From assembly GCA_045652245.1 (NCBI GenBank), contig JAZRTY010000043.1, positions 501 through 64,500 on the forward strand: a stretch of 64,000 nt of DNA, in the 5' to 3' direction. This DNA is from Eubacteriales bacterium (lineage in GTDB: Bacteria; Bacillota; Clostridia; Oscillospirales; CAG-382). A program made the position numbers and the translations under genes. Under the pieces are notes generated by a model that had not been told where the DNA came from, did not search any database, and was given only the letters and a program-made list of their open reading frames with translations. This document shows positions 1-64,000 of this stretch, one piece after another. Position 1 is the first letter of the stretch; every line of letters begins with the position of its first letter.

Positions 1-392
1 TCGGAACTTTCACAGGATTTATATTTTTCAAAAATACTACGCAGAGTATCTGCCTGTATCCCCTCAACTCCCAGGAGTCCTGCTTTTGAACTTTCCTTTT
101 TCCTTTTTTCCTTACCCTTTTCGCTTGGAATATATAAATGAATGATTCTATCACTCTTTGGTAACATACCTTTGAGCTTATTACGAAGAAAAAAACCTGC
201 CGGATCGCTGTCGGTCAGGATTATAATTCCGTTCTTTTCGGCAATTTTCCTGAAAAGTGAAATTTTTTCTTCATTATTAAATATAGAAAAACCACTTGTT
301 GTGAGAATATTGGCATCAATTATGCTTTCGAGCTTGATTTTGTCGTACTTTCCTTCGACAATAACCGTTTGCGCAATTTTTATCTTCTCCAT
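1..392 (-). CDS. Toprim-domain protein, RNase M5 / DUF4093-like (C-terminus runs off the window)
   Basis: Absent from the ORF track because it has no stop in the window. Manual translation from the ATG at 392 gives MEKIKIAQTVIVEGKYDKIKLESIIDANILTTSGFSIFNNEEKISLFRKIAEKNGIIILTDSDPAGFFLRNKL..., open to nt 1. It carries the Toprim-like E-G and DxD motifs. The 142..441 + ORF is its antisense shadow. Confidence 0.7.
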   Translation of the reverse strand, partial: MEKIKIAQTVIVEGKYDKIKLESIIDANILTTSGFSIFNNEEKISLFRKIAEKNGIIILTDSDPAGFFLRNKLKGMLPKSDRIIHLYIPSEKGKEKRKKESSKAGLLGVEGIQADTLRSIFEKYKSCESS

Positions 393-440
393 ATTTTTTC
401 CTTTTATACAAAGTTTTGTAATTATTTTTCTTATATTATA

Positions 441-471
441 ACAACAAAGGTCGCCCTTGGCACGCGACCTT
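441..471 (-). terminator. Intrinsic terminator after the dnaJ / small-ORF unit
   Basis: Stem aggtcgc (448-454) pairs with gcgacct (464-470). On the minus strand it is followed by a T-rich run (complement of acaacaa). Confidence 0.6.
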
Positions 472-479
472 CATTTTGA

Positions 480-662
480 TTATTTATCTTTTTTATTTTT
501 GTCTGTTGCGTACAAAATAAATGCTCCCATTGTAAGCAGTGGAAAAAGAGTTGTAAAATTAAAAATTCCCACATAATCACCCGAACCAAAATTCGCATCT
601 ATTATAAGTCCTATAAACCAAGCTATTATTGTAAAAGCAATTTTTTCTGCCACAGTCAACAT
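480..662 (-). CDS. Small hydrophobic protein (two predicted TM segments), unknown function
   Basis: 60-aa ORF 13 nt downstream of dnaJ on the same strand. Composition is hydrophobic (IAWFIGLII, LFPLLTMGAFILY) with a lysine-rich tail. Confidence 0.5.
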   Translation of the reverse strand: MLTVAEKIAFTIIAWFIGLIIDANFGSGDYVGIFNFTTLFPLLTMGAFILYATDKNKKDK

Positions 663-674
663 CCTTTCTGTTGC

Positions 675-1817
675 TTACTTTTTAAACATCTTACGCATCT
701 TCTCTGAAAAGCTTTCTTTCTGCAGATTATTTTTATCTCCACAGGAATCTGCAAACTCACGAAGCATTTCCTTTTGCTTAGCAGACAGATTTTTCGGAAC
801 ATCAACTATTACTCTGAAGGTAAGATTTCCTTTTCTCTTGCCGTTAACATACGGCATTCCCTTGTCCCTGAGGGTAAATCTTGTTCCGGTCTGCGTTCCT
901 TCCGGAATTTCGTAGTCCATATCACCCTCAAGTGTCGGAACTTTAATTGTAGCACCGAGCGCTGCTTCAACGAATGTAATCGGAACATCGCAATATATGT
1001 CAGCGCCGTCTCTTTCAAAGACGCTGTGAGCTTTTACATTTACCGTAATATAGAGGTCACCATTAAGACCACCGTTCTTGCCGACATCGCCCTGACCACG
1101 AAGTACAATTTCCTGTCCGTCGTCGATTCCTGCAGGGATTGAAACTTCAAGAGTTTTTCTCTTGACACCTGTTCCGGACCCTGAGCAATCGGGGCACGGC
1201 TTTTCAATAACCTTACCTGTTCCGTGACAATCAGAGCAGGGACGTGTTGACTGCATAATACCGAAAGGAGTTCTCTGCTGAACTCTGACTGTACCCGTAC
1301 CGCCACATTTACTACAGGTTTTGGCACTTGTTCCGGGTGCTGCACCACTTCCGTCACACTTTGCGCATTTTTCTATTCTGTTGAAAATTACGTCCTTTTT
1401 ACAACCGAATGCTGCTTCCTCAAAGGTAAGCGTAACTCTTGCCTCTCTGTCTCCGCCCTGCTGTGGAGCATTGCTTCTGCGAGCAGACGAGCCGCCACCG
1501 AAAAAGCTTGAGAAAATATCTCCGACATCAAAGTCCATACCACCAAAACCACCGAAACCGCCAAAACCTGAACCACCGCCCATATTCGGGTCAAAGGCAC
1601 TATGTCCATAGGCGTCATATTTAGACTTTTTATCCGAATCGGAAAGTACACTATATGCTTCGTTTACTTCTTTAAAGTTTTTTTCGGCTTCCTCATCTCC
1701 GGGGTTCAAATCGGGATGATATTTTTTTGCAAGCTTTCTGTATGCTTTTTTTATTTCGTCGTCTGAAGCACCTTTAGATAGTCCCAGCACTTCATAATAA
1801 TCTCTTTTATCTGCCAT
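675..1817 (-). CDS. dnaJ: Molecular chaperone DnaJ
   Basis: J-domain (DYYEVLG...HPD), G/F-rich linker and four CxxCxGxG zinc-finger repeats. Start set at MADKRDYY (ATG at 1817), not the upstream in-frame codon in the ORF track. Confidence 0.97.
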
Positions 1818-1910
1818 TGTCAATATAACCTTTCTTAAATTTGCAATAAACAAATATCAACTGGCAAATTTTGCCCTCTGATATTCATTTACCCCATTTA
1901 AAACTACACT

Positions 1911-1943
1911 TTCGGGGCAGGGCATTTTTTGCCCTGTCCCGAA
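1911..1943 (-). promoter_or_regulatory. 14-bp intercistronic stem-loop between dnaK and dnaJ
   Basis: ttcggggcagggca / tgccctgtcccgaa with a 5-nt loop. No clean T-run follows on the minus strand, so it is more likely an mRNA stability element or partial attenuator than a full terminator. Confidence 0.55.
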
Positions 1944-1955
1944 GATAATATTTTC

Positions 1956-3770
1956 TTACTTGTCGGACTTGTCCTCGAAGTCTGCGTTGATTGTGCCGTC
2001 GTCATTCTGTGTCGCGCCCTCTGCACCCTGTGCCTGCTGCGCCTGTGCGTAGAGCTTTTCGGAAATTGCATAGAATGCCTTTTGGAGTGCTTCGGTGTCC
2101 GCCTTGATAGCATCAGTATTTCCTGTTGCAACAGTTGCTTTGAGCTTTTCGATTGCTTCCTTTATGGGAGCCTTTTCGTCTTCTGTTACCTTGTCACCAA
2201 GCTCACCGAGCGCCTTTTCTGACTGGAAGATAAGAGATTCAGCCTGATTCTTTGTATCAACTGCTTCCTTCTGCTTCTTATCCTCTTCAGCATACTTTTC
2301 AGCATCCTTTACAGCCTTGTCAATATCCTCTTTAGACATATTTGTAGAGGAAGTAATAGTAATATGCTGTTCCTTACCTGTTCCCTTATCCTGAGCTGTT
2401 ACATTTACAATACCGTTAGCGTCGATATCGAAGGTAACTTCAATCTGTGGAACTCCTCTGGGAGCTGACGGAATACCATCAAGAATGAATCTTCCGAGTG
2501 TTGTATTACCTGCAGCCATCTCCCTCTCACCCTGAAGAATATGAATTTCAACAGAGGTCTGTCCGTCTGCAGCTGTAGAATATATCTGACTCTTTTTAAC
2601 AGGAATTGTTGTATTTCTCTCGATAATTCTGTTACAAACACCACCGAGTGTTTCGATACCGAGGGAGAGAGGTGTTACGTCAAGAAGAAGGATATCCTTA
2701 ACGTCGTTTGAAAGTACACCACCCTGAATTGCAGCTCCTATTGCTACACATTCATCGGGGTTGATTCCCTTGAAGGGGTCTTTACCGATAAACTTCTTTA
2801 CTGCTTCTTGCACTGCAGGAATTCTTGTAGAACCACCAACAAGAAGTACCTTGTCAATTTGCGATACCTGAAGTCCTGCATCAGAAAGGGCTTTCTTTAC
2901 AGGTGTCATTGTTCTTTCTACAAGGTCGCTTGTCAATTCATCAAACTTTGCTCTTGTAAGTGTCATATCAAAATGGAGAGGTCCCTGAGCGCCTGCAGTA
3001 ATAAAGGGAAGATTGATGTTTGTGCTCGCCATTCCGGAAAGCTCAATCTTTGCTTTTTCTGCAGCTTCCTTAAGTCTCTGAAGAGCCATTTTGTCAAGTC
3101 GAAGATCGATTCCGTTTTCAGCCTTGAAGGTATCTGCCATATAGTTCATAACCTTATCGTCAAAGTCGTCACCACCGAGCTTTGTATCACCGTTTGTAGC
3201 AAGTACTTCGATAACTCCGTCACCGATTTCAAGGATAGAAACGTCAAAGGTACCACCACCGAGGTCGTAAACCATAATCTTCTGTTCCTTTTCCTTGTCC
3301 ATGCCGTATGCAAGAGCTGCAGCTGTCGGCTCGTTGATAATTCTCTTTACTTCAAGACCTGCAATCTTACCTGCGTCTTTAGTTGCCTGTCTCTGTGAGT
3401 CAGAGAAGTATGCAGGAACTGTAATTACAGCTTCTGTAACTGTTGTACCGAGGTAGCTTTCAGCATCTGCCTTAAGCTTTGCAAGTACCATAGCCGAGAT
3501 TTCCTGAGGTGTATAATTCTTGTCATCAATAGCTACCTTGTAGGAAGAGCCCATTTCACGCTTGATTGAGCTTACAGTTCTGTCACGATTCATAACTGCC
3601 TGTCTTTTTGCTACCTGACCTACCATTCTCTCGCCTGTCCTTGAAAAAGCAACGATTGAGGGAGTTGTTCTTGCACCCTCTGCATTTGCAATAACTACAG
3701 GCTCACCACCTTCAAATACTGCAACACAAGAGTTTGTAGTACCGAGGTCAATACCAATAATTTTTCCCAT
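1956..3770 (-). CDS. dnaK: Molecular chaperone DnaK (Hsp70)
   Basis: [21 protein letters not shown] and other Hsp70 signatures. Start at MGKIIGID (ATG 3770), preceded by GGAG. Confidence 0.98.
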
Positions 3771-3845
3771 AATAATTCTCCATTCTGCCAAAATCTGATT
3801 TACGATTTTTAAGGCTTAATATATAAATTTAAATTTTTGACTTTT

Positions 3846-4421
3846 TTAGTTTGTAACTTTAACTACCGAATGACGAAGCACCTTGTCACCACGAATATAT
3901 CCTTTCTGGAATACTGCAGTAATTTCGCTCTCGCCCTTTTCGCTGTCCTCGTCGTGCATTACTGCATTGTGGAAATTCGGGTCAAAGGTTTTGCCGAGTG
4001 CTTCAATTTCAGATATACCAAGCTTTGCGAAAATTTCATCACACTGCTTTTTTATCATCTGCACACCCTTATACATTGAGCTTTCCTTATCGGGCTCTGC
4101 CTCAAGTGCTCTTTCAATATTGTCAAGCATCGGAAGCAGCTGTGCTGCAGTATCACAAAGAGCGTCGGTGTATATACTTTCCTTTTCCTTTGTAACTCTC
4201 TTTCTGAAATTATCGTATTCAGCCATCATACGAAGGTATTTATCGTTTTCTTCCGAAAGCTTATTTTCAAGTTCAGCAATCTTTTCTTCTTTTTCGTTTT
4301 TCTTTTCTTTTTTACTTTCCTTGCCTGCACATTTTTTACAACCTTTTTTCTCTGTGGTACAATTTTCGGAATTTGTTTCTTCGTTTACATTTTCTACTGT
4401 GTCCTTTTCCTGCTCTGCCAT
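3846..4421 (-). CDS. grpE: Nucleotide exchange factor GrpE
   Basis: Acidic/lysine-rich N-terminus, then the GrpE core (YLRMMAEYDNFRKR ... FDPNFHNAV). Located between hrcA and dnaK. Confidence 0.95.
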   Translation of the reverse strand: MAEQEKDTVENVNEETNSENCTTEKKGCKKCAGKESKKEKKNEKEEKIAELENKLSEENDKYLRMMAEYDNFRKRVTKEKESIYTDALCDTAAQLLPMLDNIERALEAEPDKESSMYKGVQMIKKQCDEIFAKLGISEIEALGKTFDPNFHNAVMHDEDSEKGESEITAVFQKGYIRGDKVLRHSVVKVTN

Positions 4422-4454
4422 TTTTTCCTCCGTTTTAATAAAGTATCATGTGTA

Positions 4455-5552
4455 TTATATGTTGTTTTTATCATCGTCACCGGGCATCAACGCATCAATT
4501 TCCGTATTTCCCATCGACCTTGCAAGAAATTTAAGGCTTGCAACAACCTTTTTATAGTCCATTCTGCGTGGCCCCAGAATACCGATTACAGCATTTGTGT
4601 TTCCGACAGGGAAAGAACAGTACACAAGACTCGTTTGTGCAAACGCCGAATCCTCGGGATTTTCACCGATAAAGATTTTAAGTCCGCCCTCCTCTGAAAA
4701 TACAGGTGTAAGCCCGTTTTCGTTCCCGTAGGAATCTCCTTCAAGAAGCCGTTTTAAGTCCTCTTGTCTTGTTTCGCATAGCTCTATTATCGACCTTGCC
4801 TTCTCTACTGTTGAAAATTCGGGGTAGGACAGAAGATTTGTAACTCCGTCAATTTTTATATCATCGGAATTTTTCCCTCTCGTTTCGATATATGCTGCAC
4901 GAAGAATTTTACCGACAAGATTTCTGTGTCTGCCAAAGCTTTCCTCAAGCTCCATAATAAGGTCAAGAGAAACGTCGTCAAGTATTACTCCCGAAAGCTT
5001 TTCGCAAAGTATATCCTTAATTTTTGCAACATCTCTTTCCAAAAGGGTAAAGTCACTCTGAATTTGTGTGCTTTTTGCATTTCCGTCACGCAAAATCATA
5101 ACAAGCAAAAAGCTGCGCTCGTTTATATAAACTGCATCAAATCGCAACACAGTACTTTCACTCTCTCTGTGTGCGAGTGAAACTGCAGCATATTTTGTAA
5201 CCCCCGACATTACCTTGCTGGCTCTGTCTATCATCCTGTCTATCTGAGCTGTCTTGAATTTTGTAAGCTCGGAAAGAAGTTCAAGCTCCTCAACCGAGAG
5301 TCTGTAGTCCTCATTCAGCTGGTCTACATAAAATTTATAGCCAAGTGCTGACGGAACACGTCCGGCACTCGTGTGAGGCTTATCAAGATATCCAAGTGTT
5401 TCAAGCTCACTCATTTCGTTTCTTATAGTTGCAGGAGAAAGAGAAATATTACCGTAGGTTGTCAGATACTTTGAACCGACAGGCTCACCCGAGTCTATAT
5501 ATGCGTCAATTATCGATTTCAGTATTTGCTTTTTTCTCTCGGATAAATCCAT
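4455..5552 (-). CDS. hrcA: Heat-inducible transcription repressor HrcA
   Basis: N-terminal winged helix (SERKKQILKSIIDAYIDSGEPVGSK). First gene of the hrcA-grpE-dnaK-dnaJ operon. Start at ATG 5552, preceded by GGAGGTGAGGAG. Confidence 0.95.
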   Translation of the reverse strand: MDLSERKKQILKSIIDAYIDSGEPVGSKYLTTYGNISLSPATIRNEMSELETLGYLDKPHTSAGRVPSALGYKFYVDQLNEDYRLSVEELELLSELTKFKTAQIDRMIDRASKVMSGVTKYAAVSLAHRESESTVLRFDAVYINERSFLLVMILRDGNAKSTQIQSDFTLLERDVAKIKDILCEKLSGVILDDVSLDLIMELEESFGRHRNLVGKILRAAYIETRGKNSDDIKIDGVTNLLSYPEFSTVEKARSIIELCETRQEDLKRLLEGDSYGNENGLTPVFSEEGGLKIFIGENPEDSAFAQTSLVYCSFPVGNTNAVIGILGPRRMDYKKVVASLKFLARSMGNTEIDALMPGDDDKNNI

Positions 5553-5613
5553 ACTCCTCACCTCCAACATAAATACGACTTTTTCATTTATATAAAAATA
5601 AAGTCATACCATT

Positions 5614-5640
5614 TTAGCACTCGCACACTCCGAGTGCTAA
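5614..5640 (-). promoter_or_regulatory. CIRCE operator (HrcA binding site)
   Basis: Perfect TTAGCACTC-N9-GAGTGCTAA inverted repeat, read directly, between the predicted promoter and hrcA. Confidence 0.95.
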
Positions 5641-5647
5641 CGATATG

Positions 5648-5676
5648 ACTTTACCACTATTTTGGGCTTTTGTCAA
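5648..5676 (-). promoter_or_regulatory. Sigma-A type promoter of the hrcA operon
   Basis: Minus strand reads TTGACA (5671-5676), 17 nt, TAAAGT (5648-5653), immediately upstream of CIRCE. Confidence 0.6.
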
Positions 5677-5764
5677 TAGATAGGACAAAATTTTATTGTT
5701 AATATTTTATGAACTGCATTTGCAAGCAGCAAAAACGATACAAAAAGTGCGATTTTGCGACGTT

Positions 5765-6406
5765 TTACAGCTTAAAATCGCAAATTTTCTCCTTTTTAAA
5801 AATACATTCCTCACACTTCGGATTTCTCGCACGACAGGTATCTCTGCCAAACTGAACAAGCCTGTGACACAAGTCGGATTGTTCATTTCTTGGCACAATA
5901 GCGTCGAGAGTGCGTTCAACCTTCACAGGAACAGTACTGTCGCAAAGACCGAGCCTGTTTGAAATCCGTATACAATGGGTATCAGCCACAATTCCACCCT
6001 TGCCGTATACGTCGCCAAGTACAAGGTTTGCAATTTTCCTGCCAACTCCCGACAAAGACAACAAATCTTCCATATTATCGGGTACTTTTCCATCAAAGTC
6101 GGAAAGAATTTTTGTACACGCTTCCTTTATACTTTTTGCTTTGCTGTGATAAAGGCCACAGGGTTTTATTATTTCCTCAATTTCTGATAGCTCCCCCTTT
6201 GCAAGAGCCTCAATTGTCGGAAAGACACGAAAAAGGTCGTAACTTACAATATTTACCCTCTCGTCGGTACATTGAGCAGAGAGTCTTGCAAGAACAAGTA
6301 ATTTCCACGGTTCTCCGCCATATTCAAGAGAGCAGATTGCTTCGGGATATATTTTCTTCAGATGCTCTGTTACCTTTTTAGCTTTTGTTTCTTTTTTCAT
6401 CTTCAT
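5765..6406 (-). CDS. nth: Endonuclease III (DNA-(apurinic/apyrimidinic site) lyase)
   Basis: HhH-GPD core (LLSLSGVGRKIANLVL) and a C-terminal 4Fe-4S Cys cluster (CRARNPKCEECIFKKEKIC). Confidence 0.93.
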   Translation of the reverse strand: MKMKKETKAKKVTEHLKKIYPEAICSLEYGGEPWKLLVLARLSAQCTDERVNIVSYDLFRVFPTIEALAKGELSEIEEIIKPCGLYHSKAKSIKEACTKILSDFDGKVPDNMEDLLSLSGVGRKIANLVLGDVYGKGGIVADTHCIRISNRLGLCDSTVPVKVERTLDAIVPRNEQSDLCHRLVQFGRDTCRARNPKCEECIFKKEKICDFKL

Positions 6407-6425
6407 AATAGATTTTTAAACACTT

Positions 6426-9400
6426 TTAATATTCAAGATATTTTGCCTGTTCTTTATAAAAATCGAGAATACCGTCAGCAAGAGCCTGTGCACTTCTCTC
6501 GTAATTTCCTGGAGAAACTGTCCATTGGAATTCCTCAACATTACAGATAAAGCTCATCTCGCACAGTGTTGACGGGAATCTGTGGTTTCTTGCAACTGCA
6601 AGCATCTGATATGCCGTCGGGCGCTTGAGTCTTGCAAGCTGTGTTGTCACAGAATCAGCAACGGCGTCTGCAAGCATGATACCTGCACAGTCGGAATAAA
6701 GTCCGAGATACCCACGCACAAGTGACGGGTTTACAGACCCTGAAATAGAATTGTGGTGAACGGAAATTGCCATATCCGGTATCATTGAAGCAAGTATATC
6801 AATTCTGTCATAAAGGTCGAGAGTTTCGTCCTTTTCTCGTGTCATAATAACTCTTGCTCCAAGCGCTGCGAGCTTATTGCGAAGCTCAAGAGCAATTGAT
6901 AAGTTAAGGTCTGCCTCGTGAAGCTTTGCTCCGATTGACGCAGGTCCCGGAGCTCCGATATCGTTTCCGCCGTGTCCTGCATCAATAATGATTGTCTTAC
7001 CGGAAAGTGGTGTGTCCCCCTCATGTATGGACTGTGGGTTATTAAGCCTGAAAATTATCATTCCGTCATCATATACTGTATTGAAGCCGTAATAATTTTT
7101 CGCTTCCTTAAGGGTAAACTCGTAAATAACATTTCCGTTCTGGATTTTTATAGCATATGACGAAATGAGAGGATTATTCTTTATTTCACACTCGGGCAGC
7201 ATCTGCGTACCTGTATTATATAATGTAACTGTAAATTTATCCTTTAAGGTTGAAACATTCACGGGTACATTCTCGGTAACACTGAAACGAATATCTGTAT
7301 GATTTTCAACATTGTTGAAAGTATCCTTAACATTCGGCTCTACCACAACACCGAGAAGTCTGTTTTCATAAAGCGCGCTGTCCTTTACAACTCTTACATT
7401 GTTCTCGGAAATATAATATCCACAACGCAGCTTATAAAAGCCGCCTTCATAGCCTACCACATAGTCACGCATACCGATTGAAGCAGGAGTCGGGTCATCA
7501 TAGAAAGAGGAATCCGGCTCGACCTTAAGATAAGAGTAGTCGTTTTTCACCTCTGCATAGATAAGGGCTCCTTTGCCAAGCTCATTTACAAGCGCTGCTC
7601 TTTTTGTAGCCGTTTTATTCCCCTTTTGTGCCGTAAAAGTGAGAGTTCCGAGACTTGCTATGTCTCCTGCCTTTGCATAGGACGCCTGAAGTTTTACACT
7701 TCCCTCATAAAGCTCGGTGTAGTTCTTTGCAGTTGTCGAGCTGTATTTTGTAGGTTTGAGTTCAATTGCAATTCCACCGATTTTTGCAGTAACCATACTT
7801 CCTGCAGGTGCGTTACAGGATACCTTTATTGTATCTCCCAAAGATAACCACACCTCACCCTTCGGATATTCATTGAGTATTTCATAGGTCTTCATTTCGG
7901 TAGCGTTTGCGCTGTTATCGGGAGAAGCAAGCTTTGTTATTGTATAGCTTTTTGTTTCGTCCTTTGACTGTATTAAAAACTCGTTCTTTCCGTTTGAAAG
8001 TGTTTTATAAATCGAGAAATAGCCGTCCTTGGTTCTGGATATCGGCTCGCCGTTAATTACAACAGGATAATTCGGGTCTGATACTCCGAGAAGATAAGTA
8101 CTGTCCTCTGTTGTTGTGTTTTCTATCGGGAAGGTTATTTCAGGCTCTTTCGGAGCATTCTCGGCCTTACTTTCATCCACGTAATCTATCGCAACACTAA
8201 AGGCAGATTTCAGGTCATCAAAAAGTCCTGCAGTATTCTTTGAAATGTCTGCATAACCGTAAAAAGCACTTCCACGGCAGGTAAGCAGAGCTCTTGCAAA
8301 TTCAAGCTGACGTATCATTTCACCTTCGGCGTAATCTGCAGCCTTATATGCTCCGTGTCCGATATATAGGTCAACACCTGTCCCGTCAAGATTTGCATTC
8401 CACCATCTCGCAATTACATCAAAGGGTGCCGCCTTCGTTTCAAAGCTCCAATACACCTGTGGAACAAGATAATCTACATATCCCCCTCTTGCCCAGGCGA
8501 TTGCATCACAGTAAAGCGTGCTGTACGCTTCAAGTCCCGTACTTTCACTTCCTGTTATATATGTATCAGAACCCTTATTCGCCCAGATACCAAATGGAGA
8601 AACTCCGAAACGCAAGTCAGTACTTACCGATTTTACAGCCTCATATGCTGATTTTACAAAAGCATTTACGCTACTGCGTCTGAAGTCTGCAATGCTCTGC
8701 CCGTTTCCGTACTTTTCATAGGCTTCGCCATCCTCGAATTCGGCTTTACCTGACGGATACGGATAGAAATAATCGTCTATATGTATTCCGGAAAGTCCGG
8801 GGTAATTTTCACAAATATACTTTATTTCGGATACGATAAGCTCACGCACCTCGGGAAGACCTGGGTTATAATAGAGCTTTCCGTCGGCAAAGGCAACGGT
8901 ATATTCGGGATGAAGCCTCGCAGGGTTATTCTCGGAAAGCGCTGATCTATCAAGCTGTGGCTTGCTTGCACTTCCGTTTGTAGCTCTGAAGGGGTTTAGC
9001 CACGCGTGTACCGAAATATTGTAATCCTTTGCTTTTGAAAGCAAATATTCAAGGCTGTCAAAGCTGCCGTCAGCTTCCTTCCCCTGTTCTCCCGAAACAT
9101 ACTCGGACTGTGGGAACACTTCTGATTTATACAGAGCATCTCCACAGGGACGAACCTGGAAAAATATTGTATTGAAGCCTATTTCGGAACAAGTTTCAAG
9201 AATCTCGTCAAGCTCTGCCTGAAGCTCTTTTTTTGAAAGCCCTTTATCCGACGGGTAATTAAGATTTCCTATAGAAGCTACCCACACACCACGCATTTCG
9301 TCATTTTCTGAAATGTCGGCAAGCTGCGAAGCCTCTCGGTTGTCGCTTTTATAGTCTGCAAGTACTCCGTTTTCCGAAACGTTCCTCGATATATTAAAAA

Positions 9401-9500
9401 ATACAATTGCAAGGGTTACGGTAAGAACAAACGTTACCATTCCTGCCGCAAGAGGCAGAACGAATTTTCTGAAGTTTATATCGGCAAATACTTTTTTCAT
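6426..9500 (-). CDS. Membrane-anchored fusion of a glycoside-hydrolase-like GHL10 (YngK/DUF187-type) domain and an N-acetylmuramoyl-L-alanine amidase (Amidase_3)
   Basis: N-terminal TM anchor (FVLPLAAGMVTFVLTVTLAIVFF). TIM-barrel-like GHL10 region (RGVWVASIGNLNYP..., HAWLNPF). C-terminal IIIDAGHGGNDIGAPG ... SVHHNS amidase_3 signatures. Confidence 0.85.
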   Translation of the reverse strand: MKKVFADINFRKFVLPLAAGMVTFVLTVTLAIVFFNISRNVSENGVLADYKSDNREASQLADISENDEMRGVWVASIGNLNYPSDKGLSKKELQAELDEILETCSEIGFNTIFFQVRPCGDALYKSEVFPQSEYVSGEQGKEADGSFDSLEYLLSKAKDYNISVHAWLNPFRATNGSASKPQLDRSALSENNPARLHPEYTVAFADGKLYYNPGLPEVRELIVSEIKYICENYPGLSGIHIDDYFYPYPSGKAEFEDGEAYEKYGNGQSIADFRRSSVNAFVKSAYEAVKSVSTDLRFGVSPFGIWANKGSDTYITGSESTGLEAYSTLYCDAIAWARGGYVDYLVPQVYWSFETKAAPFDVIARWWNANLDGTGVDLYIGHGAYKAADYAEGEMIRQLEFARALLTCRGSAFYGYADISKNTAGLFDDLKSAFSVAIDYVDESKAENAPKEPEITFPIENTTTEDSTYLLGVSDPNYPVVINGEPISRTKDGYFSIYKTLSNGKNEFLIQSKDETKSYTITKLASPDNSANATEMKTYEILNEYPKGEVWLSLGDTIKVSCNAPAGSMVTAKIGGIAIELKPTKYSSTTAKNYTELYEGSVKLQASYAKAGDIASLGTLTFTAQKGNKTATKRAALVNELGKGALIYAEVKNDYSYLKVEPDSSFYDDPTPASIGMRDYVVGYEGGFYKLRCGYYISENNVRVVKDSALYENRLLGVVVEPNVKDTFNNVENHTDIRFSVTENVPVNVSTLKDKFTVTLYNTGTQMLPECEIKNNPLISSYAIKIQNGNVIYEFTLKEAKNYYGFNTVYDDGMIIFRLNNPQSIHEGDTPLSGKTIIIDAGHGGNDIGAPGPASIGAKLHEADLNLSIALELRNKLAALGARVIMTREKDETLDLYDRIDILASMIPDMAISVHHNSISGSVNPSLVRGYLGLYSDCAGIMLADAVADSVTTQLARLKRPTAYQMLAVARNHRFPSTLCEMSFICNVEEFQWTVSPGNYERSAQALADGILDFYKEQAKYLEY

Positions 9501-9753
9501 AAATCCTCCTTTTTCACATCATTAAAAGCAATACCACTAACATAATTATTGTTATATTGGTCATATTATTCTTAAAGTGATTTTTACAAAAATTAAAACT
9601 TTACCGATTACATTATACTACAAAATCTTCCTTTTTTCAACATTTTCAGAAAAAAGCTTATTTCCAAACTGTTAATTCTGCACAAGTGAATTGTTCAAAA
9701 AGCAATATAATGAATTAAATATTTCCAAAATAACGCAATTTAAAAATCTATAC

Positions 9754-9782
9754 TTGATTTATACAAAAATATGTGCTATAAT
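9754..9782 (+). promoter_or_regulatory. Promoter of the SRP RNA gene
   Basis: TTGATT (9754-9759), 17 nt, TGC-TATAAT (extended -10, 9777-9782). Confidence 0.65.
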
Positions 9783-9789
9783 CAAGAGA

Positions 9790-10100
9790 ATAGAAACGAA
9801 TACGGAATAAGGGCACACTAATCGGGGACCTAGCGGAGCCCTGTACCTGCAATCCGCTATAGCAGGGACTAATTCCCGTTCTGAGGGCTTTACCGTTCTT
9901 GTGTTTGTGTTTTTTCTGTGTTGAGACACAGGTCCTGCGCAATTACACCTCGTGAACCATGTCAGGTGGGGAACCAAGCAGCATTAAGCGATAAGTGTGA
10001 TGTGCCGCAGGAGTGCCTTTGTTGAGCAGAAGTGATACAACCGCATTTTTGGGGAAAGTTCGATTTTCGGGTGTGTGTTCTTATTGCGTACTCGTTTTTT
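9790..10100 (+). ncRNA. ffs: Signal recognition particle RNA, long (Bacillus/Clostridium) form with Alu-like 5' domain
   Basis: Conserved helix-8 core gtgaaccatgtcaggtggGGAAccaagcagcattaag with a GGAA tetraloop near 9970. A long terminal helix pairs 9792-9818 (agaaacga...aataagggcacac) with 10073-10099 (gtgtgttcttatt...tcgtttttt), checked base by base, and ends in a T-run. Ends are approximate. Confidence 0.85.
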
Positions 10101-10126
10101 GTAAATGACATTTTTTGAAAACTGCC

Positions 10127-10155
10127 TTGACAAAATGTAATTTTTGTTATATAAT
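10127..10155 (+). promoter_or_regulatory. Promoter of tRNA-Gln
   Basis: TTGACA (10127-10132), 17 nt, TATAAT (10150-10155). Confidence 0.65.
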
Positions 10156-10176
10156 ATTTTGCGTTACGGAAAATAT

Positions 10177-10252
10177 TGGGGTGTCGCCAAGTGGTAAGGC
10201 ACAGGACTTTGACTCCTGCATTTCGCTGGTTCGAGCCCAGCCACCCCAGCCA
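10177..10252 (+). tRNA. tRNA-Gln (anticodon UUG), CCA encoded
   Basis: Hand-folded cloverleaf: acceptor tggggtg/cacccca, anticodon stem cagga/tcctg, loop cTTTGac, T-arm ggttcgagcc, 3' gCCA. Confidence 0.95.
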
Positions 10253-10255
10253 GAA

Positions 10256-10286
10256 AAAGCGACAAGTTTCAACTTGTCGCTTTTTC
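10256..10286 (+). terminator. Intrinsic terminator after tRNA-Gln
   Basis: gcgacaag...cttgtcgc stem followed by TTTTT. Confidence 0.8.
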
Positions 10287-10405
10287 AATGATGTTTGCCT
10301 GACGGCACATCAGGGCAAACATCGCATCATTGCGAAACAAAGTGAAGCAACATCATATTTGCGAAGCAAATGCATCATATCGCCGCAGGCGATACTTCAT
10401 TCAAA
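10287..10405. repeat. tRNA-proximal AATGATG/CATCATT mini-hairpin element, short copy
   Basis: AATGATG at 10287. CATCAT(T) at 10325, 10351, 10373 and a variant at 10395. These are separated by small hairpins (tgcc-tgac-ggca, atttgc-gaa-gcaaat, atcgcc-gca-ggcgat). It shares identical 22-mer ggcaaacatcgcatcattgcga and 15-mer tgcctgacggcacat with 30363-30538. Confidence 0.7.
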
Positions 10406-10493
10406 TAATCTGCTTTTGTGGTATAATGAGTTTGCGAAGCAAGCAGTCAATTCATAAAACAGAATACCCGCTGACCCGTTCGGCTCTTCCGGA

Positions 10494-10534
10494 ATAAAAA
10501 AAGCACAGCACTTTTTCAAAGTGCTGTGCTTTTT
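10494..10534. terminator. Bidirectional terminator downstream of the MscS gene
   Basis: agcacagcac / gtgctgtgct 10-bp stem flanked by an A-run and a T-run. Confidence 0.8.
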
Positions 10535-10550
10535 ACGTTATATAAACCGA

Positions 10551-11363
10551 TTAATTTTTGTCAATATGTACATCCAACTGCGGATAAGGAATTTGTATTC
10601 CGTTTTTGTCAAATTCCTTCTTTACCTTTTCAATCAAATCAAAATTAACATCCCAGTAATCAGCCGATTTACACCATACACGAACTGTATATTCAAGAGC
10701 ACTGTCGCCGTGCTTTGAAAGACGCACAAACGGCTCGGGAGTGTTCAATACCTTTTCGTGTCCCTTTACAGCTTCAAGCAGGATAGCCTTAACCTTTTCT
10801 ATGTCATTGTCATATGAGGTTGTGAAGGTAAAGTCTACTCTCCTTGTTTCAAGAACAGAATAATTTTCGATAACTGTATTTGTAAGAGTACCGTTGGGGA
10901 TTGTAATAACCTTGTTATCCGGTGTTGTCAGAACAGTATACATAATTGTAATGTTTGTAACTGTTCCGGAAACGGATGATGTATTGATATAATCGCCTAC
11001 CTTGAAAGGCTTGAATATAAGAATCATAATTCCACCAGCAAGGTTGGAAAGTGCCCCCTGAAGCGCAAGACCGATAGCAAGACCACAGGATGCAAGGGCT
11101 GTAATGAAGGAGGTTGTGGGAATCCCGAGAATCATAGCAATTGTTATAAAGAGGACTATATATAGTGCCACCCCTGCAAAGCTACTGATAAAGGTTCTCA
11201 CACCTGTATCAACCTTGTCAAGCTTATGTGAATTCTTTATCCACTTTTTTATAAATTTAATAAGTCTGCTTCCTACAAGAAGAACAACAATCGCTATCAG
11301 AAGCTTCACACCAAGAGATGCCAGAAGCTCAAAAAGAAAGTTCATGATTTTTTCAATACTCAT
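10551..11363 (-). CDS. Small-conductance mechanosensitive channel (MscS family)
   Basis: Three N-terminal TM helices, then the MscS beta-domain (FKPFKVGDYI...GTVTNITIMYTVLTTPDNKVITIPNG). Confidence 0.9.
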   Translation of the reverse strand: MSIEKIMNFLFELLASLGVKLLIAIVVLLVGSRLIKFIKKWIKNSHKLDKVDTGVRTFISSFAGVALYIVLFITIAMILGIPTTSFITALASCGLAIGLALQGALSNLAGGIMILIFKPFKVGDYINTSSVSGTVTNITIMYTVLTTPDNKVITIPNGTLTNTVIENYSVLETRRVDFTFTTSYDNDIEKVKAILLEAVKGHEKVLNTPEPFVRLSKHGDSALEYTVRVWCKSADYWDVNFDLIEKVKKEFDKNGIQIPYPQLDVHIDKN

Positions 11364-11414
11364 TTTTTATCTCCTTTTACGCCAAAAGTAATTGAACAAC
11401 CTTGTGTTTATATT

Positions 11415-12020
11415 TCAAGCCTGTTCCAAAACGAATTCGCCAAAGAACTCAGGTCTGTGGTAATCCGGATTTTCTGTATTTATCGGATAATATGTAGCAT
11501 AATGCTTATTTTGAGTTTCATCGCCACACTTATACAGGTTACCGTATATTGTCTTCGTATGGCAGCCGAAAATTTCGTCTGTAAACTCAAACGGAATACA
11601 GAATTGTAACACCCATCTTTTTTCGTCAACGCAAGATTTAACATTAAAGTATTCTTTATCCTTGTCCGGATATTCAGCATCATACCGTGATGTTCTGATT
11701 GCTAAATACATTGTACCGAAGGGATTGAACTCAAAATTGAAATATCTTGGGTCATTTTCATTTGGCCGGAAGAAAAATTCCATACAGCTATCCAGGCAAA
11801 CCGCATCATTCTGTTTTCTGTATCTTGCAAGCAAAGGGGTTTCATCTGTTTGCAGCCGTACATAGATTCCGTAATCGTCATACAAGAGCCTTCCGGTAGT
11901 TTTCGGAACAAGTCCGTATCCTTGCCAGTTAACCTTGTCAATATCTGCAATATTTGCACTCTCCCAGGCTTTGTCATCTATACCCTTGATGCCGCTTTCG
12001 ATCTTTTTGATAATGTACAT
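11415..12020 (-). CDS. Carbohydrate-binding family 9-like (DOMON-like) protein, no signal peptide
   Basis: 201 aa. The pattern DSCMEFFFRP...YFNFEFNPFGTMY is typical of CBM9-like_3 proteins. The call comes from motif memory only. Confidence 0.7.
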   Translation of the reverse strand: MYIIKKIESGIKGIDDKAWESANIADIDKVNWQGYGLVPKTTGRLLYDDYGIYVRLQTDETPLLARYRKQNDAVCLDSCMEFFFRPNENDPRYFNFEFNPFGTMYLAIRTSRYDAEYPDKDKEYFNVKSCVDEKRWVLQFCIPFEFTDEIFGCHTKTIYGNLYKCGDETQNKHYATYYPINTENPDYHRPEFFGEFVLEQA

Positions 12021-12090
12021 TTTAAAAACTCCATTTCGATTTATCCTGATAATGTGTTTGCAAAAATCAGATAAAAATGCTTTTTATGCC

Positions 12091-14397
12091 TTACTTTTTC
12101 GCTTCCTTCATAAGGTCGCAAGCTTTAGCTGACGCAAGATTCGGGAATACTCCCCAGGCTGCAATATCAATATAAAGTCCTTCCTGCAGAGGATTTCCTT
12201 CAAGGTCATAGAAGTTAGAGGACTTACAGCTCCAGCCAAACGGCCAGATTCCGACAGTTTTTGCCTTGTCTGCAAAGAATACATATTTGTCTGCCTTGAC
12301 TATTACTTCCTCCCAGTTTCCGTCTGCCTTATAGGCTTGTGCAAGGTTCGTGAAAATATTAGCTTCGCCAAAAGAGACGCCGTCCTTTTCTATCATTGTC
12401 CTCATACTGAATCTCGGAAGATTTACCATTGATTCGTTTGTACGAGCAAGCATCTTAAAGTATACATAACCGTTTGAAAGGTCAATGTCATCAGGGTCAG
12501 TAATATGCATACCGGGTCCTGCATCTGTGTTATTTACTGTAAAATGGGCATAGGCAACATCGCAGTTTTTATCAAATTCTTCGCTTACACTGAAGCCGTC
12601 GGTGATTTTTTCAAAGAGTTTATTCTTTACAGTTCTTACAAAATACGGGGGAAGTACATCATCTGTTTCGTTCTCACTCTTGCAAATTACAGCACCGTGT
12701 CTTACTGACTCAATATCATTCTTTGGTGCGTTCTTTAAATATTCCTCGTATTTTGCTCTTTCCTCATCAGTTACGGGAACACTCTTTGTGGGGGTATATT
12801 CATATTCCCACTTAGGAATGTGTGGAACATAGTAAACCTGTGCATTATTGTCGCCAAGCTCATTCTTTACATTTTCTGCAGCATTCTCGTCCATACTCTT
12901 TTTCTTGAACAAGGTCTTGTCAAGATGATTTGAGCTTGAATAAAAGTCGTTACCCACACCCTGAATAAAGGTGTTGCCGTCAAATTTCGCTTCACAATCA
13001 GGTACTACTGTAGTACAGGTCTGACCGATTTCCTGAGTTGATCTGTCAAAAACGTTATTATTGATTACGAAATTGTAATACTCGTTTCTTGTAGTAGGAC
13101 CACCACCCGAACGCATATGTCTTTCGAGATATCTGTCAGGTCTCATTGAACCGAAGCCATAACCTGCTCTGCGGCAGAGGTTGTTGTCGTACAATACATT
13201 TGTGCCATGACGAACAAAGGGACCTGTTCCTTCCGGAGCGTTAGGTAAGAAGTATTCAATACTGTAAACACATTCTGTAATTACATTGTCCTTATATCTT
13301 ACATTATCGTGAATAATATCCTGAGCCGTAGAGGAAACCTGATGTGTAACACCTGCGTCATAGCACTGATATACATAGCAGTTATCAATATAGAAGCCGT
13401 CGCAGCTTCCATAAAGCTCAACGCCGTTTCCGAGTCTTGTAGGCTCCTCGCCTCTGCCCCAGCCGTAGTATCTTGTAATAGAGCCACCTATCCAGCCTAT
13501 TTCACAATTTCTGATAAGGACATTTTCGTGGTTGTTAAGCGAAATGCCGTAAAATCCGGAATATTTAAGGCAAAGGTTATCGATTATAACATCCTTTACA
13601 TTGGGATTGACCTTCATACAGTTTACTCGCTCGTTAAACTCGATATTATAGAAAACCTTACCGGGGTTACCCTGGTCACAACGCAGGAAAATAGGGCCTG
13701 TAGATATATCGCTGTGAATTTCATTGATTCTTCCACTCGAAATTACAGAGTCAGCCTTATGGAAAAACTCCATATTTTTAAGGTTTTTATAAGATACAGG
13801 AGTCTTTGTTTCATCACCTTTTTTGTAGAAGTGACCTGTGAAGTTCGGCATATATTTGTTGGAGAAGGATTCACCGTCGTTAAATACGAGAATACCTACA
13901 TCTGACATATCCTCATTTGCATACTTCCACACAAGTGCTCCACTTTCGGTATCTTCATAAACAAGAGTCCACTTCTCGGGGTCTGCACCGTCCTCGGGAG
14001 AGGAATTGATTATCGGCTTTACGCCTTCTCCGTATGCAGAATATGTAACACCGCTTCTGCAGGAAATCGGCTCACGCCACATATCCCCTCTTTTAAGCAG
14101 TATTCCGTCGCCGTACTGTGCAAGCACTGTCGCTTTTCTGAGAGTTCTTATCGGAGTTTTTTCCGAAAGTCCGTCATTATCGTCACTTCCACTTGTTGAT
14201 ACATAGATTTTCTTACCGGTTACCTCTGAATAATCCGACTTTGTAGCACGAATTTCAGCTATTCTTTTTGCTTCAAGCTCATCAAGCTCTGAAATTTTCT
14301 TTTTTGTTGCCTCGTAATTATACTTAGCAGCATCTTCCTTTGTAAAGTCGCTGTCAGCAAGAGGTTTTGCATAGGGGAATTTTTCAAATGGATTCAT
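12091..14397 (-). CDS. Right-handed parallel beta-helix (DUF1565/pectate-lyase fold) protein with an extra C-terminal module, no signal peptide
   Basis: Start set at MNPFEKFPYA (ATG 14397), by analogy with its paralogue. N-terminal GSDDNDGLSEKTPIRTL DUF1565-like motif. Beta-helix repeats (NCEIGWIGG, NGVELYG, IDNCYVYQCYDAGVTHQ). The last ~200 aa are homologous to the C-terminus of the 16255..18756 protein. Confidence 0.85.
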   Translation of the reverse strand: MNPFEKFPYAKPLADSDFTKEDAAKYNYEATKKKISELDELEAKRIAEIRATKSDYSEVTGKKIYVSTSGSDDNDGLSEKTPIRTLRKATVLAQYGDGILLKRGDMWREPISCRSGVTYSAYGEGVKPIINSSPEDGADPEKWTLVYEDTESGALVWKYANEDMSDVGILVFNDGESFSNKYMPNFTGHFYKKGDETKTPVSYKNLKNMEFFHKADSVISSGRINEIHSDISTGPIFLRCDQGNPGKVFYNIEFNERVNCMKVNPNVKDVIIDNLCLKYSGFYGISLNNHENVLIRNCEIGWIGGSITRYYGWGRGEEPTRLGNGVELYGSCDGFYIDNCYVYQCYDAGVTHQVSSTAQDIIHDNVRYKDNVITECVYSIEYFLPNAPEGTGPFVRHGTNVLYDNNLCRRAGYGFGSMRPDRYLERHMRSGGGPTTRNEYYNFVINNNVFDRSTQEIGQTCTTVVPDCEAKFDGNTFIQGVGNDFYSSSNHLDKTLFKKKSMDENAAENVKNELGDNNAQVYYVPHIPKWEYEYTPTKSVPVTDEERAKYEEYLKNAPKNDIESVRHGAVICKSENETDDVLPPYFVRTVKNKLFEKITDGFSVSEEFDKNCDVAYAHFTVNNTDAGPGMHITDPDDIDLSNGYVYFKMLARTNESMVNLPRFSMRTMIEKDGVSFGEANIFTNLAQAYKADGNWEEVIVKADKYVFFADKAKTVGIWPFGWSCKSSNFYDLEGNPLQEGLYIDIAAWGVFPNLASAKACDLMKEAKK

Positions 14398-14416
14398 TTT
14401 AACACACCAACTTTCA

Positions 14417-16117
14417 TTATTTGTCTTTTTCTTCAAGATTTGTTTCGGTATCCCATCTGTTATCAGATGCCTGATATTCACGCATTTTTGCGTATTCTTC
14501 TTCAGTTACGGGAATTTTCTTGTCTGCTCTGTAGCAGAATCCCCACTTCGGAATATGTGGAACATAATAAACATCAGCATTTTTATCACAAAGCTCATTC
14601 TTTATGTTTTCTACTGCAACCTCGTCCATAGTCTTTTTCTTGAACTTTTCAGGGATGCTATTGACACCATTTGTATAAAGACCATTTCCGATTCCCTGAA
14701 TAAAGGTATTTCGGTCAAAAACAGGAGAACAACCGTCAACCGCAGTACTCGTCTGTGTCAGCTCCTGTACCGCTCTGTCAAATACATTATTGATAATTCT
14801 GTAATTGTGATATTTGTTTATTGTAGTTGGATACTCACCTGAACGAATATGTCTTTCATTGTAGCTGTCAGGTCTGAGTGCGCCAAAGCCCCAGCCTGCC
14901 CTGCGGCAAAGATTGTTTTCAAAAAGGATATTCATTCCCTCTCTCTCGTGGGTGCTATCCTCAAAGCAGGAAAGAAAATACTCTATGCTGTATATGCAAT
15001 CGGTAAGTACATTGTTTGTATATTTTACGTTATCGTGACGTCTGTCGCGATACTCCTTTGATACCTGATGCGTAATGCCCGCATCGTAGCACTGATATAC
15101 ATAGCAGTTATCAATATAGAAGCCGTCGCAACCACCGTAAAGCTCAATACCGTTGCCAAGTCTTATCGGAGCATCGGGATGGTTTACTCCATAAACGGTA
15201 ATTCCGCCGCCTATCCAGCCGATCTCTAAGTTCTGCATACGGATATTGTCAACCCTGGAAAGGAGAGAAATACCGAAAAGTCCATACTTAAGGCAAAGGT
15301 TATCAAAAAGTATGTCTTTTGCACCTTCAGGAACGTTTGACATTGCCCCGCGTACACAGAATTCAATGTTTGAAAACAGCTTTCCGGGATTTCCCTCGTC
15401 GCAACGCAGAAATACAGGGCCTCTTGCAGCTCTTGCTTTTATTCTTTTGTCTTCTAAAATAACCGAGTCTGCCTTATGGAAAAATTCCATATTTTCAAGG
15501 TTCTTGTATGTAAAAAGCTTCTTTTCCTCGTCACAACTGTCATAATAATAGCCGCAGAAATAAGGAACACGCTTCTTTGCAAATCCCTCTCCACCGTTCA
15601 TAACTATTACACCTAAATCCAGCATATCCTCTTTTGCATACTTCCACACAAGCGCACCTGTTTCCTTATTTTCATATACAAGTGTCCACTTGTCCGGGTC
15701 TGCTCCGTCTTCGGGAGAGATAGTTATTAAGGGCTTATCACCCTCACCGTACGCAGAATAGGTAACCCCGCTTTTTGCGATGAGAGATGTTCCACGCCAC
15801 ATATCCCCTCTTTTAAGCAATACTCCGTCACCGTAGTCAGCGAGAGAATTACCCTTTTCAAAAGTCTTTACCGGGGTACTTTCAGAAAGGCCGTCGTTGT
15901 TGTCGTCACCGTCAACAGATATATAGATTTTCTTGCCTGTTATTTTTGAATAATCTGACTTTGTTGCCCGAATTTCGGCTATCCTTTTGCGTTCTAACTC
16001 GTCAAGCTCTGCGATTTTCTTTTTTGTTTCCTCATAGTTGTATTTAACTGCCTCTTCTTCTGTGAACACACTGTCACCAAGAGGTCTTGCATACTTATAA
16101 CCTTCAAATGGATTCAT
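14417..16117 (-). CDS. Right-handed parallel beta-helix protein, tandem paralogue of 12091..14397 without the C-terminal module
   Basis: Start at MNPFEGYKYA (ATG 16117). Colinear with its neighbour, with long identical stretches (KRIAEIRATKSDYS, YVYQCYDAG, ADVYYVPHIPKW). No signal peptide. Confidence 0.85.
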   Translation of the reverse strand: MNPFEGYKYARPLGDSVFTEEEAVKYNYEETKKKIAELDELERKRIAEIRATKSDYSKITGKKIYISVDGDDNNDGLSESTPVKTFEKGNSLADYGDGVLLKRGDMWRGTSLIAKSGVTYSAYGEGDKPLITISPEDGADPDKWTLVYENKETGALVWKYAKEDMLDLGVIVMNGGEGFAKKRVPYFCGYYYDSCDEEKKLFTYKNLENMEFFHKADSVILEDKRIKARAARGPVFLRCDEGNPGKLFSNIEFCVRGAMSNVPEGAKDILFDNLCLKYGLFGISLLSRVDNIRMQNLEIGWIGGGITVYGVNHPDAPIRLGNGIELYGGCDGFYIDNCYVYQCYDAGITHQVSKEYRDRRHDNVKYTNNVLTDCIYSIEYFLSCFEDSTHEREGMNILFENNLCRRAGWGFGALRPDSYNERHIRSGEYPTTINKYHNYRIINNVFDRAVQELTQTSTAVDGCSPVFDRNTFIQGIGNGLYTNGVNSIPEKFKKKTMDEVAVENIKNELCDKNADVYYVPHIPKWGFCYRADKKIPVTEEEYAKMREYQASDNRWDTETNLEEKDK

Positions 16118-16254
16118 TTTTGTTTCCTGCCTTTCCTTCTCTCTTTTAAATTTATATACATATAATATGTACAAGGTAATTATGCACTATTTCAATGAAA
16201 AAGTCAATAGAAATCAGGAAAAAAATGGGAATTTTCGGTATCAGCTTTATTCTG

Positions 16255-18756
16255 TTATTTCACTGTCTCCATCATATCAAATTTTTGTGCTGCTTCAAGG
16301 TTATCAAAGGCAGCCCATGCGGCAACATCATAATAGAAATCTTCCTGAAGTGGTTTTCCGTTCGCATCAAAGAAGCTCTTGATAGCCACGCCACCTGAGA
16401 GAGAAATTATAATATGGTTTGTATTTACTGCCTGTTCGGGTATATTTTCGTGCGCTACAATTATCTGCTGCCACTTGCCGTCGGCTGTCACAGTCTCCTT
16501 TGAATAAGCATCTCCTGCAGGGCCTAACGAGTTTACAATCGGATTTCCGTCTTTATCATTTGCATGATAGGTTGAAATTTTGATTTTTTTAGGTGTCTTA
16601 TCATTTGTACGGATAAGGAATTTATAATAAGCCTTTCCCGAGGATATATCCCAACGGGGATTACTATATGAGTCAAGAGCGAGCGATGTTGCTTCGCTAT
16701 TGAGTGTCAGGTGTGCGTAAACAATACCCGTTTCCTCGTCTGTCATTTCCTCAACTGTAAGCTTTCTTGCTTCCTGATAGAGATTACCTTCAGCCTGTGT
16801 TCTTACAATAAGGGGAGCATAATTTACCTCAGGCTCTGTTTCCTCTTCAAGTTCTTCTTCGTTTATCCATTCGTTTCCACGTTTTGCGTGGGTAACGGTT
16901 GCTTCTGCAACATTTGCATACGCCCAATGGCTCTTGTCGATATCCGAGAAGCTCATCTGAAGGTCAGACGGCAGATATTCTATATTTGCTTCGTTTCCGA
17001 GGGCTCTATTTACAACCGTTACAACCTCAGCTCTTGTGATTGTATTATCAGGCTTGAAAGAGAATGTTCCGTCACCGTTGTCATATCCATTTACGAGTCC
17101 TGCCTTGGCAGATGCAGTTATAACATTATATCTCGGATGTGTTGAAGCTACATCGGTAAATACAGAGGGCTTTCCTGCATCCTTGAGAAGTCCCATATTA
17201 TATACAAGCTCTACAAATTCTGCTCTTGTGATAGACTGGTCAGGAAGGAATGCTCCACTGTAGGACTTAAGATAGCCAAGGCTCTCAACATATGAAATAT
17301 AATTCTTTCCCCAGTGAGAAGCAACATCCGTAAACGCAGTTTTCTTGTCAGTTGGAACAAGCGCATCGCCGCCTGCACAGAGCCTTGCGACAATCGTAAC
17401 AGCTTCTGCTCTGGTCATTGTTCCGCCCGGTCTGAAGGTACCGTCATCATAGCCCTTGATAAAGGCTGTATATTCCTTTCTTTCTTCACCCTGTGGCAAC
17501 AGTTTCACACCGTTATTTTGTTCGTCACCACTCAGGAAGAAGCCCTTTATCCTGAAATTTGTACCGGGTTTTGTTTCTTCAAATATTATATCTACAATAT
17601 GTTCTCCTGCCGTTTCCTCTTCGAAGAACATTGTATAATAATATGCAATACTACGTGAATCGTAAAGGTCAACCTTTACATATTCCTTACCGTCTACCGA
17701 ATACTTAAAGCCTCCCGACTGGGTATTCATTATGTAAAAAAGTCCACCGTTTTTAGCGTTGTATTTAACTCTCAGAACTGCACCATCTGTCTTTGTGGAA
17801 AGCTCGCTGCCGCTAAGCTTATAATCGGGTGCATTTTGTGAAATTTCATCCTCGGAAAGTTCTCCAACTGTCACCATATAAGCATCTGTCAGAAGGTCTT
17901 TGTTGTAATAGGGGGAATAGGATTTGAAGGTATCCTTGAAAAGTTTTTCGGGCAATTTATATTCTGTTACCTTTGTCGAAAAGCTCTTGTTATCATCAAG
18001 ATTAGGCTTCAGAATGTCATCTCTTAAATACTCAAAATACTTCTGATACCCTGCGTCAATCGGGTGAACATTATCAAGGAAATACTTTTTCCATACAGAA
18101 TCGTAATATGATGAAGGTGCTACTCCACCATTTTCGGCAACGATATCATTCCAGAGCTGCTTTCCCATCCATACAACCGGTATTCCGTAATATGCCGCCA
18201 CTTCTGCGTGTGCCTTGGCGTTGGAATAATCGGTATCTCTTCTTGAAAAGTCGGTAGTTATACATACAACTATATCGCAGGTCGGATTGTTTTCTCTTAC
18301 GTTTCTTATTATTGATTCAAGATAGTAAGCCGATGCGTCATAGTCAAGCACTTCATAAAAATCGTTTATTGCATATTCGATAAAGAGAAGGTCTGCAGGT
18401 GTTTCGGTATCGTACATAAGAGCATAATTTACTCTATATACGTTAAGGTCTGTACCCGTACCACCAAGAGGACCGTATCTTTTCTGTTCAAATTTTACGC
18501 CGTTTGGAACGCCGTAATTTTCGTTCATCCAGTTGCAAGAAAGGTCTCTCCAGCAATTTCCACTCGAGCTCTGTCCCATTCCTTCGGTAACCGAGCCTCC
18601 GAAATATGCAACCGTGATGTCTTCTCCGTTTTTCATTTTTGCGTAAACATTAGGCAAAAGTGAGCCTTTCTCGTCTGCCGACACAGCACTTGTTACAAAC
18701 GCCATACACGACAGAGAAATTACAATTGCAAGTAAGAGGGATAAAAATTTCTTCAT
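16255..18756 (-). CDS. Secreted SGNH/GDSL hydrolase with three SLH domains and a C-terminal module shared with the beta-helix protein
   Basis: Signal peptide (MKKFLSLLLAIVISLSCMAFVTSAVSA). GDSL-type N-terminal block (VAYFGGSVTEG ... NVHP). SLH repeats (FTDVASHWGKNYISYV..., FTDVASTHPRYNVI..., ITRAEVVTVVNRAL). Confidence 0.88.
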   Translation of the reverse strand: MKKFLSLLLAIVISLSCMAFVTSAVSADEKGSLLPNVYAKMKNGEDITVAYFGGSVTEGMGQSSSGNCWRDLSCNWMNENYGVPNGVKFEQKRYGPLGGTGTDLNVYRVNYALMYDTETPADLLFIEYAINDFYEVLDYDASAYYLESIIRNVRENNPTCDIVVCITTDFSRRDTDYSNAKAHAEVAAYYGIPVVWMGKQLWNDIVAENGGVAPSSYYDSVWKKYFLDNVHPIDAGYQKYFEYLRDDILKPNLDDNKSFSTKVTEYKLPEKLFKDTFKSYSPYYNKDLLTDAYMVTVGELSEDEISQNAPDYKLSGSELSTKTDGAVLRVKYNAKNGGLFYIMNTQSGGFKYSVDGKEYVKVDLYDSRSIAYYYTMFFEEETAGEHIVDIIFEETKPGTNFRIKGFFLSGDEQNNGVKLLPQGEERKEYTAFIKGYDDGTFRPGGTMTRAEAVTIVARLCAGGDALVPTDKKTAFTDVASHWGKNYISYVESLGYLKSYSGAFLPDQSITRAEFVELVYNMGLLKDAGKPSVFTDVASTHPRYNVITASAKAGLVNGYDNGDGTFSFKPDNTITRAEVVTVVNRALGNEANIEYLPSDLQMSFSDIDKSHWAYANVAEATVTHAKRGNEWINEEELEEETEPEVNYAPLIVRTQAEGNLYQEARKLTVEEMTDEETGIVYAHLTLNSEATSLALDSYSNPRWDISSGKAYYKFLIRTNDKTPKKIKISTYHANDKDGNPIVNSLGPAGDAYSKETVTADGKWQQIIVAHENIPEQAVNTNHIIISLSGGVAIKSFFDANGKPLQEDFYYDVAAWAAFDNLEAAQKFDMMETVK

Positions 18757-18843
18757 AATAAAAACACCTTTTTGTATATATTTATTTTAAAAATTAGTTT
18801 ACAAAATAACTGCAGTTTATTTTCATAACCAATTATTAAAATA

Positions 18844-18872
18844 TTGACTACTTCAGAAATATATGGTATAAT
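18844..18872 (+). promoter_or_regulatory. Consensus-like promoter with no gene directly downstream
   Basis: TTGACT (18844-18849), 17 nt, TGg-TATAAT (18867-18872). Confidence 0.5.
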
Positions 18873-19019
18873 ATCATTGTCACATAAATTCTCAATATTG
18901 CACTTAGGGTAAGTGTGTATTTTTATCATTATTTTTGGTAAAAATGCATGCTCTATTTTCGCATACTTATCCAAGTGTGAGAGAATTTGTGTGACAACAA
19001 ACAGAGTTGTGCATTTTTC

Positions 19020-19048
19020 GTGCATCAACTTTGTTGGTGCACTTTTTT
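19020..19048 (+). terminator. Hairpin plus T6, end of a ~170-nt ORF-less unit
   Basis: gtgcatcaa / ttggtgcac stem with a 5-nt loop, followed by TTTTTT (19043-19048). It is enclosed by a 9-bp outer helix, aaacagagt (18999-19007) with actctgttt (19051-19059). Confidence 0.55.
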
Positions 19049-19082
19049 GTACTCTGTTTCAAAGGTTGCTACACACTTTGAA

Positions 19083-19110
19083 AAATCCACCATTACGTGG
19101 ATTTTTTCAT
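19083..19110. terminator. Second hairpin plus T-run
   Basis: aaatccac-cattac-gtggattt followed by tttcatttt. An A-run lies upstream, so it could act in both directions. Confidence 0.5.
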
Positions 19111-19196
19111 TTTGTCTACAAATTCATTGTATCACATAATTTTCAGCGTTTCAATTAGTTTTTTTACTGATTTTATTAGTTTTTGTGTCTTTTTTC

Positions 19197-19225
19197 TTGA
19201 CAAATCACCCTGTTTTTGTTATACT
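19197..19225 (+). promoter_or_regulatory. Promoter of the AraC-family gene
   Basis: TTGACA (19197-19202), 17 nt, TATACT (19220-19225). Confidence 0.55.
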
Positions 19226-19257
19226 GATAAAAAATCAAAGAGTGAGATTTGTGCAAA

Positions 19258-20097
19258 ATGAAAAAAGTAAACTTGCGTTCCCCGTATAACGAAAAATATT
19301 TTTACCACGACTGGAAAGTAAAAAATCCTTTTCTGCATATGTTCGGAGCAGGTATTGTATATCAGGACGACAGATATCACTATTCCACCATTCGTGACAC
19401 ATACCTGTTTGAATACATAATCAAGGGTAAGGGGTATATAGAATGTAACGGTAACAGGTATACCGTAAGTCAGGGGGATACGATAATTGTAAAAAAAGGT
19501 GTTAAAATGAAATATGGTTCAGACAAAAAAGAGCCTTATACAAAAATATGGTTCAGTGTAATAGGGAGCTTCCCAGATGAACTTTATAAATGCTACGATA
19601 ACAAGAATGAGCCTGAATTAATTATAAAACATGTAAACACTTACCCTCTTTTTGAAAAAATACTTCGGCATCTGAGCCTTGAGCAGGTAAGCGTGGACGT
19701 TTGCTCACATATAATACTTGACATTATTCTCGCAATCAGAGACCTGAACAGTAATCTTAACGGTAAGGTTGAAAATATCGCCGAGCAGCTGAAATTTTTT
19801 ATAGATTCTTTTCCTCAAAGCAATATAGATATAGAGACAATCATATCGCAGTATGCCGTATCAAAAAGAACTGCAGTAAGACTTTTCCGTGAAAGGTACG
19901 GTATTACCCCGATAAAATACTTAAAAGAAGCAAAGCTTGAAAAGGGCTGTGAGCTATTGAAAAACAGCACCCTCACCGTCAGTGAAATTTCAGAAATTCT
20001 CGGCTTTTGCGACCAGAGTTATTTTTCTACCGAATTTATGAAAAAATACCGAGTTTACCCCTCTGTTTACCGAAAAGAAATATTACGCAATACTTGA
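19258..20097 (+). CDS. AraC-family transcriptional regulator (cupin sensor plus HTH)
   Basis: C-terminal double HTH (SQYAVSKRTAVRLFRERYGITPIKYL ... ISEILGFCDQSYFSTEFMKKY). Start set at the ATG (MKKVNL), because the track start at 19249 is a TTG. Confidence 0.9.
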   Translation: MKKVNLRSPYNEKYFYHDWKVKNPFLHMFGAGIVYQDDRYHYSTIRDTYLFEYIIKGKGYIECNGNRYTVSQGDTIIVKKGVKMKYGSDKKEPYTKIWFSVIGSFPDELYKCYDNKNEPELIIKHVNTYPLFEKILRHLSLEQVSVDVCSHIILDIILAIRDLNSNLNGKVENIAEQLKFFIDSFPQSNIDIETIISQYAVSKRTAVRLFRERYGITPIKYLKEAKLEKGCELLKNSTLTVSEISEILGFCDQSYFSTEFMKKYRVYPSVYRKEILRNT

Positions 20098-20160
20098 AAT
20101 ATTCATATTTTTAGTGTAATATATATGTAAAGAAATACACTTACGAAAGGAAATACTATT

Positions 20161-20379
20161 ATGAAGTACAAAATAGAACTTGTTACATTTAAAGACATCA
20201 ATGATTTCGTAAAGACAGTTGAACACTATGATTTCAAAGTAAAGCTCACAGACGGAGATTCCTTCTGCGTAAATGCCAAGAGTCTTATGGGTGCTATGGC
20301 AACTGTTGAATGGGATAACCTTTACTGTGAATCGGAAAAGGATATTTACAACGATATTCAGAAGTACGTTGTAGACTAA
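20161..20379 (+). CDS. HPr-like small protein lacking the His15 phosphorylation segment
   Basis: 72 aa. NAKSLMGAMA resembles the HPr Ser46 region (KSIMGVMSLG), but no GLHARPA-type His15 motif is present. Confidence 0.6.
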   Translation: MKYKIELVTFKDINDFVKTVEHYDFKVKLTDGDSFCVNAKSLMGAMATVEWDNLYCESEKDIYNDIQKYVVD

Positions 20380-20396
20380 AAAACAGAACAATAAAG

Positions 20397-20428
20397 AACG
20401 GTGTCGAAAATTCGACACCGTTTTTGTT
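20397..20428. terminator. Bidirectional terminator between convergent genes
   Basis: cggtgtcg-aaaatt-cgacaccg followed by TTTTT. Confidence 0.8.
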
Positions 20429-21568
20429 TTACAGCTTCGATACAAGATATTCCCCGAACTGTGCACAAGTTGCACCGTCGGTATTTCCCGTAACTTGTAC
20501 TTTTCCTTCACTCTCACAAAGGTTCAGGGCATCCTCGAGCTTCTGAGCCTTATTTACAAGCCCTATATGGCGAAGAAGCATCGCCAACGCCTTAAGAATA
20601 CTCTGTGGGTTTGCATATTCTCCGATTCCCTCTTCAATCATACGGGGAGCTGAACCGTGAATAGCCTCAAACATCGCATATCTGTCTCCGATATTCGCAC
20701 TTCCGGCAGTACCGACACCACCCTGAATTTGCGCAGCCTCATCGGTAATGATATCACCGTAAAGATTCGGTAACACGAACACCTGGAATTTATCTCTGAT
20801 AGCTTCGTTTACAAGGTTTGCACTCATAATATCGATATACCAGTCCTCGGCAACTATACCCGGATATTCCGAAGCTATTTCGTGACAGATTGCAGAGAAC
20901 TTTCCGTCGGTTTTCTTCATAATATTAGCCTTTGTTACAATTGAAACGCTTGTCTTTCCGTTATTTTTTGCGTATTCAAAGGCAGCTCTTGCAATTCTTC
21001 TCGTACCTGCATTGGTTGTAACCTTAAAGTCAAAGGCAAGCTTATCCGGTACTTCAAACCCACTGCTTCCGAGGACATATTCGCCCTCTGTGTTTTCACG
21101 GTAGAAAATCCAGTCGATATTTTTTTCGGGGACAGATACCGGACGCACATTTGCATAAAGGTCAAGCTCACGGCGAAGTGTTACATTTGCACTTTCCATA
21201 CTACCACCCTTGGGTGTTGTTGTCGGCCCCTTGAGCAATACGTCACATTCCTTAATTTTCGCAAGGACATCACTCGGTACCGGCTCGTTCTTTGCAAGTC
21301 TGTTCTCTATTGTAAGACCCTCGATTTCACGAAGCTCTATCTTGCCATTTGTAATTTCTTCTTGTAGCAGCTTTTCGGCTACTTTCTTTGCCTCATCAAC
21401 TATTATCGGACCTATTCCGTCGCCACCGATAATTCCTATTATAATTTTTTCTTTCTTTGAAAAGTCTGTTCTTTGCGCGTTTTTCTCCATTCTTTCGCAT
21501 CTTTCAAGCTGCTTTTCAAGAAGACTGCGAAAATGGACGCAGTATTCATCTATATTGTAATTTGACAT
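20429..21568 (-). CDS. icd: Isocitrate dehydrogenase (isocitrate/isopropylmalate dehydrogenase family)
   Basis: IGIIGGDGIGPEI-like N-terminal motif, NLYGDIITDEAAQIQGGVG, and its position after aconitase. Start at MSNYNID (ATG 21568), preceded by AGAGGAAAG. Confidence 0.88.
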   Translation of the reverse strand: MSNYNIDEYCVHFRSLLEKQLERCERMEKNAQRTDFSKKEKIIIGIIGGDGIGPIIVDEAKKVAEKLLQEEITNGKIELREIEGLTIENRLAKNEPVPSDVLAKIKECDVLLKGPTTTPKGGSMESANVTLRRELDLYANVRPVSVPEKNIDWIFYRENTEGEYVLGSSGFEVPDKLAFDFKVTTNAGTRRIARAAFEYAKNNGKTSVSIVTKANIMKKTDGKFSAICHEIASEYPGIVAEDWYIDIMSANLVNEAIRDKFQVFVLPNLYGDIITDEAAQIQGGVGTAGSANIGDRYAMFEAIHGSAPRMIEEGIGEYANPQSILKALAMLLRHIGLVNKAQKLEDALNLCESEGKVQVTGNTDGATCAQFGEYLVSKL

Positions 21569-21581
21569 ATTCTTTCCTCTT

Positions 21582-23513
21582 TTATTTGTTTTTTTCTTTT
21601 GTGTAGCCAAGAAGCCCACCGCACTTGAGCATTTCCTTTTGTCTTTCACTAAAAGAGCAATTAAGTGTATAGCTTTCATTCTTTGTCTTATTCACAAGGG
21701 TAATTTCACCACTGTCCATTCCTTCGTAAATATTGCAAACAGAAAGCTCGTCGCCCTGCGATAATTTATCATAATCGTCGGCATTTTTAAAGGTAAGTGG
21801 CAGAATTCCTGCGTTTATAAGGTTTGCAACGTGAATTCTTGCAAAGCTCTTTGCAATAACACATCTTACGCCAAGATAAAGTGGAACAAGTGCTGCGTGC
21901 TCACGGGAAGAGCCTTGTCCGTAGTTTGAGCCACCGACAATTATGCTGTTACCTTGTGCCTTTGCTCTTTCCGGGAAGCTTTCGTCACATACTGCAAAGC
22001 AGAATTTTGAAAGATACGGAATATTTGAACGGAAGGGAAGAATTTTAGCACCTGCCGGCATTATGTGGTCGGTTGTAATATTGTCACCAACCTTCAGTAC
22101 AAGGGGAGCTGAAATTTCATCTGTAACAGGATATGTATCGGGGAATTTCTTTATATTGGGACCTCTCTGGATTTCTATGCTGTCTGCTTCAGCTTCACTT
22201 GCAGGAAGAATAATTGCACTATCGTCAATTTTGAAGCTTTCAGGCATTGTAACAGTCGGCATATCCCCAAGCAGCATAGGATTGTAAATTTCGCCTGTAA
22301 GAGCTGCTGCTACTGCAGTTTCGGGAGAACAAAGATAAACCTGTCCGTCTGCCGTTCCACTTCTGCCCTCGAAGTTACGGTTAAAGGTACGAAGGGAAAC
22401 ACCACCGGAATTTGGTGAAAAGCCCATACCGATACAAGGGCCACACGCACACTCAAGCACTCTTGCGCCTGATGCTATAATATCCGAAAGTGCGCCACAA
22501 TCGGAAAGCATACGAAGTACCTGCTTTGAACCGGGTGAAATTGAAAGGCTGACATCGGTATTTACCGTCTTTCCCTTGAGAAGTGCTGCAACCTTTAGCA
22601 TATCAAAGAGTGAAGAGTTAGTACAAGAGCCGATACAAACCTGATTTACCTTTGTCCCCTTGAGGGATGCAACCGTTGCTATATTATCAGGTGAATGAGG
22701 ACACGCAATAAGAGGCTCAAGAGTAGATAAATCAATATCTATAATTCTGTCATAAACTGCATCCTCATCGCTTGAAAGCTCGATATAGTCCTCTCCTCTG
22801 CCCTCGGCTTCAAGGAACTTTTTTGTAATTTCATCAGACGGGAAAATAGAGGTAGTAGCGCCAAGCTCTGTTCCCATATTTGTGATTGTCGCACGTTCCG
22901 GAACAGACAAAGTCTTTATTCCCTCGCCACCCCATTCGATAATTGCGCCAACTCCACCTTTAACAGAGAGAATACGGAGTATTTCAAGGCTTACGTCCTT
23001 TGCTGTCACAAACGGACGAAGCTTTCCTGTAAGGTTAACCTTATACATTTTCGGCATTGTGATATAGTATTCACCACCACCCATGGCAACTGCGACATCA
23101 AGTCCACCTGCACCAAAGGCAAGCATACCGATACCACCACCTGTAGGAGTGTGGCTGTCAGAGCCGATAAGGGTTTTGCCGGGTTTTCCGAAGCGTTCAA
23201 GATGTACCTGATGACAGATACCGTTTCCGGGACGTGAAAAGTAAATTCCGTGTTTTTTTGCTATACTTGCGATAAATCTGTGATCGTCTGCATTTTCAAA
23301 GCCACACTGCAAGGTATTGTGGTCAATATACGCCACACTTCTCTCGGTACGAACTCTCGGAATTCCCATAGCCTCAAATTCAAGATATGCCATAGTCCCC
23401 GTTGCGTCCTGCGTTAATGTCTGGTCAATTTTCAGCGCAATTTCAGAGCCGGGTATCATATCCCCGGAAACGAGATGCGATTTTATTATTTTTTGTGCTA
23501 TTGTAAGTCCCAT
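21582..23513 (-). CDS. Aconitate hydratase (fused large and small/swivel domains)
   Basis: 643 aa. Fe-S ligand regions (GSDSHT, CIGSCTNSS, CGPCIGMG). C-terminal swivel domain (GGSNYGQGSSREHAA). Confidence 0.93.
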   Translation of the reverse strand: MGLTIAQKIIKSHLVSGDMIPGSEIALKIDQTLTQDATGTMAYLEFEAMGIPRVRTERSVAYIDHNTLQCGFENADDHRFIASIAKKHGIYFSRPGNGICHQVHLERFGKPGKTLIGSDSHTPTGGGIGMLAFGAGGLDVAVAMGGGEYYITMPKMYKVNLTGKLRPFVTAKDVSLEILRILSVKGGVGAIIEWGGEGIKTLSVPERATITNMGTELGATTSIFPSDEITKKFLEAEGRGEDYIELSSDEDAVYDRIIDIDLSTLEPLIACPHSPDNIATVASLKGTKVNQVCIGSCTNSSLFDMLKVAALLKGKTVNTDVSLSISPGSKQVLRMLSDCGALSDIIASGARVLECACGPCIGMGFSPNSGGVSLRTFNRNFEGRSGTADGQVYLCSPETAVAAALTGEIYNPMLLGDMPTVTMPESFKIDDSAIILPASEAEADSIEIQRGPNIKKFPDTYPVTDEISAPLVLKVGDNITTDHIMPAGAKILPFRSNIPYLSKFCFAVCDESFPERAKAQGNSIIVGGSNYGQGSSREHAALVPLYLGVRCVIAKSFARIHVANLINAGILPLTFKNADDYDKLSQGDELSVCNIYEGMDSGEITLVNKTKNESYTLNCSFSERQKEMLKCGGLLGYTKEKNK

Positions 23514-23542
23514 TTTAATCTCCTTATGTTTGCTAATAAATA

Positions 23543-24187
23543 TTAGTTGTCTGTATTGTTAAGTATATGGTCTCTTGCGTTCTTTATGTGCTTTACAGTA
23601 AGCTCTTCTGCAAGAACGGTGTTTCCCGAAATTATTGCATTACAGATTTCCCTGTGTTCACTTGAAGAGTTTTTAGCTCTGTTACTGTTCTGAACAGATG
23701 CCTTTCTGTATTTCATAACCTTTTTATGTAAGGGGTAGAGTGTATCGAAAAGCACCGTACTGCCCGAGAGCTTATATAGCGTTTCGTGGAATTTTGAGTC
23801 CATATTCTTAATATTATCGGCATCACCCTTTTCGGTATAAAATTCCTGGAGCTCAACTATATCAAGAAGCTCTTTTTTTCCTTGTTCGGTTATATTTTCT
23901 GCTGCCATTTTTGCAGCAAGTCCCTCTGTACGCACTCTTATTTCATACATATCACGTATGTCCTTTTCGGAAATACCGATAACCGATGCACCCTTGGAGG
24001 TGAGTTCAACTATTCTTTCCTGCTCAAGTCTGCGAATAGCCTCTCGAATCGGGGTCCTGCTGACACCAAGCTTTTCCGACAGGCTGATTTCTGTGAAAAT
24101 TTCACCTCGTGAATAAACTCCCGTGAGAATTTCGTGTTCAAGCTGTTCAAATATCTGGTCTGCAAGAGATACTGTCTTGTGTTCCAT
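23543..24187 (-). CDS. GntR/FadR-family transcriptional regulator (FCD domain)
   Basis: N-terminal wHTH (EISLSEKLGVSRTPIREAIRRLEQERIV) plus an all-helical C-terminal domain. Confidence 0.9.
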   Translation of the reverse strand: MEHKTVSLADQIFEQLEHEILTGVYSRGEIFTEISLSEKLGVSRTPIREAIRRLEQERIVELTSKGASVIGISEKDIRDMYEIRVRTEGLAAKMAAENITEQGKKELLDIVELQEFYTEKGDADNIKNMDSKFHETLYKLSGSTVLFDTLYPLHKKVMKYRKASVQNSNRAKNSSSEHREICNAIISGNTVLAEELTVKHIKNARDHILNNTDN

Positions 24188-24211
24188 AATCTTATTCCTT
24201 TCTAAAAAAAC

Positions 24212-25585
24212 TTAGACTCTGAAGTTTTCGCCGGATATTTCTTCTATCTTCCTCTCAATTTCGCTGCTTGAAAGCGAGGACTGTCTGCCACCCTCGTATT
24301 CCTTATCAATCCATTCCTTAAGCGATATAACAAGGGGAGATTTCTTATCAACTGCGCGTTCTGCGCTCAGGTCATAGTAGTCGTTAATCCAATATGCGAT
24401 ACCTGCAAGACCACTTGTCTTGCTTATCATAACAGAGGCTTTTCTGTTGAGAATTTTCTTTGTATCAAAAATATTGTATATTTCCTCATCCTTAAGTAAA
24501 CCGTCAGCATGAATACCTGCTCTTGTACAGTTGAAGTTCTTGCCGACAAACGGAGTCATCGGCGGAATTCTGTAACCCATATTTTCCTTGAAGTACTGTG
24601 CAATTTCTGTAATCACTGTCGGCTGCATTCCGTCAAGAGAGCCACGAAGTGACGCATATTCAAATACCATCGCTTCAAGTGGAATATTACCTGTTCTCTC
24701 TCCAATACCGAGCAGTGAACAGTTAACTGCGCACGCACCGTACAGCCATGCAGTAGACGCATTTGCAACAGCTTTATAGAAGTCATTATGTCCGTGCCAT
24801 TCAAGCATTTCCGAAGGAACATCCGAGTAGTGCTGAAGTCCGTAGATAATGCCGGGAACGCTTCTCGGAAGTGCTACCTCGGTATACGGAACGCCGTAAC
24901 CCATTGTATCACAGGCTCTTATTTTTACGGGAATTCCTGCATCCTGTGCCATTTTCTGAAGCTCATTTACAAAGGGTACTACAAAGCCATAGAAGTCGGC
25001 ACGTGTTATATCCTCAAAATGACATCTCGGATAAACTCCTGCTTCAAATGCCTCAGCAACTGTTGCCAAGTACATTTTCATACATTCGCTTCTGCTCATT
25101 TTGAGTTTTTTGAAAATATGATAGTCACTACAGCTGACAAGGATACCCGTTTCACGGATTCCAAGGTCACGAACGAGCTTGAAGTCTTCTTTTGTAGCCC
25201 TTATCCAGGTTGTGATTTCCGGGAACTTAAGTCCTAAGTCCTGACATCTCTGTATTGCCTCCCTGTCCTTTTTGGAGTAAACGAAAAATTCTGTCTGTCT
25301 GATAATTCCGTAAGGACCCCCGAGCTTTGACATAAGAGAATAAAGGTCTACAATCTGCTGTACAGAATAAGGCTCAACCGATTGCTGTCCGTCTCGAAAA
25401 GAAGTATCTGTTATCCAGATTTCCTCCGGCATTCCCATAGGCACTCGTCTGTGGTTGAAGGATACCTTCGGTATTTCTTCGTAAGGATATATATCACGGT
25501 ACAGATTCGGATCTGTTACTTCCTGAAGCTGATATCTGTAGCTTTTTTGTTCAAGCAGGTTTGTTTTTGATGATATTTCGAGCAT
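24212..25585 (-). CDS. Homocitrate/2-isopropylmalate synthase-family enzyme, probable Re-face citrate synthase
   Basis: HMGL-like barrel (ITDTSFRDGQQS, HGHNDFYKAVAN). The Re-citrate synthase assignment is inferred from its operon with aconitase and isocitrate dehydrogenase and from the known clostridial enzyme family. Confidence 0.75.
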   Translation of the reverse strand: MLEISSKTNLLEQKSYRYQLQEVTDPNLYRDIYPYEEIPKVSFNHRRVPMGMPEEIWITDTSFRDGQQSVEPYSVQQIVDLYSLMSKLGGPYGIIRQTEFFVYSKKDREAIQRCQDLGLKFPEITTWIRATKEDFKLVRDLGIRETGILVSCSDYHIFKKLKMSRSECMKMYLATVAEAFEAGVYPRCHFEDITRADFYGFVVPFVNELQKMAQDAGIPVKIRACDTMGYGVPYTEVALPRSVPGIIYGLQHYSDVPSEMLEWHGHNDFYKAVANASTAWLYGACAVNCSLLGIGERTGNIPLEAMVFEYASLRGSLDGMQPTVITEIAQYFKENMGYRIPPMTPFVGKNFNCTRAGIHADGLLKDEEIYNIFDTKKILNRKASVMISKTSGLAGIAYWINDYYDLSAERAVDKKSPLVISLKEWIDKEYEGGRQSSLSSSEIERKIEEISGENFRV

Positions 25586-25610
25586 TTGTATTCCACCTCT
25601 CTTGTATTAA

Positions 25611-25647
25611 TGTATACAATTATACAACAATATTTGTGTTTTGTCAA
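25611..25647 (-). promoter_or_regulatory. Promoter of the citrate synthase operon with an embedded GTATAC-type repeat (candidate GntR operator)
   Basis: Minus strand reads TTGACA (25642-25647), 17 nt, TATAAT (25619-25624). The sequence TTGTATAATTGTATACA (25611-25629) overlaps the -10 box. Confidence 0.55.
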
Positions 25648-25737
25648 GGGCAAATGCAAAAGTTTCTGTATTTTAAAATATTTTCTGTTTTGGAAGCATA
25701 TGAAAATATAAGTGATTTTATCCTCAAATACTTTTTA

Positions 25738-25797
25738 TTACGGGGGATAAAATCCCCCGTAAAAAGAAAAAGCAGGAAAGAAATTCTCCCCTGCTTA
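25738..25797 (-). terminator. Two tandem hairpins downstream of the kinase gene
   Basis: agcagggg...tcctgct followed by a T-run, and tacggggga-tttta-tcccccgta. Confidence 0.6.
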
Positions 25798-25805
25798 TAC
25801 TGTAT

Positions 25806-26903
25806 TTACTTGTTATAGTATTTCTTCACAATAGCTTCAAGCTCGTCCCACTTGTTTTCCATATCCTCAACAAGCTTCAGCTGTGTACGTGCTCTATCGA
25901 GATTATGACCATCATAATGAATTTTAAAGTATGTATCTCCTTCAAGATAGTCTGTCAGGAAGCGAATTCCACACTCAAGAGTCATAGTTTTTGCACCGAA
26001 CACAAGAAGCTCTACTTCTTTTTCGGTTATTCTGTCACCGAGCGCTTCAAGGAAGCCCTTTGTGTAAGCTTCGAAAAGCTCAAACTCAACCTTTACCTTT
26101 GACAGGTCCTTTTCGTCCTCGGCAGCATACGTAGCACCAAATCTTATTGAGTCACCATAATCATAGAGCATAGAACCGGGCATTACCGTGTCAAGGTCAA
26201 TAACCGCTATAAAGTTATCCTTTTCGTCAAGGAGAACGTTATTAAGCTTTGTATCGTTATGTGTTACACGAAGTGGAATTTCCTGCTTCGCAAGAGCATT
26301 TACAATTTTTCCTGCCTCCTGCTTTCTTGCAAGGGCAAATTCAACCTCTTTCTGAACATTTGCAAGTCTGCCGCACTTATCCTGTGCTATCGCCTTTTCA
26401 AGATTTTCAAATCTCCATATAGTATTATGGAAATTTTCGATAGTTTCATAAAGCTTATCTGCGGGAAAGTCTGAAAGCATATTCTGGAAGGTACCGAACG
26501 CCTTTGCAGCAAGATACAGATGCTCGGGTTTCTCTGCCTTGTTGTAAACCATGCCTTCAATAAAGGTGTAAAGTCTGAAGTGCTCGTTTTCTTCACTCAC
26601 GAAGTGGTTTTTTCCGTCCTTGGTCTTTACAACCGTCAGGCACTTCTGAACCGTATTATCCTTCATCTGTGCAAGTTTATTTTCAATATGCTCAAGAACC
26701 TCACAGATATTACTCATAACCTGGTCGGGCTTTTTAAATACATTCGTATTTATTCTCTGAAGGGTGTACTTTGTTCCCTTATCGGTTTTTATAAGGAATG
26801 TATTGTTTATATGTCCGCCGCCAAAGGGCTCTGCCAAAACCGGAGTTCCGTCTGTTACAAATTTCTTTGCAACCTCTATGCAATAATTAGCCGTTAATTC
26901 CAT
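25806..26903 (-). CDS. N-acetylhexosamine 1-kinase-like sugar anomeric kinase (APH/NahK family)
   Basis: FGGGHINNTFLI...YTLQRINTNVFK closely resembles the NahK N-terminal signature. HNDTKLNNVL catalytic loop and IDLDTV are present. Confidence 0.82.
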   Translation of the reverse strand: MELTANYCIEVAKKFVTDGTPVLAEPFGGGHINNTFLIKTDKGTKYTLQRINTNVFKKPDQVMSNICEVLEHIENKLAQMKDNTVQKCLTVVKTKDGKNHFVSEENEHFRLYTFIEGMVYNKAEKPEHLYLAAKAFGTFQNMLSDFPADKLYETIENFHNTIWRFENLEKAIAQDKCGRLANVQKEVEFALARKQEAGKIVNALAKQEIPLRVTHNDTKLNNVLLDEKDNFIAVIDLDTVMPGSMLYDYGDSIRFGATYAAEDEKDLSKVKVEFELFEAYTKGFLEALGDRITEKEVELLVFGAKTMTLECGIRFLTDYLEGDTYFKIHYDGHNLDRARTQLKLVEDMENKWDELEAIVKKYYNK

Positions 26904-27756
26904 CGTATTTCCCCTCCGAAATAAGCTGTCCTATTGCCTGTACAACCTCTGCCTTGTCTTCCTTGTAGGTCATACCGTACCACTTATTGACATTTTTGAA
27001 TACCTTAACCTTTGTCTTACCTCTCTTTATAAGGTTATCAACAACAGTTACGATATAAAATTCGTCCTTCATAAGGTCGGCGTTCTGCATAAAGTCGTTA
27101 AAGTCGTTTTCTATTTCCGTAAACACCTCAGGAGTAAAGCCCCAGAGATTCATTGATACAATTGTACCCTTCGGAAGCTTTGTCCAGGTTTCGCCGCCGT
27201 CCTCGGTGTATTCAAGCTTTGAATTTATTTTTGTGCGTTCTGTTATTCCCTTAAGATAGCCGCATCTTACATTACACACGCCTCTTGCAACAGTGCCGTT
27301 TTCCGTGATTGTATTTTCAAGAAGATAGCCTACCATTGCACAGTCAAGTCCTTTGGCATTGTCAAGATACTTTTTAATTTCTACAAAGGCATCACAGCCA
27401 TAATAGTCATCGGCATTTATGAGCGCAAAGGGAGTTTTAACCACATCACGGCAACAGTAAATTGCGTGTCCTGTTCCCATCGGCTTTGTTCTGCCCTCGG
27501 GGACTATCGACATATCCTGCATAACGTATTCAACGTCAATCATTTTTTCTATTCTCTTGCCGACAAGCTCACGGAAGTCCTTTTCTATTTCTTCCTTAAT
27601 TATGAATACAACCTTATTAAAGCCTGCTTTTTTCGCATCAAAAACTGAATAATCAAGTATCGCTCTGCCATCCGGTGAAACCGGCTCCATCTGCTTAAGT
27701 CCACCAAAACGGCTTCCCATACCGGCTGCCATTACAACAAGTGTTGCGTCGCTCAT
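26887..27756 (-). CDS. Sugar-1-phosphate nucleotidyltransferase
   Basis: MAAGMGSRFGGLKQ glycine-rich NTP-binding loop. Start at MSDATLV (ATG 27756), preceded by AGGAAGGA. Its 3' end overlaps the start of the downstream kinase gene by 17 nt. Confidence 0.85.
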   Translation of the reverse strand: MSDATLVVMAAGMGSRFGGLKQMEPVSPDGRAILDYSVFDAKKAGFNKVVFIIKEEIEKDFRELVGKRIEKMIDVEYVMQDMSIVPEGRTKPMGTGHAIYCCRDVVKTPFALINADDYYGCDAFVEIKKYLDNAKGLDCAMVGYLLENTITENGTVARGVCNVRCGYLKGITERTKINSKLEYTEDGGETWTKLPKGTIVSMNLWGFTPEVFTEIENDFNDFMQNADLMKDEFYIVTVVDNLIKRGKTKVKVFKNVNKWYGMTYKEDKAEVVQAIGQLISEGKYDGING

Positions 27757-27948
27757 AACATAATTTCCTTCCTGTATGTAATTTATGCAGGTAAAGCTCT
27801 GCAAAACCTGCAAATTTATAGTATGCAATACATTATATACCACTTACTGTATATTGTACCACAACTAATTTCTGTTGTCAATAAAAAACACCTTATTAAA
27901 ACTACATATACACATTTAACGAAATATAATGTACCTTTTTGCAAAATA

Positions 27949-28377
27949 TTACTTTTTATGGTCTATTATTTTAAGAAAAGCCGACACCGTAATTATTCCC
28001 ATTGCAATTGCAAGGGCAATCCCGATTGTTGAAAGCCCCTTATCAAAAAACATTGCCCATTCCTTAAGGAAGGCATATCGCATTGTGTAGTACAGCGAGC
28101 CTCCCGGTACAAGCGGCAGAATTCCCGGTATAAGAAGGCTTATTGCAGGCGTTTTGAGTACTCTTGCAAAAATTTCCGAATATATCCCTATTGAAAGCGA
28201 CGCCATATAATAGCACACAACCTCCGAGGTGGATATCTGTGCAAAAAGCAAATAAACCGCCCAGGAAAGAGCACCTGCGAGAGTCAGCCATATAAGATGC
28301 TGCTTTTTTGAATAAAAAAAGAGTGAAAACCCTAAAGTGCCGAGTGCACCTGTCAATATTTGCATTGCAGCCTCCAT
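27949..28377 (-). CDS. Threonine/serine exporter family protein, small subunit (ThrE_2 / YjjB-like)
   Basis: 142-aa polytopic membrane protein immediately downstream of and abutting the ThrE-type gene. Confidence 0.8.
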   Translation of the reverse strand: MEAAMQILTGALGTLGFSLFFYSKKQHLIWLTLAGALSWAVYLLFAQISTSEVVCYYMASLSIGIYSEIFARVLKTPAISLLIPGILPLVPGGSLYYTMRYAFLKEWAMFFDKGLSTIGIALAIAMGIITVSAFLKIIDHKK

Positions 28378-29132
28378 TAAATTACACCTCCAAAGAGAAT
28401 TACCGTAACAAAGTATCCGCCTGCTATTGCAAGTGCAGTAATCAGCGCTTCAAAAAGTCTTATTGTTCCGGCTATCATATCACCGCCAATGAGGTCTCTT
28501 ATCGAGTTTGTAAGAGAAAGTCCCGGTATCAGAAGCATAATATTTCCTATAATGATTTTATCACTGCTCTGTCCAAAATTGCAAAGCACCGAAAGATATG
28601 CGCAGGCACTGATTATAAAGGAAGCGAATATATTTGAAAATACCTTGTTCATCTCCCTGCCTTCAATCAAGGAAACAGACAGCTTTGTCAAGGTTCCTAT
28701 CAATGCCGAGATAAGCCCGTCTGTATATGAGCCACCAAAAAATACAGTAAACGCTCCTGCTGCAAGTGCCCAGCCCACCGTCTGAAGATATACCGGATAT
28801 TGCTTTTTGTTTTCGATTTCCGAAAGTCTCATTTCTATGTAATCCGAGTCGGGATTCATGTTGCAAATTTCACGCGAAAGTGAATTCAGCGCATCAAGCT
28901 TTGAAAGGTCGGTTTTATAATTTTTTATTCTCCTTGTGTGAGTATGACTTTTTCCGTCATAGTCGGCTGTAACGACAATGCTTGAGGTTATTGTCAGAAC
29001 ATTTACGTTCTTTGCTCCATAGGCTGTGCAAATTCTCGTAATACTGTCTTCAACCCTTGAAACCTCAGCACCGCTGCATAGCATTCTCTCACCGATAGTC
29101 AATGCATTGCTTAGCAATTTTGGGAATCTCAT
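28377..29132 (-). CDS. Threonine/serine exporter family protein, large subunit (ThrE / YjjP-like)
   Basis: N-terminal soluble region (GAEVSRVEDSITRI) followed by TM helices. Start at MRFPKLL (ATG 29132), preceded by AAGGAG. Confidence 0.8.
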   Translation of the reverse strand: MRFPKLLSNALTIGERMLCSGAEVSRVEDSITRICTAYGAKNVNVLTITSSIVVTADYDGKSHTHTRRIKNYKTDLSKLDALNSLSREICNMNPDSDYIEMRLSEIENKKQYPVYLQTVGWALAAGAFTVFFGGSYTDGLISALIGTLTKLSVSLIEGREMNKVFSNIFASFIISACAYLSVLCNFGQSSDKIIIGNIMLLIPGLSLTNSIRDLIGGDMIAGTIRLFEALITALAIAGGYFVTVILFGGVI

Positions 29133-29213
29133 TGTATACTCCTTATACTGTACTTTATATATAATAATAGCACTAATTGAAGAAAATATCAATAGAAATA
29201 TTATAAATTACAA

Positions 29214-29254
29214 CAAAAAACTCTCCAAAGGCTTTCCCTTCAGAGAGCTTTTTT
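29214..29254. terminator. Bidirectional intrinsic terminator closing the orphan minus-strand unit
   Basis: ctctc-caaagg...cctt-cagagag stem flanked by A6 (29215-29220) and T6 (29249-29254). Confidence 0.7.
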
Positions 29255-29708
29255 GTATTTCTATTATAAGTTCACAATTTACGCGAGTTACTTTTGGTTT
29301 TCATATCAATATTAAATTGTCTGTATTTCTACACAGCCACACAGAAGGCTTATCCGATATACAGGAATTACCGATACTTTTAAAGTTATAGAGCATTTAC
29401 AGAGTTATTCCGGTCTGCTGATTACTACGCTGAACCGTTCAATAACATTCGCTGTAATTTTACTTCTAAAGGATAAATTCCGTAATCAAATTAAACTAAC
29501 TCATAAAAAGAACTGTGAACGTACCTTGCAGTTAAATTCTTTACTGTACTTGCCGATACATACTATACATTCTGAATCCCAAACCTCACAAGACCTTGTG
29601 TGGCGAATGTACGAACAGGGCTCATAGTACTCTTGATTTCCTGTCCCCGAGTATCCTTCGGCCGGGTGCTTTAGCTGGATTTTCAAAACAAAGTTTTCTT
29701 GCTAAAGT

Positions 29709-29807
29709 TTAATCACGAACCACGAATCGGGTATTCTCAATAAAAAACTGCTCAAAAACGATAAGTCCTTCTGCACAAGCTGCGGCGCTATCGGCTATAT
29801 CGTTCAT
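29709..29807 (-). CDS. Candidate 32-aa small ORF (MNDIADSAAACAEGLIVFEQFFIENTRFVVRD)
   Basis: Below the ORF-track cutoff and found by hand. The ATG at 29807 is preceded by AAAGGGGTG with 6-nt spacing, about 45 nt downstream of a consensus promoter. I recognise no homology. Confidence 0.3.
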   Translation of the reverse strand: MNDIADSAAACAEGLIVFEQFFIENTRFVVRD

Positions 29808-29858
29808 CGGAAACACCCCTTTCAATTTCATCTTATGTTATTTCCTTTCTGTACTTTG

Positions 29859-29887
29859 ATTATAGCATATATTTTCCTATTTGTCAA
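29859..29887 (-). promoter_or_regulatory. Consensus sigma-A promoter of the orphan unit
   Basis: Minus strand reads TTGACA (29882-29887), 17 nt, TGC-TATAAT (29859-29864). Confidence 0.6.
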
Positions 29888-30094
29888 GATAAATAAAAGG
29901 ATTTTACATAAAAATATCATTTTTGTTATTTTTTCACAATTGTTATATGTTATATTATTGTATTATTAACAAATATTTTTTTGAGTTATCGGCAAATTTT
30001 AAGAATAAAACAAGTCATATTGTTAAAAATAAACAATGTGACTTTAACAATTTCAGAAGTAAATATAAAAAATGCAGAATTTTCAAAAAAAGTA

Positions 30095-30123
30095 TTGACA
30101 AGCAGAGTTTATTTTGATATAAT
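30095..30123 (+). promoter_or_regulatory. Promoter of the tRNA-Met / tRNA-Glu pair
   Basis: TTGACA (30095-30100), 17 nt, TATAAT (30118-30123). Confidence 0.7.
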
Positions 30124-30164
30124 ATTTAGGTCTCGTAGGCAGATGCCTTCGACACAGTGGAAAC

Positions 30165-30241
30165 GGCGGAATAGCTCAGCTGGCTAGAGCATCCGGTTCA
30201 TACCCGGCAGGTCGTTGGTTCAAATCCGACTTCCGCTACCA
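30165..30241 (+). tRNA. tRNA-Met (anticodon CAU, elongator-like), CCA encoded
   Basis: ggcggaaTAGCTCAGctGGctAGAGC, anticodon loop ttCATac, T-arm ggttcaaatcc, 3' aCCA. An Ile2-lysidine identity cannot be excluded from sequence alone. Confidence 0.9.
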
Positions 30242-30246
30242 CATCC

Positions 30247-30321
30247 GGCCCGTTGGTCAAGCGGTTAAGACACGGCCCTTTCACGGCTGTAACATGGGTT
30301 CGATTCCCGTACGGGTCACCA
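30247..30321 (+). tRNA. tRNA-Glu (anticodon UUC), CCA encoded
   Basis: ggcccgtTGGTCAAGCGGTTAAGACA, anticodon loop ctTTCac, T-arm gggttcgattccc, acceptor acgggtc, 3' aCCA. Very close to canonical Firmicute tRNA-Glu. Confidence 0.95.
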
Positions 30322-30328
30322 ACAAAAA

Positions 30329-30361
30329 AGCCTTTTTGTCTATCGACAAAAGGGCTTTTTT
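30329..30361 (+). terminator. Intrinsic terminator after tRNA-Glu
   Basis: agcctttttgtc / gacaaaagggct stem followed by TTTTTT. Confidence 0.8.
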
Positions 30362-30362
30362 G

Positions 30363-30538
30363 AATGATGTTTGCCTTACGGCAAATGATGTAGGCTTCGC
30401 CAATGATGACGGCTTCGCCTAATGATGTGTGCCTGACGGCACATTTTATGGCAAACATCGCATCATTGCGAGTGGAACGAGCAACATCATTTTGAGCGAA
30501 GCGAAAAACATCATATCACCGGCAGGTGATACATCATT
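30363..30538. repeat. tRNA-proximal AATGATG/CATCATT mini-hairpin element, long copy
   Basis: AATGATG at 30363, 30384, 30402 and 30421. The reverse-complement motif CATCAT(T) at 30461, 30485, 30509 and 30532. The 18-24-nt spacers are small hairpins (tttgcc-ttac-ggcaaa, gtgcc-tgac-ggcac, atcacc-ggca-ggtgat) or gcttcgc units. Confidence 0.7.
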
Positions 30539-30573
30539 AAATAAAATGGTACAATTTACAATGATTGGTGTGC

Positions 30574-30668
30574 AGCAAGACGTGTCGATTCCCGTACGGG
30601 GGAAAGAAGATAATAGATAAGAGATAATAGATAAGAGAAATGGTGGTTTTGCTGCGCAAAACTTCATT
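30574..30668 (+). repeat. Direct repeat copy 1 (95 bp) carrying a 16-nt tRNA-Glu T-arm fragment and 2 copies of a 14-bp tandem unit
   Basis: agcaagacgtg-TCGATTCCCGTACGGG (30585-30600, identical to tRNA-Glu 30300-30315), then (gataatagataaga)x2 at 30609-30636, then gttttgc-tgc-gcaaaac hairpin, then ttcatttt. Confidence 0.85.
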
Positions 30669-30770
30669 TTAATTGTAGTAACGTAAGAATTATCGTTAAG
30701 AAAAGAGTCCTATGCGGTTGTTTTTATCAAAAAGGTACGAGGACTTTAGTCCGAGCAGTACGGATTGCGA

Positions 30771-30879
30771 AGCAAGACGTGTCGATTCCCGTACGGGGGA
30801 AAGAGGATAATAGATAAGAGATAATAGATAAGAGATAATAGATAAGAGAAATGGTGGTTTTGCTGCGCAAAACTTCATT
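30771..30879 (+). repeat. Direct repeat copy 2 (109 bp), same structure with 3 copies of the 14-bp unit
   Basis: Identical flanks to copy 1. tRNA fragment at 30782-30797. (gataatagataaga)x3 at 30806-30847. Confidence 0.85.
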
Positions 30880-30880
30880 A

Positions 30881-30916
30881 AAAATAACGCGGGGGATTAT
30901 TACCTCGCGTTATTTT
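30881..30916. terminator. Terminator downstream of the ECF transporter operon
   Basis: ataacgcg...cgcgttat stem flanked by an A-run and a T-run. Confidence 0.75.
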
Positions 30917-30926
30917 AGCTTTTTTG

Positions 30927-33395
30927 CTATCTTTCAATAAGTCCATACTTAATTTTTATTCTCTCAAGCTTTTCAATCATAGGTACTGATATAACCCAAA
31001 GGAAAAACGCCGTTGAGAGTGCGTGTATCATATCAAAGGATAAACCCAGAAGATATGCTGAAATTATCATTTCGCCCGTAATTACATTCTGCGACATAAT
31101 AACCGAGGCAGGATTCATAATACCACCGTAGAGAACGAGAGTTGCAGAAAATCCGAAAATACAAAGTGATATTCTGTTTTGCCTGAGCAAGCCCTTTTTG
31201 AAAAGTATTCCCGCAACAAAGCCGATAATACCGAAGGCGAACATCTGCCAGGGAGTCCACGGGCCCTGCCCTGCAAAGAAATTTGAAACGAAGCCCGTCA
31301 GAGCGCCAACCAAAAATCCTGTTTCTCCACCAAAGCACACACCTGCAATAATCACAAGTGCAATAACGGGTTTAAACTGCGGAAGCATAAAGAACGCCGC
31401 CCTGCCTGCTACTGCAATAGCACACAAAACGCTTATTATTATAAGCTCCCTTGCTTTCGGTTTCCGGCTTTCAAACACCATACAAAACGGCAGCATTGCT
31501 TCAAGAATAATAAGAAGACTTATGATGTAATACTTCCTGTCATCAAAAAAATGTATTCCCGTATATATTGTAAACGGAATTGCAAAAAGTATCAGAAGAA
31601 CACAGGCAAGGGTACGCTTTGAAAGCTTTTTGTCTGTTTTTGGTATTTGCACAACTTCAACATCTGATTTTCTGCTTTGGATTTCGGTTTTATGTAATTC
31701 AATTTTGCGTTTCTTTTTTTCCTTCTTTGGCAGATTTCCACCGCAGGCAAGGATTATATCCTGCGCAAGAACGGCATCCGGAAGTGTTGTTCTTGCCATA
31801 CGGTTTGCGCTTGTTGTATAGAAATTCTTACCACAGAAAAATTCTCTCGGTTTTGCACACGAGGTAATGCTTCCGTCAAAAACAAGTGCACATCTGTCAG
31901 CATATTCTGCACAGAACTCTATATCGTGAGACACCATGAGAATTGTGACACCGTCTGCTTTAAGGCGCGCAAGAATATCTGCGAATTCTTCCTTGAAATT
32001 TGCGTCAAGTCCTTTTGTAGGCTCGTCAAGCAGCAGGATTTCAGGCTCTGCAAGGAGTACCTTTGCAAGAGCCGCCCTTTGCTGTTCACCCCCGGACAAG
32101 TCGTAAGGATGAAAGTGCAGAAGATTATCTATTTTGCACAGTACCGAAATATTCTGTACCTTTTGTTCCTTTTCTTCCATTGTCAGCTTCTTTTCAGACA
32201 AGGCTTCCAAAAGATCAAGATACACTGTTTTCTTTGCAAATACACTCTGTGGGTTTTGTGGAAGACAGGCAAGAAGTCCATCATACAGACCTTTGATTTT
32301 TGCAACATTTTGTCCCTTTATCAGTACCTTCCCCCTGTGTGGCGTATTAAGTCCCGACACAAGTGAAAGTACCGTTGTTTTTCCTGTGCCGTTACCACCG
32401 ACAAGACAGAAAAGCTCACCTTTTTTTATTTCAACATCAAATCCGCGTATTACATCCGGCAAAGCCTTTTCATATCGGAAGTACGCATCCTTAATTTCAA
32501 TTACTGTTTCGGTTTCCGGAATTTTACTGTCACATTTTGGTACAAGTCCGGGGTTTACAGTATTTGTTTTTGCGTATTCCTCAAGCCAGGCTCTGCCATC
32601 ACGGACAGTCACGGGGCACTCAAGACGGTTTTCCACCGCTGCATAAACTCTCATCGGTGTCGGAAGTGCTTTATACATATCTTGATTTTGCGTTTTCAGT
32701 ATTTCGCCGACCTCTTGCACTTTACCGTCTGCAATTATTCTTCCTTCATCCATAACAATTATCCTGTCGGAGATTGCAAAGGCTTCTTCAAGACGATGCT
32801 CCGAAAGAATAACCGTCACGCCAAGCTCACGGTTTATCTTTTCAAGAGTTTTCAGAAATTCAGCTGCTGAAATCGGGTCAAGCTGACTTGTCGGCTCGTC
32901 AAGCAGCAGAACCTTCGGCTGCATTACCATAACCGACGCCAAATTCAAAAGCTGTTTTTGCCCCCCCGAAAGCTCGCTTACCTTTTTATAAAACCAGTTC
33001 TGAATACCGAAAAAGGATGCCATTTCCGATACTCTTATTCTGATATCGGGAGTGGAATATCCAAGGCTTTCAAGACCGAATGCAAGCTCGTGCCATACCT
33101 TATCGGTTACAATCCCGTTATCGGGATTTTGCATCACAAAGCCTATTTCCGACGCTTGCTTTATGCTGTCTGCTTCCTGCAAGTTCCCGCCCTCGAAATA
33201 TATTTCACCACATACCTTTCCGAAAGGTGCAACAGAAGGTTTGAGAAGTCTTAAAAGTGTAGTTTTACCACAGCCGGATTTTCCGCAAAGGGTTATAAAT
33301 TCACCACATTTTACAGACAGATTTATATTATCAAGAGCTTTAGGCGTTCTGCAGGGATATGTAAAGCTCAGATTTTCAACTTTTAAAATTTCCAT
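30927..33395 (-). CDS. ECF transporter fusion of two ABC ATPase domains (EcfA-EcfA') and a C-terminal S-component-like membrane domain
   Basis: Two Walker A sites (GKSGCGKTT, GGNGTGKTT), two LSGGQ-type signatures (LSGGQKQ, LSGGEQQ), then a K-rich linker and ~6 TM helices. Confidence 0.88.
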   Translation of the reverse strand: MEILKVENLSFTYPCRTPKALDNINLSVKCGEFITLCGKSGCGKTTLLRLLKPSVAPFGKVCGEIYFEGGNLQEADSIKQASEIGFVMQNPDNGIVTDKVWHELAFGLESLGYSTPDIRIRVSEMASFFGIQNWFYKKVSELSGGQKQLLNLASVMVMQPKVLLLDEPTSQLDPISAAEFLKTLEKINRELGVTVILSEHRLEEAFAISDRIIVMDEGRIIADGKVQEVGEILKTQNQDMYKALPTPMRVYAAVENRLECPVTVRDGRAWLEEYAKTNTVNPGLVPKCDSKIPETETVIEIKDAYFRYEKALPDVIRGFDVEIKKGELFCLVGGNGTGKTTVLSLVSGLNTPHRGKVLIKGQNVAKIKGLYDGLLACLPQNPQSVFAKKTVYLDLLEALSEKKLTMEEKEQKVQNISVLCKIDNLLHFHPYDLSGGEQQRAALAKVLLAEPEILLLDEPTKGLDANFKEEFADILARLKADGVTILMVSHDIEFCAEYADRCALVFDGSITSCAKPREFFCGKNFYTTSANRMARTTLPDAVLAQDIILACGGNLPKKEKKKRKIELHKTEIQSRKSDVEVVQIPKTDKKLSKRTLACVLLILFAIPFTIYTGIHFFDDRKYYIISLLIILEAMLPFCMVFESRKPKARELIIISVLCAIAVAGRAAFFMLPQFKPVIALVIIAGVCFGGETGFLVGALTGFVSNFFAGQGPWTPWQMFAFGIIGFVAGILFKKGLLRQNRISLCIFGFSATLVLYGGIMNPASVIMSQNVITGEMIISAYLLGLSFDMIHALSTAFFLWVISVPMIEKLERIKIKYGLIER

Positions 33396-34279
33396 TTTCT
33401 CACCCCCAAAAGCTCAATAATGACCGGAAAAGCACAAAGAAGCAGATACGAAGCAAATACGCTTATTCCGAAGAAGGAAAGTTCTGCTCCCTTCACAGAC
33501 GGGAAATATCGAAAATACATTCCACCCATTAAATTTCCGACAAGTGTATATATAGCTAAAATCAAAATGCAAATAAACGCTGCGGCATCTCTTTTGTCAA
33601 ATCTGAATATCGAAAACGCCGTTCTGCCGGGGATGCCGTAGCCACGCGATTTCATACTGTCTGCCGTTTCAATGGCATTTTCAAGCGACCAGGTCGTCAT
33701 AATTGACAGAATACCAAGTCCGTACTTTGCACGTTTTATAATGCTTCCGTGATTTATATCCCGGCCCATACACCGTTGGGCATTCGCCACAACCCGAAGC
33801 TGTGCCGTAAATCTCGGAACAAACCGAAGTATCATAGAAATAACAAGCGACAGCGCAGGAATAATTTTCCCGAAAAGATATATGAATTTATCACTTGTCA
33901 TAACCTCATTATAGCAGGAGAAATGACATATAACACTCACTATCATGACAGCGGCGCAAAATCCGTAAATTATCGATTCGAGTGTAAGTGGATTTCCGTT
34001 TGGCAGGTAATTTATGATAGTAACTCCCTCGTGATTGAAGGCAGGATTTATCAGTGCCATAAAAAGCAGCATCGGAAGCATATATAAAAGGTTTGTTTTT
34101 ATTGCTTTTCTGCCTTTGAGGATTACAGAATATATAAAGCCGCTCAAAAGTGATATTATAAGGCATACCGGGTGCATAAAAAAGCAGGAAAAGCCGATTA
34201 CAGATACGAAATATGTAAAATTCACAATCGGGTGATAAGTTTTAAATTCATTCATCTTAAAATCCATCTCCTTTTTCAC
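33383..34279 (-). CDS. ECF transporter transmembrane component (EcfT / CbiQ family)
   Basis: Polytopic membrane protein whose 3' end overlaps the start of the downstream ATPase gene by 13 nt. Conserved EcfT-type ARG-containing C-terminal helices (ETADSMKSRGY). The start codon is uncertain: GTG at 34279 or an internal ATG. Confidence 0.85.
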   Translation of the reverse strand: MKKEMDFKMNEFKTYHPIVNFTYFVSVIGFSCFFMHPVCLIISLLSGFIYSVILKGRKAIKTNLLYMLPMLLFMALINPAFNHEGVTIINYLPNGNPLTLESIIYGFCAAVMIVSVICHFSCYNEVMTSDKFIYLFGKIIPALSLVISMILRFVPRFTAQLRVVANAQRCMGRDINHGSIIKRAKYGLGILSIMTTWSLENAIETADSMKSRGYGIPGRTAFSIFRFDKRDAAAFICILILAIYTLVGNLMGGMYFRYFPSVKGAELSFFGISVFASYLLLCAFPVIIELLGVRKWKF

Positions 34280-34320
34280 TTCCTTTCTGCCTTGTTACTG
34301 TATTTCCCGTCACAGGTGAT

Positions 34321-34354
34321 AAAAAGCTGCGGCAACCCCGGAGATTACCGCAGC
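34321..34354 (-). terminator. Terminator after rhaM
   Basis: Minus strand reads gctgcgg-taatctccggggtt-gccgcagc followed by TTTTT. Confidence 0.7.
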
Positions 34355-34393
34355 AGGATATATCATTTTTACCGTATTGCTCTGCCTGCAGTT

Positions 34394-34708
34394 TTATTGA
34401 AGCTCAAAAACCTGTGTAAGCAACGGCTGTGCTCCGGTTTTGGGGTCCTTTTCCATTATCAGAATATCCTTCATGTATTCGTCCCATTTTTTTACAACCT
34501 CACTTTCACTCTGAACCTTTGAGGCGTGCTCTATGCTGTCGCACTCGTAATAGCCGAACATTTCGTTCCCTACATTCCAGATTGAGTAGTTGCGTATTCC
34601 TGCATCTTTCAGAACTTTTACCATTTCAGGCCAGATTTCATTGTGACGTTTTACATATTCCTCAAGGGCACCTTCCTTTATAAGGCCCTTCCATGCGTAT
34701 TTTTCCAT
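34394..34708 (-). CDS. rhaM: L-rhamnose mutarotase
   Basis: 104 aa. YAWKGLIKEGALEEYVKRHNEIWPEM ... NYSIW is the RhaM/YiiL signature. Confidence 0.92.
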   Translation of the reverse strand: MEKYAWKGLIKEGALEEYVKRHNEIWPEMVKVLKDAGIRNYSIWNVGNEMFGYYECDSIEHASKVQSESEVVKKWDEYMKDILIMEKDPKTGAQPLLTQVFELQ

Positions 34709-34746
34709 TTCTTTTCTCCTGTTATTTCATTATTTATCTTATTAGA

Positions 34747-35610
34747 TTATTTGTCTTGTTTATTCAGATATTTATTCATATGCGAGGTGTCGAAGAAGCC
34801 ACACTTATGTGCAATTTCAGTTTTTGACATTTCCCCTTTTTCAAGCAGCATCTGTGCCATAGCTATTCTGCAATGCAATACATACTGAAGAGGTGTCATT
34901 TTTACTATTCTCTTGAAATGTCTGTGAAGTGTCGTTCTTGACATATTGGTAATCTGCATAAGGTCATCTATCTGGATATTGGCATCAAGATGATTCTGGA
35001 TATATTCAAGTATTGGAAGTATATCGTAGCTGTCTGTATTTACCGTTTCCTCGTCATCTTCTCCAAGACTTATATGATAACACATATCGGCAATGAATTT
35101 CATTACAAGTATCGTTCTGTAATGTGCGTAATCATCACCCAGCTCCTCAAGCTGGATTATCCTTGCAACTTCCGTTTTTACCTTTGCAAGCTTTTCCTGC
35201 TTCAGATGCAAAAAAAGCCTTTCATCATAAATCTGACGCAGATACGGTTCTACTTTAAACAGAGTTGAATATCCGGGAACACTCTGTAAATCACTTATAT
35301 ATTTCTCAATAAATTCATTTTTTAAGCTGATATGACACACATTCAGCTCCTTGTCACAATAATAACCGTGCAGAACCTTCGGTGGGATTACAAACACCTC
35401 ACCCGAAACCAGAGGAATCGCAATACTGCCGATATAGTGACAGCCCGTACCACTCAAAACGATATTCAATTCATAAAAATCGTGGGAGTGCATTCCCACA
35501 TTGCAGTTTTTGTGTATAGATACAGAGGTCAGATCGTTGCCTCTGTTTTCGAACTGCTCCTTCTCGCCATAAAACGGCACAGAATACAATGGTAACTTTT
35601 CAGGATACAT
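34747..35610 (-). CDS. AraC-family transcriptional regulator (cupin plus HTH), RhaR/RhaS-like
   Basis: Cupin sensor (HSHDFYELNIVLSG...GEVFVIPP). C-terminal HTH (MSRTTLHRHFKRIVKMTPLQYVLHCRIAMAQMLL). Start at MYPEKL (ATG 35610), preceded by AGAGGTG. Confidence 0.88.
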   Translation of the reverse strand: MYPEKLPLYSVPFYGEKEQFENRGNDLTSVSIHKNCNVGMHSHDFYELNIVLSGTGCHYIGSIAIPLVSGEVFVIPPKVLHGYYCDKELNVCHISLKNEFIEKYISDLQSVPGYSTLFKVEPYLRQIYDERLFLHLKQEKLAKVKTEVARIIQLEELGDDYAHYRTILVMKFIADMCYHISLGEDDEETVNTDSYDILPILEYIQNHLDANIQIDDLMQITNMSRTTLHRHFKRIVKMTPLQYVLHCRIAMAQMLLEKGEMSKTEIAHKCGFFDTSHMNKYLNKQDK

Positions 35611-35665
35611 ATTTACACCTCTTTGCAAAAATGGCACAATTTTACCAAAAAAATAACACTATTTT

Positions 35666-35702
35666 ACTTGTATTATAACATCGAATGTGATATAATACAA
35701 GT
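35666..35702. promoter_or_regulatory. Perfect 12-bp inverted repeat carrying two face-to-face TATAAT boxes (divergent AraC and operon promoters)
   Basis: ACTTGTATTATA (35666-35677), 13 nt, TATAATACAAGT (35691-35702). On each strand the arrangement reads TTGTAT, 17 nt, TATAAT. Confidence 0.55.
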
Positions 35703-35767
35703 ATAAAATGTGAATATTTTTCAGAAATTCGCATTTAAAAAACATTTTTATAAAGGAGAAAAGCAAA

Positions 35768-36931
35768 ATGATTAATTTCTTTTTACCAACAAGACTCATT
35801 ATTGGCGAAGGCGCACTTGACAAACTTTCAGAACAGAAGCTTTGTGGAGACAAGGCAATTATTGTTACATACGGAGATTATGTAAAGCAGCTCGGCTATC
35901 TTGACAGAACTATTGAACAGCTCAAGAAAGCAGGAGTTGAAAGCGTAGTTTACGACGGAGTAACTCCCAACCCCACAAAAGACGAAGTACACGAAGGTGC
36001 TGCAATGGCAAGACAGTTCGGTGCAAAGTTCGTAGTAGGACTTGGCGGCGGTAGTGCTATTGACACAGCTAAGGCAGTTGCTATTATGTCAACAAACGAA
36101 GGTGACTTCTGGGATTACGTTCCCGGTGGTACAGGACTTGGCAAAGAATTCCCGAACGATCCCCTTCCTGTTATTGCAATCACAACTACTGCAGGTACAG
36201 GTACAGAAGCTGACCCGTGGATGGTTATTACAAAGACAGAAACAAACGAAAAAATCGGTTCAGGTAACGACAGAACATACCCCTACCTTGCAATCGTTGA
36301 CCCTGCACTTATGGTTACAGTTCCCCCGAGACTTACAGCTTTTCAGGGCTTTGATGCGCTCTTCCATTCAACAGAAGGCTATCTTAACAAGAACGCAAAT
36401 GACCTGAGCGACATTTTTGCTCTTAAGGCAATTGAGCTTGTAGGTAAGAGCCTTGTTAATGCAGTTAAGAACGGTAAGGATATGCAGGCTCGTACAGATA
36501 TTGCTCTTGCTAATACTCTTTCAGGTATCAATGAACACGCTGCAGGCACTATTTCTGCACACAGTCTCGCACACGCAATGAGCGCAGTTCACTCAAATAT
36601 GGAACACGGTGCTTCTCTTGTTGCAACAAGTATTGCTTATTACACAATGCTTGCACAGTCAGGACAGTGCGACGAAAAGATGATTAAAATGGCAAAGCTT
36701 ATCGGCAAGCCTGATGCCAAGAGTGCATCTGACTTTGTTGATGCTCTTGCAGCTCTTATTTCTGCTTGTGGCGTTGATGATGTTAAGCTCAGCGACTATG
36801 GCTTCAAGTACGAAGAACTTGAAATGGTAGCAAAGCACGCAAGATATGTACAGGGTGGTCTTTACTTCGTTGACCCGATCACTGTTACAGACGAGGCTAT
36901 GCTTGAAGTTCTTCAGAAGTCTTACAAGTAA
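35768..36931 (+). CDS. Iron-containing alcohol dehydrogenase (lactaldehyde reductase / FucO-like)
   Basis: GLGGGSAIDTAKA, metal-binding His residues (HSLAHAMSAVH), 387 aa. Confidence 0.92.
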   Translation: MINFFLPTRLIIGEGALDKLSEQKLCGDKAIIVTYGDYVKQLGYLDRTIEQLKKAGVESVVYDGVTPNPTKDEVHEGAAMARQFGAKFVVGLGGGSAIDTAKAVAIMSTNEGDFWDYVPGGTGLGKEFPNDPLPVIAITTTAGTGTEADPWMVITKTETNEKIGSGNDRTYPYLAIVDPALMVTVPPRLTAFQGFDALFHSTEGYLNKNANDLSDIFALKAIELVGKSLVNAVKNGKDMQARTDIALANTLSGINEHAAGTISAHSLAHAMSAVHSNMEHGASLVATSIAYYTMLAQSGQCDEKMIKMAKLIGKPDAKSASDFVDALAALISACGVDDVKLSDYGFKYEELEMVAKHARYVQGGLYFVDPITVTDEAMLEVLQKSYK

Positions 36932-36965
36932 TATAAAGTTTTAACACACTGAAAAGGAAAAAATT

Positions 36966-37961
36966 ATGTCTAATAAAATTCACTTCGAACCACTCCGTCC
37001 CGAAAGATCTGCCGGAGTAAAGAGCAAGTACGAATTCACACACGGTACAGACTCTGTTTGTGTTTACGATATTGAAACTCTTGATTTTATAAAGGAAATA
37101 CCGGTAGGTCCGCATCCTGACTGTCACGCAACAAGCGTTGACGGAAAGTTCTTATATATTGCTTGTCACGACGGTCTTTACTGTATTTCACAGGAAACCC
37201 TTGAAGTAGCAAAGATTTTTAAAGCAGAATGGCTGTATGCTACAAACGTGTTGCCTGACGGAAATACGCTTTTTGCTCACGACCAGGCAGGTGGTGTTGT
37301 AATCCTCAAGGACATTACCGATATGGATAAAATCCACATCCACAAGCGTATTCAGGTTATCCCTAATGGAAAGTACAGATGCGAAATCGGTGGCAAGGGT
37401 AACTTTACTGCAGACGGAAGATATTACATCTGTGCAAGTTGGCTTCAGTCTGTAATTTATCGTTTTGATTTGGAAAACGATTTCAGCTTTGAAACCTTTG
37501 TTCCGTTCAACGCAGACCTGAAATGCAGTGATGACTTAGTCCTCAACGCAGACCGTACAAAGGCATATACTGCTTGCTGGAGAAAAGACGTAAATTCACA
37601 CGTTGCAGTTATTGATATGGCAAAACAAGAGGTTATAAAGCTTATCCCGACAGGACATGGCAACTGTGGTCTTACAATGACAGGCGACGAGCGTTATGTT
37701 ATCGGCTCGAATGACGGTGATGATACAATTTCTGTTATTGACACCCATACAGACGAGGTTGTTCGTACACTTTCAGCCCACGAAGGTTTTGAAAAGCTCG
37801 GAATTACAGGTTATATTCAGGGCATTTCAGCAGGAACAGACGATTCAATCTATGTTTACGGCTGTTCAGGAAACGGTGCGCTTGTAAGATTCTCGGATAT
37901 TCTGGGAGATGCAAAGGTAGATATTTCATATCCCGGTGGTAAATATTCGGGAAAGGCATAA
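36966..37961 (+). CDS. Beta-propeller protein (YVTN / 7-bladed lactonase-like repeats), cytoplasmic
   Basis: Repeating ~45-aa units of the type VGPHPDCHATSVDGKFLYIACHDG..., LPDGNTLFAHDQAGG..., TADGRYYICASW..., NADRTKAYTAC..., TGDERYVIGSNDGDDTISVID. No signal peptide. Confidence 0.7.
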   Translation: MSNKIHFEPLRPERSAGVKSKYEFTHGTDSVCVYDIETLDFIKEIPVGPHPDCHATSVDGKFLYIACHDGLYCISQETLEVAKIFKAEWLYATNVLPDGNTLFAHDQAGGVVILKDITDMDKIHIHKRIQVIPNGKYRCEIGGKGNFTADGRYYICASWLQSVIYRFDLENDFSFETFVPFNADLKCSDDLVLNADRTKAYTACWRKDVNSHVAVIDMAKQEVIKLIPTGHGNCGLTMTGDERYVIGSNDGDDTISVIDTHTDEVVRTLSAHEGFEKLGITGYIQGISAGTDDSIYVYGCSGNGALVRFSDILGDAKVDISYPGGKYSGKA

Positions 37962-37988
37962 TTATACACAGTTTATCAGGAGGTATTT

Positions 37989-40196
37989 ATGACAATAGAT
38001 ACTTTAAAAAATGCTATAAAGGTTGAGCCCTTTGCCATTGGCTTTCTTGAAGCCGAAGGAAAAAGCATTGAATACAAAGTAGCAAACGGTATGCTTTGCT
38101 ACGCAAAACACAGAGATATCGAAATTCTTGACGGTCAGATGTTTGCAGGAAACTTCACACTTTCTGAGTTCAAACCTGCCAACACCTGTATTGTAACCTA
38201 TGACCACGGAAGAGGTATCCATTCTTCTTCAATAAAGCTTGAGGAAAATATAAAGAAATATCCCGAACTTGAAGCAGAGCTTCGTGAAATTCACGAAAGA
38301 ATGCTCAAGGTTTCTACCACGTCTGTAATTCACTCAAAAACAACTGAGCATCACAACGATATTCTGGAATCTATGGCAGGCTGGGGCGGCGGTGTACGCA
38401 ACTGGGCAGGTGGTCATTCAAATCCCGACTATATGCTTCACGAGGGTACTATTGCTCTTCGTAAGAAGGTAGAAAAGTTCCGAAAGCTCAATCCCGGCAA
38501 GGATGAATTCTACGATGCACTCGTTCTTTGTATTGACGCTATGGATATTACCGCACAGAGATACAGAGAGTATGCTCTTGAAATGGCAGAAAAGTCAGAG
38601 GGTACAGAAAAGGAAAGATTCACAAGAATCGCAAATGCTCTTGAGTGGGTACCTATGAACAAACCCCGTGACTTCTTCGAGGCTTGTCAGAGTTATTGGC
38701 TTGTATTCCTTATGGACGGAAGTGACTCTCCCGGAAACTTTGACAGAGTAATGATTGACTATTACAGAATGAATAGTGAAGAAGACAGACGCGCTTGTCT
38801 TGAGGGACTCTGGCAGGAATTCAGAAGATACAGAGCATGGAATCTTTGCGTTGGCGGAAGTGACGAAAACTGGAACGACACTTCAAACGAGCTTACATAT
38901 GCAATTCTCGAAACTGCAAAGAAATACAAGTACAATACTCCGAACCTGACACTGCGAGTTCACAGAAATACTCCCGACGACCTCTGGCGTCTTGCTGCAG
39001 AAACAATTGCTACCGGTATCGGTATGCCTGCAATTTACAACGACGAATGTGTATGTCCTGCACTTGAGAGCTTCGGAATTACTCCCGAACATTCTCACAA
39101 GTACTGTATGAACGGCTGTAATCAGATTGATATTTACGGCATCAGCCATATGGGACTTGAAGACGGTGAAGTTTGTCTTGCAAAGTGTCTCGAATTCGTA
39201 CTGACAAACGGTAAGTGTGCAATTTCCGGAAAAGAAGTCGGACTTCGCACAGGCGAAATGTGGGAATACACCTCTTTCGAGGAATTCTTCGCAGCATACA
39301 AGGAACAGGTTGAGTATATAGCAGCTGACTGTGTCAGAAGTGCTAACCTTTCTCAGCGTATGATGGCAAAGTACTGTCCTAATCCACACCGTTCACTTCT
39401 TTATGAAGGATGTCTTGAAAAGGGACTTGATATGAAGAATGGTGGACCGATTTACGGTCATGCACAGATTCTTATCGAAGGTCTTGCTGATGCAGTTGAC
39501 TCTTTGGCATCTATCAAGCATTTTGTTTTTGACGAAAAGAAGTATACTCTGACTCAGGTTGCAAAGGCACTTTCCGAAAACTACGAAAATGACCCCGAAA
39601 TGTATCTTGATTTCAAGAATTACGACAAATTCGGTAACGACCACGATGAAACAAACGAAATTTACCGTGAAGTAGTTAATCATTTTAACAGTTACCTTCG
39701 TAACTTCAAGAGTTTCAGAGGCGGTATTTTCGGTGGCGGTTGCAGTACATTCCAGAGAGCAGCAGCCTACGGAATTATGGTTGGTGCTCTGCCTAACGGC
39801 AAAAAGAAGGGCGAATCACTCCTTGCCGACAGTATCGCTGCAACTCCGGGTTGCGATGTAAACGGACCGACAGCACTTATAAAGTCTGTACTTTCTGCTG
39901 ACCAGAAGAATTGTCTTAGCGGAAATGTTATGCAGATGAAGTTTACCAAGAATCTCTTTAATACAGAAAAAGGAATTGCTGCGTTTATCGCTCTTGCAAA
40001 GACTTATTTTGCAGGTGGTGCCGGTCAGCAGCTATCAATCAACGTTCTCTCAAGAGAGGAGCTACTTGACGCAAAGGCGCATCCCGAAAACTACAAGGAT
40101 CTTATTGTAAGAGTCGGTGGTTACAGCGACTACTTTGTAAGACTTCCCGAGGGACTTCGTGATAATGTTATTGCAAGAACCGAAATCGGTTTATAA
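37989..40196 (+). CDS. Glycyl radical enzyme (PFL2/dehydratase-like clade) with an atypical GCNQ Cys loop
   Basis: C-terminal glycyl radical motif IVRVGGYSDYFVRLPEGLRDNVIARTE (Gly711, nt 40119-40121). Cys loop KYCMNGCNQI (Cys377, nt 39117-39119). GALPNGKKKGESLAD matches the GATPDGR region. Confidence 0.92.
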   Translation: MTIDTLKNAIKVEPFAIGFLEAEGKSIEYKVANGMLCYAKHRDIEILDGQMFAGNFTLSEFKPANTCIVTYDHGRGIHSSSIKLEENIKKYPELEAELREIHERMLKVSTTSVIHSKTTEHHNDILESMAGWGGGVRNWAGGHSNPDYMLHEGTIALRKKVEKFRKLNPGKDEFYDALVLCIDAMDITAQRYREYALEMAEKSEGTEKERFTRIANALEWVPMNKPRDFFEACQSYWLVFLMDGSDSPGNFDRVMIDYYRMNSEEDRRACLEGLWQEFRRYRAWNLCVGGSDENWNDTSNELTYAILETAKKYKYNTPNLTLRVHRNTPDDLWRLAAETIATGIGMPAIYNDECVCPALESFGITPEHSHKYCMNGCNQIDIYGISHMGLEDGEVCLAKCLEFVLTNGKCAISGKEVGLRTGEMWEYTSFEEFFAAYKEQVEYIAADCVRSANLSQRMMAKYCPNPHRSLLYEGCLEKGLDMKNGGPIYGHAQILIEGLADAVDSLASIKHFVFDEKKYTLTQVAKALSENYENDPEMYLDFKNYDKFGNDHDETNEIYREVVNHFNSYLRNFKSFRGGIFGGGCSTFQRAAAYGIMVGALPNGKKKGESLLADSIAATPGCDVNGPTALIKSVLSADQKNCLSGNVMQMKFTKNLFNTEKGIAAFIALAKTYFAGGAGQQLSINVLSREELLDAKAHPENYKDLIVRVGGYSDYFVRLPEGLRDNVIARTEIGL

Positions 40197-40232
40197 GCTT
40201 TTTACAAAAAATAATAAAATAATAATAAAATT

Positions 40233-40270
40233 GAGGCTGGTGCGAATTTTCGCATCAGCCTTGATTTTTT
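40233..40270. terminator. Bidirectional terminator between the GRE and apgM genes
   Basis: aggctggtgcg-aatttt-cgcatcagcct followed by tgatttttt. Confidence 0.75.
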
Positions 40271-40273
40271 GTT

Positions 40274-41500
40274 TTAAAATTCAATAAAGTCCTGCATCAT
40301 ATTGTGGCCCTTACTGTAAAAATCCACCTTGACCTTGCCGTCGGCATCGTGACCGAAAAATTCGTCATAGCCGAGCGCTCCACTATTATACTTATTTTTG
40401 CTCGAATACATTACATAGGGTACAGCATCAAGTGAGTGGGTTCTCTTTTCAAGGGGTGTCGGGTGGTCAGGGAGAATAAAGAATTTAAAGTCTTCTCCTG
40501 TTCCCTCAAGGTAATCATAAACCGGCTTTATGATTCTACTGTCAAGATACTCGATAGATTTTACCTTGTTCTCAATTTCTGCTCTGTGTCCACACTCGTC
40601 GGGAGCTTCAACGTGGATATATACAAAATCGTCGCCGTTTTTGAAGGCATCAATTGCAGCCTGTGCCTTGCCCTCGTAGTTTGTATGTATATTTCCGGTA
40701 GCCCCCTCGATATCCGGCACCTTCATTCCGGCACACAGTCCGATACCTTTTATAAGGTCAACTGCAGAAATTACAGTTCCGGAAAGCCCGAAGCGTTCCG
40801 AGAAAGAGGTCAGAAACGGCTTTTTACCTGGGCTCCATATCCAGAGGGAATTTGCAGGGAGCAAGCCTTTCTTTTTTCTCTCGATATTTACAGGGTGATT
40901 ACGAAGAATCTCCCAGCTTTTTTTCATAATATCATAATAAGGCTTTCCCACCTCGCCCTGTGGCAGATACTCCCCGATAACATTTCCGAGTATATCGTGA
41001 GGACGGGTAAAGTCAAGCGTCTGTGGTGCATTTTTCCAGATAAGACAATGACGGTAGCTCACACCGGTATAATATGTACGAAGCTCGTCGCCCATTTCCT
41101 TCTGGAGTGTTTCTATAAGCTGTCTTGACTCATCTGTGGAAATTTCATCAGCACTATGGTCAAGAATTGTAAGCTCTTCGTAAACGTCACCCTCAGAGAG
41201 TGCTACGGTATTTATTCTGAAGGCTGTTTCGTCTTCTTTCATATCAATACCCATACTCACTGCTTCAAGAGGAGAACGTCCCTTTGAGTAGATTTTAGGG
41301 TCATAACCGAGAACTGCAAGATTTGCAGTATCGCTTTCCGGCACCATATCCATAGGTACGTTATGTGAAAAACCGATTTTTCCGTTTCTTGCCATCATAT
41401 CGGTATATGGCTTGTGTGCTACCTGAAGTGGAGTCTTGTTTCCGAAGGCTTCGTGTCTGTAATCCGACATTCCGTCGCCGATAACTACTACGTATTTCAT
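40274..41500 (-). CDS. apgM: Cofactor-independent phosphoglycerate mutase, ApgM type
   Basis: MKYVVVIGDGMSDY...TPLQVAHKPYTDMMARNG... and the alkaline-phosphatase-superfamily metal ligands (HVEAPDECGH). Confidence 0.88.
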   Translation of the reverse strand: MKYVVVIGDGMSDYRHEAFGNKTPLQVAHKPYTDMMARNGKIGFSHNVPMDMVPESDTANLAVLGYDPKIYSKGRSPLEAVSMGIDMKEDETAFRINTVALSEGDVYEELTILDHSADEISTDESRQLIETLQKEMGDELRTYYTGVSYRHCLIWKNAPQTLDFTRPHDILGNVIGEYLPQGEVGKPYYDIMKKSWEILRNHPVNIERKKKGLLPANSLWIWSPGKKPFLTSFSERFGLSGTVISAVDLIKGIGLCAGMKVPDIEGATGNIHTNYEGKAQAAIDAFKNGDDFVYIHVEAPDECGHRAEIENKVKSIEYLDSRIIKPVYDYLEGTGEDFKFFILPDHPTPLEKRTHSLDAVPYVMYSSKNKYNSGALGYDEFFGHDADGKVKVDFYSKGHNMMQDFIEF

Positions 41501-41525
41501 TTTTTTACTTCCTTTTATCTATAAT

Positions 41526-42152
41526 TTAAAGCTTAAATATTATTCCGACAACTGCACCGAGTGCTATAAATACTATCGGGTGTACCTTTTTAAATTTTAC
41601 AACTATCGGTATCATAAGGGCAAAAAATATAATCGCAATATAATTTACACTCTGTGGTACTGTGATAAAACCAAGCAGTTTTTGCGCATCTGATGAAAAT
41701 GTAAAAACCGACATTATCAGAACATCAAGCATTGCCGCTGTAATAAGAGCTGCCGAGCAGGGACGGATTCCGTAAAATGCTCCGTCAACTAACTTATTGT
41801 TCTTAAACTTTTCAAGAAACTTTGCAACTATTAAAATTACAATAAGTGACGGTGTAACAAGAGATAGAGTTGCAAGTATTCCACATAATATCCCTGCAAG
41901 GATTCCACCATCCGAAAAGCCCATATTAAAGCCGGCATAGGTTGCCATATTAACGCCGATAGGACCGGGGGTCGATTCGGAAACGGCTATCATATCGGTA
42001 AGCTCGGAAACCGAAAACCAATTATATGCTTCGTAGTATTTTTCTGCCATTTCTTTAAGAAACGGAATTGTCGCAAGTCCCCCACCTACTGCAAAAAGAC
42101 CGGTCTTGAAAAATTCAAACATTAAAAGGAGAAGCTCTGTAACACTAACCAT
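41526..42152 (-). CDS. Chromate transporter (CHR) family protein, half-size
   Basis: FKTGLFAVGGGLATIPF and GPIGVNMATYAGF motifs. Paired with an adjacent half-size paralogue. Confidence 0.85.
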   Translation of the reverse strand: MVSVTELLLLMFEFFKTGLFAVGGGLATIPFLKEMAEKYYEAYNWFSVSELTDMIAVSESTPGPIGVNMATYAGFNMGFSDGGILAGILCGILATLSLVTPSLIVILIVAKFLEKFKNNKLVDGAFYGIRPCSAALITAAMLDVLIMSVFTFSSDAQKLLGFITVPQSVNYIAIIFFALMIPIVVKFKKVHPIVFIALGAVVGIIFKL

Positions 42153-42700
42153 TACTTTTTATCTCCTTTCTTTATAAAGCATCTGACGGTAATTCCTGAA
42201 AGAGCCGAAATCACAACTGCAAGAACCGGCGTAATTCCGAGCAATTCAAGTGCTAAAAATACAAGTACTGCAATAATTGCAGTTACAGCATCAACAATAC
42301 CTTTTTTGAAAAGCTTGAATATTGACACAGAAACAAGCGCACAAACTGCAAGTCTTATTCCCGAGAGAGCGTGTTGAACGTATGTATTATCAGAAAAATG
42401 ATTAAGTACTGATGCGATAAGTGAAATTATGACAATAGACGGAGATACAACTCCGAGAGTTGCAAAAATTGCACCAAGCACCCCTGCCCTTTTGTAACCT
42501 ATAAAGGTTGCAACATTAACTGCTATAACACCGGGGGTACACTGACCTACTGCAAAGTAGTCCATAACAGAGTTTTCATCCGACCAGCCTTTTTTTTCGA
42601 CAACCTCTCTTTGTATAAGCGGGAGCATAGCATAACCGCCACCAAAGGTAAAAAGACCGATTCTGAAGAAGGTCGCATATAAATCAAATAATAGCTTCAT
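42152..42700 (-). CDS. Chromate transporter (CHR) family protein, half-size
   Basis: FRIGLFTFGGGYAMLPL and CTPGVIAVNVATFIGY motifs. Its stop overlaps the start of the partner gene. Confidence 0.85.
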   Translation of the reverse strand: MKLLFDLYATFFRIGLFTFGGGYAMLPLIQREVVEKKGWSDENSVMDYFAVGQCTPGVIAVNVATFIGYKRAGVLGAIFATLGVVSPSIVIISLIASVLNHFSDNTYVQHALSGIRLAVCALVSVSIFKLFKKGIVDAVTAIIAVLVFLALELLGITPVLAVVISALSGITVRCFIKKGDKK

Positions 42701-42709
42701 ATCTGTTCC

Positions 42710-43225
42710 TTATTTTAAATCAATATTTTCAGTAAAAATTTGCAAAGCCAAGGATTTATTCGAGTATCTTTTGTCGTCTGTTACCTCGCGAATAACGGTA
42801 ATATACTGTGGAATACAGTACTGTTCGTTCTCGTTTTGCAGTTCTATTTCAAGAATAGCTCTGTCAGACCAGAACGGGTAAATATCAATTTCAAGAGTGT
42901 GTCTGCCGTTTGGAATTGCATATCTTTCCTTTGAAATTGTCTGCCTTGAAGTATCACGGCACAAAAGCAACTCTGTATAGACTTCCTGAGATATTTCCTT
43001 TTCATATTCCTCGTGGGAAAAGGAGAGCGTTTTTGTCTTTTTATTTATGTGATAAAAAGCTTCTTTGTCCTGTACTGTTTTTCGCACACGCAGACTACCC
43101 GTATCACAAAGAAGGTAGGTTTGCTCTATTTCTTTTTTGACACAGCCCTCTTGCCTTTCAAGGATAGCCTTGTCGGGGTATCTTATTAAAAACTTTCTTT
43201 CAGTTTCAATCTGGAGTTTTTCCAT
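42710..43225 (-). CDS. CYTH-domain protein (triphosphate tunnel metalloenzyme family)
   Basis: N-terminal ExExK signature (IETERKFLI). Start at MEKLQIE. Confidence 0.82.
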   Translation of the reverse strand: MEKLQIETERKFLIRYPDKAILERQEGCVKKEIEQTYLLCDTGSLRVRKTVQDKEAFYHINKKTKTLSFSHEEYEKEISQEVYTELLLCRDTSRQTISKERYAIPNGRHTLEIDIYPFWSDRAILEIELQNENEQYCIPQYITVIREVTDDKRYSNKSLALQIFTENIDLK

Positions 43226-43238
43226 AAAAACACCACCC

Positions 43239-43868
43239 TTACATTTCACGTCTGCCCTCTATTGCCTTGAAGAGTGTAAATTCATCGGCATACTCAAGGT
43301 CACCACCAACGGGAATACCGTACGCAAGTCGGGTAACCTTAACACCAAGCGGCTTTGCAAGTCTTGAAATATACATAGCCGTGGCATCCCCCTCAACTGT
43401 CGGGTTTGTCGCAAGAATAAGCTCGATTTCTCTGCCGCTTCCGTCACTCTGAAGCTCATTTATACGCGATAACAGCTCCTTTACGGTTATATCGGATGGT
43501 CCTATTCCGTTAAGAGGAGAAATTATCCCGTGAAGTACGTGGAAAGAGCCTTTATATTCGTTTATTCTCTCAACTGCGGCAACGTCTCTTGGGTCCTCAA
43601 GGACACAAATCTGGTATTTATTGCGTTCAGTGTCAGAGCAAACATCACAAATGTCGCTATCACAGATATTGCAACAAACAGTACATCTCTTTGTCTGTAC
43701 TTTTGCAGCAAGCAACGCATCTGCAAAGGAACGTACCTCGCCGTCACTAAGAGTTAAAATATGGAAAGCAAGTCGGTAGGAGGTTTTCCTTCCGATACCC
43801 GGAAGACTTCTGAACTTGTCTGCAAGATTCTCAAGCGCAGGCACATATTCTTTTCCGTTCTTTGCCAT
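43239..43868 (-). CDS. recR: Recombination protein RecR
   Basis: HhH (LPGIGRKTSYRLAFHIL), C4 zinc finger (CTVCCNICDSDICDVC) and Toprim domain. Confidence 0.96.
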   Translation of the reverse strand: MAKNGKEYVPALENLADKFRSLPGIGRKTSYRLAFHILTLSDGEVRSFADALLAAKVQTKRCTVCCNICDSDICDVCSDTERNKYQICVLEDPRDVAAVERINEYKGSFHVLHGIISPLNGIGPSDITVKELLSRINELQSDGSGREIELILATNPTVEGDATAMYISRLAKPLGVKVTRLAYGIPVGGDLEYADEFTLFKAIEGRREM

Positions 43869-43869
43869 A

Positions 43870-44217
43870 TCAGAATAGTCCCGGCATTGAAATATTGCCG
43901 GTAATCTTGTTCATCGCTTCAGCACTTTCGCTCTCTACTTTCTTGATAGCCTCGTTAACTGCCGCAACAAGGGTATCCTCAAGTGTTTCAATATCATCCG
44001 GATCAACAATATCCTCGGAAAGCTTTATTGAAAGTACTTCCTTTTTTCCGTTGATTTTTATGTTTACTGCTCCCCCGCCTGCAGCAATATCATATTCCTT
44101 TGCATTCAGCTCCTCCTGCATCTGCTCCATTTCAGCCTGCATTTTCTGAGCCTGCTTTATCATTGACTGCATATTCTGAGGTCCGCCACCCATTCCTTTT
44201 GGTAATCTTGCTTTCAT
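43870..44217 (-). CDS. ybaB: Nucleoid-associated protein YbaB/EbfC
   Basis: QNMQSMIKQAQKMQAEMEQMQEEL... is typical of the family. Directly upstream of recR. Start set at the ATG (MKARLPKG), because the track start is a TTG. Confidence 0.92.
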   Translation of the reverse strand: MKARLPKGMGGGPQNMQSMIKQAQKMQAEMEQMQEELNAKEYDIAAGGGAVNIKINGKKEVLSIKLSEDIVDPDDIETLEDTLVAAVNEAIKKVESESAEAMNKITGNISMPGLF

Positions 44218-44367
44218 TTTAAAATTTCCTTTCAATATATATCTATTTCAGATTATGATAAATTATCATAATTATACCATAAAAAGCCCTACTTTGTCAA
44301 GCATTGGAACAACATTTGACGCCCGATGAAAAAGACTATCGCAACATACTGCGACAGTCCTTGTTCT

Positions 44368-45819
44368 TTACTCTGAAATTATCTTATCGCATTCATATAT
44401 CATAACTGCGACAATTTTAATTGCTTCAATAAATCTGTTTATATAAAGTACCTCGTCACTCTGATGTACTCCACCGTGACCTTCGGGAAGCTGTACACAA
44501 TCATTTTCAATATAATCTGCCTGCGTTCCGATACTAAAGGCATTCTTCAGGTGTCTGCAATAAGTACCGCCTCCCATATAAATTCCCTGCGCTTTATTAT
44601 CACCTGAAAGTTCCATATATACTCTTTCAAGAGCAGCAGCAACCTTGTTATCTCTCGGAATTGCAAAGCCCTCTCTGTTATTGAAGTTCTCAATTGTGGC
44701 AAATGCCGAATGCAGCTTTTCCGAAAGGTCGTTCGCACTTATTGCCGTACAGTACCGAATATCAAAGCTGATATGAGCTGCTCCGTCTTTTGCAGCACAC
44801 ATTCCGTTAGCTATTGTCAGCTTACCGAAATATTCGTCCTCACACGCAATTCCGAGACTTTCACCGTACGGGTCAGAGGTTATTTCATAAATTCTCTGAA
44901 GAATTTTCCTGTCAGATTCACAAAGGAAATTACATTTACAAAGTGCGTGTGCTATAACACTTGTGGCACTTATTCCAAGATGAGGTCTGCTTGCGTGGCT
45001 TGGCAAGCCGTGTCCGGTAACCTTTATTTCGTCATTTTCCCTCTCGACATCTATTTTTTCGTCGGTTTCGGAAATTTTACAAAGCTCACAGTACAACTCA
45101 TCGCTATATTTTATTTTGCACACAGCCTTATCAAGAACAATATTATAGGCGTTCCCACCATAAAGGTCAACAATATCGGTAAATTTATCAGGGAAAACAA
45201 AATCACCCTGACATATTCCCTTTTCTCCGAAGGAAACAGGAAATTGAGCATCCGGCACAAGACAGATATCCGGCATCTTGTTTTGCTGTACATAAGCCTC
45301 AATATCCTGCATACCACTTTCTTCGTTTGAGCCGAGGAAAACGCTTATACGACTCTTAGGTGCATACCCCAATTCATATAACATTTTTGTAGCATTCAGA
45401 GAAATTGCAACCCCTGCCTTATTGTCATCTACTCCCCTGCCGATAAGTACATCACCCAATCTTTTCGGCTCAAAGGGTGCAGTATACATCCAGTCTTCTC
45501 GCGATGCCGGTACTACGTCGGTATGTGCGAAAAGTCCGATTGTTTTCTCACCCTCTCCGAGTGTTGCAAGTCCATACTTCTTATCCTGTGAAACAGCGGC
45601 CGAAAAACCTGCTTCATTCATAAGCTCAACTGCCTTCTCCAATGCTCTCAGGCACTCTTTTCCAAAGGGTGCGTCATCAGTCCCGTCTGCACAGACAGAG
45701 GGGATTTTTGCAAGCTCAATTACACAATTTAATATTTCCTCTTTGTTTTTCGCAAGATACTCATCAAAGGCTTTTAACATTCCTGTATTCATTAAAAACT
45801 CACCTTTCTTAAAAATCAT
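44368..45819 (-). CDS. M20-family dipeptidase (PepV / Sapep-like)
   Basis: GLFAHTDVVPA...W...PF, GRGVDDNKAG and NEESG motifs. An alternative start lies at 45792 (MNTGML). Confidence 0.85.
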   Translation of the reverse strand: MIFKKGEFLMNTGMLKAFDEYLAKNKEEILNCVIELAKIPSVCADGTDDAPFGKECLRALEKAVELMNEAGFSAAVSQDKKYGLATLGEGEKTIGLFAHTDVVPASREDWMYTAPFEPKRLGDVLIGRGVDDNKAGVAISLNATKMLYELGYAPKSRISVFLGSNEESGMQDIEAYVQQNKMPDICLVPDAQFPVSFGEKGICQGDFVFPDKFTDIVDLYGGNAYNIVLDKAVCKIKYSDELYCELCKISETDEKIDVERENDEIKVTGHGLPSHASRPHLGISATSVIAHALCKCNFLCESDRKILQRIYEITSDPYGESLGIACEDEYFGKLTIANGMCAAKDGAAHISFDIRYCTAISANDLSEKLHSAFATIENFNNREGFAIPRDNKVAAALERVYMELSGDNKAQGIYMGGGTYCRHLKNAFSIGTQADYIENDCVQLPEGHGGVHQSDEVLYINRFIEAIKIVAVMIYECDKIISE

Positions 45820-45988
45820 TTTTTCACCTTAAATATTTTATAACCATCTGAAATGTTTGTCAAGTAAAAATGCTTTCTATTTTTGTAAATATTAAGACTT
45901 AAAAGATAAAAACCGCTTTTTTGCGCTTATTTCAAACTTTTTTTCAAAAAAAGGTTTAATATTTAAGTTTTGTGTGATAATAAGACGT

Positions 45989-46006
45989 GAAAACAAAATA
46001 GTTTTC
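45989..46006. promoter_or_regulatory. GAAAAC-N6-GTTTTC inverted repeat upstream of mglB (possible repressor operator)
   Basis: Perfect 6-bp arms read directly, 30 nt upstream of the mglB start. Confidence 0.3.
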
Positions 46007-46035
46007 TAAAAACAAAAAAGGATTGGTACTGTAAT

Positions 46036-47130
46036 ATGAAAAAACTCACTTGTGCATTTTTAGCATTTTTGCTCATTCCCTTCTTTCTTACCTCTTGCTT
46101 TGGAAAGGACAACACCGACACAGGTACAGACACCGGCACAGGTACAGGTGGCGAGATTTCTGTATTCTATTATACCTTCAGTGATACCTACATTTCAAAT
46201 GTCCGTTCAAATCTTCGAAGAATTATGCAAGAGCAAAATCTTAAATATAACGACTACGACGGAAACGGAAATCAGACAACCCAGACCGAGCAGGTCGGAA
46301 CAGCTATTGCCAAAGGGGCTTCGGCTCTTGTGGTAAATATCGTTGACACAGGCTCAGATGATGCTGCCATTAACATTATAGGACTTGCAAGAGATAAAAA
46401 TATTCCTGTTATATTCTTTAACCGTTCTGTTCAGGAAAGTGTTGTTTCCTCATATGAAAACTGTATTTTTGTAGGTACAGACTACGAAGAAGCAGGTATT
46501 ATGCAGGGAGAAATGATTGGTAATTATCTTGTAGAAAACTTCGATAGTGTCGACATTAACGGCGACGGGGAAATCAGTTATGTTATGTTTAAAGGACAGG
46601 AGGGTAACCTTGAGGCAATTGCAAGAACAGAACTTTCTGTTGAGTACTGTAACAAGGTACTGTCCGAAAACAATTTGAATCTTCTCCGGTTTTATGACGA
46701 GTCAAACCCCAACAAGTATCTTGTCGACCAGGACGGACTCTGGTCCTCTGCCGCTGCCAACAACTATATGAGCACACTTCTTGCAAGATTCAGCGAAGCA
46801 AACAATAATATGGTAGAGCTTGTTATTGCAAACAACGACGAAATGGCGCTCGGTGCTATTGCAGCGCTCCAGGGTGCAGGCTACAATGACGGAAGTGGAA
46901 GAAACATTCCCGTATTCGGAGTAGATGCGACAGAAGCTGCAAGAAGTGCAATCGAAAACGGCACAATGACAGGAACAATAAAGCAGGATGCAGAAAACAT
47001 GGCACTAACTATTGAAAAGGTCACCACAAACATGATAAATGGCGAAAATAAATTCACAGGCATTGACGAAAATCTCATTGTCGGCACCTGGAGAATAAAC
47101 ATCCCTTATGCACCTTATATAGGGGAATAA
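46036..47130 (+). CDS. mglB: Galactose/glucose ABC transporter substrate-binding lipoprotein
   Basis: Lipoprotein signal with an LTSC lipobox, a TG-rich linker and a periplasmic-binding-protein type I fold. First gene of an mglBAC-like operon. Confidence 0.85.
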   Translation: MKKLTCAFLAFLLIPFFLTSCFGKDNTDTGTDTGTGTGGEISVFYYTFSDTYISNVRSNLRRIMQEQNLKYNDYDGNGNQTTQTEQVGTAIAKGASALVVNIVDTGSDDAAINIIGLARDKNIPVIFFNRSVQESVVSSYENCIFVGTDYEEAGIMQGEMIGNYLVENFDSVDINGDGEISYVMFKGQEGNLEAIARTELSVEYCNKVLSENNLNLLRFYDESNPNKYLVDQDGLWSSAAANNYMSTLLARFSEANNNMVELVIANNDEMALGAIAALQGAGYNDGSGRNIPVFGVDATEAARSAIENGTMTGTIKQDAENMALTIEKVTTNMINGENKFTGIDENLIVGTWRINIPYAPYIGE

Positions 47131-47185
47131 CTCTTTTCGGTATATCGCAGGATATACCGATATACTTACAAGGTGGAGGCAAAAT

Positions 47186-48688
47186 ATGGATAATTCAATT
47201 CTTTTACAGATGAACAATATGTGCAAAAGCTTTCCCGGGGTGGTGGCTCTTGACAATGTAAGTCTTACTGTCCGCCGAGGTACGGTTCATGCTCTTATGG
47301 GGGAAAACGGTGCGGGTAAATCAACTCTTATGAAGTGCCTTTTCGGAGTTTATACCCCGGATAGCGGTGAGGTTTTTCTTGAGGGTAAAAAAGTTTCCTT
47401 TAAAAGCTCAAAGGAGGCTCTTGAAAATGGCGTTGCTATGGTGCACCAGGAGCTGAATCAAGCGCTGAAAAGAAGCGTAATGGATAATATGTGGCTTGGC
47501 AGATTTCCACGCATCTCAAGGTTTTTACCGCTTACCAGCGAAAAGAAAATGTACGAGATGACAAAAAAATTCTTCCACAAACTCGGAATCGAACAAAATC
47601 CCCGTACAATAATGCAGGAGCTGCCGGTATCAAAGCGTCAGATGGTGGAAATAGCAAAGGCTGTTTCCTACAGTTCTAAGGTGATAGTATTTGATGAGCC
47701 TACCTCTTCCCTGAACGAAAAAGAGGTTGAGCATCTTTTCGAAATTATAAATATGCTGCGAAAAAATGGCTGTGGTATTATTTATATTTCGCACAAGATG
47801 GAGGAGATACTCCGGATTTCTGACGATATAACGGTAATGCGTGACGGAAAGCATATTACCACCAAAAGGGCGTCAGAACTTACAATGGAAGAAATAATCC
47901 GTCTTATGGTAGGAAGGGAACTTTCAGGCAGATATCCTGCAAAGGAAAACAAGGCAGGTGACATCCTTCTTGAAGTTAAAAATTTAAGTGCAAGCTACAA
48001 CAAGCTGCGTGATGTAAGCTTTCATGTCAGAAGTGGTGAAATACTCGGCATTTCAGGTCTTGACGGAGCAGGAAGAACAGAGCTTCTTGAAGCAATCTTC
48101 GGGCTGTCGACAAGAAAAAGTGGTGAAATTTTTTTGCGTGGAAAAAAGGTAAGCAACAAAGCGCCGGGAAGGTCTATAAAGAATGGCTTTGCGCTTCTCA
48201 CCGAAGAACGGCGTGCAAGCGGAATTTTCGGGATACTGAATATCCGTGATAACTGCACAATTTCGAGCCTTGAAAAGCACAAGGGATTTTTATTTTTAAG
48301 TAACAAAAAGCTCCGGCAAAGTACTGACAAGTGCATAAAGCAATTAAGAGTCAAAACCCCGTCACAGGAAACAAAAATCCGTTCCCTTTCGGGTGGTAAT
48401 CAGCAAAAGGTAATTTTCGGAAGATGGCTTTTGACTTCCCCCACAGTTCTGCTTCTTGACGAACCGACACGTGGAATAGATGTCGGTGCCAAATATGAAA
48501 TTTATCAGTTGATAATAGACCTTGCAAAAGAGGGAAAAGCTGTAATTATGGTATCCTCCGAAATGCCGGAGCTGCTGGGTGTTTGTGACAGAATTCTTGT
48601 AATGTCAGGCGGACGCCTTGCAGGCGAAGTTGATGCCGCAAGTGCTACACAGGAGGAAATTATGGCTCTTGCTTCAAAATATGTATAA
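47186..48688 (+). CDS. mglA: Galactose/methyl-galactoside ABC transporter ATP-binding protein (duplicated ATPase)
   Basis: Long colinear similarity to MglA (SFPGVVALDNVSL..., HALMGENGAGKSTLMKCLFG, ALENGVAMVHQELN...SVMDNMWLGR, ISHKMEEI). Confidence 0.92.
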   Translation: MDNSILLQMNNMCKSFPGVVALDNVSLTVRRGTVHALMGENGAGKSTLMKCLFGVYTPDSGEVFLEGKKVSFKSSKEALENGVAMVHQELNQALKRSVMDNMWLGRFPRISRFLPLTSEKKMYEMTKKFFHKLGIEQNPRTIMQELPVSKRQMVEIAKAVSYSSKVIVFDEPTSSLNEKEVEHLFEIINMLRKNGCGIIYISHKMEEILRISDDITVMRDGKHITTKRASELTMEEIIRLMVGRELSGRYPAKENKAGDILLEVKNLSASYNKLRDVSFHVRSGEILGISGLDGAGRTELLEAIFGLSTRKSGEIFLRGKKVSNKAPGRSIKNGFALLTEERRASGIFGILNIRDNCTISSLEKHKGFLFLSNKKLRQSTDKCIKQLRVKTPSQETKIRSLSGGNQQKVIFGRWLLTSPTVLLLDEPTRGIDVGAKYEIYQLIIDLAKEGKAVIMVSSEMPELLGVCDRILVMSGGRLAGEVDAASATQEEIMALASKYV

Positions 48689-48720
48689 AATACAAAGGCA
48701 GGTAGAAAGGATATAAGCAT

Positions 48721-49785
48721 ATGCCGGAAAACAATTCGAATAAAAGAATCGGTTATTCAAAAGAGAAGTATCGTGATACGGTACGAAAAACAACCGACCT
48801 TCTGTTTAACAATGCAATGTATATTGTAATTATACTTGCTATCATTTTCATCGCAATACGGGTGCCTGCATTTCTGTCGGTTTCCTCGATTGTAAATATA
48901 ATATCACTGACAGCGGCAAAGCTGCCCATAGCCCTTGGCATTGGGGGAGCAATAGTTCTGTCGGGTACCGATATCTCAGCAGGTCGTACCGTAGGTCTTA
49001 CTGCCTGTATTGCAGCATCGCTTCTTCAGCTTGCTTCGTACCCTAAAAAAATCTTTCCGAATCTTCCCGAAATGCCCCTTTGGGTAGCATTTCTGGCTGT
49101 TGTTGCAGTCGGCGCCATAATCGGACTTGTAAACGGATTTTTCGTTGCAAAATTCAAGCTTCACCCCTTTATTGTGACACTTTCAACACAGCTTATTGTT
49201 TTCGGCTCGGTGCTTATGTACCTGATGATCGGCAACAACAACGGACAAACTCTGTCGGGACTTTCTCCTGCGTACACAGATTTTGTAAAGGGTACACTTT
49301 TCAGGATTTCCGGTGTGGCAGTTCCAAGGTATGTGCTGTATTCGGCAATAATAACTGCTATTATGTGGGTTATCTGGAACAAAACTGCCTTCGGTAAAAA
49401 TATGTTTGCAGTAGGCTCGAATGAAGAGGCGGCAAATGTATCGGGGGTAAATGTTTTTCGTACTGTTATTCTCGTGTTTGTACTTGCCGGTGTTATGTAT
49501 GGAATCACAGGCTTTATTGAGGGTGCAAGAATTGCCTCCTGCTCTGCAAATACAGGGCTTAACTATGAAAGTGACGCCATTGCCGCCTGCGTTATAGGTG
49601 GGGTTTCCTTTGTCGGGGGTACGGGAAAAATCAGCGGTATTGTAATAGGGGTATTCCTTTTGCAGATTATCTTTGTGGGTCTTAACTTCCTGTCGGTTTC
49701 GGCAAATATGCTCTATATAATAAAAGGTCTTATTATCCTTATTGCCTGCGCTATTGATATGAGAAAGTATCTTATGAAAAGGTAA
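48721..49785 (+). CDS. mglC: Galactoside ABC transporter permease
   Basis: Polytopic BPD_transp_2-type permease following mglA. Confidence 0.88.
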   Translation: MPENNSNKRIGYSKEKYRDTVRKTTDLLFNNAMYIVIILAIIFIAIRVPAFLSVSSIVNIISLTAAKLPIALGIGGAIVLSGTDISAGRTVGLTACIAASLLQLASYPKKIFPNLPEMPLWVAFLAVVAVGAIIGLVNGFFVAKFKLHPFIVTLSTQLIVFGSVLMYLMIGNNNGQTLSGLSPAYTDFVKGTLFRISGVAVPRYVLYSAIITAIMWVIWNKTAFGKNMFAVGSNEEAANVSGVNVFRTVILVFVLAGVMYGITGFIEGARIASCSANTGLNYESDAIAACVIGGVSFVGGTGKISGIVIGVFLLQIIFVGLNFLSVSANMLYIIKGLIILIACAIDMRKYLMKR

Positions 49786-49788
49786 TGT

Positions 49789-49899
49789 ATGAAGAAGAAA
49801 AATATTTATTCGGAAACAAAGATTTCGGTAAAAACACTTGATATAATAATACTTCTGGGTATTTGCGTGCTTTTTCTGCTCATTTTGGTAAGTGCTTGA
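49789..49899 (+). CDS. Possible 36-aa membrane peptide (MKKKNIYSETKISVKTLDIIILLGICVLFLLILVSA)
   Basis: Found by hand. It starts 4 nt after the mglC stop and has a single hydrophobic helix. No RBS was checked beyond proximity. Confidence 0.25.
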   Translation: MKKKNIYSETKISVKTLDIIILLGICVLFLLILVSA

Positions 49900-49948
49900 A
49901 GTGTCAAGCAAAAACGAACGAAATATGTTTTAAAAATTGCAATAGCTC

Positions 49949-49977
49949 TTGACAAACTCTTAAAAATGTGGTAAAAT
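49949..49977 (+). promoter_or_regulatory. Promoter of scfA
   Basis: TTGACA (49949-49954), 17 nt, TGg-TAAAAT (49972-49977). Confidence 0.6.
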
Positions 49978-50012
49978 TACTTGAAAACATAATTTGAGTG
50001 GAGGTTTGTATT

Positions 50013-50165
50013 ATGAAACACATCAAGACAATAAATACTCGCAATCTTTGCGAATCTGCAAAGAAGGGCGGCTGTGGCGAATGCCAGACTTCTTGTCAGT
50101 CTGCTTGCAAGACAAGCTGCGGTATTGCTAACCAGAAATGCGAAAACACAAAGGAAAGCAAGTAA
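50013..50165 (+). CDS. scfA: SCIFF (six-cysteines-in-forty-five) ranthipeptide precursor
   Basis: Below the ORF-track cutoff. Manual translation gives MKHIKTINTRNLCESAKKGGCGECQTSCQSACKTSCGIANQKCENTKESK, with the family core GGCGECQTSCQSACKTSC. RBS GGAGG. The cognate maturase lies downstream. Confidence 0.92.
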   Translation: MKHIKTINTRNLCESAKKGGCGECQTSCQSACKTSCGIANQKCENTKESK

Positions 50166-50177
50166 TTTCTATAAAAA

Positions 50178-50206
50178 GTGCCGCCAGATTAATGGCGGCT
50201 TTTTTC
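50178..50206 (+). terminator. Hairpin plus T-run between scfA and scfB (attenuating terminator)
   Basis: gccgcca-gattaa-tggcggc followed by TTTTTT. Confidence 0.75.
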
Positions 50207-50239
50207 TTGTAAATCGTCCACGAAAGGATACATATATAA

Positions 50240-51622
50240 ATGATACATCAATATAAGCTTGGAGATTATAATATCGTTCTTGACGTATGTTCGGGTGCTG
50301 TTCACGCAGTTGACGAGGTAGCATACGATATTATCTCGCACTTTGAAGATAAAAGCCGTGACGAAATAATCCGTGAAATTTGCGAAAAATACAAGAACGC
50401 AGAGAATATCACAAAAGAAGATATAGAGGAATGCTACGAGCAGGTCTGTGAACTTCGTGACAGTGGTGCGCTTTTTGCGCCTGACAATTATGAGCCTATG
50501 GCAGGTGAACTTAAGAAAAAAACAAGTGGTGTTATAAAGGCGCTTTGTCTGCATATTGCACACACCTGCAACCTTAACTGCTCCTACTGCTTTGCAAGTC
50601 AGGGAAAATATCACGGTGACAGAGCCGTTATGAGCTATGAGGTCGGAAAGCAGGCGTTTGATTTCCTTATTGCAAATTCAGGAACTCGGAAAAATCTTGA
50701 GGTCGATTTCTTCGGTGGCGAACCACTTATGAATTTTGACGTTGTAAAAAAGCTTGTAGCGTATGCCAGAAGTGTTGAAAAACAACACGGAAAAAATTTC
50801 AGATTTACCCTTACCACAAACGGAATGCTGATTGATGATGACGTAATTGATTTTGCAAACCGTGAGATGAGCAACGTCGTACTCAGCCTTGACGGAAGAC
50901 GTGAAATTCACGACAGATACCGAGTTGATTATAACGGCAACGGAAGCTGGGAAAAGATTGTTCCGAAATTCCAGAAGTTAGTCAAGGCTCGTGGTGGCAA
51001 AAACTACTATATGAGAGGTACCTTTACCCATGCAAATCCTGACTTTTTAGAGGATATAAAGGTGATGCTCGACTTAGGGTTTAACGAGCTTAGTATGGAG
51101 CCTGTTGTATGTGCTCCGGGTGACCAAGCAGAGCTTACTGCTACCGATATGGAGATTGTTAAGAAACAGTACGAAGACCTTGCATTCTTAATGCTCGAAA
51201 AAGACAGAGAAGGAAAGCCGTTCACCTTCTACCACTATATGATTGACCTTGAAGGTGGCCCCTGCATTTACAAGAGAATTTCAGGTTGTGGCTCGGGAAC
51301 TGAATATATGGCAGTTACCCCCTGGGGTGACCTTTACCCTTGTCATCAGTTTGTAGGCGACGAAAAATTCAGGCTCGGAGACATCTACAATGGTGTTACA
51401 AATACTGAAATACAGGGTGAATTTGAATGCTGTAATGTATATGCACACCCTGAGTGTCGCAATTGCTGGGCAAGACTCTACTGCTCGGGTGGATGTGCTG
51501 CAAATGCATATCACAGTACAGGCTCGGTTACGGGTGTTTACAAAAGTGGATGTGAACTGTTCAAAAAGAGAATGGAATGTGCAATAATGGTTGCAGTAGA
51601 CAGGGCACTCAGAGAAGAATGA
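50240..51622 (+). CDS. scfB: Radical SAM/SPASM thioether-forming SCIFF maturase
   Basis: CNLNCSYC (CX3CX2C) and C-terminal SPASM cysteines (CGSG...C...CRNCWARLYCSGGC). The N-terminus MIHQYKLGDYNIVLDVCSGAVHAVDE is typical of the family. Confidence 0.93.
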   Translation: MIHQYKLGDYNIVLDVCSGAVHAVDEVAYDIISHFEDKSRDEIIREICEKYKNAENITKEDIEECYEQVCELRDSGALFAPDNYEPMAGELKKKTSGVIKALCLHIAHTCNLNCSYCFASQGKYHGDRAVMSYEVGKQAFDFLIANSGTRKNLEVDFFGGEPLMNFDVVKKLVAYARSVEKQHGKNFRFTLTTNGMLIDDDVIDFANREMSNVVLSLDGRREIHDRYRVDYNGNGSWEKIVPKFQKLVKARGGKNYYMRGTFTHANPDFLEDIKVMLDLGFNELSMEPVVCAPGDQAELTATDMEIVKKQYEDLAFLMLEKDREGKPFTFYHYMIDLEGGPCIYKRISGCGSGTEYMAVTPWGDLYPCHQFVGDEKFRLGDIYNGVTNTEIQGEFECCNVYAHPECRNCWARLYCSGGCAANAYHSTGSVTGVYKSGCELFKKRMECAIMVAVDRALREE

Positions 51623-52983
51623 TTATGAATACACCTATTTGTGATTTTGTAAAAAGGTATAACGAAAAAAATCCCCTTCGTCTGCATATGCCGGGACACA
51701 AGGGCAAAGAGCTTCTCGGCTATGAAGCTTATGATATTACGGAAATTACAGGTGCCGACAGTCTTTATGAAGCAAGTGGAATAATAGCAGAAAGTGAAAA
51801 TAATGCAAGTACTCTGTTTTCCTGCCCCACCTTTTATTCGACAGAAGGCTCGTCGCACTGTATTCGTGCTATGCTCTATCTTGTCTGTATGTATGCCCGA
51901 AAAAACGGCAGAGAAAAAGCGCTTGTACTTGCTGCAAGAAATTGTCACAAGACCTTTGTTTCTGCCTGTGCTATGCTTGATTTTGATATAGAATGGCTTT
52001 ACGGCAGCGAAAATGATTCCTATCTTTCCTGTAATATTTCGACGAAAGCTCTTGAGAAAAAGCTTTCTGAGATGGAAAGTGCCGACAGACTTCCGACAGC
52101 TGTCTATATTACAAGTCCCGATTATCTCGGAAATATCTGCGATATTTCCTCATTGTCAGAAGTGTGTAAAAAATTCGGAGTACTTCTTATAGTTGACAAT
52201 GCTCACGGTGGGTATCTTAAATTTCTTGAAAAATCACAGTTTCCTACCTGCCTGGGTGCTGATATCTGTTGCAGCTCTGCACACAAGACTTTGCCTGTAA
52301 TTACAGGTGGTGCGTATCTTCATATCTCACAAAATGCAGATAGCTTTTTTGTGCAGAACGCAAAAAACGCACTTGCACTTTTTGGTACGACAAGTCCGTC
52401 TTACCTTATTCTGCAATCACTCGATTATGCAAACAAATATATTTCCGAGAGCTATATTTCAGAGCTTTCAGAATTTTTAAAAGTGGTACAGGATGCAAAA
52501 CACACTCTGGCAGAGCATGGGTATACTTTTATTGGAAACGAGCCCTTAAAACTCACACTCGACACAAAAAAATACGGGTATTATGGTAAGGAAATAGCAG
52601 AGTATCTCGAAAAAAGCGGTATTTACTGCGAATTTTGCGACAGGGATTACATTGTCTTTATGTTGACGCCAAATCTCGGCAAGAGTGGGCTTGAACGTCT
52701 CACCGAAGCTCTTTTGAAGCTTCCGAAAAAATGGGAAATATCTGAAGCTCCTCCGAAATTCCGGGCACCTGTTTCTAAAATAAGTATCCGTGAAGCAATT
52801 ATGTCTGCGAAGGAAACGATACCTATAAAGAACGCCGTCGGCAGAGTGCTTGGCGACATATCTGTAGCCTGTCCGCCTGCAGTACCAATTCTTGTGTGCG
52901 GAGAGGAAATAACACAGGAAGCCGTAGCTGCGCTTGAATATTACGGGGTTGAATATTGTACTGTAATTGCAGACAAAAATTAA
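51619..52983 (+). CDS. PLP-dependent Orn/Lys/Arg decarboxylase-family protein (YaaO/SpeA-like)
   Basis: LHMPGHKG N-terminal motif and the SSAHKTLP PLP-lysine region. The start ATG at 51619 overlaps the scfB TGA (ATGA). An alternative ATG lies at 51625. Confidence 0.86.
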   Translation: MIMNTPICDFVKRYNEKNPLRLHMPGHKGKELLGYEAYDITEITGADSLYEASGIIAESENNASTLFSCPTFYSTEGSSHCIRAMLYLVCMYARKNGREKALVLAARNCHKTFVSACAMLDFDIEWLYGSENDSYLSCNISTKALEKKLSEMESADRLPTAVYITSPDYLGNICDISSLSEVCKKFGVLLIVDNAHGGYLKFLEKSQFPTCLGADICCSSAHKTLPVITGGAYLHISQNADSFFVQNAKNALALFGTTSPSYLILQSLDYANKYISESYISELSEFLKVVQDAKHTLAEHGYTFIGNEPLKLTLDTKKYGYYGKEIAEYLEKSGIYCEFCDRDYIVFMLTPNLGKSGLERLTEALLKLPKKWEISEAPPKFRAPVSKISIREAIMSAKETIPIKNAVGRVLGDISVACPPAVPILVCGEEITQEAVAALEYYGVEYCTVIADKN

Positions 52984-52995
52984 GTAAAAAAATTT

Positions 52996-53032
52996 AAGGC
53001 TATCACATTTATTTGTGACAGCCTTGTTTTTT
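52996..53032. terminator. Bidirectional terminator between convergent genes
   Basis: aaggctatcaca / tgtgacagcctt stem followed by gtttttt. Confidence 0.7.
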
Positions 53033-53037
53033 ATTTT

Positions 53038-55383
53038 TTATTTATTAAGATATGAAATAACCGATACGGGAATCAGCCAGAAAAGCTGGATAATAATGCA
53101 GAAGACTACATTGAGTGCGGAATTTGTAAGCAAAAGGACTGCAGAAAGCACGATTCCCAAAATTGCGCTTATCATTTTAATTATATTGTTAATCTTCACG
53201 TTTCTTCCCGTTCTCTCGCAAAGAATGAGCATTTCAAGGAAATTATGTACACTGCCAAGTGCGATAACGCCCGAGCTTACCTTTTCACATACAACCGGTA
53301 TATCCTTTGCGCTCTCGCCCTTTATAACGCTGAGTGCATAATTTGCTCTTTCAAGGCAACCGAACACAAGGTCGTTATTGACACAAGGGTCGATACTGTT
53401 TATGCCGACACAAAGATTTGCCTCCTGCAGCTCGATAAGTGTCTTTTCAAAATTGGGATTTATCGAATATTTAATATAGAATTTTGAAATTATCCTGCCG
53501 TCACGCACCATAAACAGAATACTTCCGTGTGACTGTTCGAAGGCTGCGTCGACACTATCCGAGATAACTCTTATTCCGTTTGTGTTAAGGTAAGACGAGC
53601 TTGCAAGAGTAACACTTCTGCCGTCAACACTGACCTCGATAGCATCCTGATAAACCCTGAGAAGCTCTACCTTTTCGGTGTTGATTTCAACATCAATCAT
53701 TTTTGCAAAGATTTTTGAAAGAGGTCCACCGACCTTTGTATATATTCTCGACATGAGAACCACTGCTTCGTCAAGTGCTACATCGGCGTATGTCTTGATG
53801 CTTGATACTCTTACGTCCTTTGGTAAAAATACCTCTGTATCCTCGAAGGCTACAACCGACAGTCCCTTATATTCTTCACTTGCGTTCTGACCTATAAGTG
53901 CTGAGCTGATAAGCTTTCCTTTTGTTGCCGCAATATATTTCGGAAGCGCTGAAACAAGGTATGTGTTTATAGGAAGTGAGGAAATAAATATAATTACAGC
54001 ACTTGTAATTCCGGTATACACGTCATTTGTGGCAATCGCCATAAAAAGTCCTACCACCAAAGACGCCACAAGTACAACAGCACTAAGAAGTCCAAGCTTC
54101 TTTTCGTTGTCGGGACGTCTTGAATTCCTTTCAACAAATCCGTCGTAAACCTCGCCTCGTTTTACCGTGATTACCTTTGCATTTTCCTTATCAATTCTAT
54201 TTTCAAAGGGTGCTGCCTCACGAGAATCAACCGGCAGCTCAAATGCACCGAATTTATGTGAGGGTGAGGAGGCAATTCTGAAGGAAGTATCATCTGCACT
54301 TGCACGAAGGTAATTGTAAAGTGCAAGCATGAAAAGTGCAAGACCACCGGCACTGCAGAACAGTCTTATTTCAGAACCAGCCAAAACTCCGAATATCGCA
54401 GAGCATACTGCCTGAACAGTACATGCAAGCGTTACGCAAAGTGCGCAGGATGCCGGCGAAAATCGCTTGTCAAGCATATTCTTAAATCCCTGCGCAAGGC
54501 TTTCAATCAGGAACATGGCGCTAAAGAGCATAACCTGAAGGCAAACCATGGAATAAACAACCGGTATTGCAGGAGTTAATATATCAAGGCAAGGCAGGTT
54601 GGCAATAGGGGCAAGCTCTATGTAAAGACCGATTACAAGAAAAACAGCACAGGAAAGAAGTACCGACATCGCTTTGAGCTTCTTTGTGTAGAATTTATTT
54701 ATTCCTTCACCCACAGCCCCCTTATCTGACATATCTATCTCAGAAATAGCGCCAAGGCCACTTGCAATTTTCTTGCTTTCTTTGCTTTGTTTTCTTTCTT
54801 TCTTTTCTTTTTTTATCTTTTTTCTGTTCTCGTCCCTTGCTTCTTCGCTTTCAGGCTCCGAAAATCCGAACAATGTGCCAAGATAGTCGTCAACATTCGT
54901 CTCTTCCTCTGTTTCCTCCTGAGAAGCAGGCTTTTCAGCTTCCGGCTCTTCAAACATTTCAAAACCGATACTGTCATCCTGTGCTTCCTTCTTAGGACTT
55001 TCAAAGATTTTTACATCATCCACGTCTTCCTCGACAAACGGCTCTTCCTTTTCCTCTGTACTCTCGGAAGCTACAGCCTCATTCTCCTCTGTCACAATAT
55101 CGGTCTGGGCGACGATTACCGTGTCCTCTTCTGTTCCCTCGCCATCGTCTGCCTTATCTGCGTCTGAAGGAGATTCTGTATCACCCAGAATACTGTCAAG
55201 CCAGGCAAGGTCATTTTCTTCTGTCTGGAAAATCTCGTCAAATTTCTTTTTCAGCTCATCAATTTTTTCAACGCCGTTATCCGGCTTTTTTTCTGCTTGT
55301 TCTCCCTCGTAGCTTCTTATGATATTGTCAAGAGACGGACTTTTGTTGCCGTCCATTTGTGATGCGTCACGGTTTGTCTGCAT
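53038..55383 (-). CDS. Membrane protein with a degenerate P1B-type ATPase scaffold and a long acidic N-terminal region
   Basis: 781 aa. About 220 aa of D/E-rich low complexity plus a K-rich patch. The TM and cytoplasmic domains then align by eye with heavy-metal P-type ATPases, but DKTGT reads EDTEV, CPC reads SLP, TGDN reads NSID and GDGxND reads GSVHNF. Confidence 0.75.
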   Translation of the reverse strand: MQTNRDASQMDGNKSPSLDNIIRSYEGEQAEKKPDNGVEKIDELKKKFDEIFQTEENDLAWLDSILGDTESPSDADKADDGEGTEEDTVIVAQTDIVTEENEAVASESTEEKEEPFVEEDVDDVKIFESPKKEAQDDSIGFEMFEEPEAEKPASQEETEEETNVDDYLGTLFGFSEPESEEARDENRKKIKKEKKERKQSKESKKIASGLGAISEIDMSDKGAVGEGINKFYTKKLKAMSVLLSCAVFLVIGLYIELAPIANLPCLDILTPAIPVVYSMVCLQVMLFSAMFLIESLAQGFKNMLDKRFSPASCALCVTLACTVQAVCSAIFGVLAGSEIRLFCSAGGLALFMLALYNYLRASADDTSFRIASSPSHKFGAFELPVDSREAAPFENRIDKENAKVITVKRGEVYDGFVERNSRRPDNEKKLGLLSAVVLVASLVVGLFMAIATNDVYTGITSAVIIFISSLPINTYLVSALPKYIAATKGKLISSALIGQNASEEYKGLSVVAFEDTEVFLPKDVRVSSIKTYADVALDEAVVLMSRIYTKVGGPLSKIFAKMIDVEINTEKVELLRVYQDAIEVSVDGRSVTLASSSYLNTNGIRVISDSVDAAFEQSHGSILFMVRDGRIISKFYIKYSINPNFEKTLIELQEANLCVGINSIDPCVNNDLVFGCLERANYALSVIKGESAKDIPVVCEKVSSGVIALGSVHNFLEMLILCERTGRNVKINNIIKMISAILGIVLSAVLLLTNSALNVVFCIIIQLFWLIPVSVISYLNK

Positions 55384-55431
55384 AACATTTACTTCCTTTC
55401 ATAAGTTTTCATATTCCGGTTTTTCGTACTT

Positions 55432-56280
55432 TCAGCCCCTCTGCCTTATTACCTCATAAAGAAGCACTGCAGCAGCTGTCGAAACATTGAGAGAATTAAC
55501 CTTTCCCTTCATCGGGATTGACACAATATAGTCTGAATTCTTCTTAACTATATCTGAAACGCCGTTTTCCTCACTTCCAAGGACTATAGCGCACGGGCAA
55601 TTATAATCGGCTTCTGTGTAGCTGGCTCCGTCTGCCTCTGCTGCAAAAATCCAGAAGCCCAGGTCCTTGAGCTTTCGTATCGTGTCGCTTATATTCGAGC
55701 ATTTAACTGCCATTATATGCTCGGTAGCACCTGCCGAGGCTTTAACTACTGCAGGGGTAATTCCCGCGGCTCTGCGCTTCGGAAGTATAATTCCGTGAGC
55801 ACCTGCTCCTTCGGCACAACGTATTATCGCGCCGAGATTGTGTGGGTCGGAGATTCCGTCACATATTACTACAAGCGGCTTTTCTCCACGTTCACGTGCT
55901 GCCTCTATAACTTCTTCGAGTGATACATATTCCATCTCGGATGCTATTGCAACAATCCCCTGATGCTGCTCATATCCACACAGAGCATCAAGCTTTTTCT
56001 TGTCAACCTCTATTACCGGAATGCCACGTTCTATTGCCTGGGCCACAAGAACTGTAATAGAGCCCTCCCTGTCCCCTTCACGGACAAAGATTTTTTCAAC
56101 ATCACGACCGGATTTAAGAAGCTCTCTTACAGCATTTCTGCCGGGAATTGCACCGTTTGAAAGCTCCTCGTTTTTTTCCTCGCTCTGCACAGCATACGGC
56201 TTTCCCGCTTTTCTTCGTTCATCAGCTCTGTATGCACTTTTTTTATTTTTATTATTCTTATATTTTTCTGCCATCGGCAC
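55432..56280 (-). CDS. rlmB: 23S rRNA (guanosine-2'-O)-methyltransferase RlmB (SpoU/TrmH family)
   Basis: SpoU substrate-binding N-terminal domain plus SPOUT motifs (DPHNLGAIIRCAEGAGA, VLGSEENGVS, IPMKGKVNSLNVS). Confidence 0.9.
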   Translation of the reverse strand: MPMAEKYKNNKNKKSAYRADERRKAGKPYAVQSEEKNEELSNGAIPGRNAVRELLKSGRDVEKIFVREGDREGSITVLVAQAIERGIPVIEVDKKKLDALCGYEQHQGIVAIASEMEYVSLEEVIEAARERGEKPLVVICDGISDPHNLGAIIRCAEGAGAHGIILPKRRAAGITPAVVKASAGATEHIMAVKCSNISDTIRKLKDLGFWIFAAEADGASYTEADYNCPCAIVLGSEENGVSDIVKKNSDYIVSIPMKGKVNSLNVSTAAAVLLYEVIRQRG

Positions 56281-56695
56281 TACCTCCGAAACAAGTGCAA
56301 AAATAGTTATATTTTCATATTCTATTTAATTATACCATACTTTTTTCGATTTGTACATAACAAATTCTGTATTATTTACAATAATTTACAATTAGAACAA
56401 TTTTTTAACAAATTATTACCCTTTTTTTGAGTTTTGTCTGTTTAAAAGCGGCTTTTGCAATTTATGGCGTGTCAAAACACCATACCACAACTTTACAGAA
56501 AATGGGAATCATTCCTTGTAAAAAGAAGCACGAAAATGTTATTATATAGGAACCAAAATCAAAAGATAAAGCATTTTGACTTCTTTAGTCAACAAAGATA
56601 AAAAGCTAAAGTCGAATAATGTTTTAAAAGAGCTTACTGCAGGAGCTTTTAGGTTTTGAAGCTTGAATTTGTAAAAAATGAAAGGATAAAAATAT

Positions 56696-57493
56696 ATGAA
56701 TATAAGACTTTATATTGCCGATCAGAACAGTATTTTCAGAAAAAATGTAACAGACTACTTTTTAGGCTCAAGTATAACAATCGTGGGTCAAACCGGTAAC
56801 GGTAATGAAGCAGCAAAGGAGATATGCGAGCTGTCGCCCGATGTCGTGCTGCTCGACCTGTGGCTGACAGGTCTTGACGGAGCAGACCTTATCCGTAATG
56901 TTCGCCGAAAAATGAAGGAGCCGCCGCATTTTATTATTGCAACTGCAATAAACAACATAACAGTCATTGAGGATGCAATTGAAGCAGGTGCCGCTTTCTG
57001 TATTATGAAGCCCTGTGAGCTTGTAAATTTATCGAATAAAATTCATAAGATATGTGTTATGAAAAGCTCTGTTTCGCTTGAAAAGCAGGAGGAAAGGAGT
57101 AAGAAAACCGACATTGAGGGGCAGATTACAAAGCTTATTCACCTTGTTGGAATCCCTGCTCACATAAAGGGGTATCAGTATTTGCGAAGTGCAATAATGA
57201 TGACCTATGAAAAGCCCGAGCTTATAAATTCGGTAACAAAAGAGCTTTATCCGACAATCGCAAAGCTTTACGGAACAACAAGCTCAAGGGTAGAGCGAGC
57301 AATCCGCCACGCAATTGAGGTTGCGTGGGACAGAGGAGACTATGAGGTGCTTTCCGAAATGTTCGGCTATACCGTACAAAGAGCAAAGGGAAAACCCACT
57401 AATTCCGAATTTATTGCTCTGATTTCCGACAATCTGCGACTTATGAATAAGAATGAAAACAACAACTCAGTAAGTGAAGTTGTTAGGGTGTAA
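56696..57493 (+). CDS. spo0A: Sporulation master regulator Spo0A
   Basis: Receiver domain plus the diagnostic Spo0A C-terminal DNA-binding domain ([16 protein letters not shown]..., [29 protein letters not shown]..., [13 protein letters not shown]). Confidence 0.96.
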
Positions 57494-57669
57494 AAAACGA
57501 AGCCTTCCCCTTGAAGAGAAGGTATTAAACATAACGAACTGATACGGCGTTTATTCTAATCCCATAAACTGTAATTCCACCTCATCCGAATTTTGCTTCG
57601 CAAAACCCACCTTCCCCTCAAGGGGAAGGCTAAAAAAGGCTCCCTCACAGAGGAAGGCAAAAAAACGAA

Positions 57670-57693
57670 CAATCCCCCGTTTTCACGGGGGAT
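57670..57693. terminator. Terminator between spo0A and typA (convergent)
   Basis: aatcccccg-ttttca-cgggggatt, flanked by A-rich and T-rich sequence. Confidence 0.75.
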
Positions 57694-57713
57694 TATTATA
57701 TTTACTTCAGCCC

Positions 57714-59540
57714 TTACTGCTTTTTAAGCTTTGCATATGCCTTTGCTCTTTCGGCATTGTTGAGAATAGCCTTACGAAGTCTTATATTCGTCGGAGTTAC
57801 CTCGATAAGCTCATCTTCATTTATATACTCAATTGCTTCCTCAAGCGAGAAGAACTTGGGAGTAATAAGACGGAGAGCTTCGTCGGCACCTGTTGAACGA
57901 ACTGCTGTCATATGCTTTTTCTTACATACATTTACAACAATATCGTCGCTCTTTGGGGTTTCTCCAACAATCTGTCCCTCATAAACATCCATAGCCTCTT
58001 TGACGAACATAACGCCTCTGTCCTGTACCTGGAAAATTCCGTATCTTGTTGTTACGCCGTTCTCGTATGCTATAAGAGAACCGGAATCTCTCTTTATAAT
58101 TTCACCACGTACGCTCTCATAGCCATAGAAAATTGAAGAAAGTATGCCTTCACCGTGAGTATCTGTCAGAAATTCATTTCTGTATCCGAAAAGCCCTCTT
58201 GTCGGGATTCTGTACTGAAGCTTCATTCTGTCACCCCTTGGCTGCATATCAACAAGCTCGCCTTTTCTCTCGCCGAGTCTTTGCATAACTGCACCCATAT
58301 ATTCTTCAGGCACCTCGCAGATAACCTCTTCAATAGGCTCACACAGTACTCCGTCAATTTCTTTTGTCAGTACCTTCGGTGCACTTACCTGCATTTCGTA
58401 TCCTTCACGACGCATTGTTTCGATAAGGATAGACAGGTGCATTTCACCTCTGCCTGCAACCTTGAAGCTTTCGGTTGAATCTGTTTCGGAAACACGAAGG
58501 GAAACATCCTTTAATAGCTCTCTGAAAAGTCTTGCACGAAGATGACGGGAAGTACAGAATTTACCCTCTTTACCTGCAAAGGGGGAATCGTTTACCGAGA
58601 AGGTCATCTCAAGTGTGGGCTCGGAAATCTTCACAAAAGGCAGCGCTTCCGGCTCTGTAGGTGAGCAGATAGTATCCCCGATTGTAACATCGGCAATACC
58701 CGAAAGGCATACAATATCACCGGCACTAACCTCGTCAACCGAGTTCTTGCCAAGTCCGTCAATCTGATAGAGGTTTACAATCTTTGAACGGTAATCCTCG
58801 TGTACTCCGTTATAATTTGTAACAATAACATCTGCATTTTTCTTGATTGTACCTCGTTCTACTCTGCCTATTGCGATTCTGCCGACATAGTCATTATAGT
58901 CAATAGAGGAAACAAGCATCTGGGGAGCACCCTCGACATCAACATCGGGTGGGTCTATATGATTTACAATCGTTTCAAAGAGCGCTTCAAGATTTTCGTC
59001 CTGCGCTTCTGCATTCAAAGATGCCGTTCCGTTTCTGCCCGAACAGAAAACAATAGGGCTGTTAATCTGGTCATCATCTGCATCAAGGTCAATAAAGAGT
59101 TCAAGAATTTCGTCTATAACCTCGTCAATGCGTGCTCCGGGCTTATCAATCTTATTTATAACAATTACTACCTTGTGTCCGAGCTCAAGAGCCTTGCCAA
59201 GAACAAATCTTGTCTGTGGCATCGGACCTTCCTGTGCATCAACGAGAAGCAACACGCCGTCAACCATTTTAAGAACTCTCTCAACCTCACCACCAAAGTC
59301 GGCGTGTCCGGGGGTATCAACTACATTTATTTTTACATCCTTATAGACAAGAGAGGTGTTCTTTGCAAGAATTGTAATCCCTCTTTCCTTTTCAAGGTCG
59401 TTTGAGTCCATTACCCTCTCGGATACCACCTGATTCTCTCTGAATGTACCACTTTGCTTTAGCATTTCGTCTACAAGTGTTGTCTTACCGTGGTCAACGT
59501 GGGCAACTATTGCAATATTGCGAAGTTCATTTCTTAACAT
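57714..59540 (-). CDS. typA: Translational GTPase TypA/BipA
   Basis: IRNIAIVAHVDHGKTTLVD, DTPGHADFGGEV, NKID, and colinear EF-G-like domains. 608 aa. Confidence 0.97.
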   Translation of the reverse strand: MLRNELRNIAIVAHVDHGKTTLVDEMLKQSGTFRENQVVSERVMDSNDLEKERGITILAKNTSLVYKDVKINVVDTPGHADFGGEVERVLKMVDGVLLLVDAQEGPMPQTRFVLGKALELGHKVVIVINKIDKPGARIDEVIDEILELFIDLDADDDQINSPIVFCSGRNGTASLNAEAQDENLEALFETIVNHIDPPDVDVEGAPQMLVSSIDYNDYVGRIAIGRVERGTIKKNADVIVTNYNGVHEDYRSKIVNLYQIDGLGKNSVDEVSAGDIVCLSGIADVTIGDTICSPTEPEALPFVKISEPTLEMTFSVNDSPFAGKEGKFCTSRHLRARLFRELLKDVSLRVSETDSTESFKVAGRGEMHLSILIETMRREGYEMQVSAPKVLTKEIDGVLCEPIEEVICEVPEEYMGAVMQRLGERKGELVDMQPRGDRMKLQYRIPTRGLFGYRNEFLTDTHGEGILSSIFYGYESVRGEIIKRDSGSLIAYENGVTTRYGIFQVQDRGVMFVKEAMDVYEGQIVGETPKSDDIVVNVCKKKHMTAVRSTGADEALRLITPKFFSLEEAIEYINEDELIEVTPTNIRLRKAILNNAERAKAYAKLKKQ

Positions 59541-59683
59541 CTGCGACGTCCTTTCCTTTTACTTCAAATCTTATATCATATAATTTTATCACAATATTTA
59601 ATTATATAACAAATAGCACTGTATGTCAATTACATATACAATATTATTTCAAATATTTTACATTTTACGCAATTTATGTACGG

Positions 59684-60376
59684 CTAAAGTATTGGTTCTT
59701 GAAAAACCTCTTTATTCAGAATACTTGAAAAAAGGTTAAAGGGGTATTTATCCTCCGGCAAGAGGCGGATATCAATTTCTTTTTTCGTAAACGGATGTAA
59801 AAAGCTGAGTCTTGCTGCAAAAAGCGCAATACTTCCACGATTTGTATGGCTTCCGTACTTTCCGTCACCAAAAAGTGGCATTTGTCTGCTTGCAAACTGT
59901 GTTCTTATCTGATGTGTTCTACCGGTATGGAGTTTTATTCTTACAAGCGACAAGATTCCGTCCTCGCTCTGTACAGTGCAGAGTGTTCTGTATTCAAGAC
60001 TTGCTTCCTTTACACCCTTTCGCATTTTGTCTGTTACAAAGGTTTTCCCACTTGTGCTGTCCCGAAACAGCAAATCACGATATATGCCACAATCCTCACT
60101 CGGTTTTCCGTGAACTACTGCAAAATATTCCTTACAAAGCTTTTGCTCTGCCACAAGTGCCGAAAACTTCCCTGCAGCCTGCTTGTTTTTCGCAAGAAGT
60201 ATCGCACCTGCCACATTTCTGTCGAGTCTATGCACAACAAAAAGATTATCAATTTCGTTTTCTCTGCAAAGTACGTCGGCTATTCCCTCTTGTCCGTCTG
60301 CTGTAGGCTCCGACGGAACTCCACAGGGCTTTTCGCATATTAAAATATTCTTGTCCTTGTAGAGTATTTTTATCAT
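59684..60376 (-). CDS. RluA-family pseudouridine synthase
   Basis: HRLDRNVAGAILLAKN catalytic-Asp motif. Start at MIKILYKD (ATG 60376), preceded by AGAGGAAA. Confidence 0.9.
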   Translation of the reverse strand: MIKILYKDKNILICEKPCGVPSEPTADGQEGIADVLCRENEIDNLFVVHRLDRNVAGAILLAKNKQAAGKFSALVAEQKLCKEYFAVVHGKPSEDCGIYRDLLFRDSTSGKTFVTDKMRKGVKEASLEYRTLCTVQSEDGILSLVRIKLHTGRTHQIRTQFASRQMPLFGDGKYGSHTNRGSIALFAARLSFLHPFTKKEIDIRLLPEDKYPFNLFSSILNKEVFQEPIL

Positions 60377-60411
60377 AAAATTTCCTCTTTTTAAGCTTTC
60401 CACTTTCATTG

Positions 60412-60446
60412 TAAAAGCGAGATACCGTCACAGTATCCCGCTTTTC
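60412..60446. terminator. Terminator downstream of the large SLH protein gene
   Basis: agcgagatac / gtatcccgct stem with flanking A and T runs. Confidence 0.65.
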
Positions 60447-60465
60447 ACTTAAATATTAGTCTTAC

Positions 60466-63400
60466 TTAGTTGAGATTTTCAAGTGTACTTTCAAGTGCGT
60501 CGTAACGAACAACCACAACAAGCTCTGCGTGTTCAAAGTCGTCATCATTCTTGATTTCGGAAGAAGCAATGAACGCTACAAGAGGAAGATCCTTATTTTC
60601 TCCACATCTGTAGGTCTTTGCTGTAGATGAAAGGAAGCTTGCAGATTTCTTTTCGATTGTCTCTGCTTCAAGATCAAGGTAGGTTACAATAGTCTTGCTG
60701 TCAACCTTGAAGAGCTTTTCTTCATCATATACAGACAACAAGCCCATGTCGCCATCAAAGAATTCAATTCTTCTCAGACCCAGTCCCTGTTCATCCTTGG
60801 TTATTTCATCAGTTGCTACCTTACCAAGTACTTCAACACTACCCATCTTATTGCTTTCTGAAATATAACCCTTGGTTGTAAGCGGGTATATAGCATTTTC
60901 AAAGCCGTCAGGAAGGTCATTTGTTGCTTCGTATTCCTCTTCTATTGTACCTGTGAAGGGGTTGTAAACGTCATAATACTTAATATATTCGTCATCAACC
61001 TTTGCAGTCTTAACACTCTTAATGATTCTGTAATCATAAATGTTTCTTACATAACCTTCTTCTTCGCTGTCCATCTGAGCATACATATAAACGAGGTTTT
61101 CGATAAGAGATGAGCCGGGATTATTCTTTACAATATACTTCACGTTAGTAAGTGTATTAGTGGGTCCCCATTCCGGCATTGTATCCTTTGTGTATGTCTT
61201 GAACACCTTTTCACCGTGCTCATCAACAGTCTCAATTACAATAACGGTAGTATCAAGAATATCAAGATATCTGAAGGGAGAAACCGCAGCATTATTATAC
61301 TGACTACCATTTACGCCAACAAACTGATAGTAACCGTTTGTTCTCTTAATCAGAGCAGGTGTATCTATGCCGGTGTTATCCTGGTAAACATAGAATACAT
61401 CTTCATCCGCGGTCTTGAGCTTTTCGGGGTCGCTGTGTGCATCAGCCGGAGCAACCTTGAAAATATACTCATCCTTCGAATTCTTTGTATATGAAAGAAG
61501 CTTTCCGAGATAATTTGAGAAGTCATATCTGCCCGGATAATCCTCGCTTTCGGGTGTCGTCGAATCTACCTTTGCAGGTACATCTACTCTGACTCCGTCA
61601 ATGAGTGCCGGCACATAATCAGCAGTCTTCATAAGAACGCCGTTTTCAACCTTACCAACCGGTACAGAGAGACAATATTCGCCTGTATCGTCATTCGGGA
61701 AAATAATTGCGTACTTTTCAGGAAGCAATGTATCGGCAGGCTTTACATGAAGTACGATATTGTCAACTGCCGCAAACAAATATTCCTTTTCAAGGTCATC
61801 CTTTGTATAATACATATCGGTGTATGCTGAATTCACATAAAGAACATTTGCCATACTGTAGTATCTTGCAGCGCTCAGTGTTGACGGTCTGCCGGTATTG
61901 ACAGGAAGACCTATATATGTATACTGACCGGAAGAGTACGAGTAGGCTTTACCGTTGAAATAACGGCTGCTAATGCTACCATCATTTGCCAGGTCGTATT
62001 TATCAAACTTCAATGTCTGATATGTAAGCTCCTGTGTTGCGGTAACCTTCATATAGTTTGCAGGACCGTTGACATATCCTTTGATTATCTGACCGTCAAG
62101 GAAGTCTATACCTGCATTCGTAGCGCCGTAGGTATAAATAGTAGGAACTTCCTTTGCTTCATAAACGGGACCGTAGTTGAAAAGAGCTCTGCCGTTAGGC
62201 TCTTGACCTGTAATCCTGTCGAATTCAACATTATGAGCTTCGTTGAAGGTCTGAACGTCATCTGTTTCCGCAACACCTGCAGTATAGGGCTTATACCAGA
62301 TATACTCAATTCGTCCGTCTCCGTCTGAATCCCAAACGTCAAGCTCATAGGTCTTTGTGCTTGTGCTTGTCAGATTGAACATCATTCCCTTGTAAAGTCC
62401 CCAGGGAGAATAAAGTCCTCCGCCTCTTTCATCGTGGTATTCATCCTTGAGGATTACTTCTCTGCCGGCCATACCGTTAGAATCATAATCTACACCAACA
62501 AGTCCGGTCTGACTCCAATATTCATATCCTCTTCCAAGAGCATCCCTGTGCGACTTGAAGTTATAGTCCTGCACAAATTCCTCTGACTTGGGATCTCTCT
62601 GTGTAGCATCAAGATATATAAAGGAAGCATTGTCTGCGTTCTGTGCTTCATAAGATATTTCAGAAGGTCTGATGAATGACCAGGGAGCATTAAAGAGGTA
62701 TCCGTTAAGATTACCCACAGTTACCTTTCCTGTGAACTTCTTAATCTTATTTCCGTATGCATCAATGAACATATAGTCCTTTTTAGCAGTACCCGCAGAA
62801 AGTTCAAATATTCCGGAACCACCGGCAACGGCTTCCTTCTTCTCACCGATAACGTTTGAAGCATAAATTTCAATATCGCCGTCGTCTTCAGCATAATAAA
62901 TGCTGATGTCAAGCAGGAAAAGATCGTCGGGTGTACCGGGAAGCTTAAGGCTTTCAAGGTCAATTTCACCGAATAAATCCTCATCTCCGGCATATTCATC
63001 ATCAAATACAGAAAGACGTACAAGCTCGTCTCCTTCTTTTGTCTGCTTGAAATTGTCAAGAGAATAGTTAGGAGTTGCCACAACTCTCTGTACTGTCTTC
63101 TTCATATTGTAAATCTTGGATGCTATAGTGTCATATACAGTATAAGGTCTTATTTCAACAAGATTGAGATAAGCCTCAAGTGTATCGGGATTAACCTCTT
63201 CGTATATGTTCTCATATGCTGTGTTGCCTGTTCCCATATTTGCAAAGAAGGCATTATAAAGGAGAACCGCAACATCTCCTCTTGTGAGTGCTGTTGTATA
63301 GTCAACCTTTGAGCTGAGTCCTTTATCAAGTCCGATTTCCTCTGCCTTTTCAATATAACCTATAGGATATGACAAAACGCCTGTCTTTTCATGTTCAAGG

Positions 63401-63816
63401 GCACGAACGAGCATGGTATATGCATCCTGAAGGATAATAGAGCCTTTAGGATCGAATATAGTTTCACTCTTTCCCTTGATTATACCCTTGACATTTGCCC
63501 AGGATATTGTATGATAATAGAACGGGTCATCAAGGTCAGTAAAGCTTGTGGAATTTACGCCACCTTGTCTTTCCTCCCCAGCCTTTAAAAGTCTAAATAT
63601 AAAGGTAGCCATCTGCTGACGGGTAACCTTTTCTTTTGTTCCGAATGTAGTTTCTGTTGTACCTGTTGTAATTCCCACACTTGACAAAAGCTCAACTGCT
63701 TTTGTAAGAGTTTCATCTGATGCGGGAACATCGGTAAATTTAGCTGCGTTTGCCGTGAAAGCAATCGCACCGATTGACATAACAACCGACAACATCAATG
63801 CGAGAAATCTTCTCAT
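60466..63816 (-). CDS. Large secreted SLH-domain cell-surface protein (S-layer-like), ~1117 aa
   Basis: Signal peptide MRRFLALMLSVVMSIGAIAFTANA (start at ATG 63816, 8 nt after AGGAGG). N-terminal SLH repeats (FTDVPASDETLTKAVELL..., FTDLDDPFYYHTISWAN...). The long C-terminal region is unassigned. Confidence 0.88.
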   Translation of the reverse strand: MRRFLALMLSVVMSIGAIAFTANAAKFTDVPASDETLTKAVELLSSVGITTGTTETTFGTKEKVTRQQMATFIFRLLKAGEERQGGVNSTSFTDLDDPFYYHTISWANVKGIIKGKSETIFDPKGSIILQDAYTMLVRALEHEKTGVLSYPIGYIEKAEEIGLDKGLSSKVDYTTALTRGDVAVLLYNAFFANMGTGNTAYENIYEEVNPDTLEAYLNLVEIRPYTVYDTIASKIYNMKKTVQRVVATPNYSLDNFKQTKEGDELVRLSVFDDEYAGDEDLFGEIDLESLKLPGTPDDLFLLDISIYYAEDDGDIEIYASNVIGEKKEAVAGGSGIFELSAGTAKKDYMFIDAYGNKIKKFTGKVTVGNLNGYLFNAPWSFIRPSEISYEAQNADNASFIYLDATQRDPKSEEFVQDYNFKSHRDALGRGYEYWSQTGLVGVDYDSNGMAGREVILKDEYHDERGGGLYSPWGLYKGMMFNLTSTSTKTYELDVWDSDGDGRIEYIWYKPYTAGVAETDDVQTFNEAHNVEFDRITGQEPNGRALFNYGPVYEAKEVPTIYTYGATNAGIDFLDGQIIKGYVNGPANYMKVTATQELTYQTLKFDKYDLANDGSISSRYFNGKAYSYSSGQYTYIGLPVNTGRPSTLSAARYYSMANVLYVNSAYTDMYYTKDDLEKEYLFAAVDNIVLHVKPADTLLPEKYAIIFPNDDTGEYCLSVPVGKVENGVLMKTADYVPALIDGVRVDVPAKVDSTTPESEDYPGRYDFSNYLGKLLSYTKNSKDEYIFKVAPADAHSDPEKLKTADEDVFYVYQDNTGIDTPALIKRTNGYYQFVGVNGSQYNNAAVSPFRYLDILDTTVIVIETVDEHGEKVFKTYTKDTMPEWGPTNTLTNVKYIVKNNPGSSLIENLVYMYAQMDSEEEGYVRNIYDYRIIKSVKTAKVDDEYIKYYDVYNPFTGTIEEEYEATNDLPDGFENAIYPLTTKGYISESNKMGSVEVLGKVATDEITKDEQGLGLRRIEFFDGDMGLLSVYDEEKLFKVDSKTIVTYLDLEAETIEKKSASFLSSTAKTYRCGENKDLPLVAFIASSEIKNDDDFEHAELVVVVRYDALESTLENLN

Positions 63817-63871
63817 TTTCATTTCCTCCTGAAAGATGGTAATTCTGCAAAGTAACTTTGCCCATGCTGAT

Positions 63872-63900
63872 ATTATAATATAAATTTTTCTATTTTGCAA
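63872..63900 (-). promoter_or_regulatory. Promoter of the SLH protein gene
   Basis: Minus strand reads TTGCAA (63895-63900), 17 nt, TATAAT (63872-63877), leaving a ~50-nt leader that contains a gcaaagt-tactttgc hairpin. Confidence 0.55.
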
Positions 63901-64000
63901 GTGTTTTTTTACTTGTAACATATTTGTAACAAATTCTTTCAACTAAAATGGTGAAATAAGGAAAACATTGGTGTATAATGGATATGTAACACAGAAAAAT

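Follow-up and report, generated by a model that had tools for sequence, protein, structure and literature searches.

A glycyl radical enzyme from a widespread, uncharacterised family with glutamine in place of the usual catalytic glutamate

Results

Glutamine takes the place of the usual catalytic glutamate in a widespread, uncharacterised family of glycyl radical enzymes (GREs). The member studied here, whose substrate is probably derived from rhamnose or pectin, lies in a 64-kb stretch of DNA from an Eubacteriales bacterium (the window), as the last of three co-directional, tightly packed genes on the plus strand: an iron-containing alcohol dehydrogenase (Fe-ADH, 35768-36931, 387 aa), a beta-propeller (36966-37961, 331 aa) and the GRE (37989-40196, 735 aa). 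Layout and ORF coordinates are exactly as an earlier note on this DNA had claimed. The gaps between the genes are 34 nt and then 27 nt, each gene has its own Shine-Dalgarno sequence, and an intrinsic terminator (40227-40268, plus strand; a 19-bp stem with 7 GC pairs, followed by a T-run) stands directly past the GRE stop, where it also faces the convergent apgM. The three genes are one operon ended by its own strong terminator. The AT-rich, divergent intergenic region of 130 nt ahead of it (35638-35767), in which AAAGGAGAA precedes the ADH start as its Shine-Dalgarno sequence, is presumed to be a regulated promoter region; promoter-like matches within it are no better than shuffled background.

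The GRE is complete: it has all ten strands of the GRE barrel, its radical glycine is Gly711 (GGT, 40119-40121) and its thiyl cysteine Cys377 (TGT, 39117-39119), and both codons, like the GCNQ loop, are where the earlier note had placed them. Pfam recognises PFL-like (E = 2e-111) and Gly_radical (E = 3e-25, 89 bits) domains, the latter with the glycyl radical loop IVRVGGYSDY (40107-40136, plus strand), and the reading frame is intact with every family-invariant residue present. The best Foldseek matches of the AF2 model (pLDDT 88, pTM 0.89) are glycerol dehydratase (GD; C. butyricum, 1r8w) and propanediol dehydratase (PD; R. inulinivorans, 5i2g), both at TMq 0.89 and 26-28% identity (0.88-0.89 when the PD structure 9rco is included), with the same barrel and the same positions of the Gly and Cys loops. 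By sequence the best PDB match is 5fav, identified as the E491Q mutant of CutC (5fau), at about 300 bits. No curated family cut-off is reached (TIGR01774 357 against 678 bits, every equivalog far below) and identity to any solved GRE is at most 28%, which bears out the view that the protein has no place in the characterised families. It had also been put at about 100 aa shorter than PD-type enzymes; shorter it is, but by about 50-110 aa relative to the solved GD and PD chains (787-843 aa).

The Cys loop and the strand that follows it (39105-39170, plus strand) read C373-M-N-G-C377-N378-Q379-I-D381 ... E391-D392-G-E394. The HMMER alignment sets CMNGCNQ opposite CLMGCVE(P) of CutC, and GD and PD likewise have GCVE where the window has GCNQ; the changes from Glu to Gln (Gln379, CAG, 39123-39125) and from Val to Asn are therefore real, and they are family-conserved, GCNQ[I/F][D/E] being found in 115 of 120 homologues, as is the acid at Cys+4. 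The segments NGCNQID.. and SHMGLEDGE are invariant in the family. CutC E491Q, which mimics the window glutamine at Cys+2, is reportedly inactive. According to a June 2026 review, CXE is kept by all characterised eliminases and isomerases, and in all the cases solved its glutamate hydrogen-bonds the substrate. The loop is C-T-E-I-Q in the nearest sister clades that bear Glu and C-V-E-P-Q in CutC, against C-N-Q-I-D here, so that the acid/amide pair looks swapped. With Asp/Glu invariant at Cys+4, and with His143 and Glu391 kept (see below), the acid may have been relocated rather than lost. DSSP places strands at 372-375 and 379-382 of the model, which would bring Q379 and D381 to the same side. 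In other clades with CxQ (CSQ/CGQ), Cys+4 is not acidic.

Elsewhere in the pocket, His143 (38415-38417, plus strand) aligns with GD His164 and CutC Asp216 and would serve the leaving group as general acid; the alignment to 1r8w begins at 142/163, and CutC GGGD stands opposite AGGH. This residue is family-invariant and is His in 117 of 150 representatives, whereas P0345, an 848-aa representative with a CutC-like C-V-E-x-Q loop, has Asp. The GD acid Asp447 is kept as the invariant Glu391. The substrate-loop Ile of GD and PD (SISP; Ile283 in GD) is replaced by Asp246 (38724-38726, plus strand), an invariant acid in a DSPG loop, and the position of GD His281 is Gly. With its many acids (D246, D381, E391, D392, E394), the pocket could also accommodate a substrate that is cationic or bound to a metal.

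The GCNQ loop is a family trait: 444 matching stretches occur in species-representative genomes, and the 80 that were retrieved all come from gut or rumen Clostridia. This GCNQ-x-D family forms 11 clusters at 50% identity, followed by a score gap, and keeps the Gly loop as RVGG[YF]S. It is part of a wider group of short GREs, an uncharacterised superclade with His143, Asp246 and an RVGG Gly loop, the last two co-occurring throughout; the canonical eliminase-like RVAG group, in contrast, has Ala in the Gly loop and a median length of 798 aa against 739 aa (about 60 aa less) in the superclade. Cys+2 alternates between Glu and Gln in the superclade, and Cys+1 varies too; CxQ is found in 32 of the nearest 150 representatives at 50% identity, spread over several clades, and is thus not unique to the GCNQ family. 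A natural fusion of a WbsX domain to a GRE exists, WbsX is also adjacent to the GRE in one locus (L083), and a sister CAQ clade is found with URO-D-family proteins and glycosidases.

The window holds no GRE activase, as had been noted earlier: tblastn with the family's own activase gave a best E of 2.1, and a radical-SAM-like CxxxCxxC motif occurs in a single ORF, that of the SCIFF maturase (50240-51622; TIGR03974, 748 bits). The convergent gene ends or begins no more than 77 nt past the GRE stop, which leaves no room for an activase remnant. There is no second GRE in the window. A search with PduA and EutN as queries gave no microcompartment shell homologue, in agreement with the earlier reading. 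The description of the GRE as an orphan holds locally but fails family-wide, since a dedicated activase (TIGR02494, 332 bits against a cut-off of 174) stands beside 46 of the 86 family GRE genes, in many members directly downstream. The window's subclade alone lacks it, in all nine of its loci (the window and eight related). Some genomes (L049, L050, L040) have two or three paralogous GREs and fewer activases, which argues for activation in trans.

Divergent from the operon is an AraC-family regulator with a cupin sensor and HTH (34747-35637, minus strand; listed ORF start GTG at 35637) and, downstream of it, a member of the L-rhamnose mutarotase family, RhaM (34394-34708, minus strand, 104 aa). 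Pfam and NCBIfam confirm both assignments: AraC_binding and HTH_18 for the former, with RhaS as best NCBIfam match (83.7 bits, below the 288 cut-off), and rhaM (E 5e-25) for the latter, with TIGR02625 at 67.6 bits, below the 99.6 cut-off. The operon is probably controlled by this regulator, itself paired with a rhamnose mutarotase, and would be regulated by rhamnose. The same module, rhaM (where present) and AraC divergent from ADH (where present), propeller and GRE, recurs in loci L001, L002, L004, L074, L119, L120 and L122. AraC orthologues of 46-60% identity occupy the divergent position in L001, L002, L004, L119, L120 and L122. L001, L002 and L119 also have rhaM, 81% identical and in the position it takes in the window; rhaM is found in only four of the nine subclade loci. 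The subclade module often adjoins pectin genes, and the pectin and deoxy-sugar neighbours of the family comprise GH28, GH78, GH88/105-type, pectate-lyase-fold, UxaA/UxaB-like, UxaC and FSA aldolase genes. Outside the subclade the neighbourhoods are heterogeneous, so that no single substrate emerges. A link to deoxy-sugars, proposed earlier, is reasonable, since the rhaM/AraC context is kept in the closest relatives. Among the annotated window ORFs, a scanned subset of all ORFs, there is no rhamnose isomerase, kinase or aldolase.

The dehydrogenase is a group III iron-containing enzyme with two Pfam domains, Fe-ADH (178 bits) and ADH_Fe_C (114 bits), and with the NAD motif GGGS at residue 93; it is far below the cut-off of all NCBIfam equivalogs (lactaldehyde reductase 206 against 523). 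Its best PDB match, 5yvm, scores 229 bits, ahead of DhaT (177) and FucO (140), and the label FucO-like was therefore loose. A 67% identical orthologue holds the same position in L119. Fe-ADH is confined to the window and L119, an AKR or SDR replacing it elsewhere, and the trio of ADH, propeller and GRE is not a family feature. A carbonyl reductase (DkgA-type AKR, SDR or Fe-ADH, three unrelated folds) is in the cluster for 32 of the 86 GRE genes, a recurrence that fits an aldehyde or ketone product.

The propeller is a cytoplasmic, YVTN-type member of an uncharacterised and highly conserved family. Its Pfam matches are weak (YNCE/Cytochrom_D1), the YVTN repeat TIGR02276 scores 38.5 bits against a cut-off of 27.85, the AF2 model is seven-bladed (pLDDT 95.2), and by eye the N-terminus has no hydrophobic signal-peptide-like stretch. 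Foldseek returned generic propellers only (TM <= 0.69, at most 18% identity), which leaves the earlier designation lactonase-type without support. The archaeal S-layer protein 1l0q, hydrazine synthase beta and NirF/NirN have the same seven-bladed YVTN architecture but no common function, whereas homologues of the window protein, Armatimonadota included, are 55-72% identical across phyla, with C32, C53-H54, H105-D106, C234 and C300 invariant. Adjacency of propeller and GRE, set beforehand as a test, is intact in eight of the nine subclade loci; in the ninth, L119, the propeller is cut to a 110-residue remnant and the GRE is intact. The propeller family lies within glycan-utilisation loci, accompanies only 12 of the 86 family GRE genes, and is found in Armatimonadota and sediment metagenomes where no GRE goes with it.

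Discussion

With belief and doubt about evenly matched, I infer that the GRE is active, trans-activated and eliminase-like, working on a hydroxylated substrate derived from rhamnose or pectin whose carbonyl product the ADH reduces. The operon would be functional and catabolic, and the GRE would be turned into its radical form by a radical-SAM activase whose gene lies in another part of the genome. The mechanism would be closest to that of the C-O-cleaving eliminases and isomerases, that is, the glycerol and propanediol dehydratases and YbiW/PflD. His143 would protonate the leaving oxygen, the base role of the CXE glutamate would pass to another conserved acid, for which the strand geometry of the model makes Asp381 the best candidate, and Gln379 would merely hydrogen-bond the substrate. 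The NAD(P)H enzyme of the same cluster, in this genome Fe-ADH and in others AKR or SDR, would reduce the carbonyl product. The propeller would not be a GRE subunit but would assist a carbohydrate step as an enzyme or binding protein. Against this reading weigh the missing CXE glutamate and the reported inactivity of CutC E491Q, the CxQ clades in which Cys+4 is not acidic, the mixed neighbourhoods outside the subclade, the restriction of rhaM to four subclade loci, and the acids of the pocket, which could go with a cationic or metal-bound substrate too.

Known systems resemble this one in part. GD and PD also partner with an alcohol dehydrogenase; the window context, unlike that of CutC, has no choline utilisation. 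YbiW and PflD are sugar-processing GREs that open the ring of 1,5-anhydrohexitol-6-phosphate ('anhydroglycolysis'), with downstream aldolases cleaving the product, and an FSA-type aldolase lies directly upstream of the family GRE in L007 and L013, with carbonyl reductases nearby. However, both keep CXE and are only 23-24% identical to the window GRE, whose operon has no kinase, PTS or aldolase.

A reaction class new to GREs, or at least a non-eliminase one, is rather unlikely. Gln379 would be there because no hydroxyl needs deprotonation. The reaction could be decarboxylation or another hydrogen-atom transfer, epimerisation by a radical route, the cleavage of an ether or glycoside, or the breaking of a C-C bond in an unusual pectic sugar. 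The family-wide replacement of a glutamate that every characterised eliminase and isomerase keeps, the distance from any characterised GRE, the wholly uncharacterised superclade with its variable Cys+1 and Cys+2, and the WbsX and CAQ-clade associations all fit such a reading. So does phenylacetate decarboxylase (PAD, PhdB), which acts on an arylacetate and is of the decarboxylase class, in the review the sole characterised GRE with a catalytically essential glutamine (Gln484) and no identified acid, for which hydrogen-atom transfer is proposed; this is a likeness by description, the position of Gln484 relative to the cysteine standing outside the comparison, and the context here is carbohydrate, not aromatic amino-acid fermentation. 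Against this, the dehydratase residues His143 and Glu391 are conserved, the best structure and sequence matches are dehydratases, and the carbonyl reductase that recurs beside the GRE points to a product that is an aldehyde or ketone.

I consider it improbable that the enzyme is a divergent, microcompartment-free (S)-1,2-propanediol/glycerol dehydratase, in which rhamnose would yield lactaldehyde, Fe-ADH would make propanediol, the GRE propionaldehyde and Fe-ADH again propanol. The top fold matches, the rhaM-AraC control and the relation of Fe-ADH to DhaT and FucO agree with it, and it would explain the interchange of AKR, SDR and Fe-ADH, because any aldehyde reductase would do. But Glu440/435 is replaced by Gln, Ile283 by Asp246, and the several invariant acids gained make the pocket a poor fit for a small apolar diol; moreover, identity to PD and GD is low, the TIGR01774 cut-off is missed by far, and the rhamnose isomerase, kinase and aldolase are missing from the annotated ORFs. 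Finally, that the GRE is silent or decaying after loss of its activase, or that the propeller is an obligate partner which takes over or aids activation, is very improbable: the activase-less subclade and the invariant Cys and His of the propeller agree with it, but the GRE frame is intact, the activase-less layout has persisted under selection in genomes whose GREs are only 48-69% identical, and the propeller has no radical-SAM motif, is beside few of the GRE genes, does without a GRE in Armatimonadota and sediment metagenomes and is reduced to a remnant beside the intact GRE of L119.

A complete glycyl radical enzyme outside the characterised families

The 735-aa protein encoded at 37989-40196 (+) is, by profile and alignment, a complete glycyl radical enzyme (GRE) that lies outside every characterised family. 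It has three hallmarks of the GRE superfamily, namely a ten-stranded PFL-like barrel, an RVxG[FWY] motif and a Cys-loop cysteine. PF02901 (PFL-like) matches residues 22-595 (E 2e-111), PF01228 (Gly_radical) matches at 89 bits (E 3e-25), and the glycyl radical motif IVRVGGYSDYF, with Gly711, is conserved in 113 of 120 homologues. An AlphaFold (AF2) model of the protein (pLDDT 88, pTM 0.89) matched 64 GRE chains in the PDB at E <= 1e-3, and the 50 listed matches all had E <= 1e-35. The best of these fold matches are glycerol dehydratase (GD) and 1,2-propanediol dehydratase (PD), at a TMq of 0.89 and an identity of 26-28%. Every NCBIfam model fell far under its cut-off: TIGR01774 scored 357 bits against 678, and the equivalog models for HypD, choline trimethylamine-lyase (CutC) and HpsG scored 343 against 1100, 330 against 1050 and 315 against 1000, respectively.

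I placed the Cys loop by HMMER comparison with CutC, GD and PD, by aligning the protein to 150 representatives in MAFFT, and by the hairpin in the AF2 model, where Cys377 lies between strands 372-375 and 379-382. HMMER sets the invariant Cys377 opposite CutC Cys489, and CMNGCNQ opposite CLMGCVE(P); the top PDB sequence match, 5fav, is the E491Q mutant of CutC. The earlier note had named two findings that would count against its reading of this loop. Neither turned up: the protein has a single Cys loop, at 373-382, with no Glu-bearing loop elsewhere, and no characterised GRE sharing the loop appeared in the PDB sequence search, NCBIfam, Foldseek or the literature. The literature covered (a 2026 review, bioRxiv and PMC) describes no GRE with a GCNQ loop or with a propeller partner. 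The 64-kb window holds no second GRE. As had been proposed, it also shows no microcompartment shell genes: a tblastn search with query sequences of the PduA and EutN types gave a sole match, a chance one of 17 aa within the GRE itself, and the annotated neighbour proteins likewise show no shell domains.

An altered active site

Characterised 1,2-eliminases and isomerases (GD, PD, HypD, CutC, IslA, YbiW/PflD and HplG) carry a glutamate two residues past the catalytic cysteine (CXE, position Cys+2), and in its place the window GRE reads C377-N-Q379. The Glu-to-Gln change recorded in the earlier note is therefore real, as judged by the codons, by the HMMER alignment and by the Gln found at Cys+2 in 115 of the 120 closest homologues; the codons for Cys377, Gly711 and Gln379 all check out. 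According to a June 2026 review (PMC13450708), none of the six C-O eliminases or the three isomerases departs from CXE, and the C-S lyases have the same glutamate, there bound to substrate. The only essential Gln mentioned in that review is Gln484 of phenylacetate decarboxylase, a likeness to the GCNQ enzymes that is drawn from the text of the review (PMC13450708).

The rest of the pocket can be read against GD. The general-acid position is occupied by an invariant His143, which corresponds to GD His164 and CutC Asp216. In the alignments GD His281-Ser282-Ile283 becomes Gly244-[Ile/Ser]245-Asp246, with Asp246 invariant; GD Cys433-Val-Glu435 becomes Cys377-Asn-Gln379; and GD Asp447 becomes the invariant Glu391. 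The family has further invariant acids at Asp381, Asp392 and Glu394. From the cysteine to Cys+4, CutC reads C-V-E-P-Q, the nearest Glu-bearing sister clades read C-T-E-I-Q, and the GCNQ family reads C-N-Q-I-D/E. Since residues 379-382 form a beta-strand in the model, 379 and 381 should point in the same direction, and I infer that the carboxylate may have moved from Cys+2 to Cys+4 rather than simply being lost. An enzyme that breaks the CXE rule of the characterised eliminases and isomerases while keeping the acid histidine would be nature's own test of where radical elimination obtains its base.

A discrete family within a wider superclade

The 120 closest homologues share 49-100% identity with the window GRE and are 671-1098 aa long, nearly all of them 708-743. 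The motif C[ML]NGCNQ[IF] is present in 113 and GCNQ[IF][DE] in 115, and the Gly loop RVGG[YF]S is conserved. In an exhaustive search of representatives, 11 clusters at 50% identity have scores of 450-729 bits and the next score is 374, a gap that marks these enzymes, hereafter the GCNQ-x-D family, as discrete. A scan of one genome per species gave 444 matching stretches, and the 80 loci retrieved from them are without exception from Clostridia of the gut or rumen, with Oscillospiraceae and Acutalibacteraceae making up most of them. The family is uncharacterised, altered in its catalytic loop and widespread in gut and rumen Clostridia.

Alignment and a neighbour-joining (NJ) tree of the 150 best representatives place the family in a superclade whose GREs are short, with a median of 739 aa versus 798 for the RVAG eliminase-like group, and whose hallmarks are His143, Asp246 and a Gly loop of the form R[VI]GG[YF]S. 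Within this superclade Cys+2 alternates between Glu and Gln, with CTE groups, a CSQ/CGQ group of about 15 clusters, and a CAQ lineage (representative P0254) that is sister to the CNQ family in the NJ tree. CxQ occurs in 32 of the 150 representatives, so the Glu-to-Gln change is not unique to the window protein or its family, and Asp246 accompanies RVGG in 25 of the 29 long CxQ representatives. On these alignments the change is a recurrent trait of the clade, of which I found no characterised member.

Two observations were made on sister clades. The P0254-type GRE (7001-9220 in loci L114/L115) has no activase in its operon, where its partners are two URO-D-family proteins, a DUF6785 membrane protein, GH42-like and GH2 proteins, a ROK kinase and a SIS protein. 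DUF6785 is also found about 1.3 kb upstream of the GRE, on the same strand, in a locus of the CTE clade (L118, representative P0252).

The operon and its missing activase

Three ORFs on the + strand, each with its own Shine-Dalgarno sequence, encode an iron-dependent alcohol dehydrogenase (Fe-ADH, 35768-36931), a beta-propeller (36966-37961) and the GRE (37989-40196), with gaps of 34 and 27 nt exactly as first described. The GRE stop is followed by a terminator with a 19-bp stem (40227-40268) and then by a convergent gene for an apgM-type phosphoglycerate mutase, so the transcription unit comprises only these three genes. Upstream, the genes for an AraC-family regulator (34747-35637) and a mutarotase of the RhaM family (34394-34708) diverge from the operon. 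The mutarotase matches the RhaM Pfam model clearly, at 88 bits, and scores 67.6 with TIGR02625, below the cut-off of 99.6; the regulator scores 83.7 bits with the RhaS model against a cut-off of 288, and no rhaA, rhaB or rhaD was seen among the annotated ORFs of the window. The rhaM-AraC pair stands beside the GRE module in four genomes.

The earlier note had called the GRE an orphan. This holds for the window, where tblastn with the family's activase gave a best E of 2.1 and the only ORF with a radical-SAM-like CxxxCxxC is the maturase of the SCIFF system, and it holds for the window's subclade, as neither tblastn nor gene calls found an activase at the related loci L001, L002, L004, L074, L119, L120/121 and L122/123. 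It does not hold for the family, in which an activase with Radical_SAM and ferredoxin-like clusters (TIGR02494, 332 bits against a cut-off of 174) adjoins 46 of 86 GRE genes, typically directly downstream, or 43 of the 79 with at least 1.2 kb of downstream sequence. Orphan status is therefore a trait conserved throughout the subclade, not an accident of assembly. Four other loci (L049, L050, L040 and L072) carry two or three paralogous GREs and fewer activases, and this shortfall argues for activation in trans. The genome with L001 (14111-14371) likewise has two or three GCNQ paralogues close together and outnumbering its activases.

Partners and carbohydrate context

Across the family just two partners of the GRE recur broadly: the activase, and a carbonyl reductase that may have any of three interchangeable folds. 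The latter is a DkgA-type AKR, an SDR or an Fe-ADH, is in the cluster at 32 of 86 GRE genes, and takes the form of an Fe-ADH in the window and in L119. The window enzyme had been described as FucO-like, which is a loose label: it scores 206 against 523 bits for TIGR02638 and 193 against 537 for NF007911, and among structures FucO (140 bits) ranks below DhaT (177) and 5yvm (229). By these scores it is a group III Fe-ADH without a defined specificity.

The pairing of propeller and GRE, which had been put forward as a possible conserved unit, is conserved in the window's subclade but present at just 12 of 86 GRE genes family-wide, arranged either as IclR-propeller-SDR-GRE-activase or with AraC divergent from propeller-GRE. 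Identities to the window within the subclade are 81% for rhaM (L001, L002 and L119), 46-60% for AraC, 56-70% for the propeller and 48-69% for the GRE. L119, the closest relative by synteny, has the full window layout, with an Fe-ADH 67% identical. Its propeller is a remnant (9564-9896) in which residues 1-110 are left at 60% identity and the remainder has been lost, between an Fe-ADH and a GRE that are both intact.

The label of lactonase-type propeller finds no support, for the protein matched a generic YVTN repeat (TIGR02276, 38.5 against 27.85) and no lactonase profile or structure. Neither lactonase family (Pgl/YbhE, 7-bladed; SMP30/gluconolactonase, 6-bladed) is among its Pfam matches, and there is no lactonase in its 22 PDB sequence matches or top 50 fold matches. 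Profile searches found a YVTN S-layer domain and hydrazine synthase beta, and the model (pLDDT 95.2) resembles generic 7-bladed propellers (TM <= 0.69, identity <= 18%). Identification as a lactonase, a GH145/PL42-type rhamnosidase or lyase, or another known enzyme was rejected, as profile and fold searches returned generic propellers only. The propeller family is unusually conserved (55-72% identity, with invariant Cys, His and Asp residues) and is also found where there is no GRE, for example in sediment metagenomes and in Armatimonadota, where its neighbours are genes of the pectate-lyase-fold and GH-like kinds. The propeller is most plausibly an uncharacterised carbohydrate-pathway protein in its own right, not a GRE subunit, and offers a second protein family without assigned function that can be tested alongside the GRE. 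Outside Clostridia (L081, L094, L103 and L111) the gene after the propeller is repeatedly one for a protein of about 533 aa that lacks annotation apart from a faint GH127 middle-domain signal, possibly a conserved partner.

Pectin and deoxy-sugar genes recur among the flanking genes. In L004 the propeller has a GH28 gene directly upstream, L122 and L081 have pectate-lyase-fold proteins, GH78 rhamnosidases occur in about five loci, and L119 is flanked by a GH88/105-type hydrolase, glucuronate isomerase and UxaA/UxaB-like genes. GH127-like, GH3, GH42 and GH2 genes are found as well, and in L007 and L013 the gene immediately before the GRE encodes an FSA-type aldolase. A single partner gene that would define the substrate did not emerge from a Pfam census, the operon partners being heterogeneous carbohydrate genes, each of them present in at most three members of the family. 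In one representative (P0102, 1098 aa) a WbsX-like domain (PF14307) is fused N-terminally to a GCNQ-family GRE, and in L083 (4538-7955) a separate WbsX gene is immediately upstream of the GRE; fusion and adjacency together suggest that WbsX and the GRE act on the same substrate. No literature on PF14307 as a hydrolase was matched.

What the enzyme may do

I infer both substrate and mechanism from homology, conserved residues and context. The reading I favour, to which I would give an even chance, is an active GRE of the eliminase or isomerase type, activated in trans and acting on a hydroxylated compound derived from rhamnose or pectin. His143 would serve as acid and Asp381 as the relocated base, and the carbonyl product would then be reduced by the Fe-ADH. 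A different or new reaction class is possible at a distinctly lower level of confidence; the altered loop leaves room for it, and the retained acid His143 speaks for the eliminase/isomerase type. That the enzyme is a divergent propanediol or glycerol dehydratase I consider unlikely: although these are its nearest folds, it carries neither their CXE glutamate nor more than 28% identity to them. A silent gene or propeller-dependent activation, which the missing activase would allow, is most improbable, the GRE being intact in the window and, beside a truncated propeller, in L119 as well.

A bolder reading, which I put forward at low confidence, is that the GCNQ-x-D family carries out radical chemistry so far unreported for GREs. 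Its direct substrate would be a 6-deoxyhexose or unusual pectin-derived sugar, and it would have its catalytic acid shifted to Cys+4 and a new cytoplasmic propeller enzyme as co-worker. Candidate reactions would be the dehydration or opening of the ring of L-rhamnose or one of its derivatives, or the breaking of a glycoside or sugar ether. If true, the family would give a first handle on the uncharacterised superclade of short 'RVGG' GREs in Clostridia of the gut and rumen, and would define a radical route of pectin fermentation that needs no microcompartment.

Gut GREs form trimethylamine, p-cresol and skatole, break down hydroxyproline and release sulfite, with consequences for the host. Entire GRE clades are still without an assigned function (PMC13450708), and the GCNQ family is a promising place to look for new anaerobic chemistry on sugars of the plant cell wall. 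For experimentalists, sister loci can supply a cognate activase, rhamnose or pectin is the likely inducer, and H143, D246, Q379, D381 and E391 are the residues to mutate.

Other observations

Five big ORFs of the window, of 585-1158 aa and all on the - strand (12091-14481, 14417-16174, 16255-18756, 53038-55383 and 60466-63942), have no NCBIfam match at E <= 1e-10, and the 781-aa ORF among them has no Pfam match as well. A complete SCIFF system occupies 49998-51622 (+), with a radical-SAM maturase (50240-51622; TIGR03974, 748 bits) directly preceded by a Cys-rich precursor peptide whose ORF (49998-50165) contains CESAKKGGCGECQTSCQSACKTSCGIANQKC. A sugar ABC transporter of the ribose/rhamnose type (46036-49785, +), made up of a Peripla_BP_4 binding protein, a 500-aa double ATPase and a BPD_transp_2 permease, is encoded 6 kb beyond the downstream end of the GRE operon with unrelated genes between, and may be functionally linked to it.

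Among the GRE-like representatives, P0388 and P0356 have Ala (RVAAYS) or Thr (RVATYT) in place of the radical glycine. Aminoacyl radical enzymes were reportedly described in 2024, and by their motifs these two proteins are candidates for that class.
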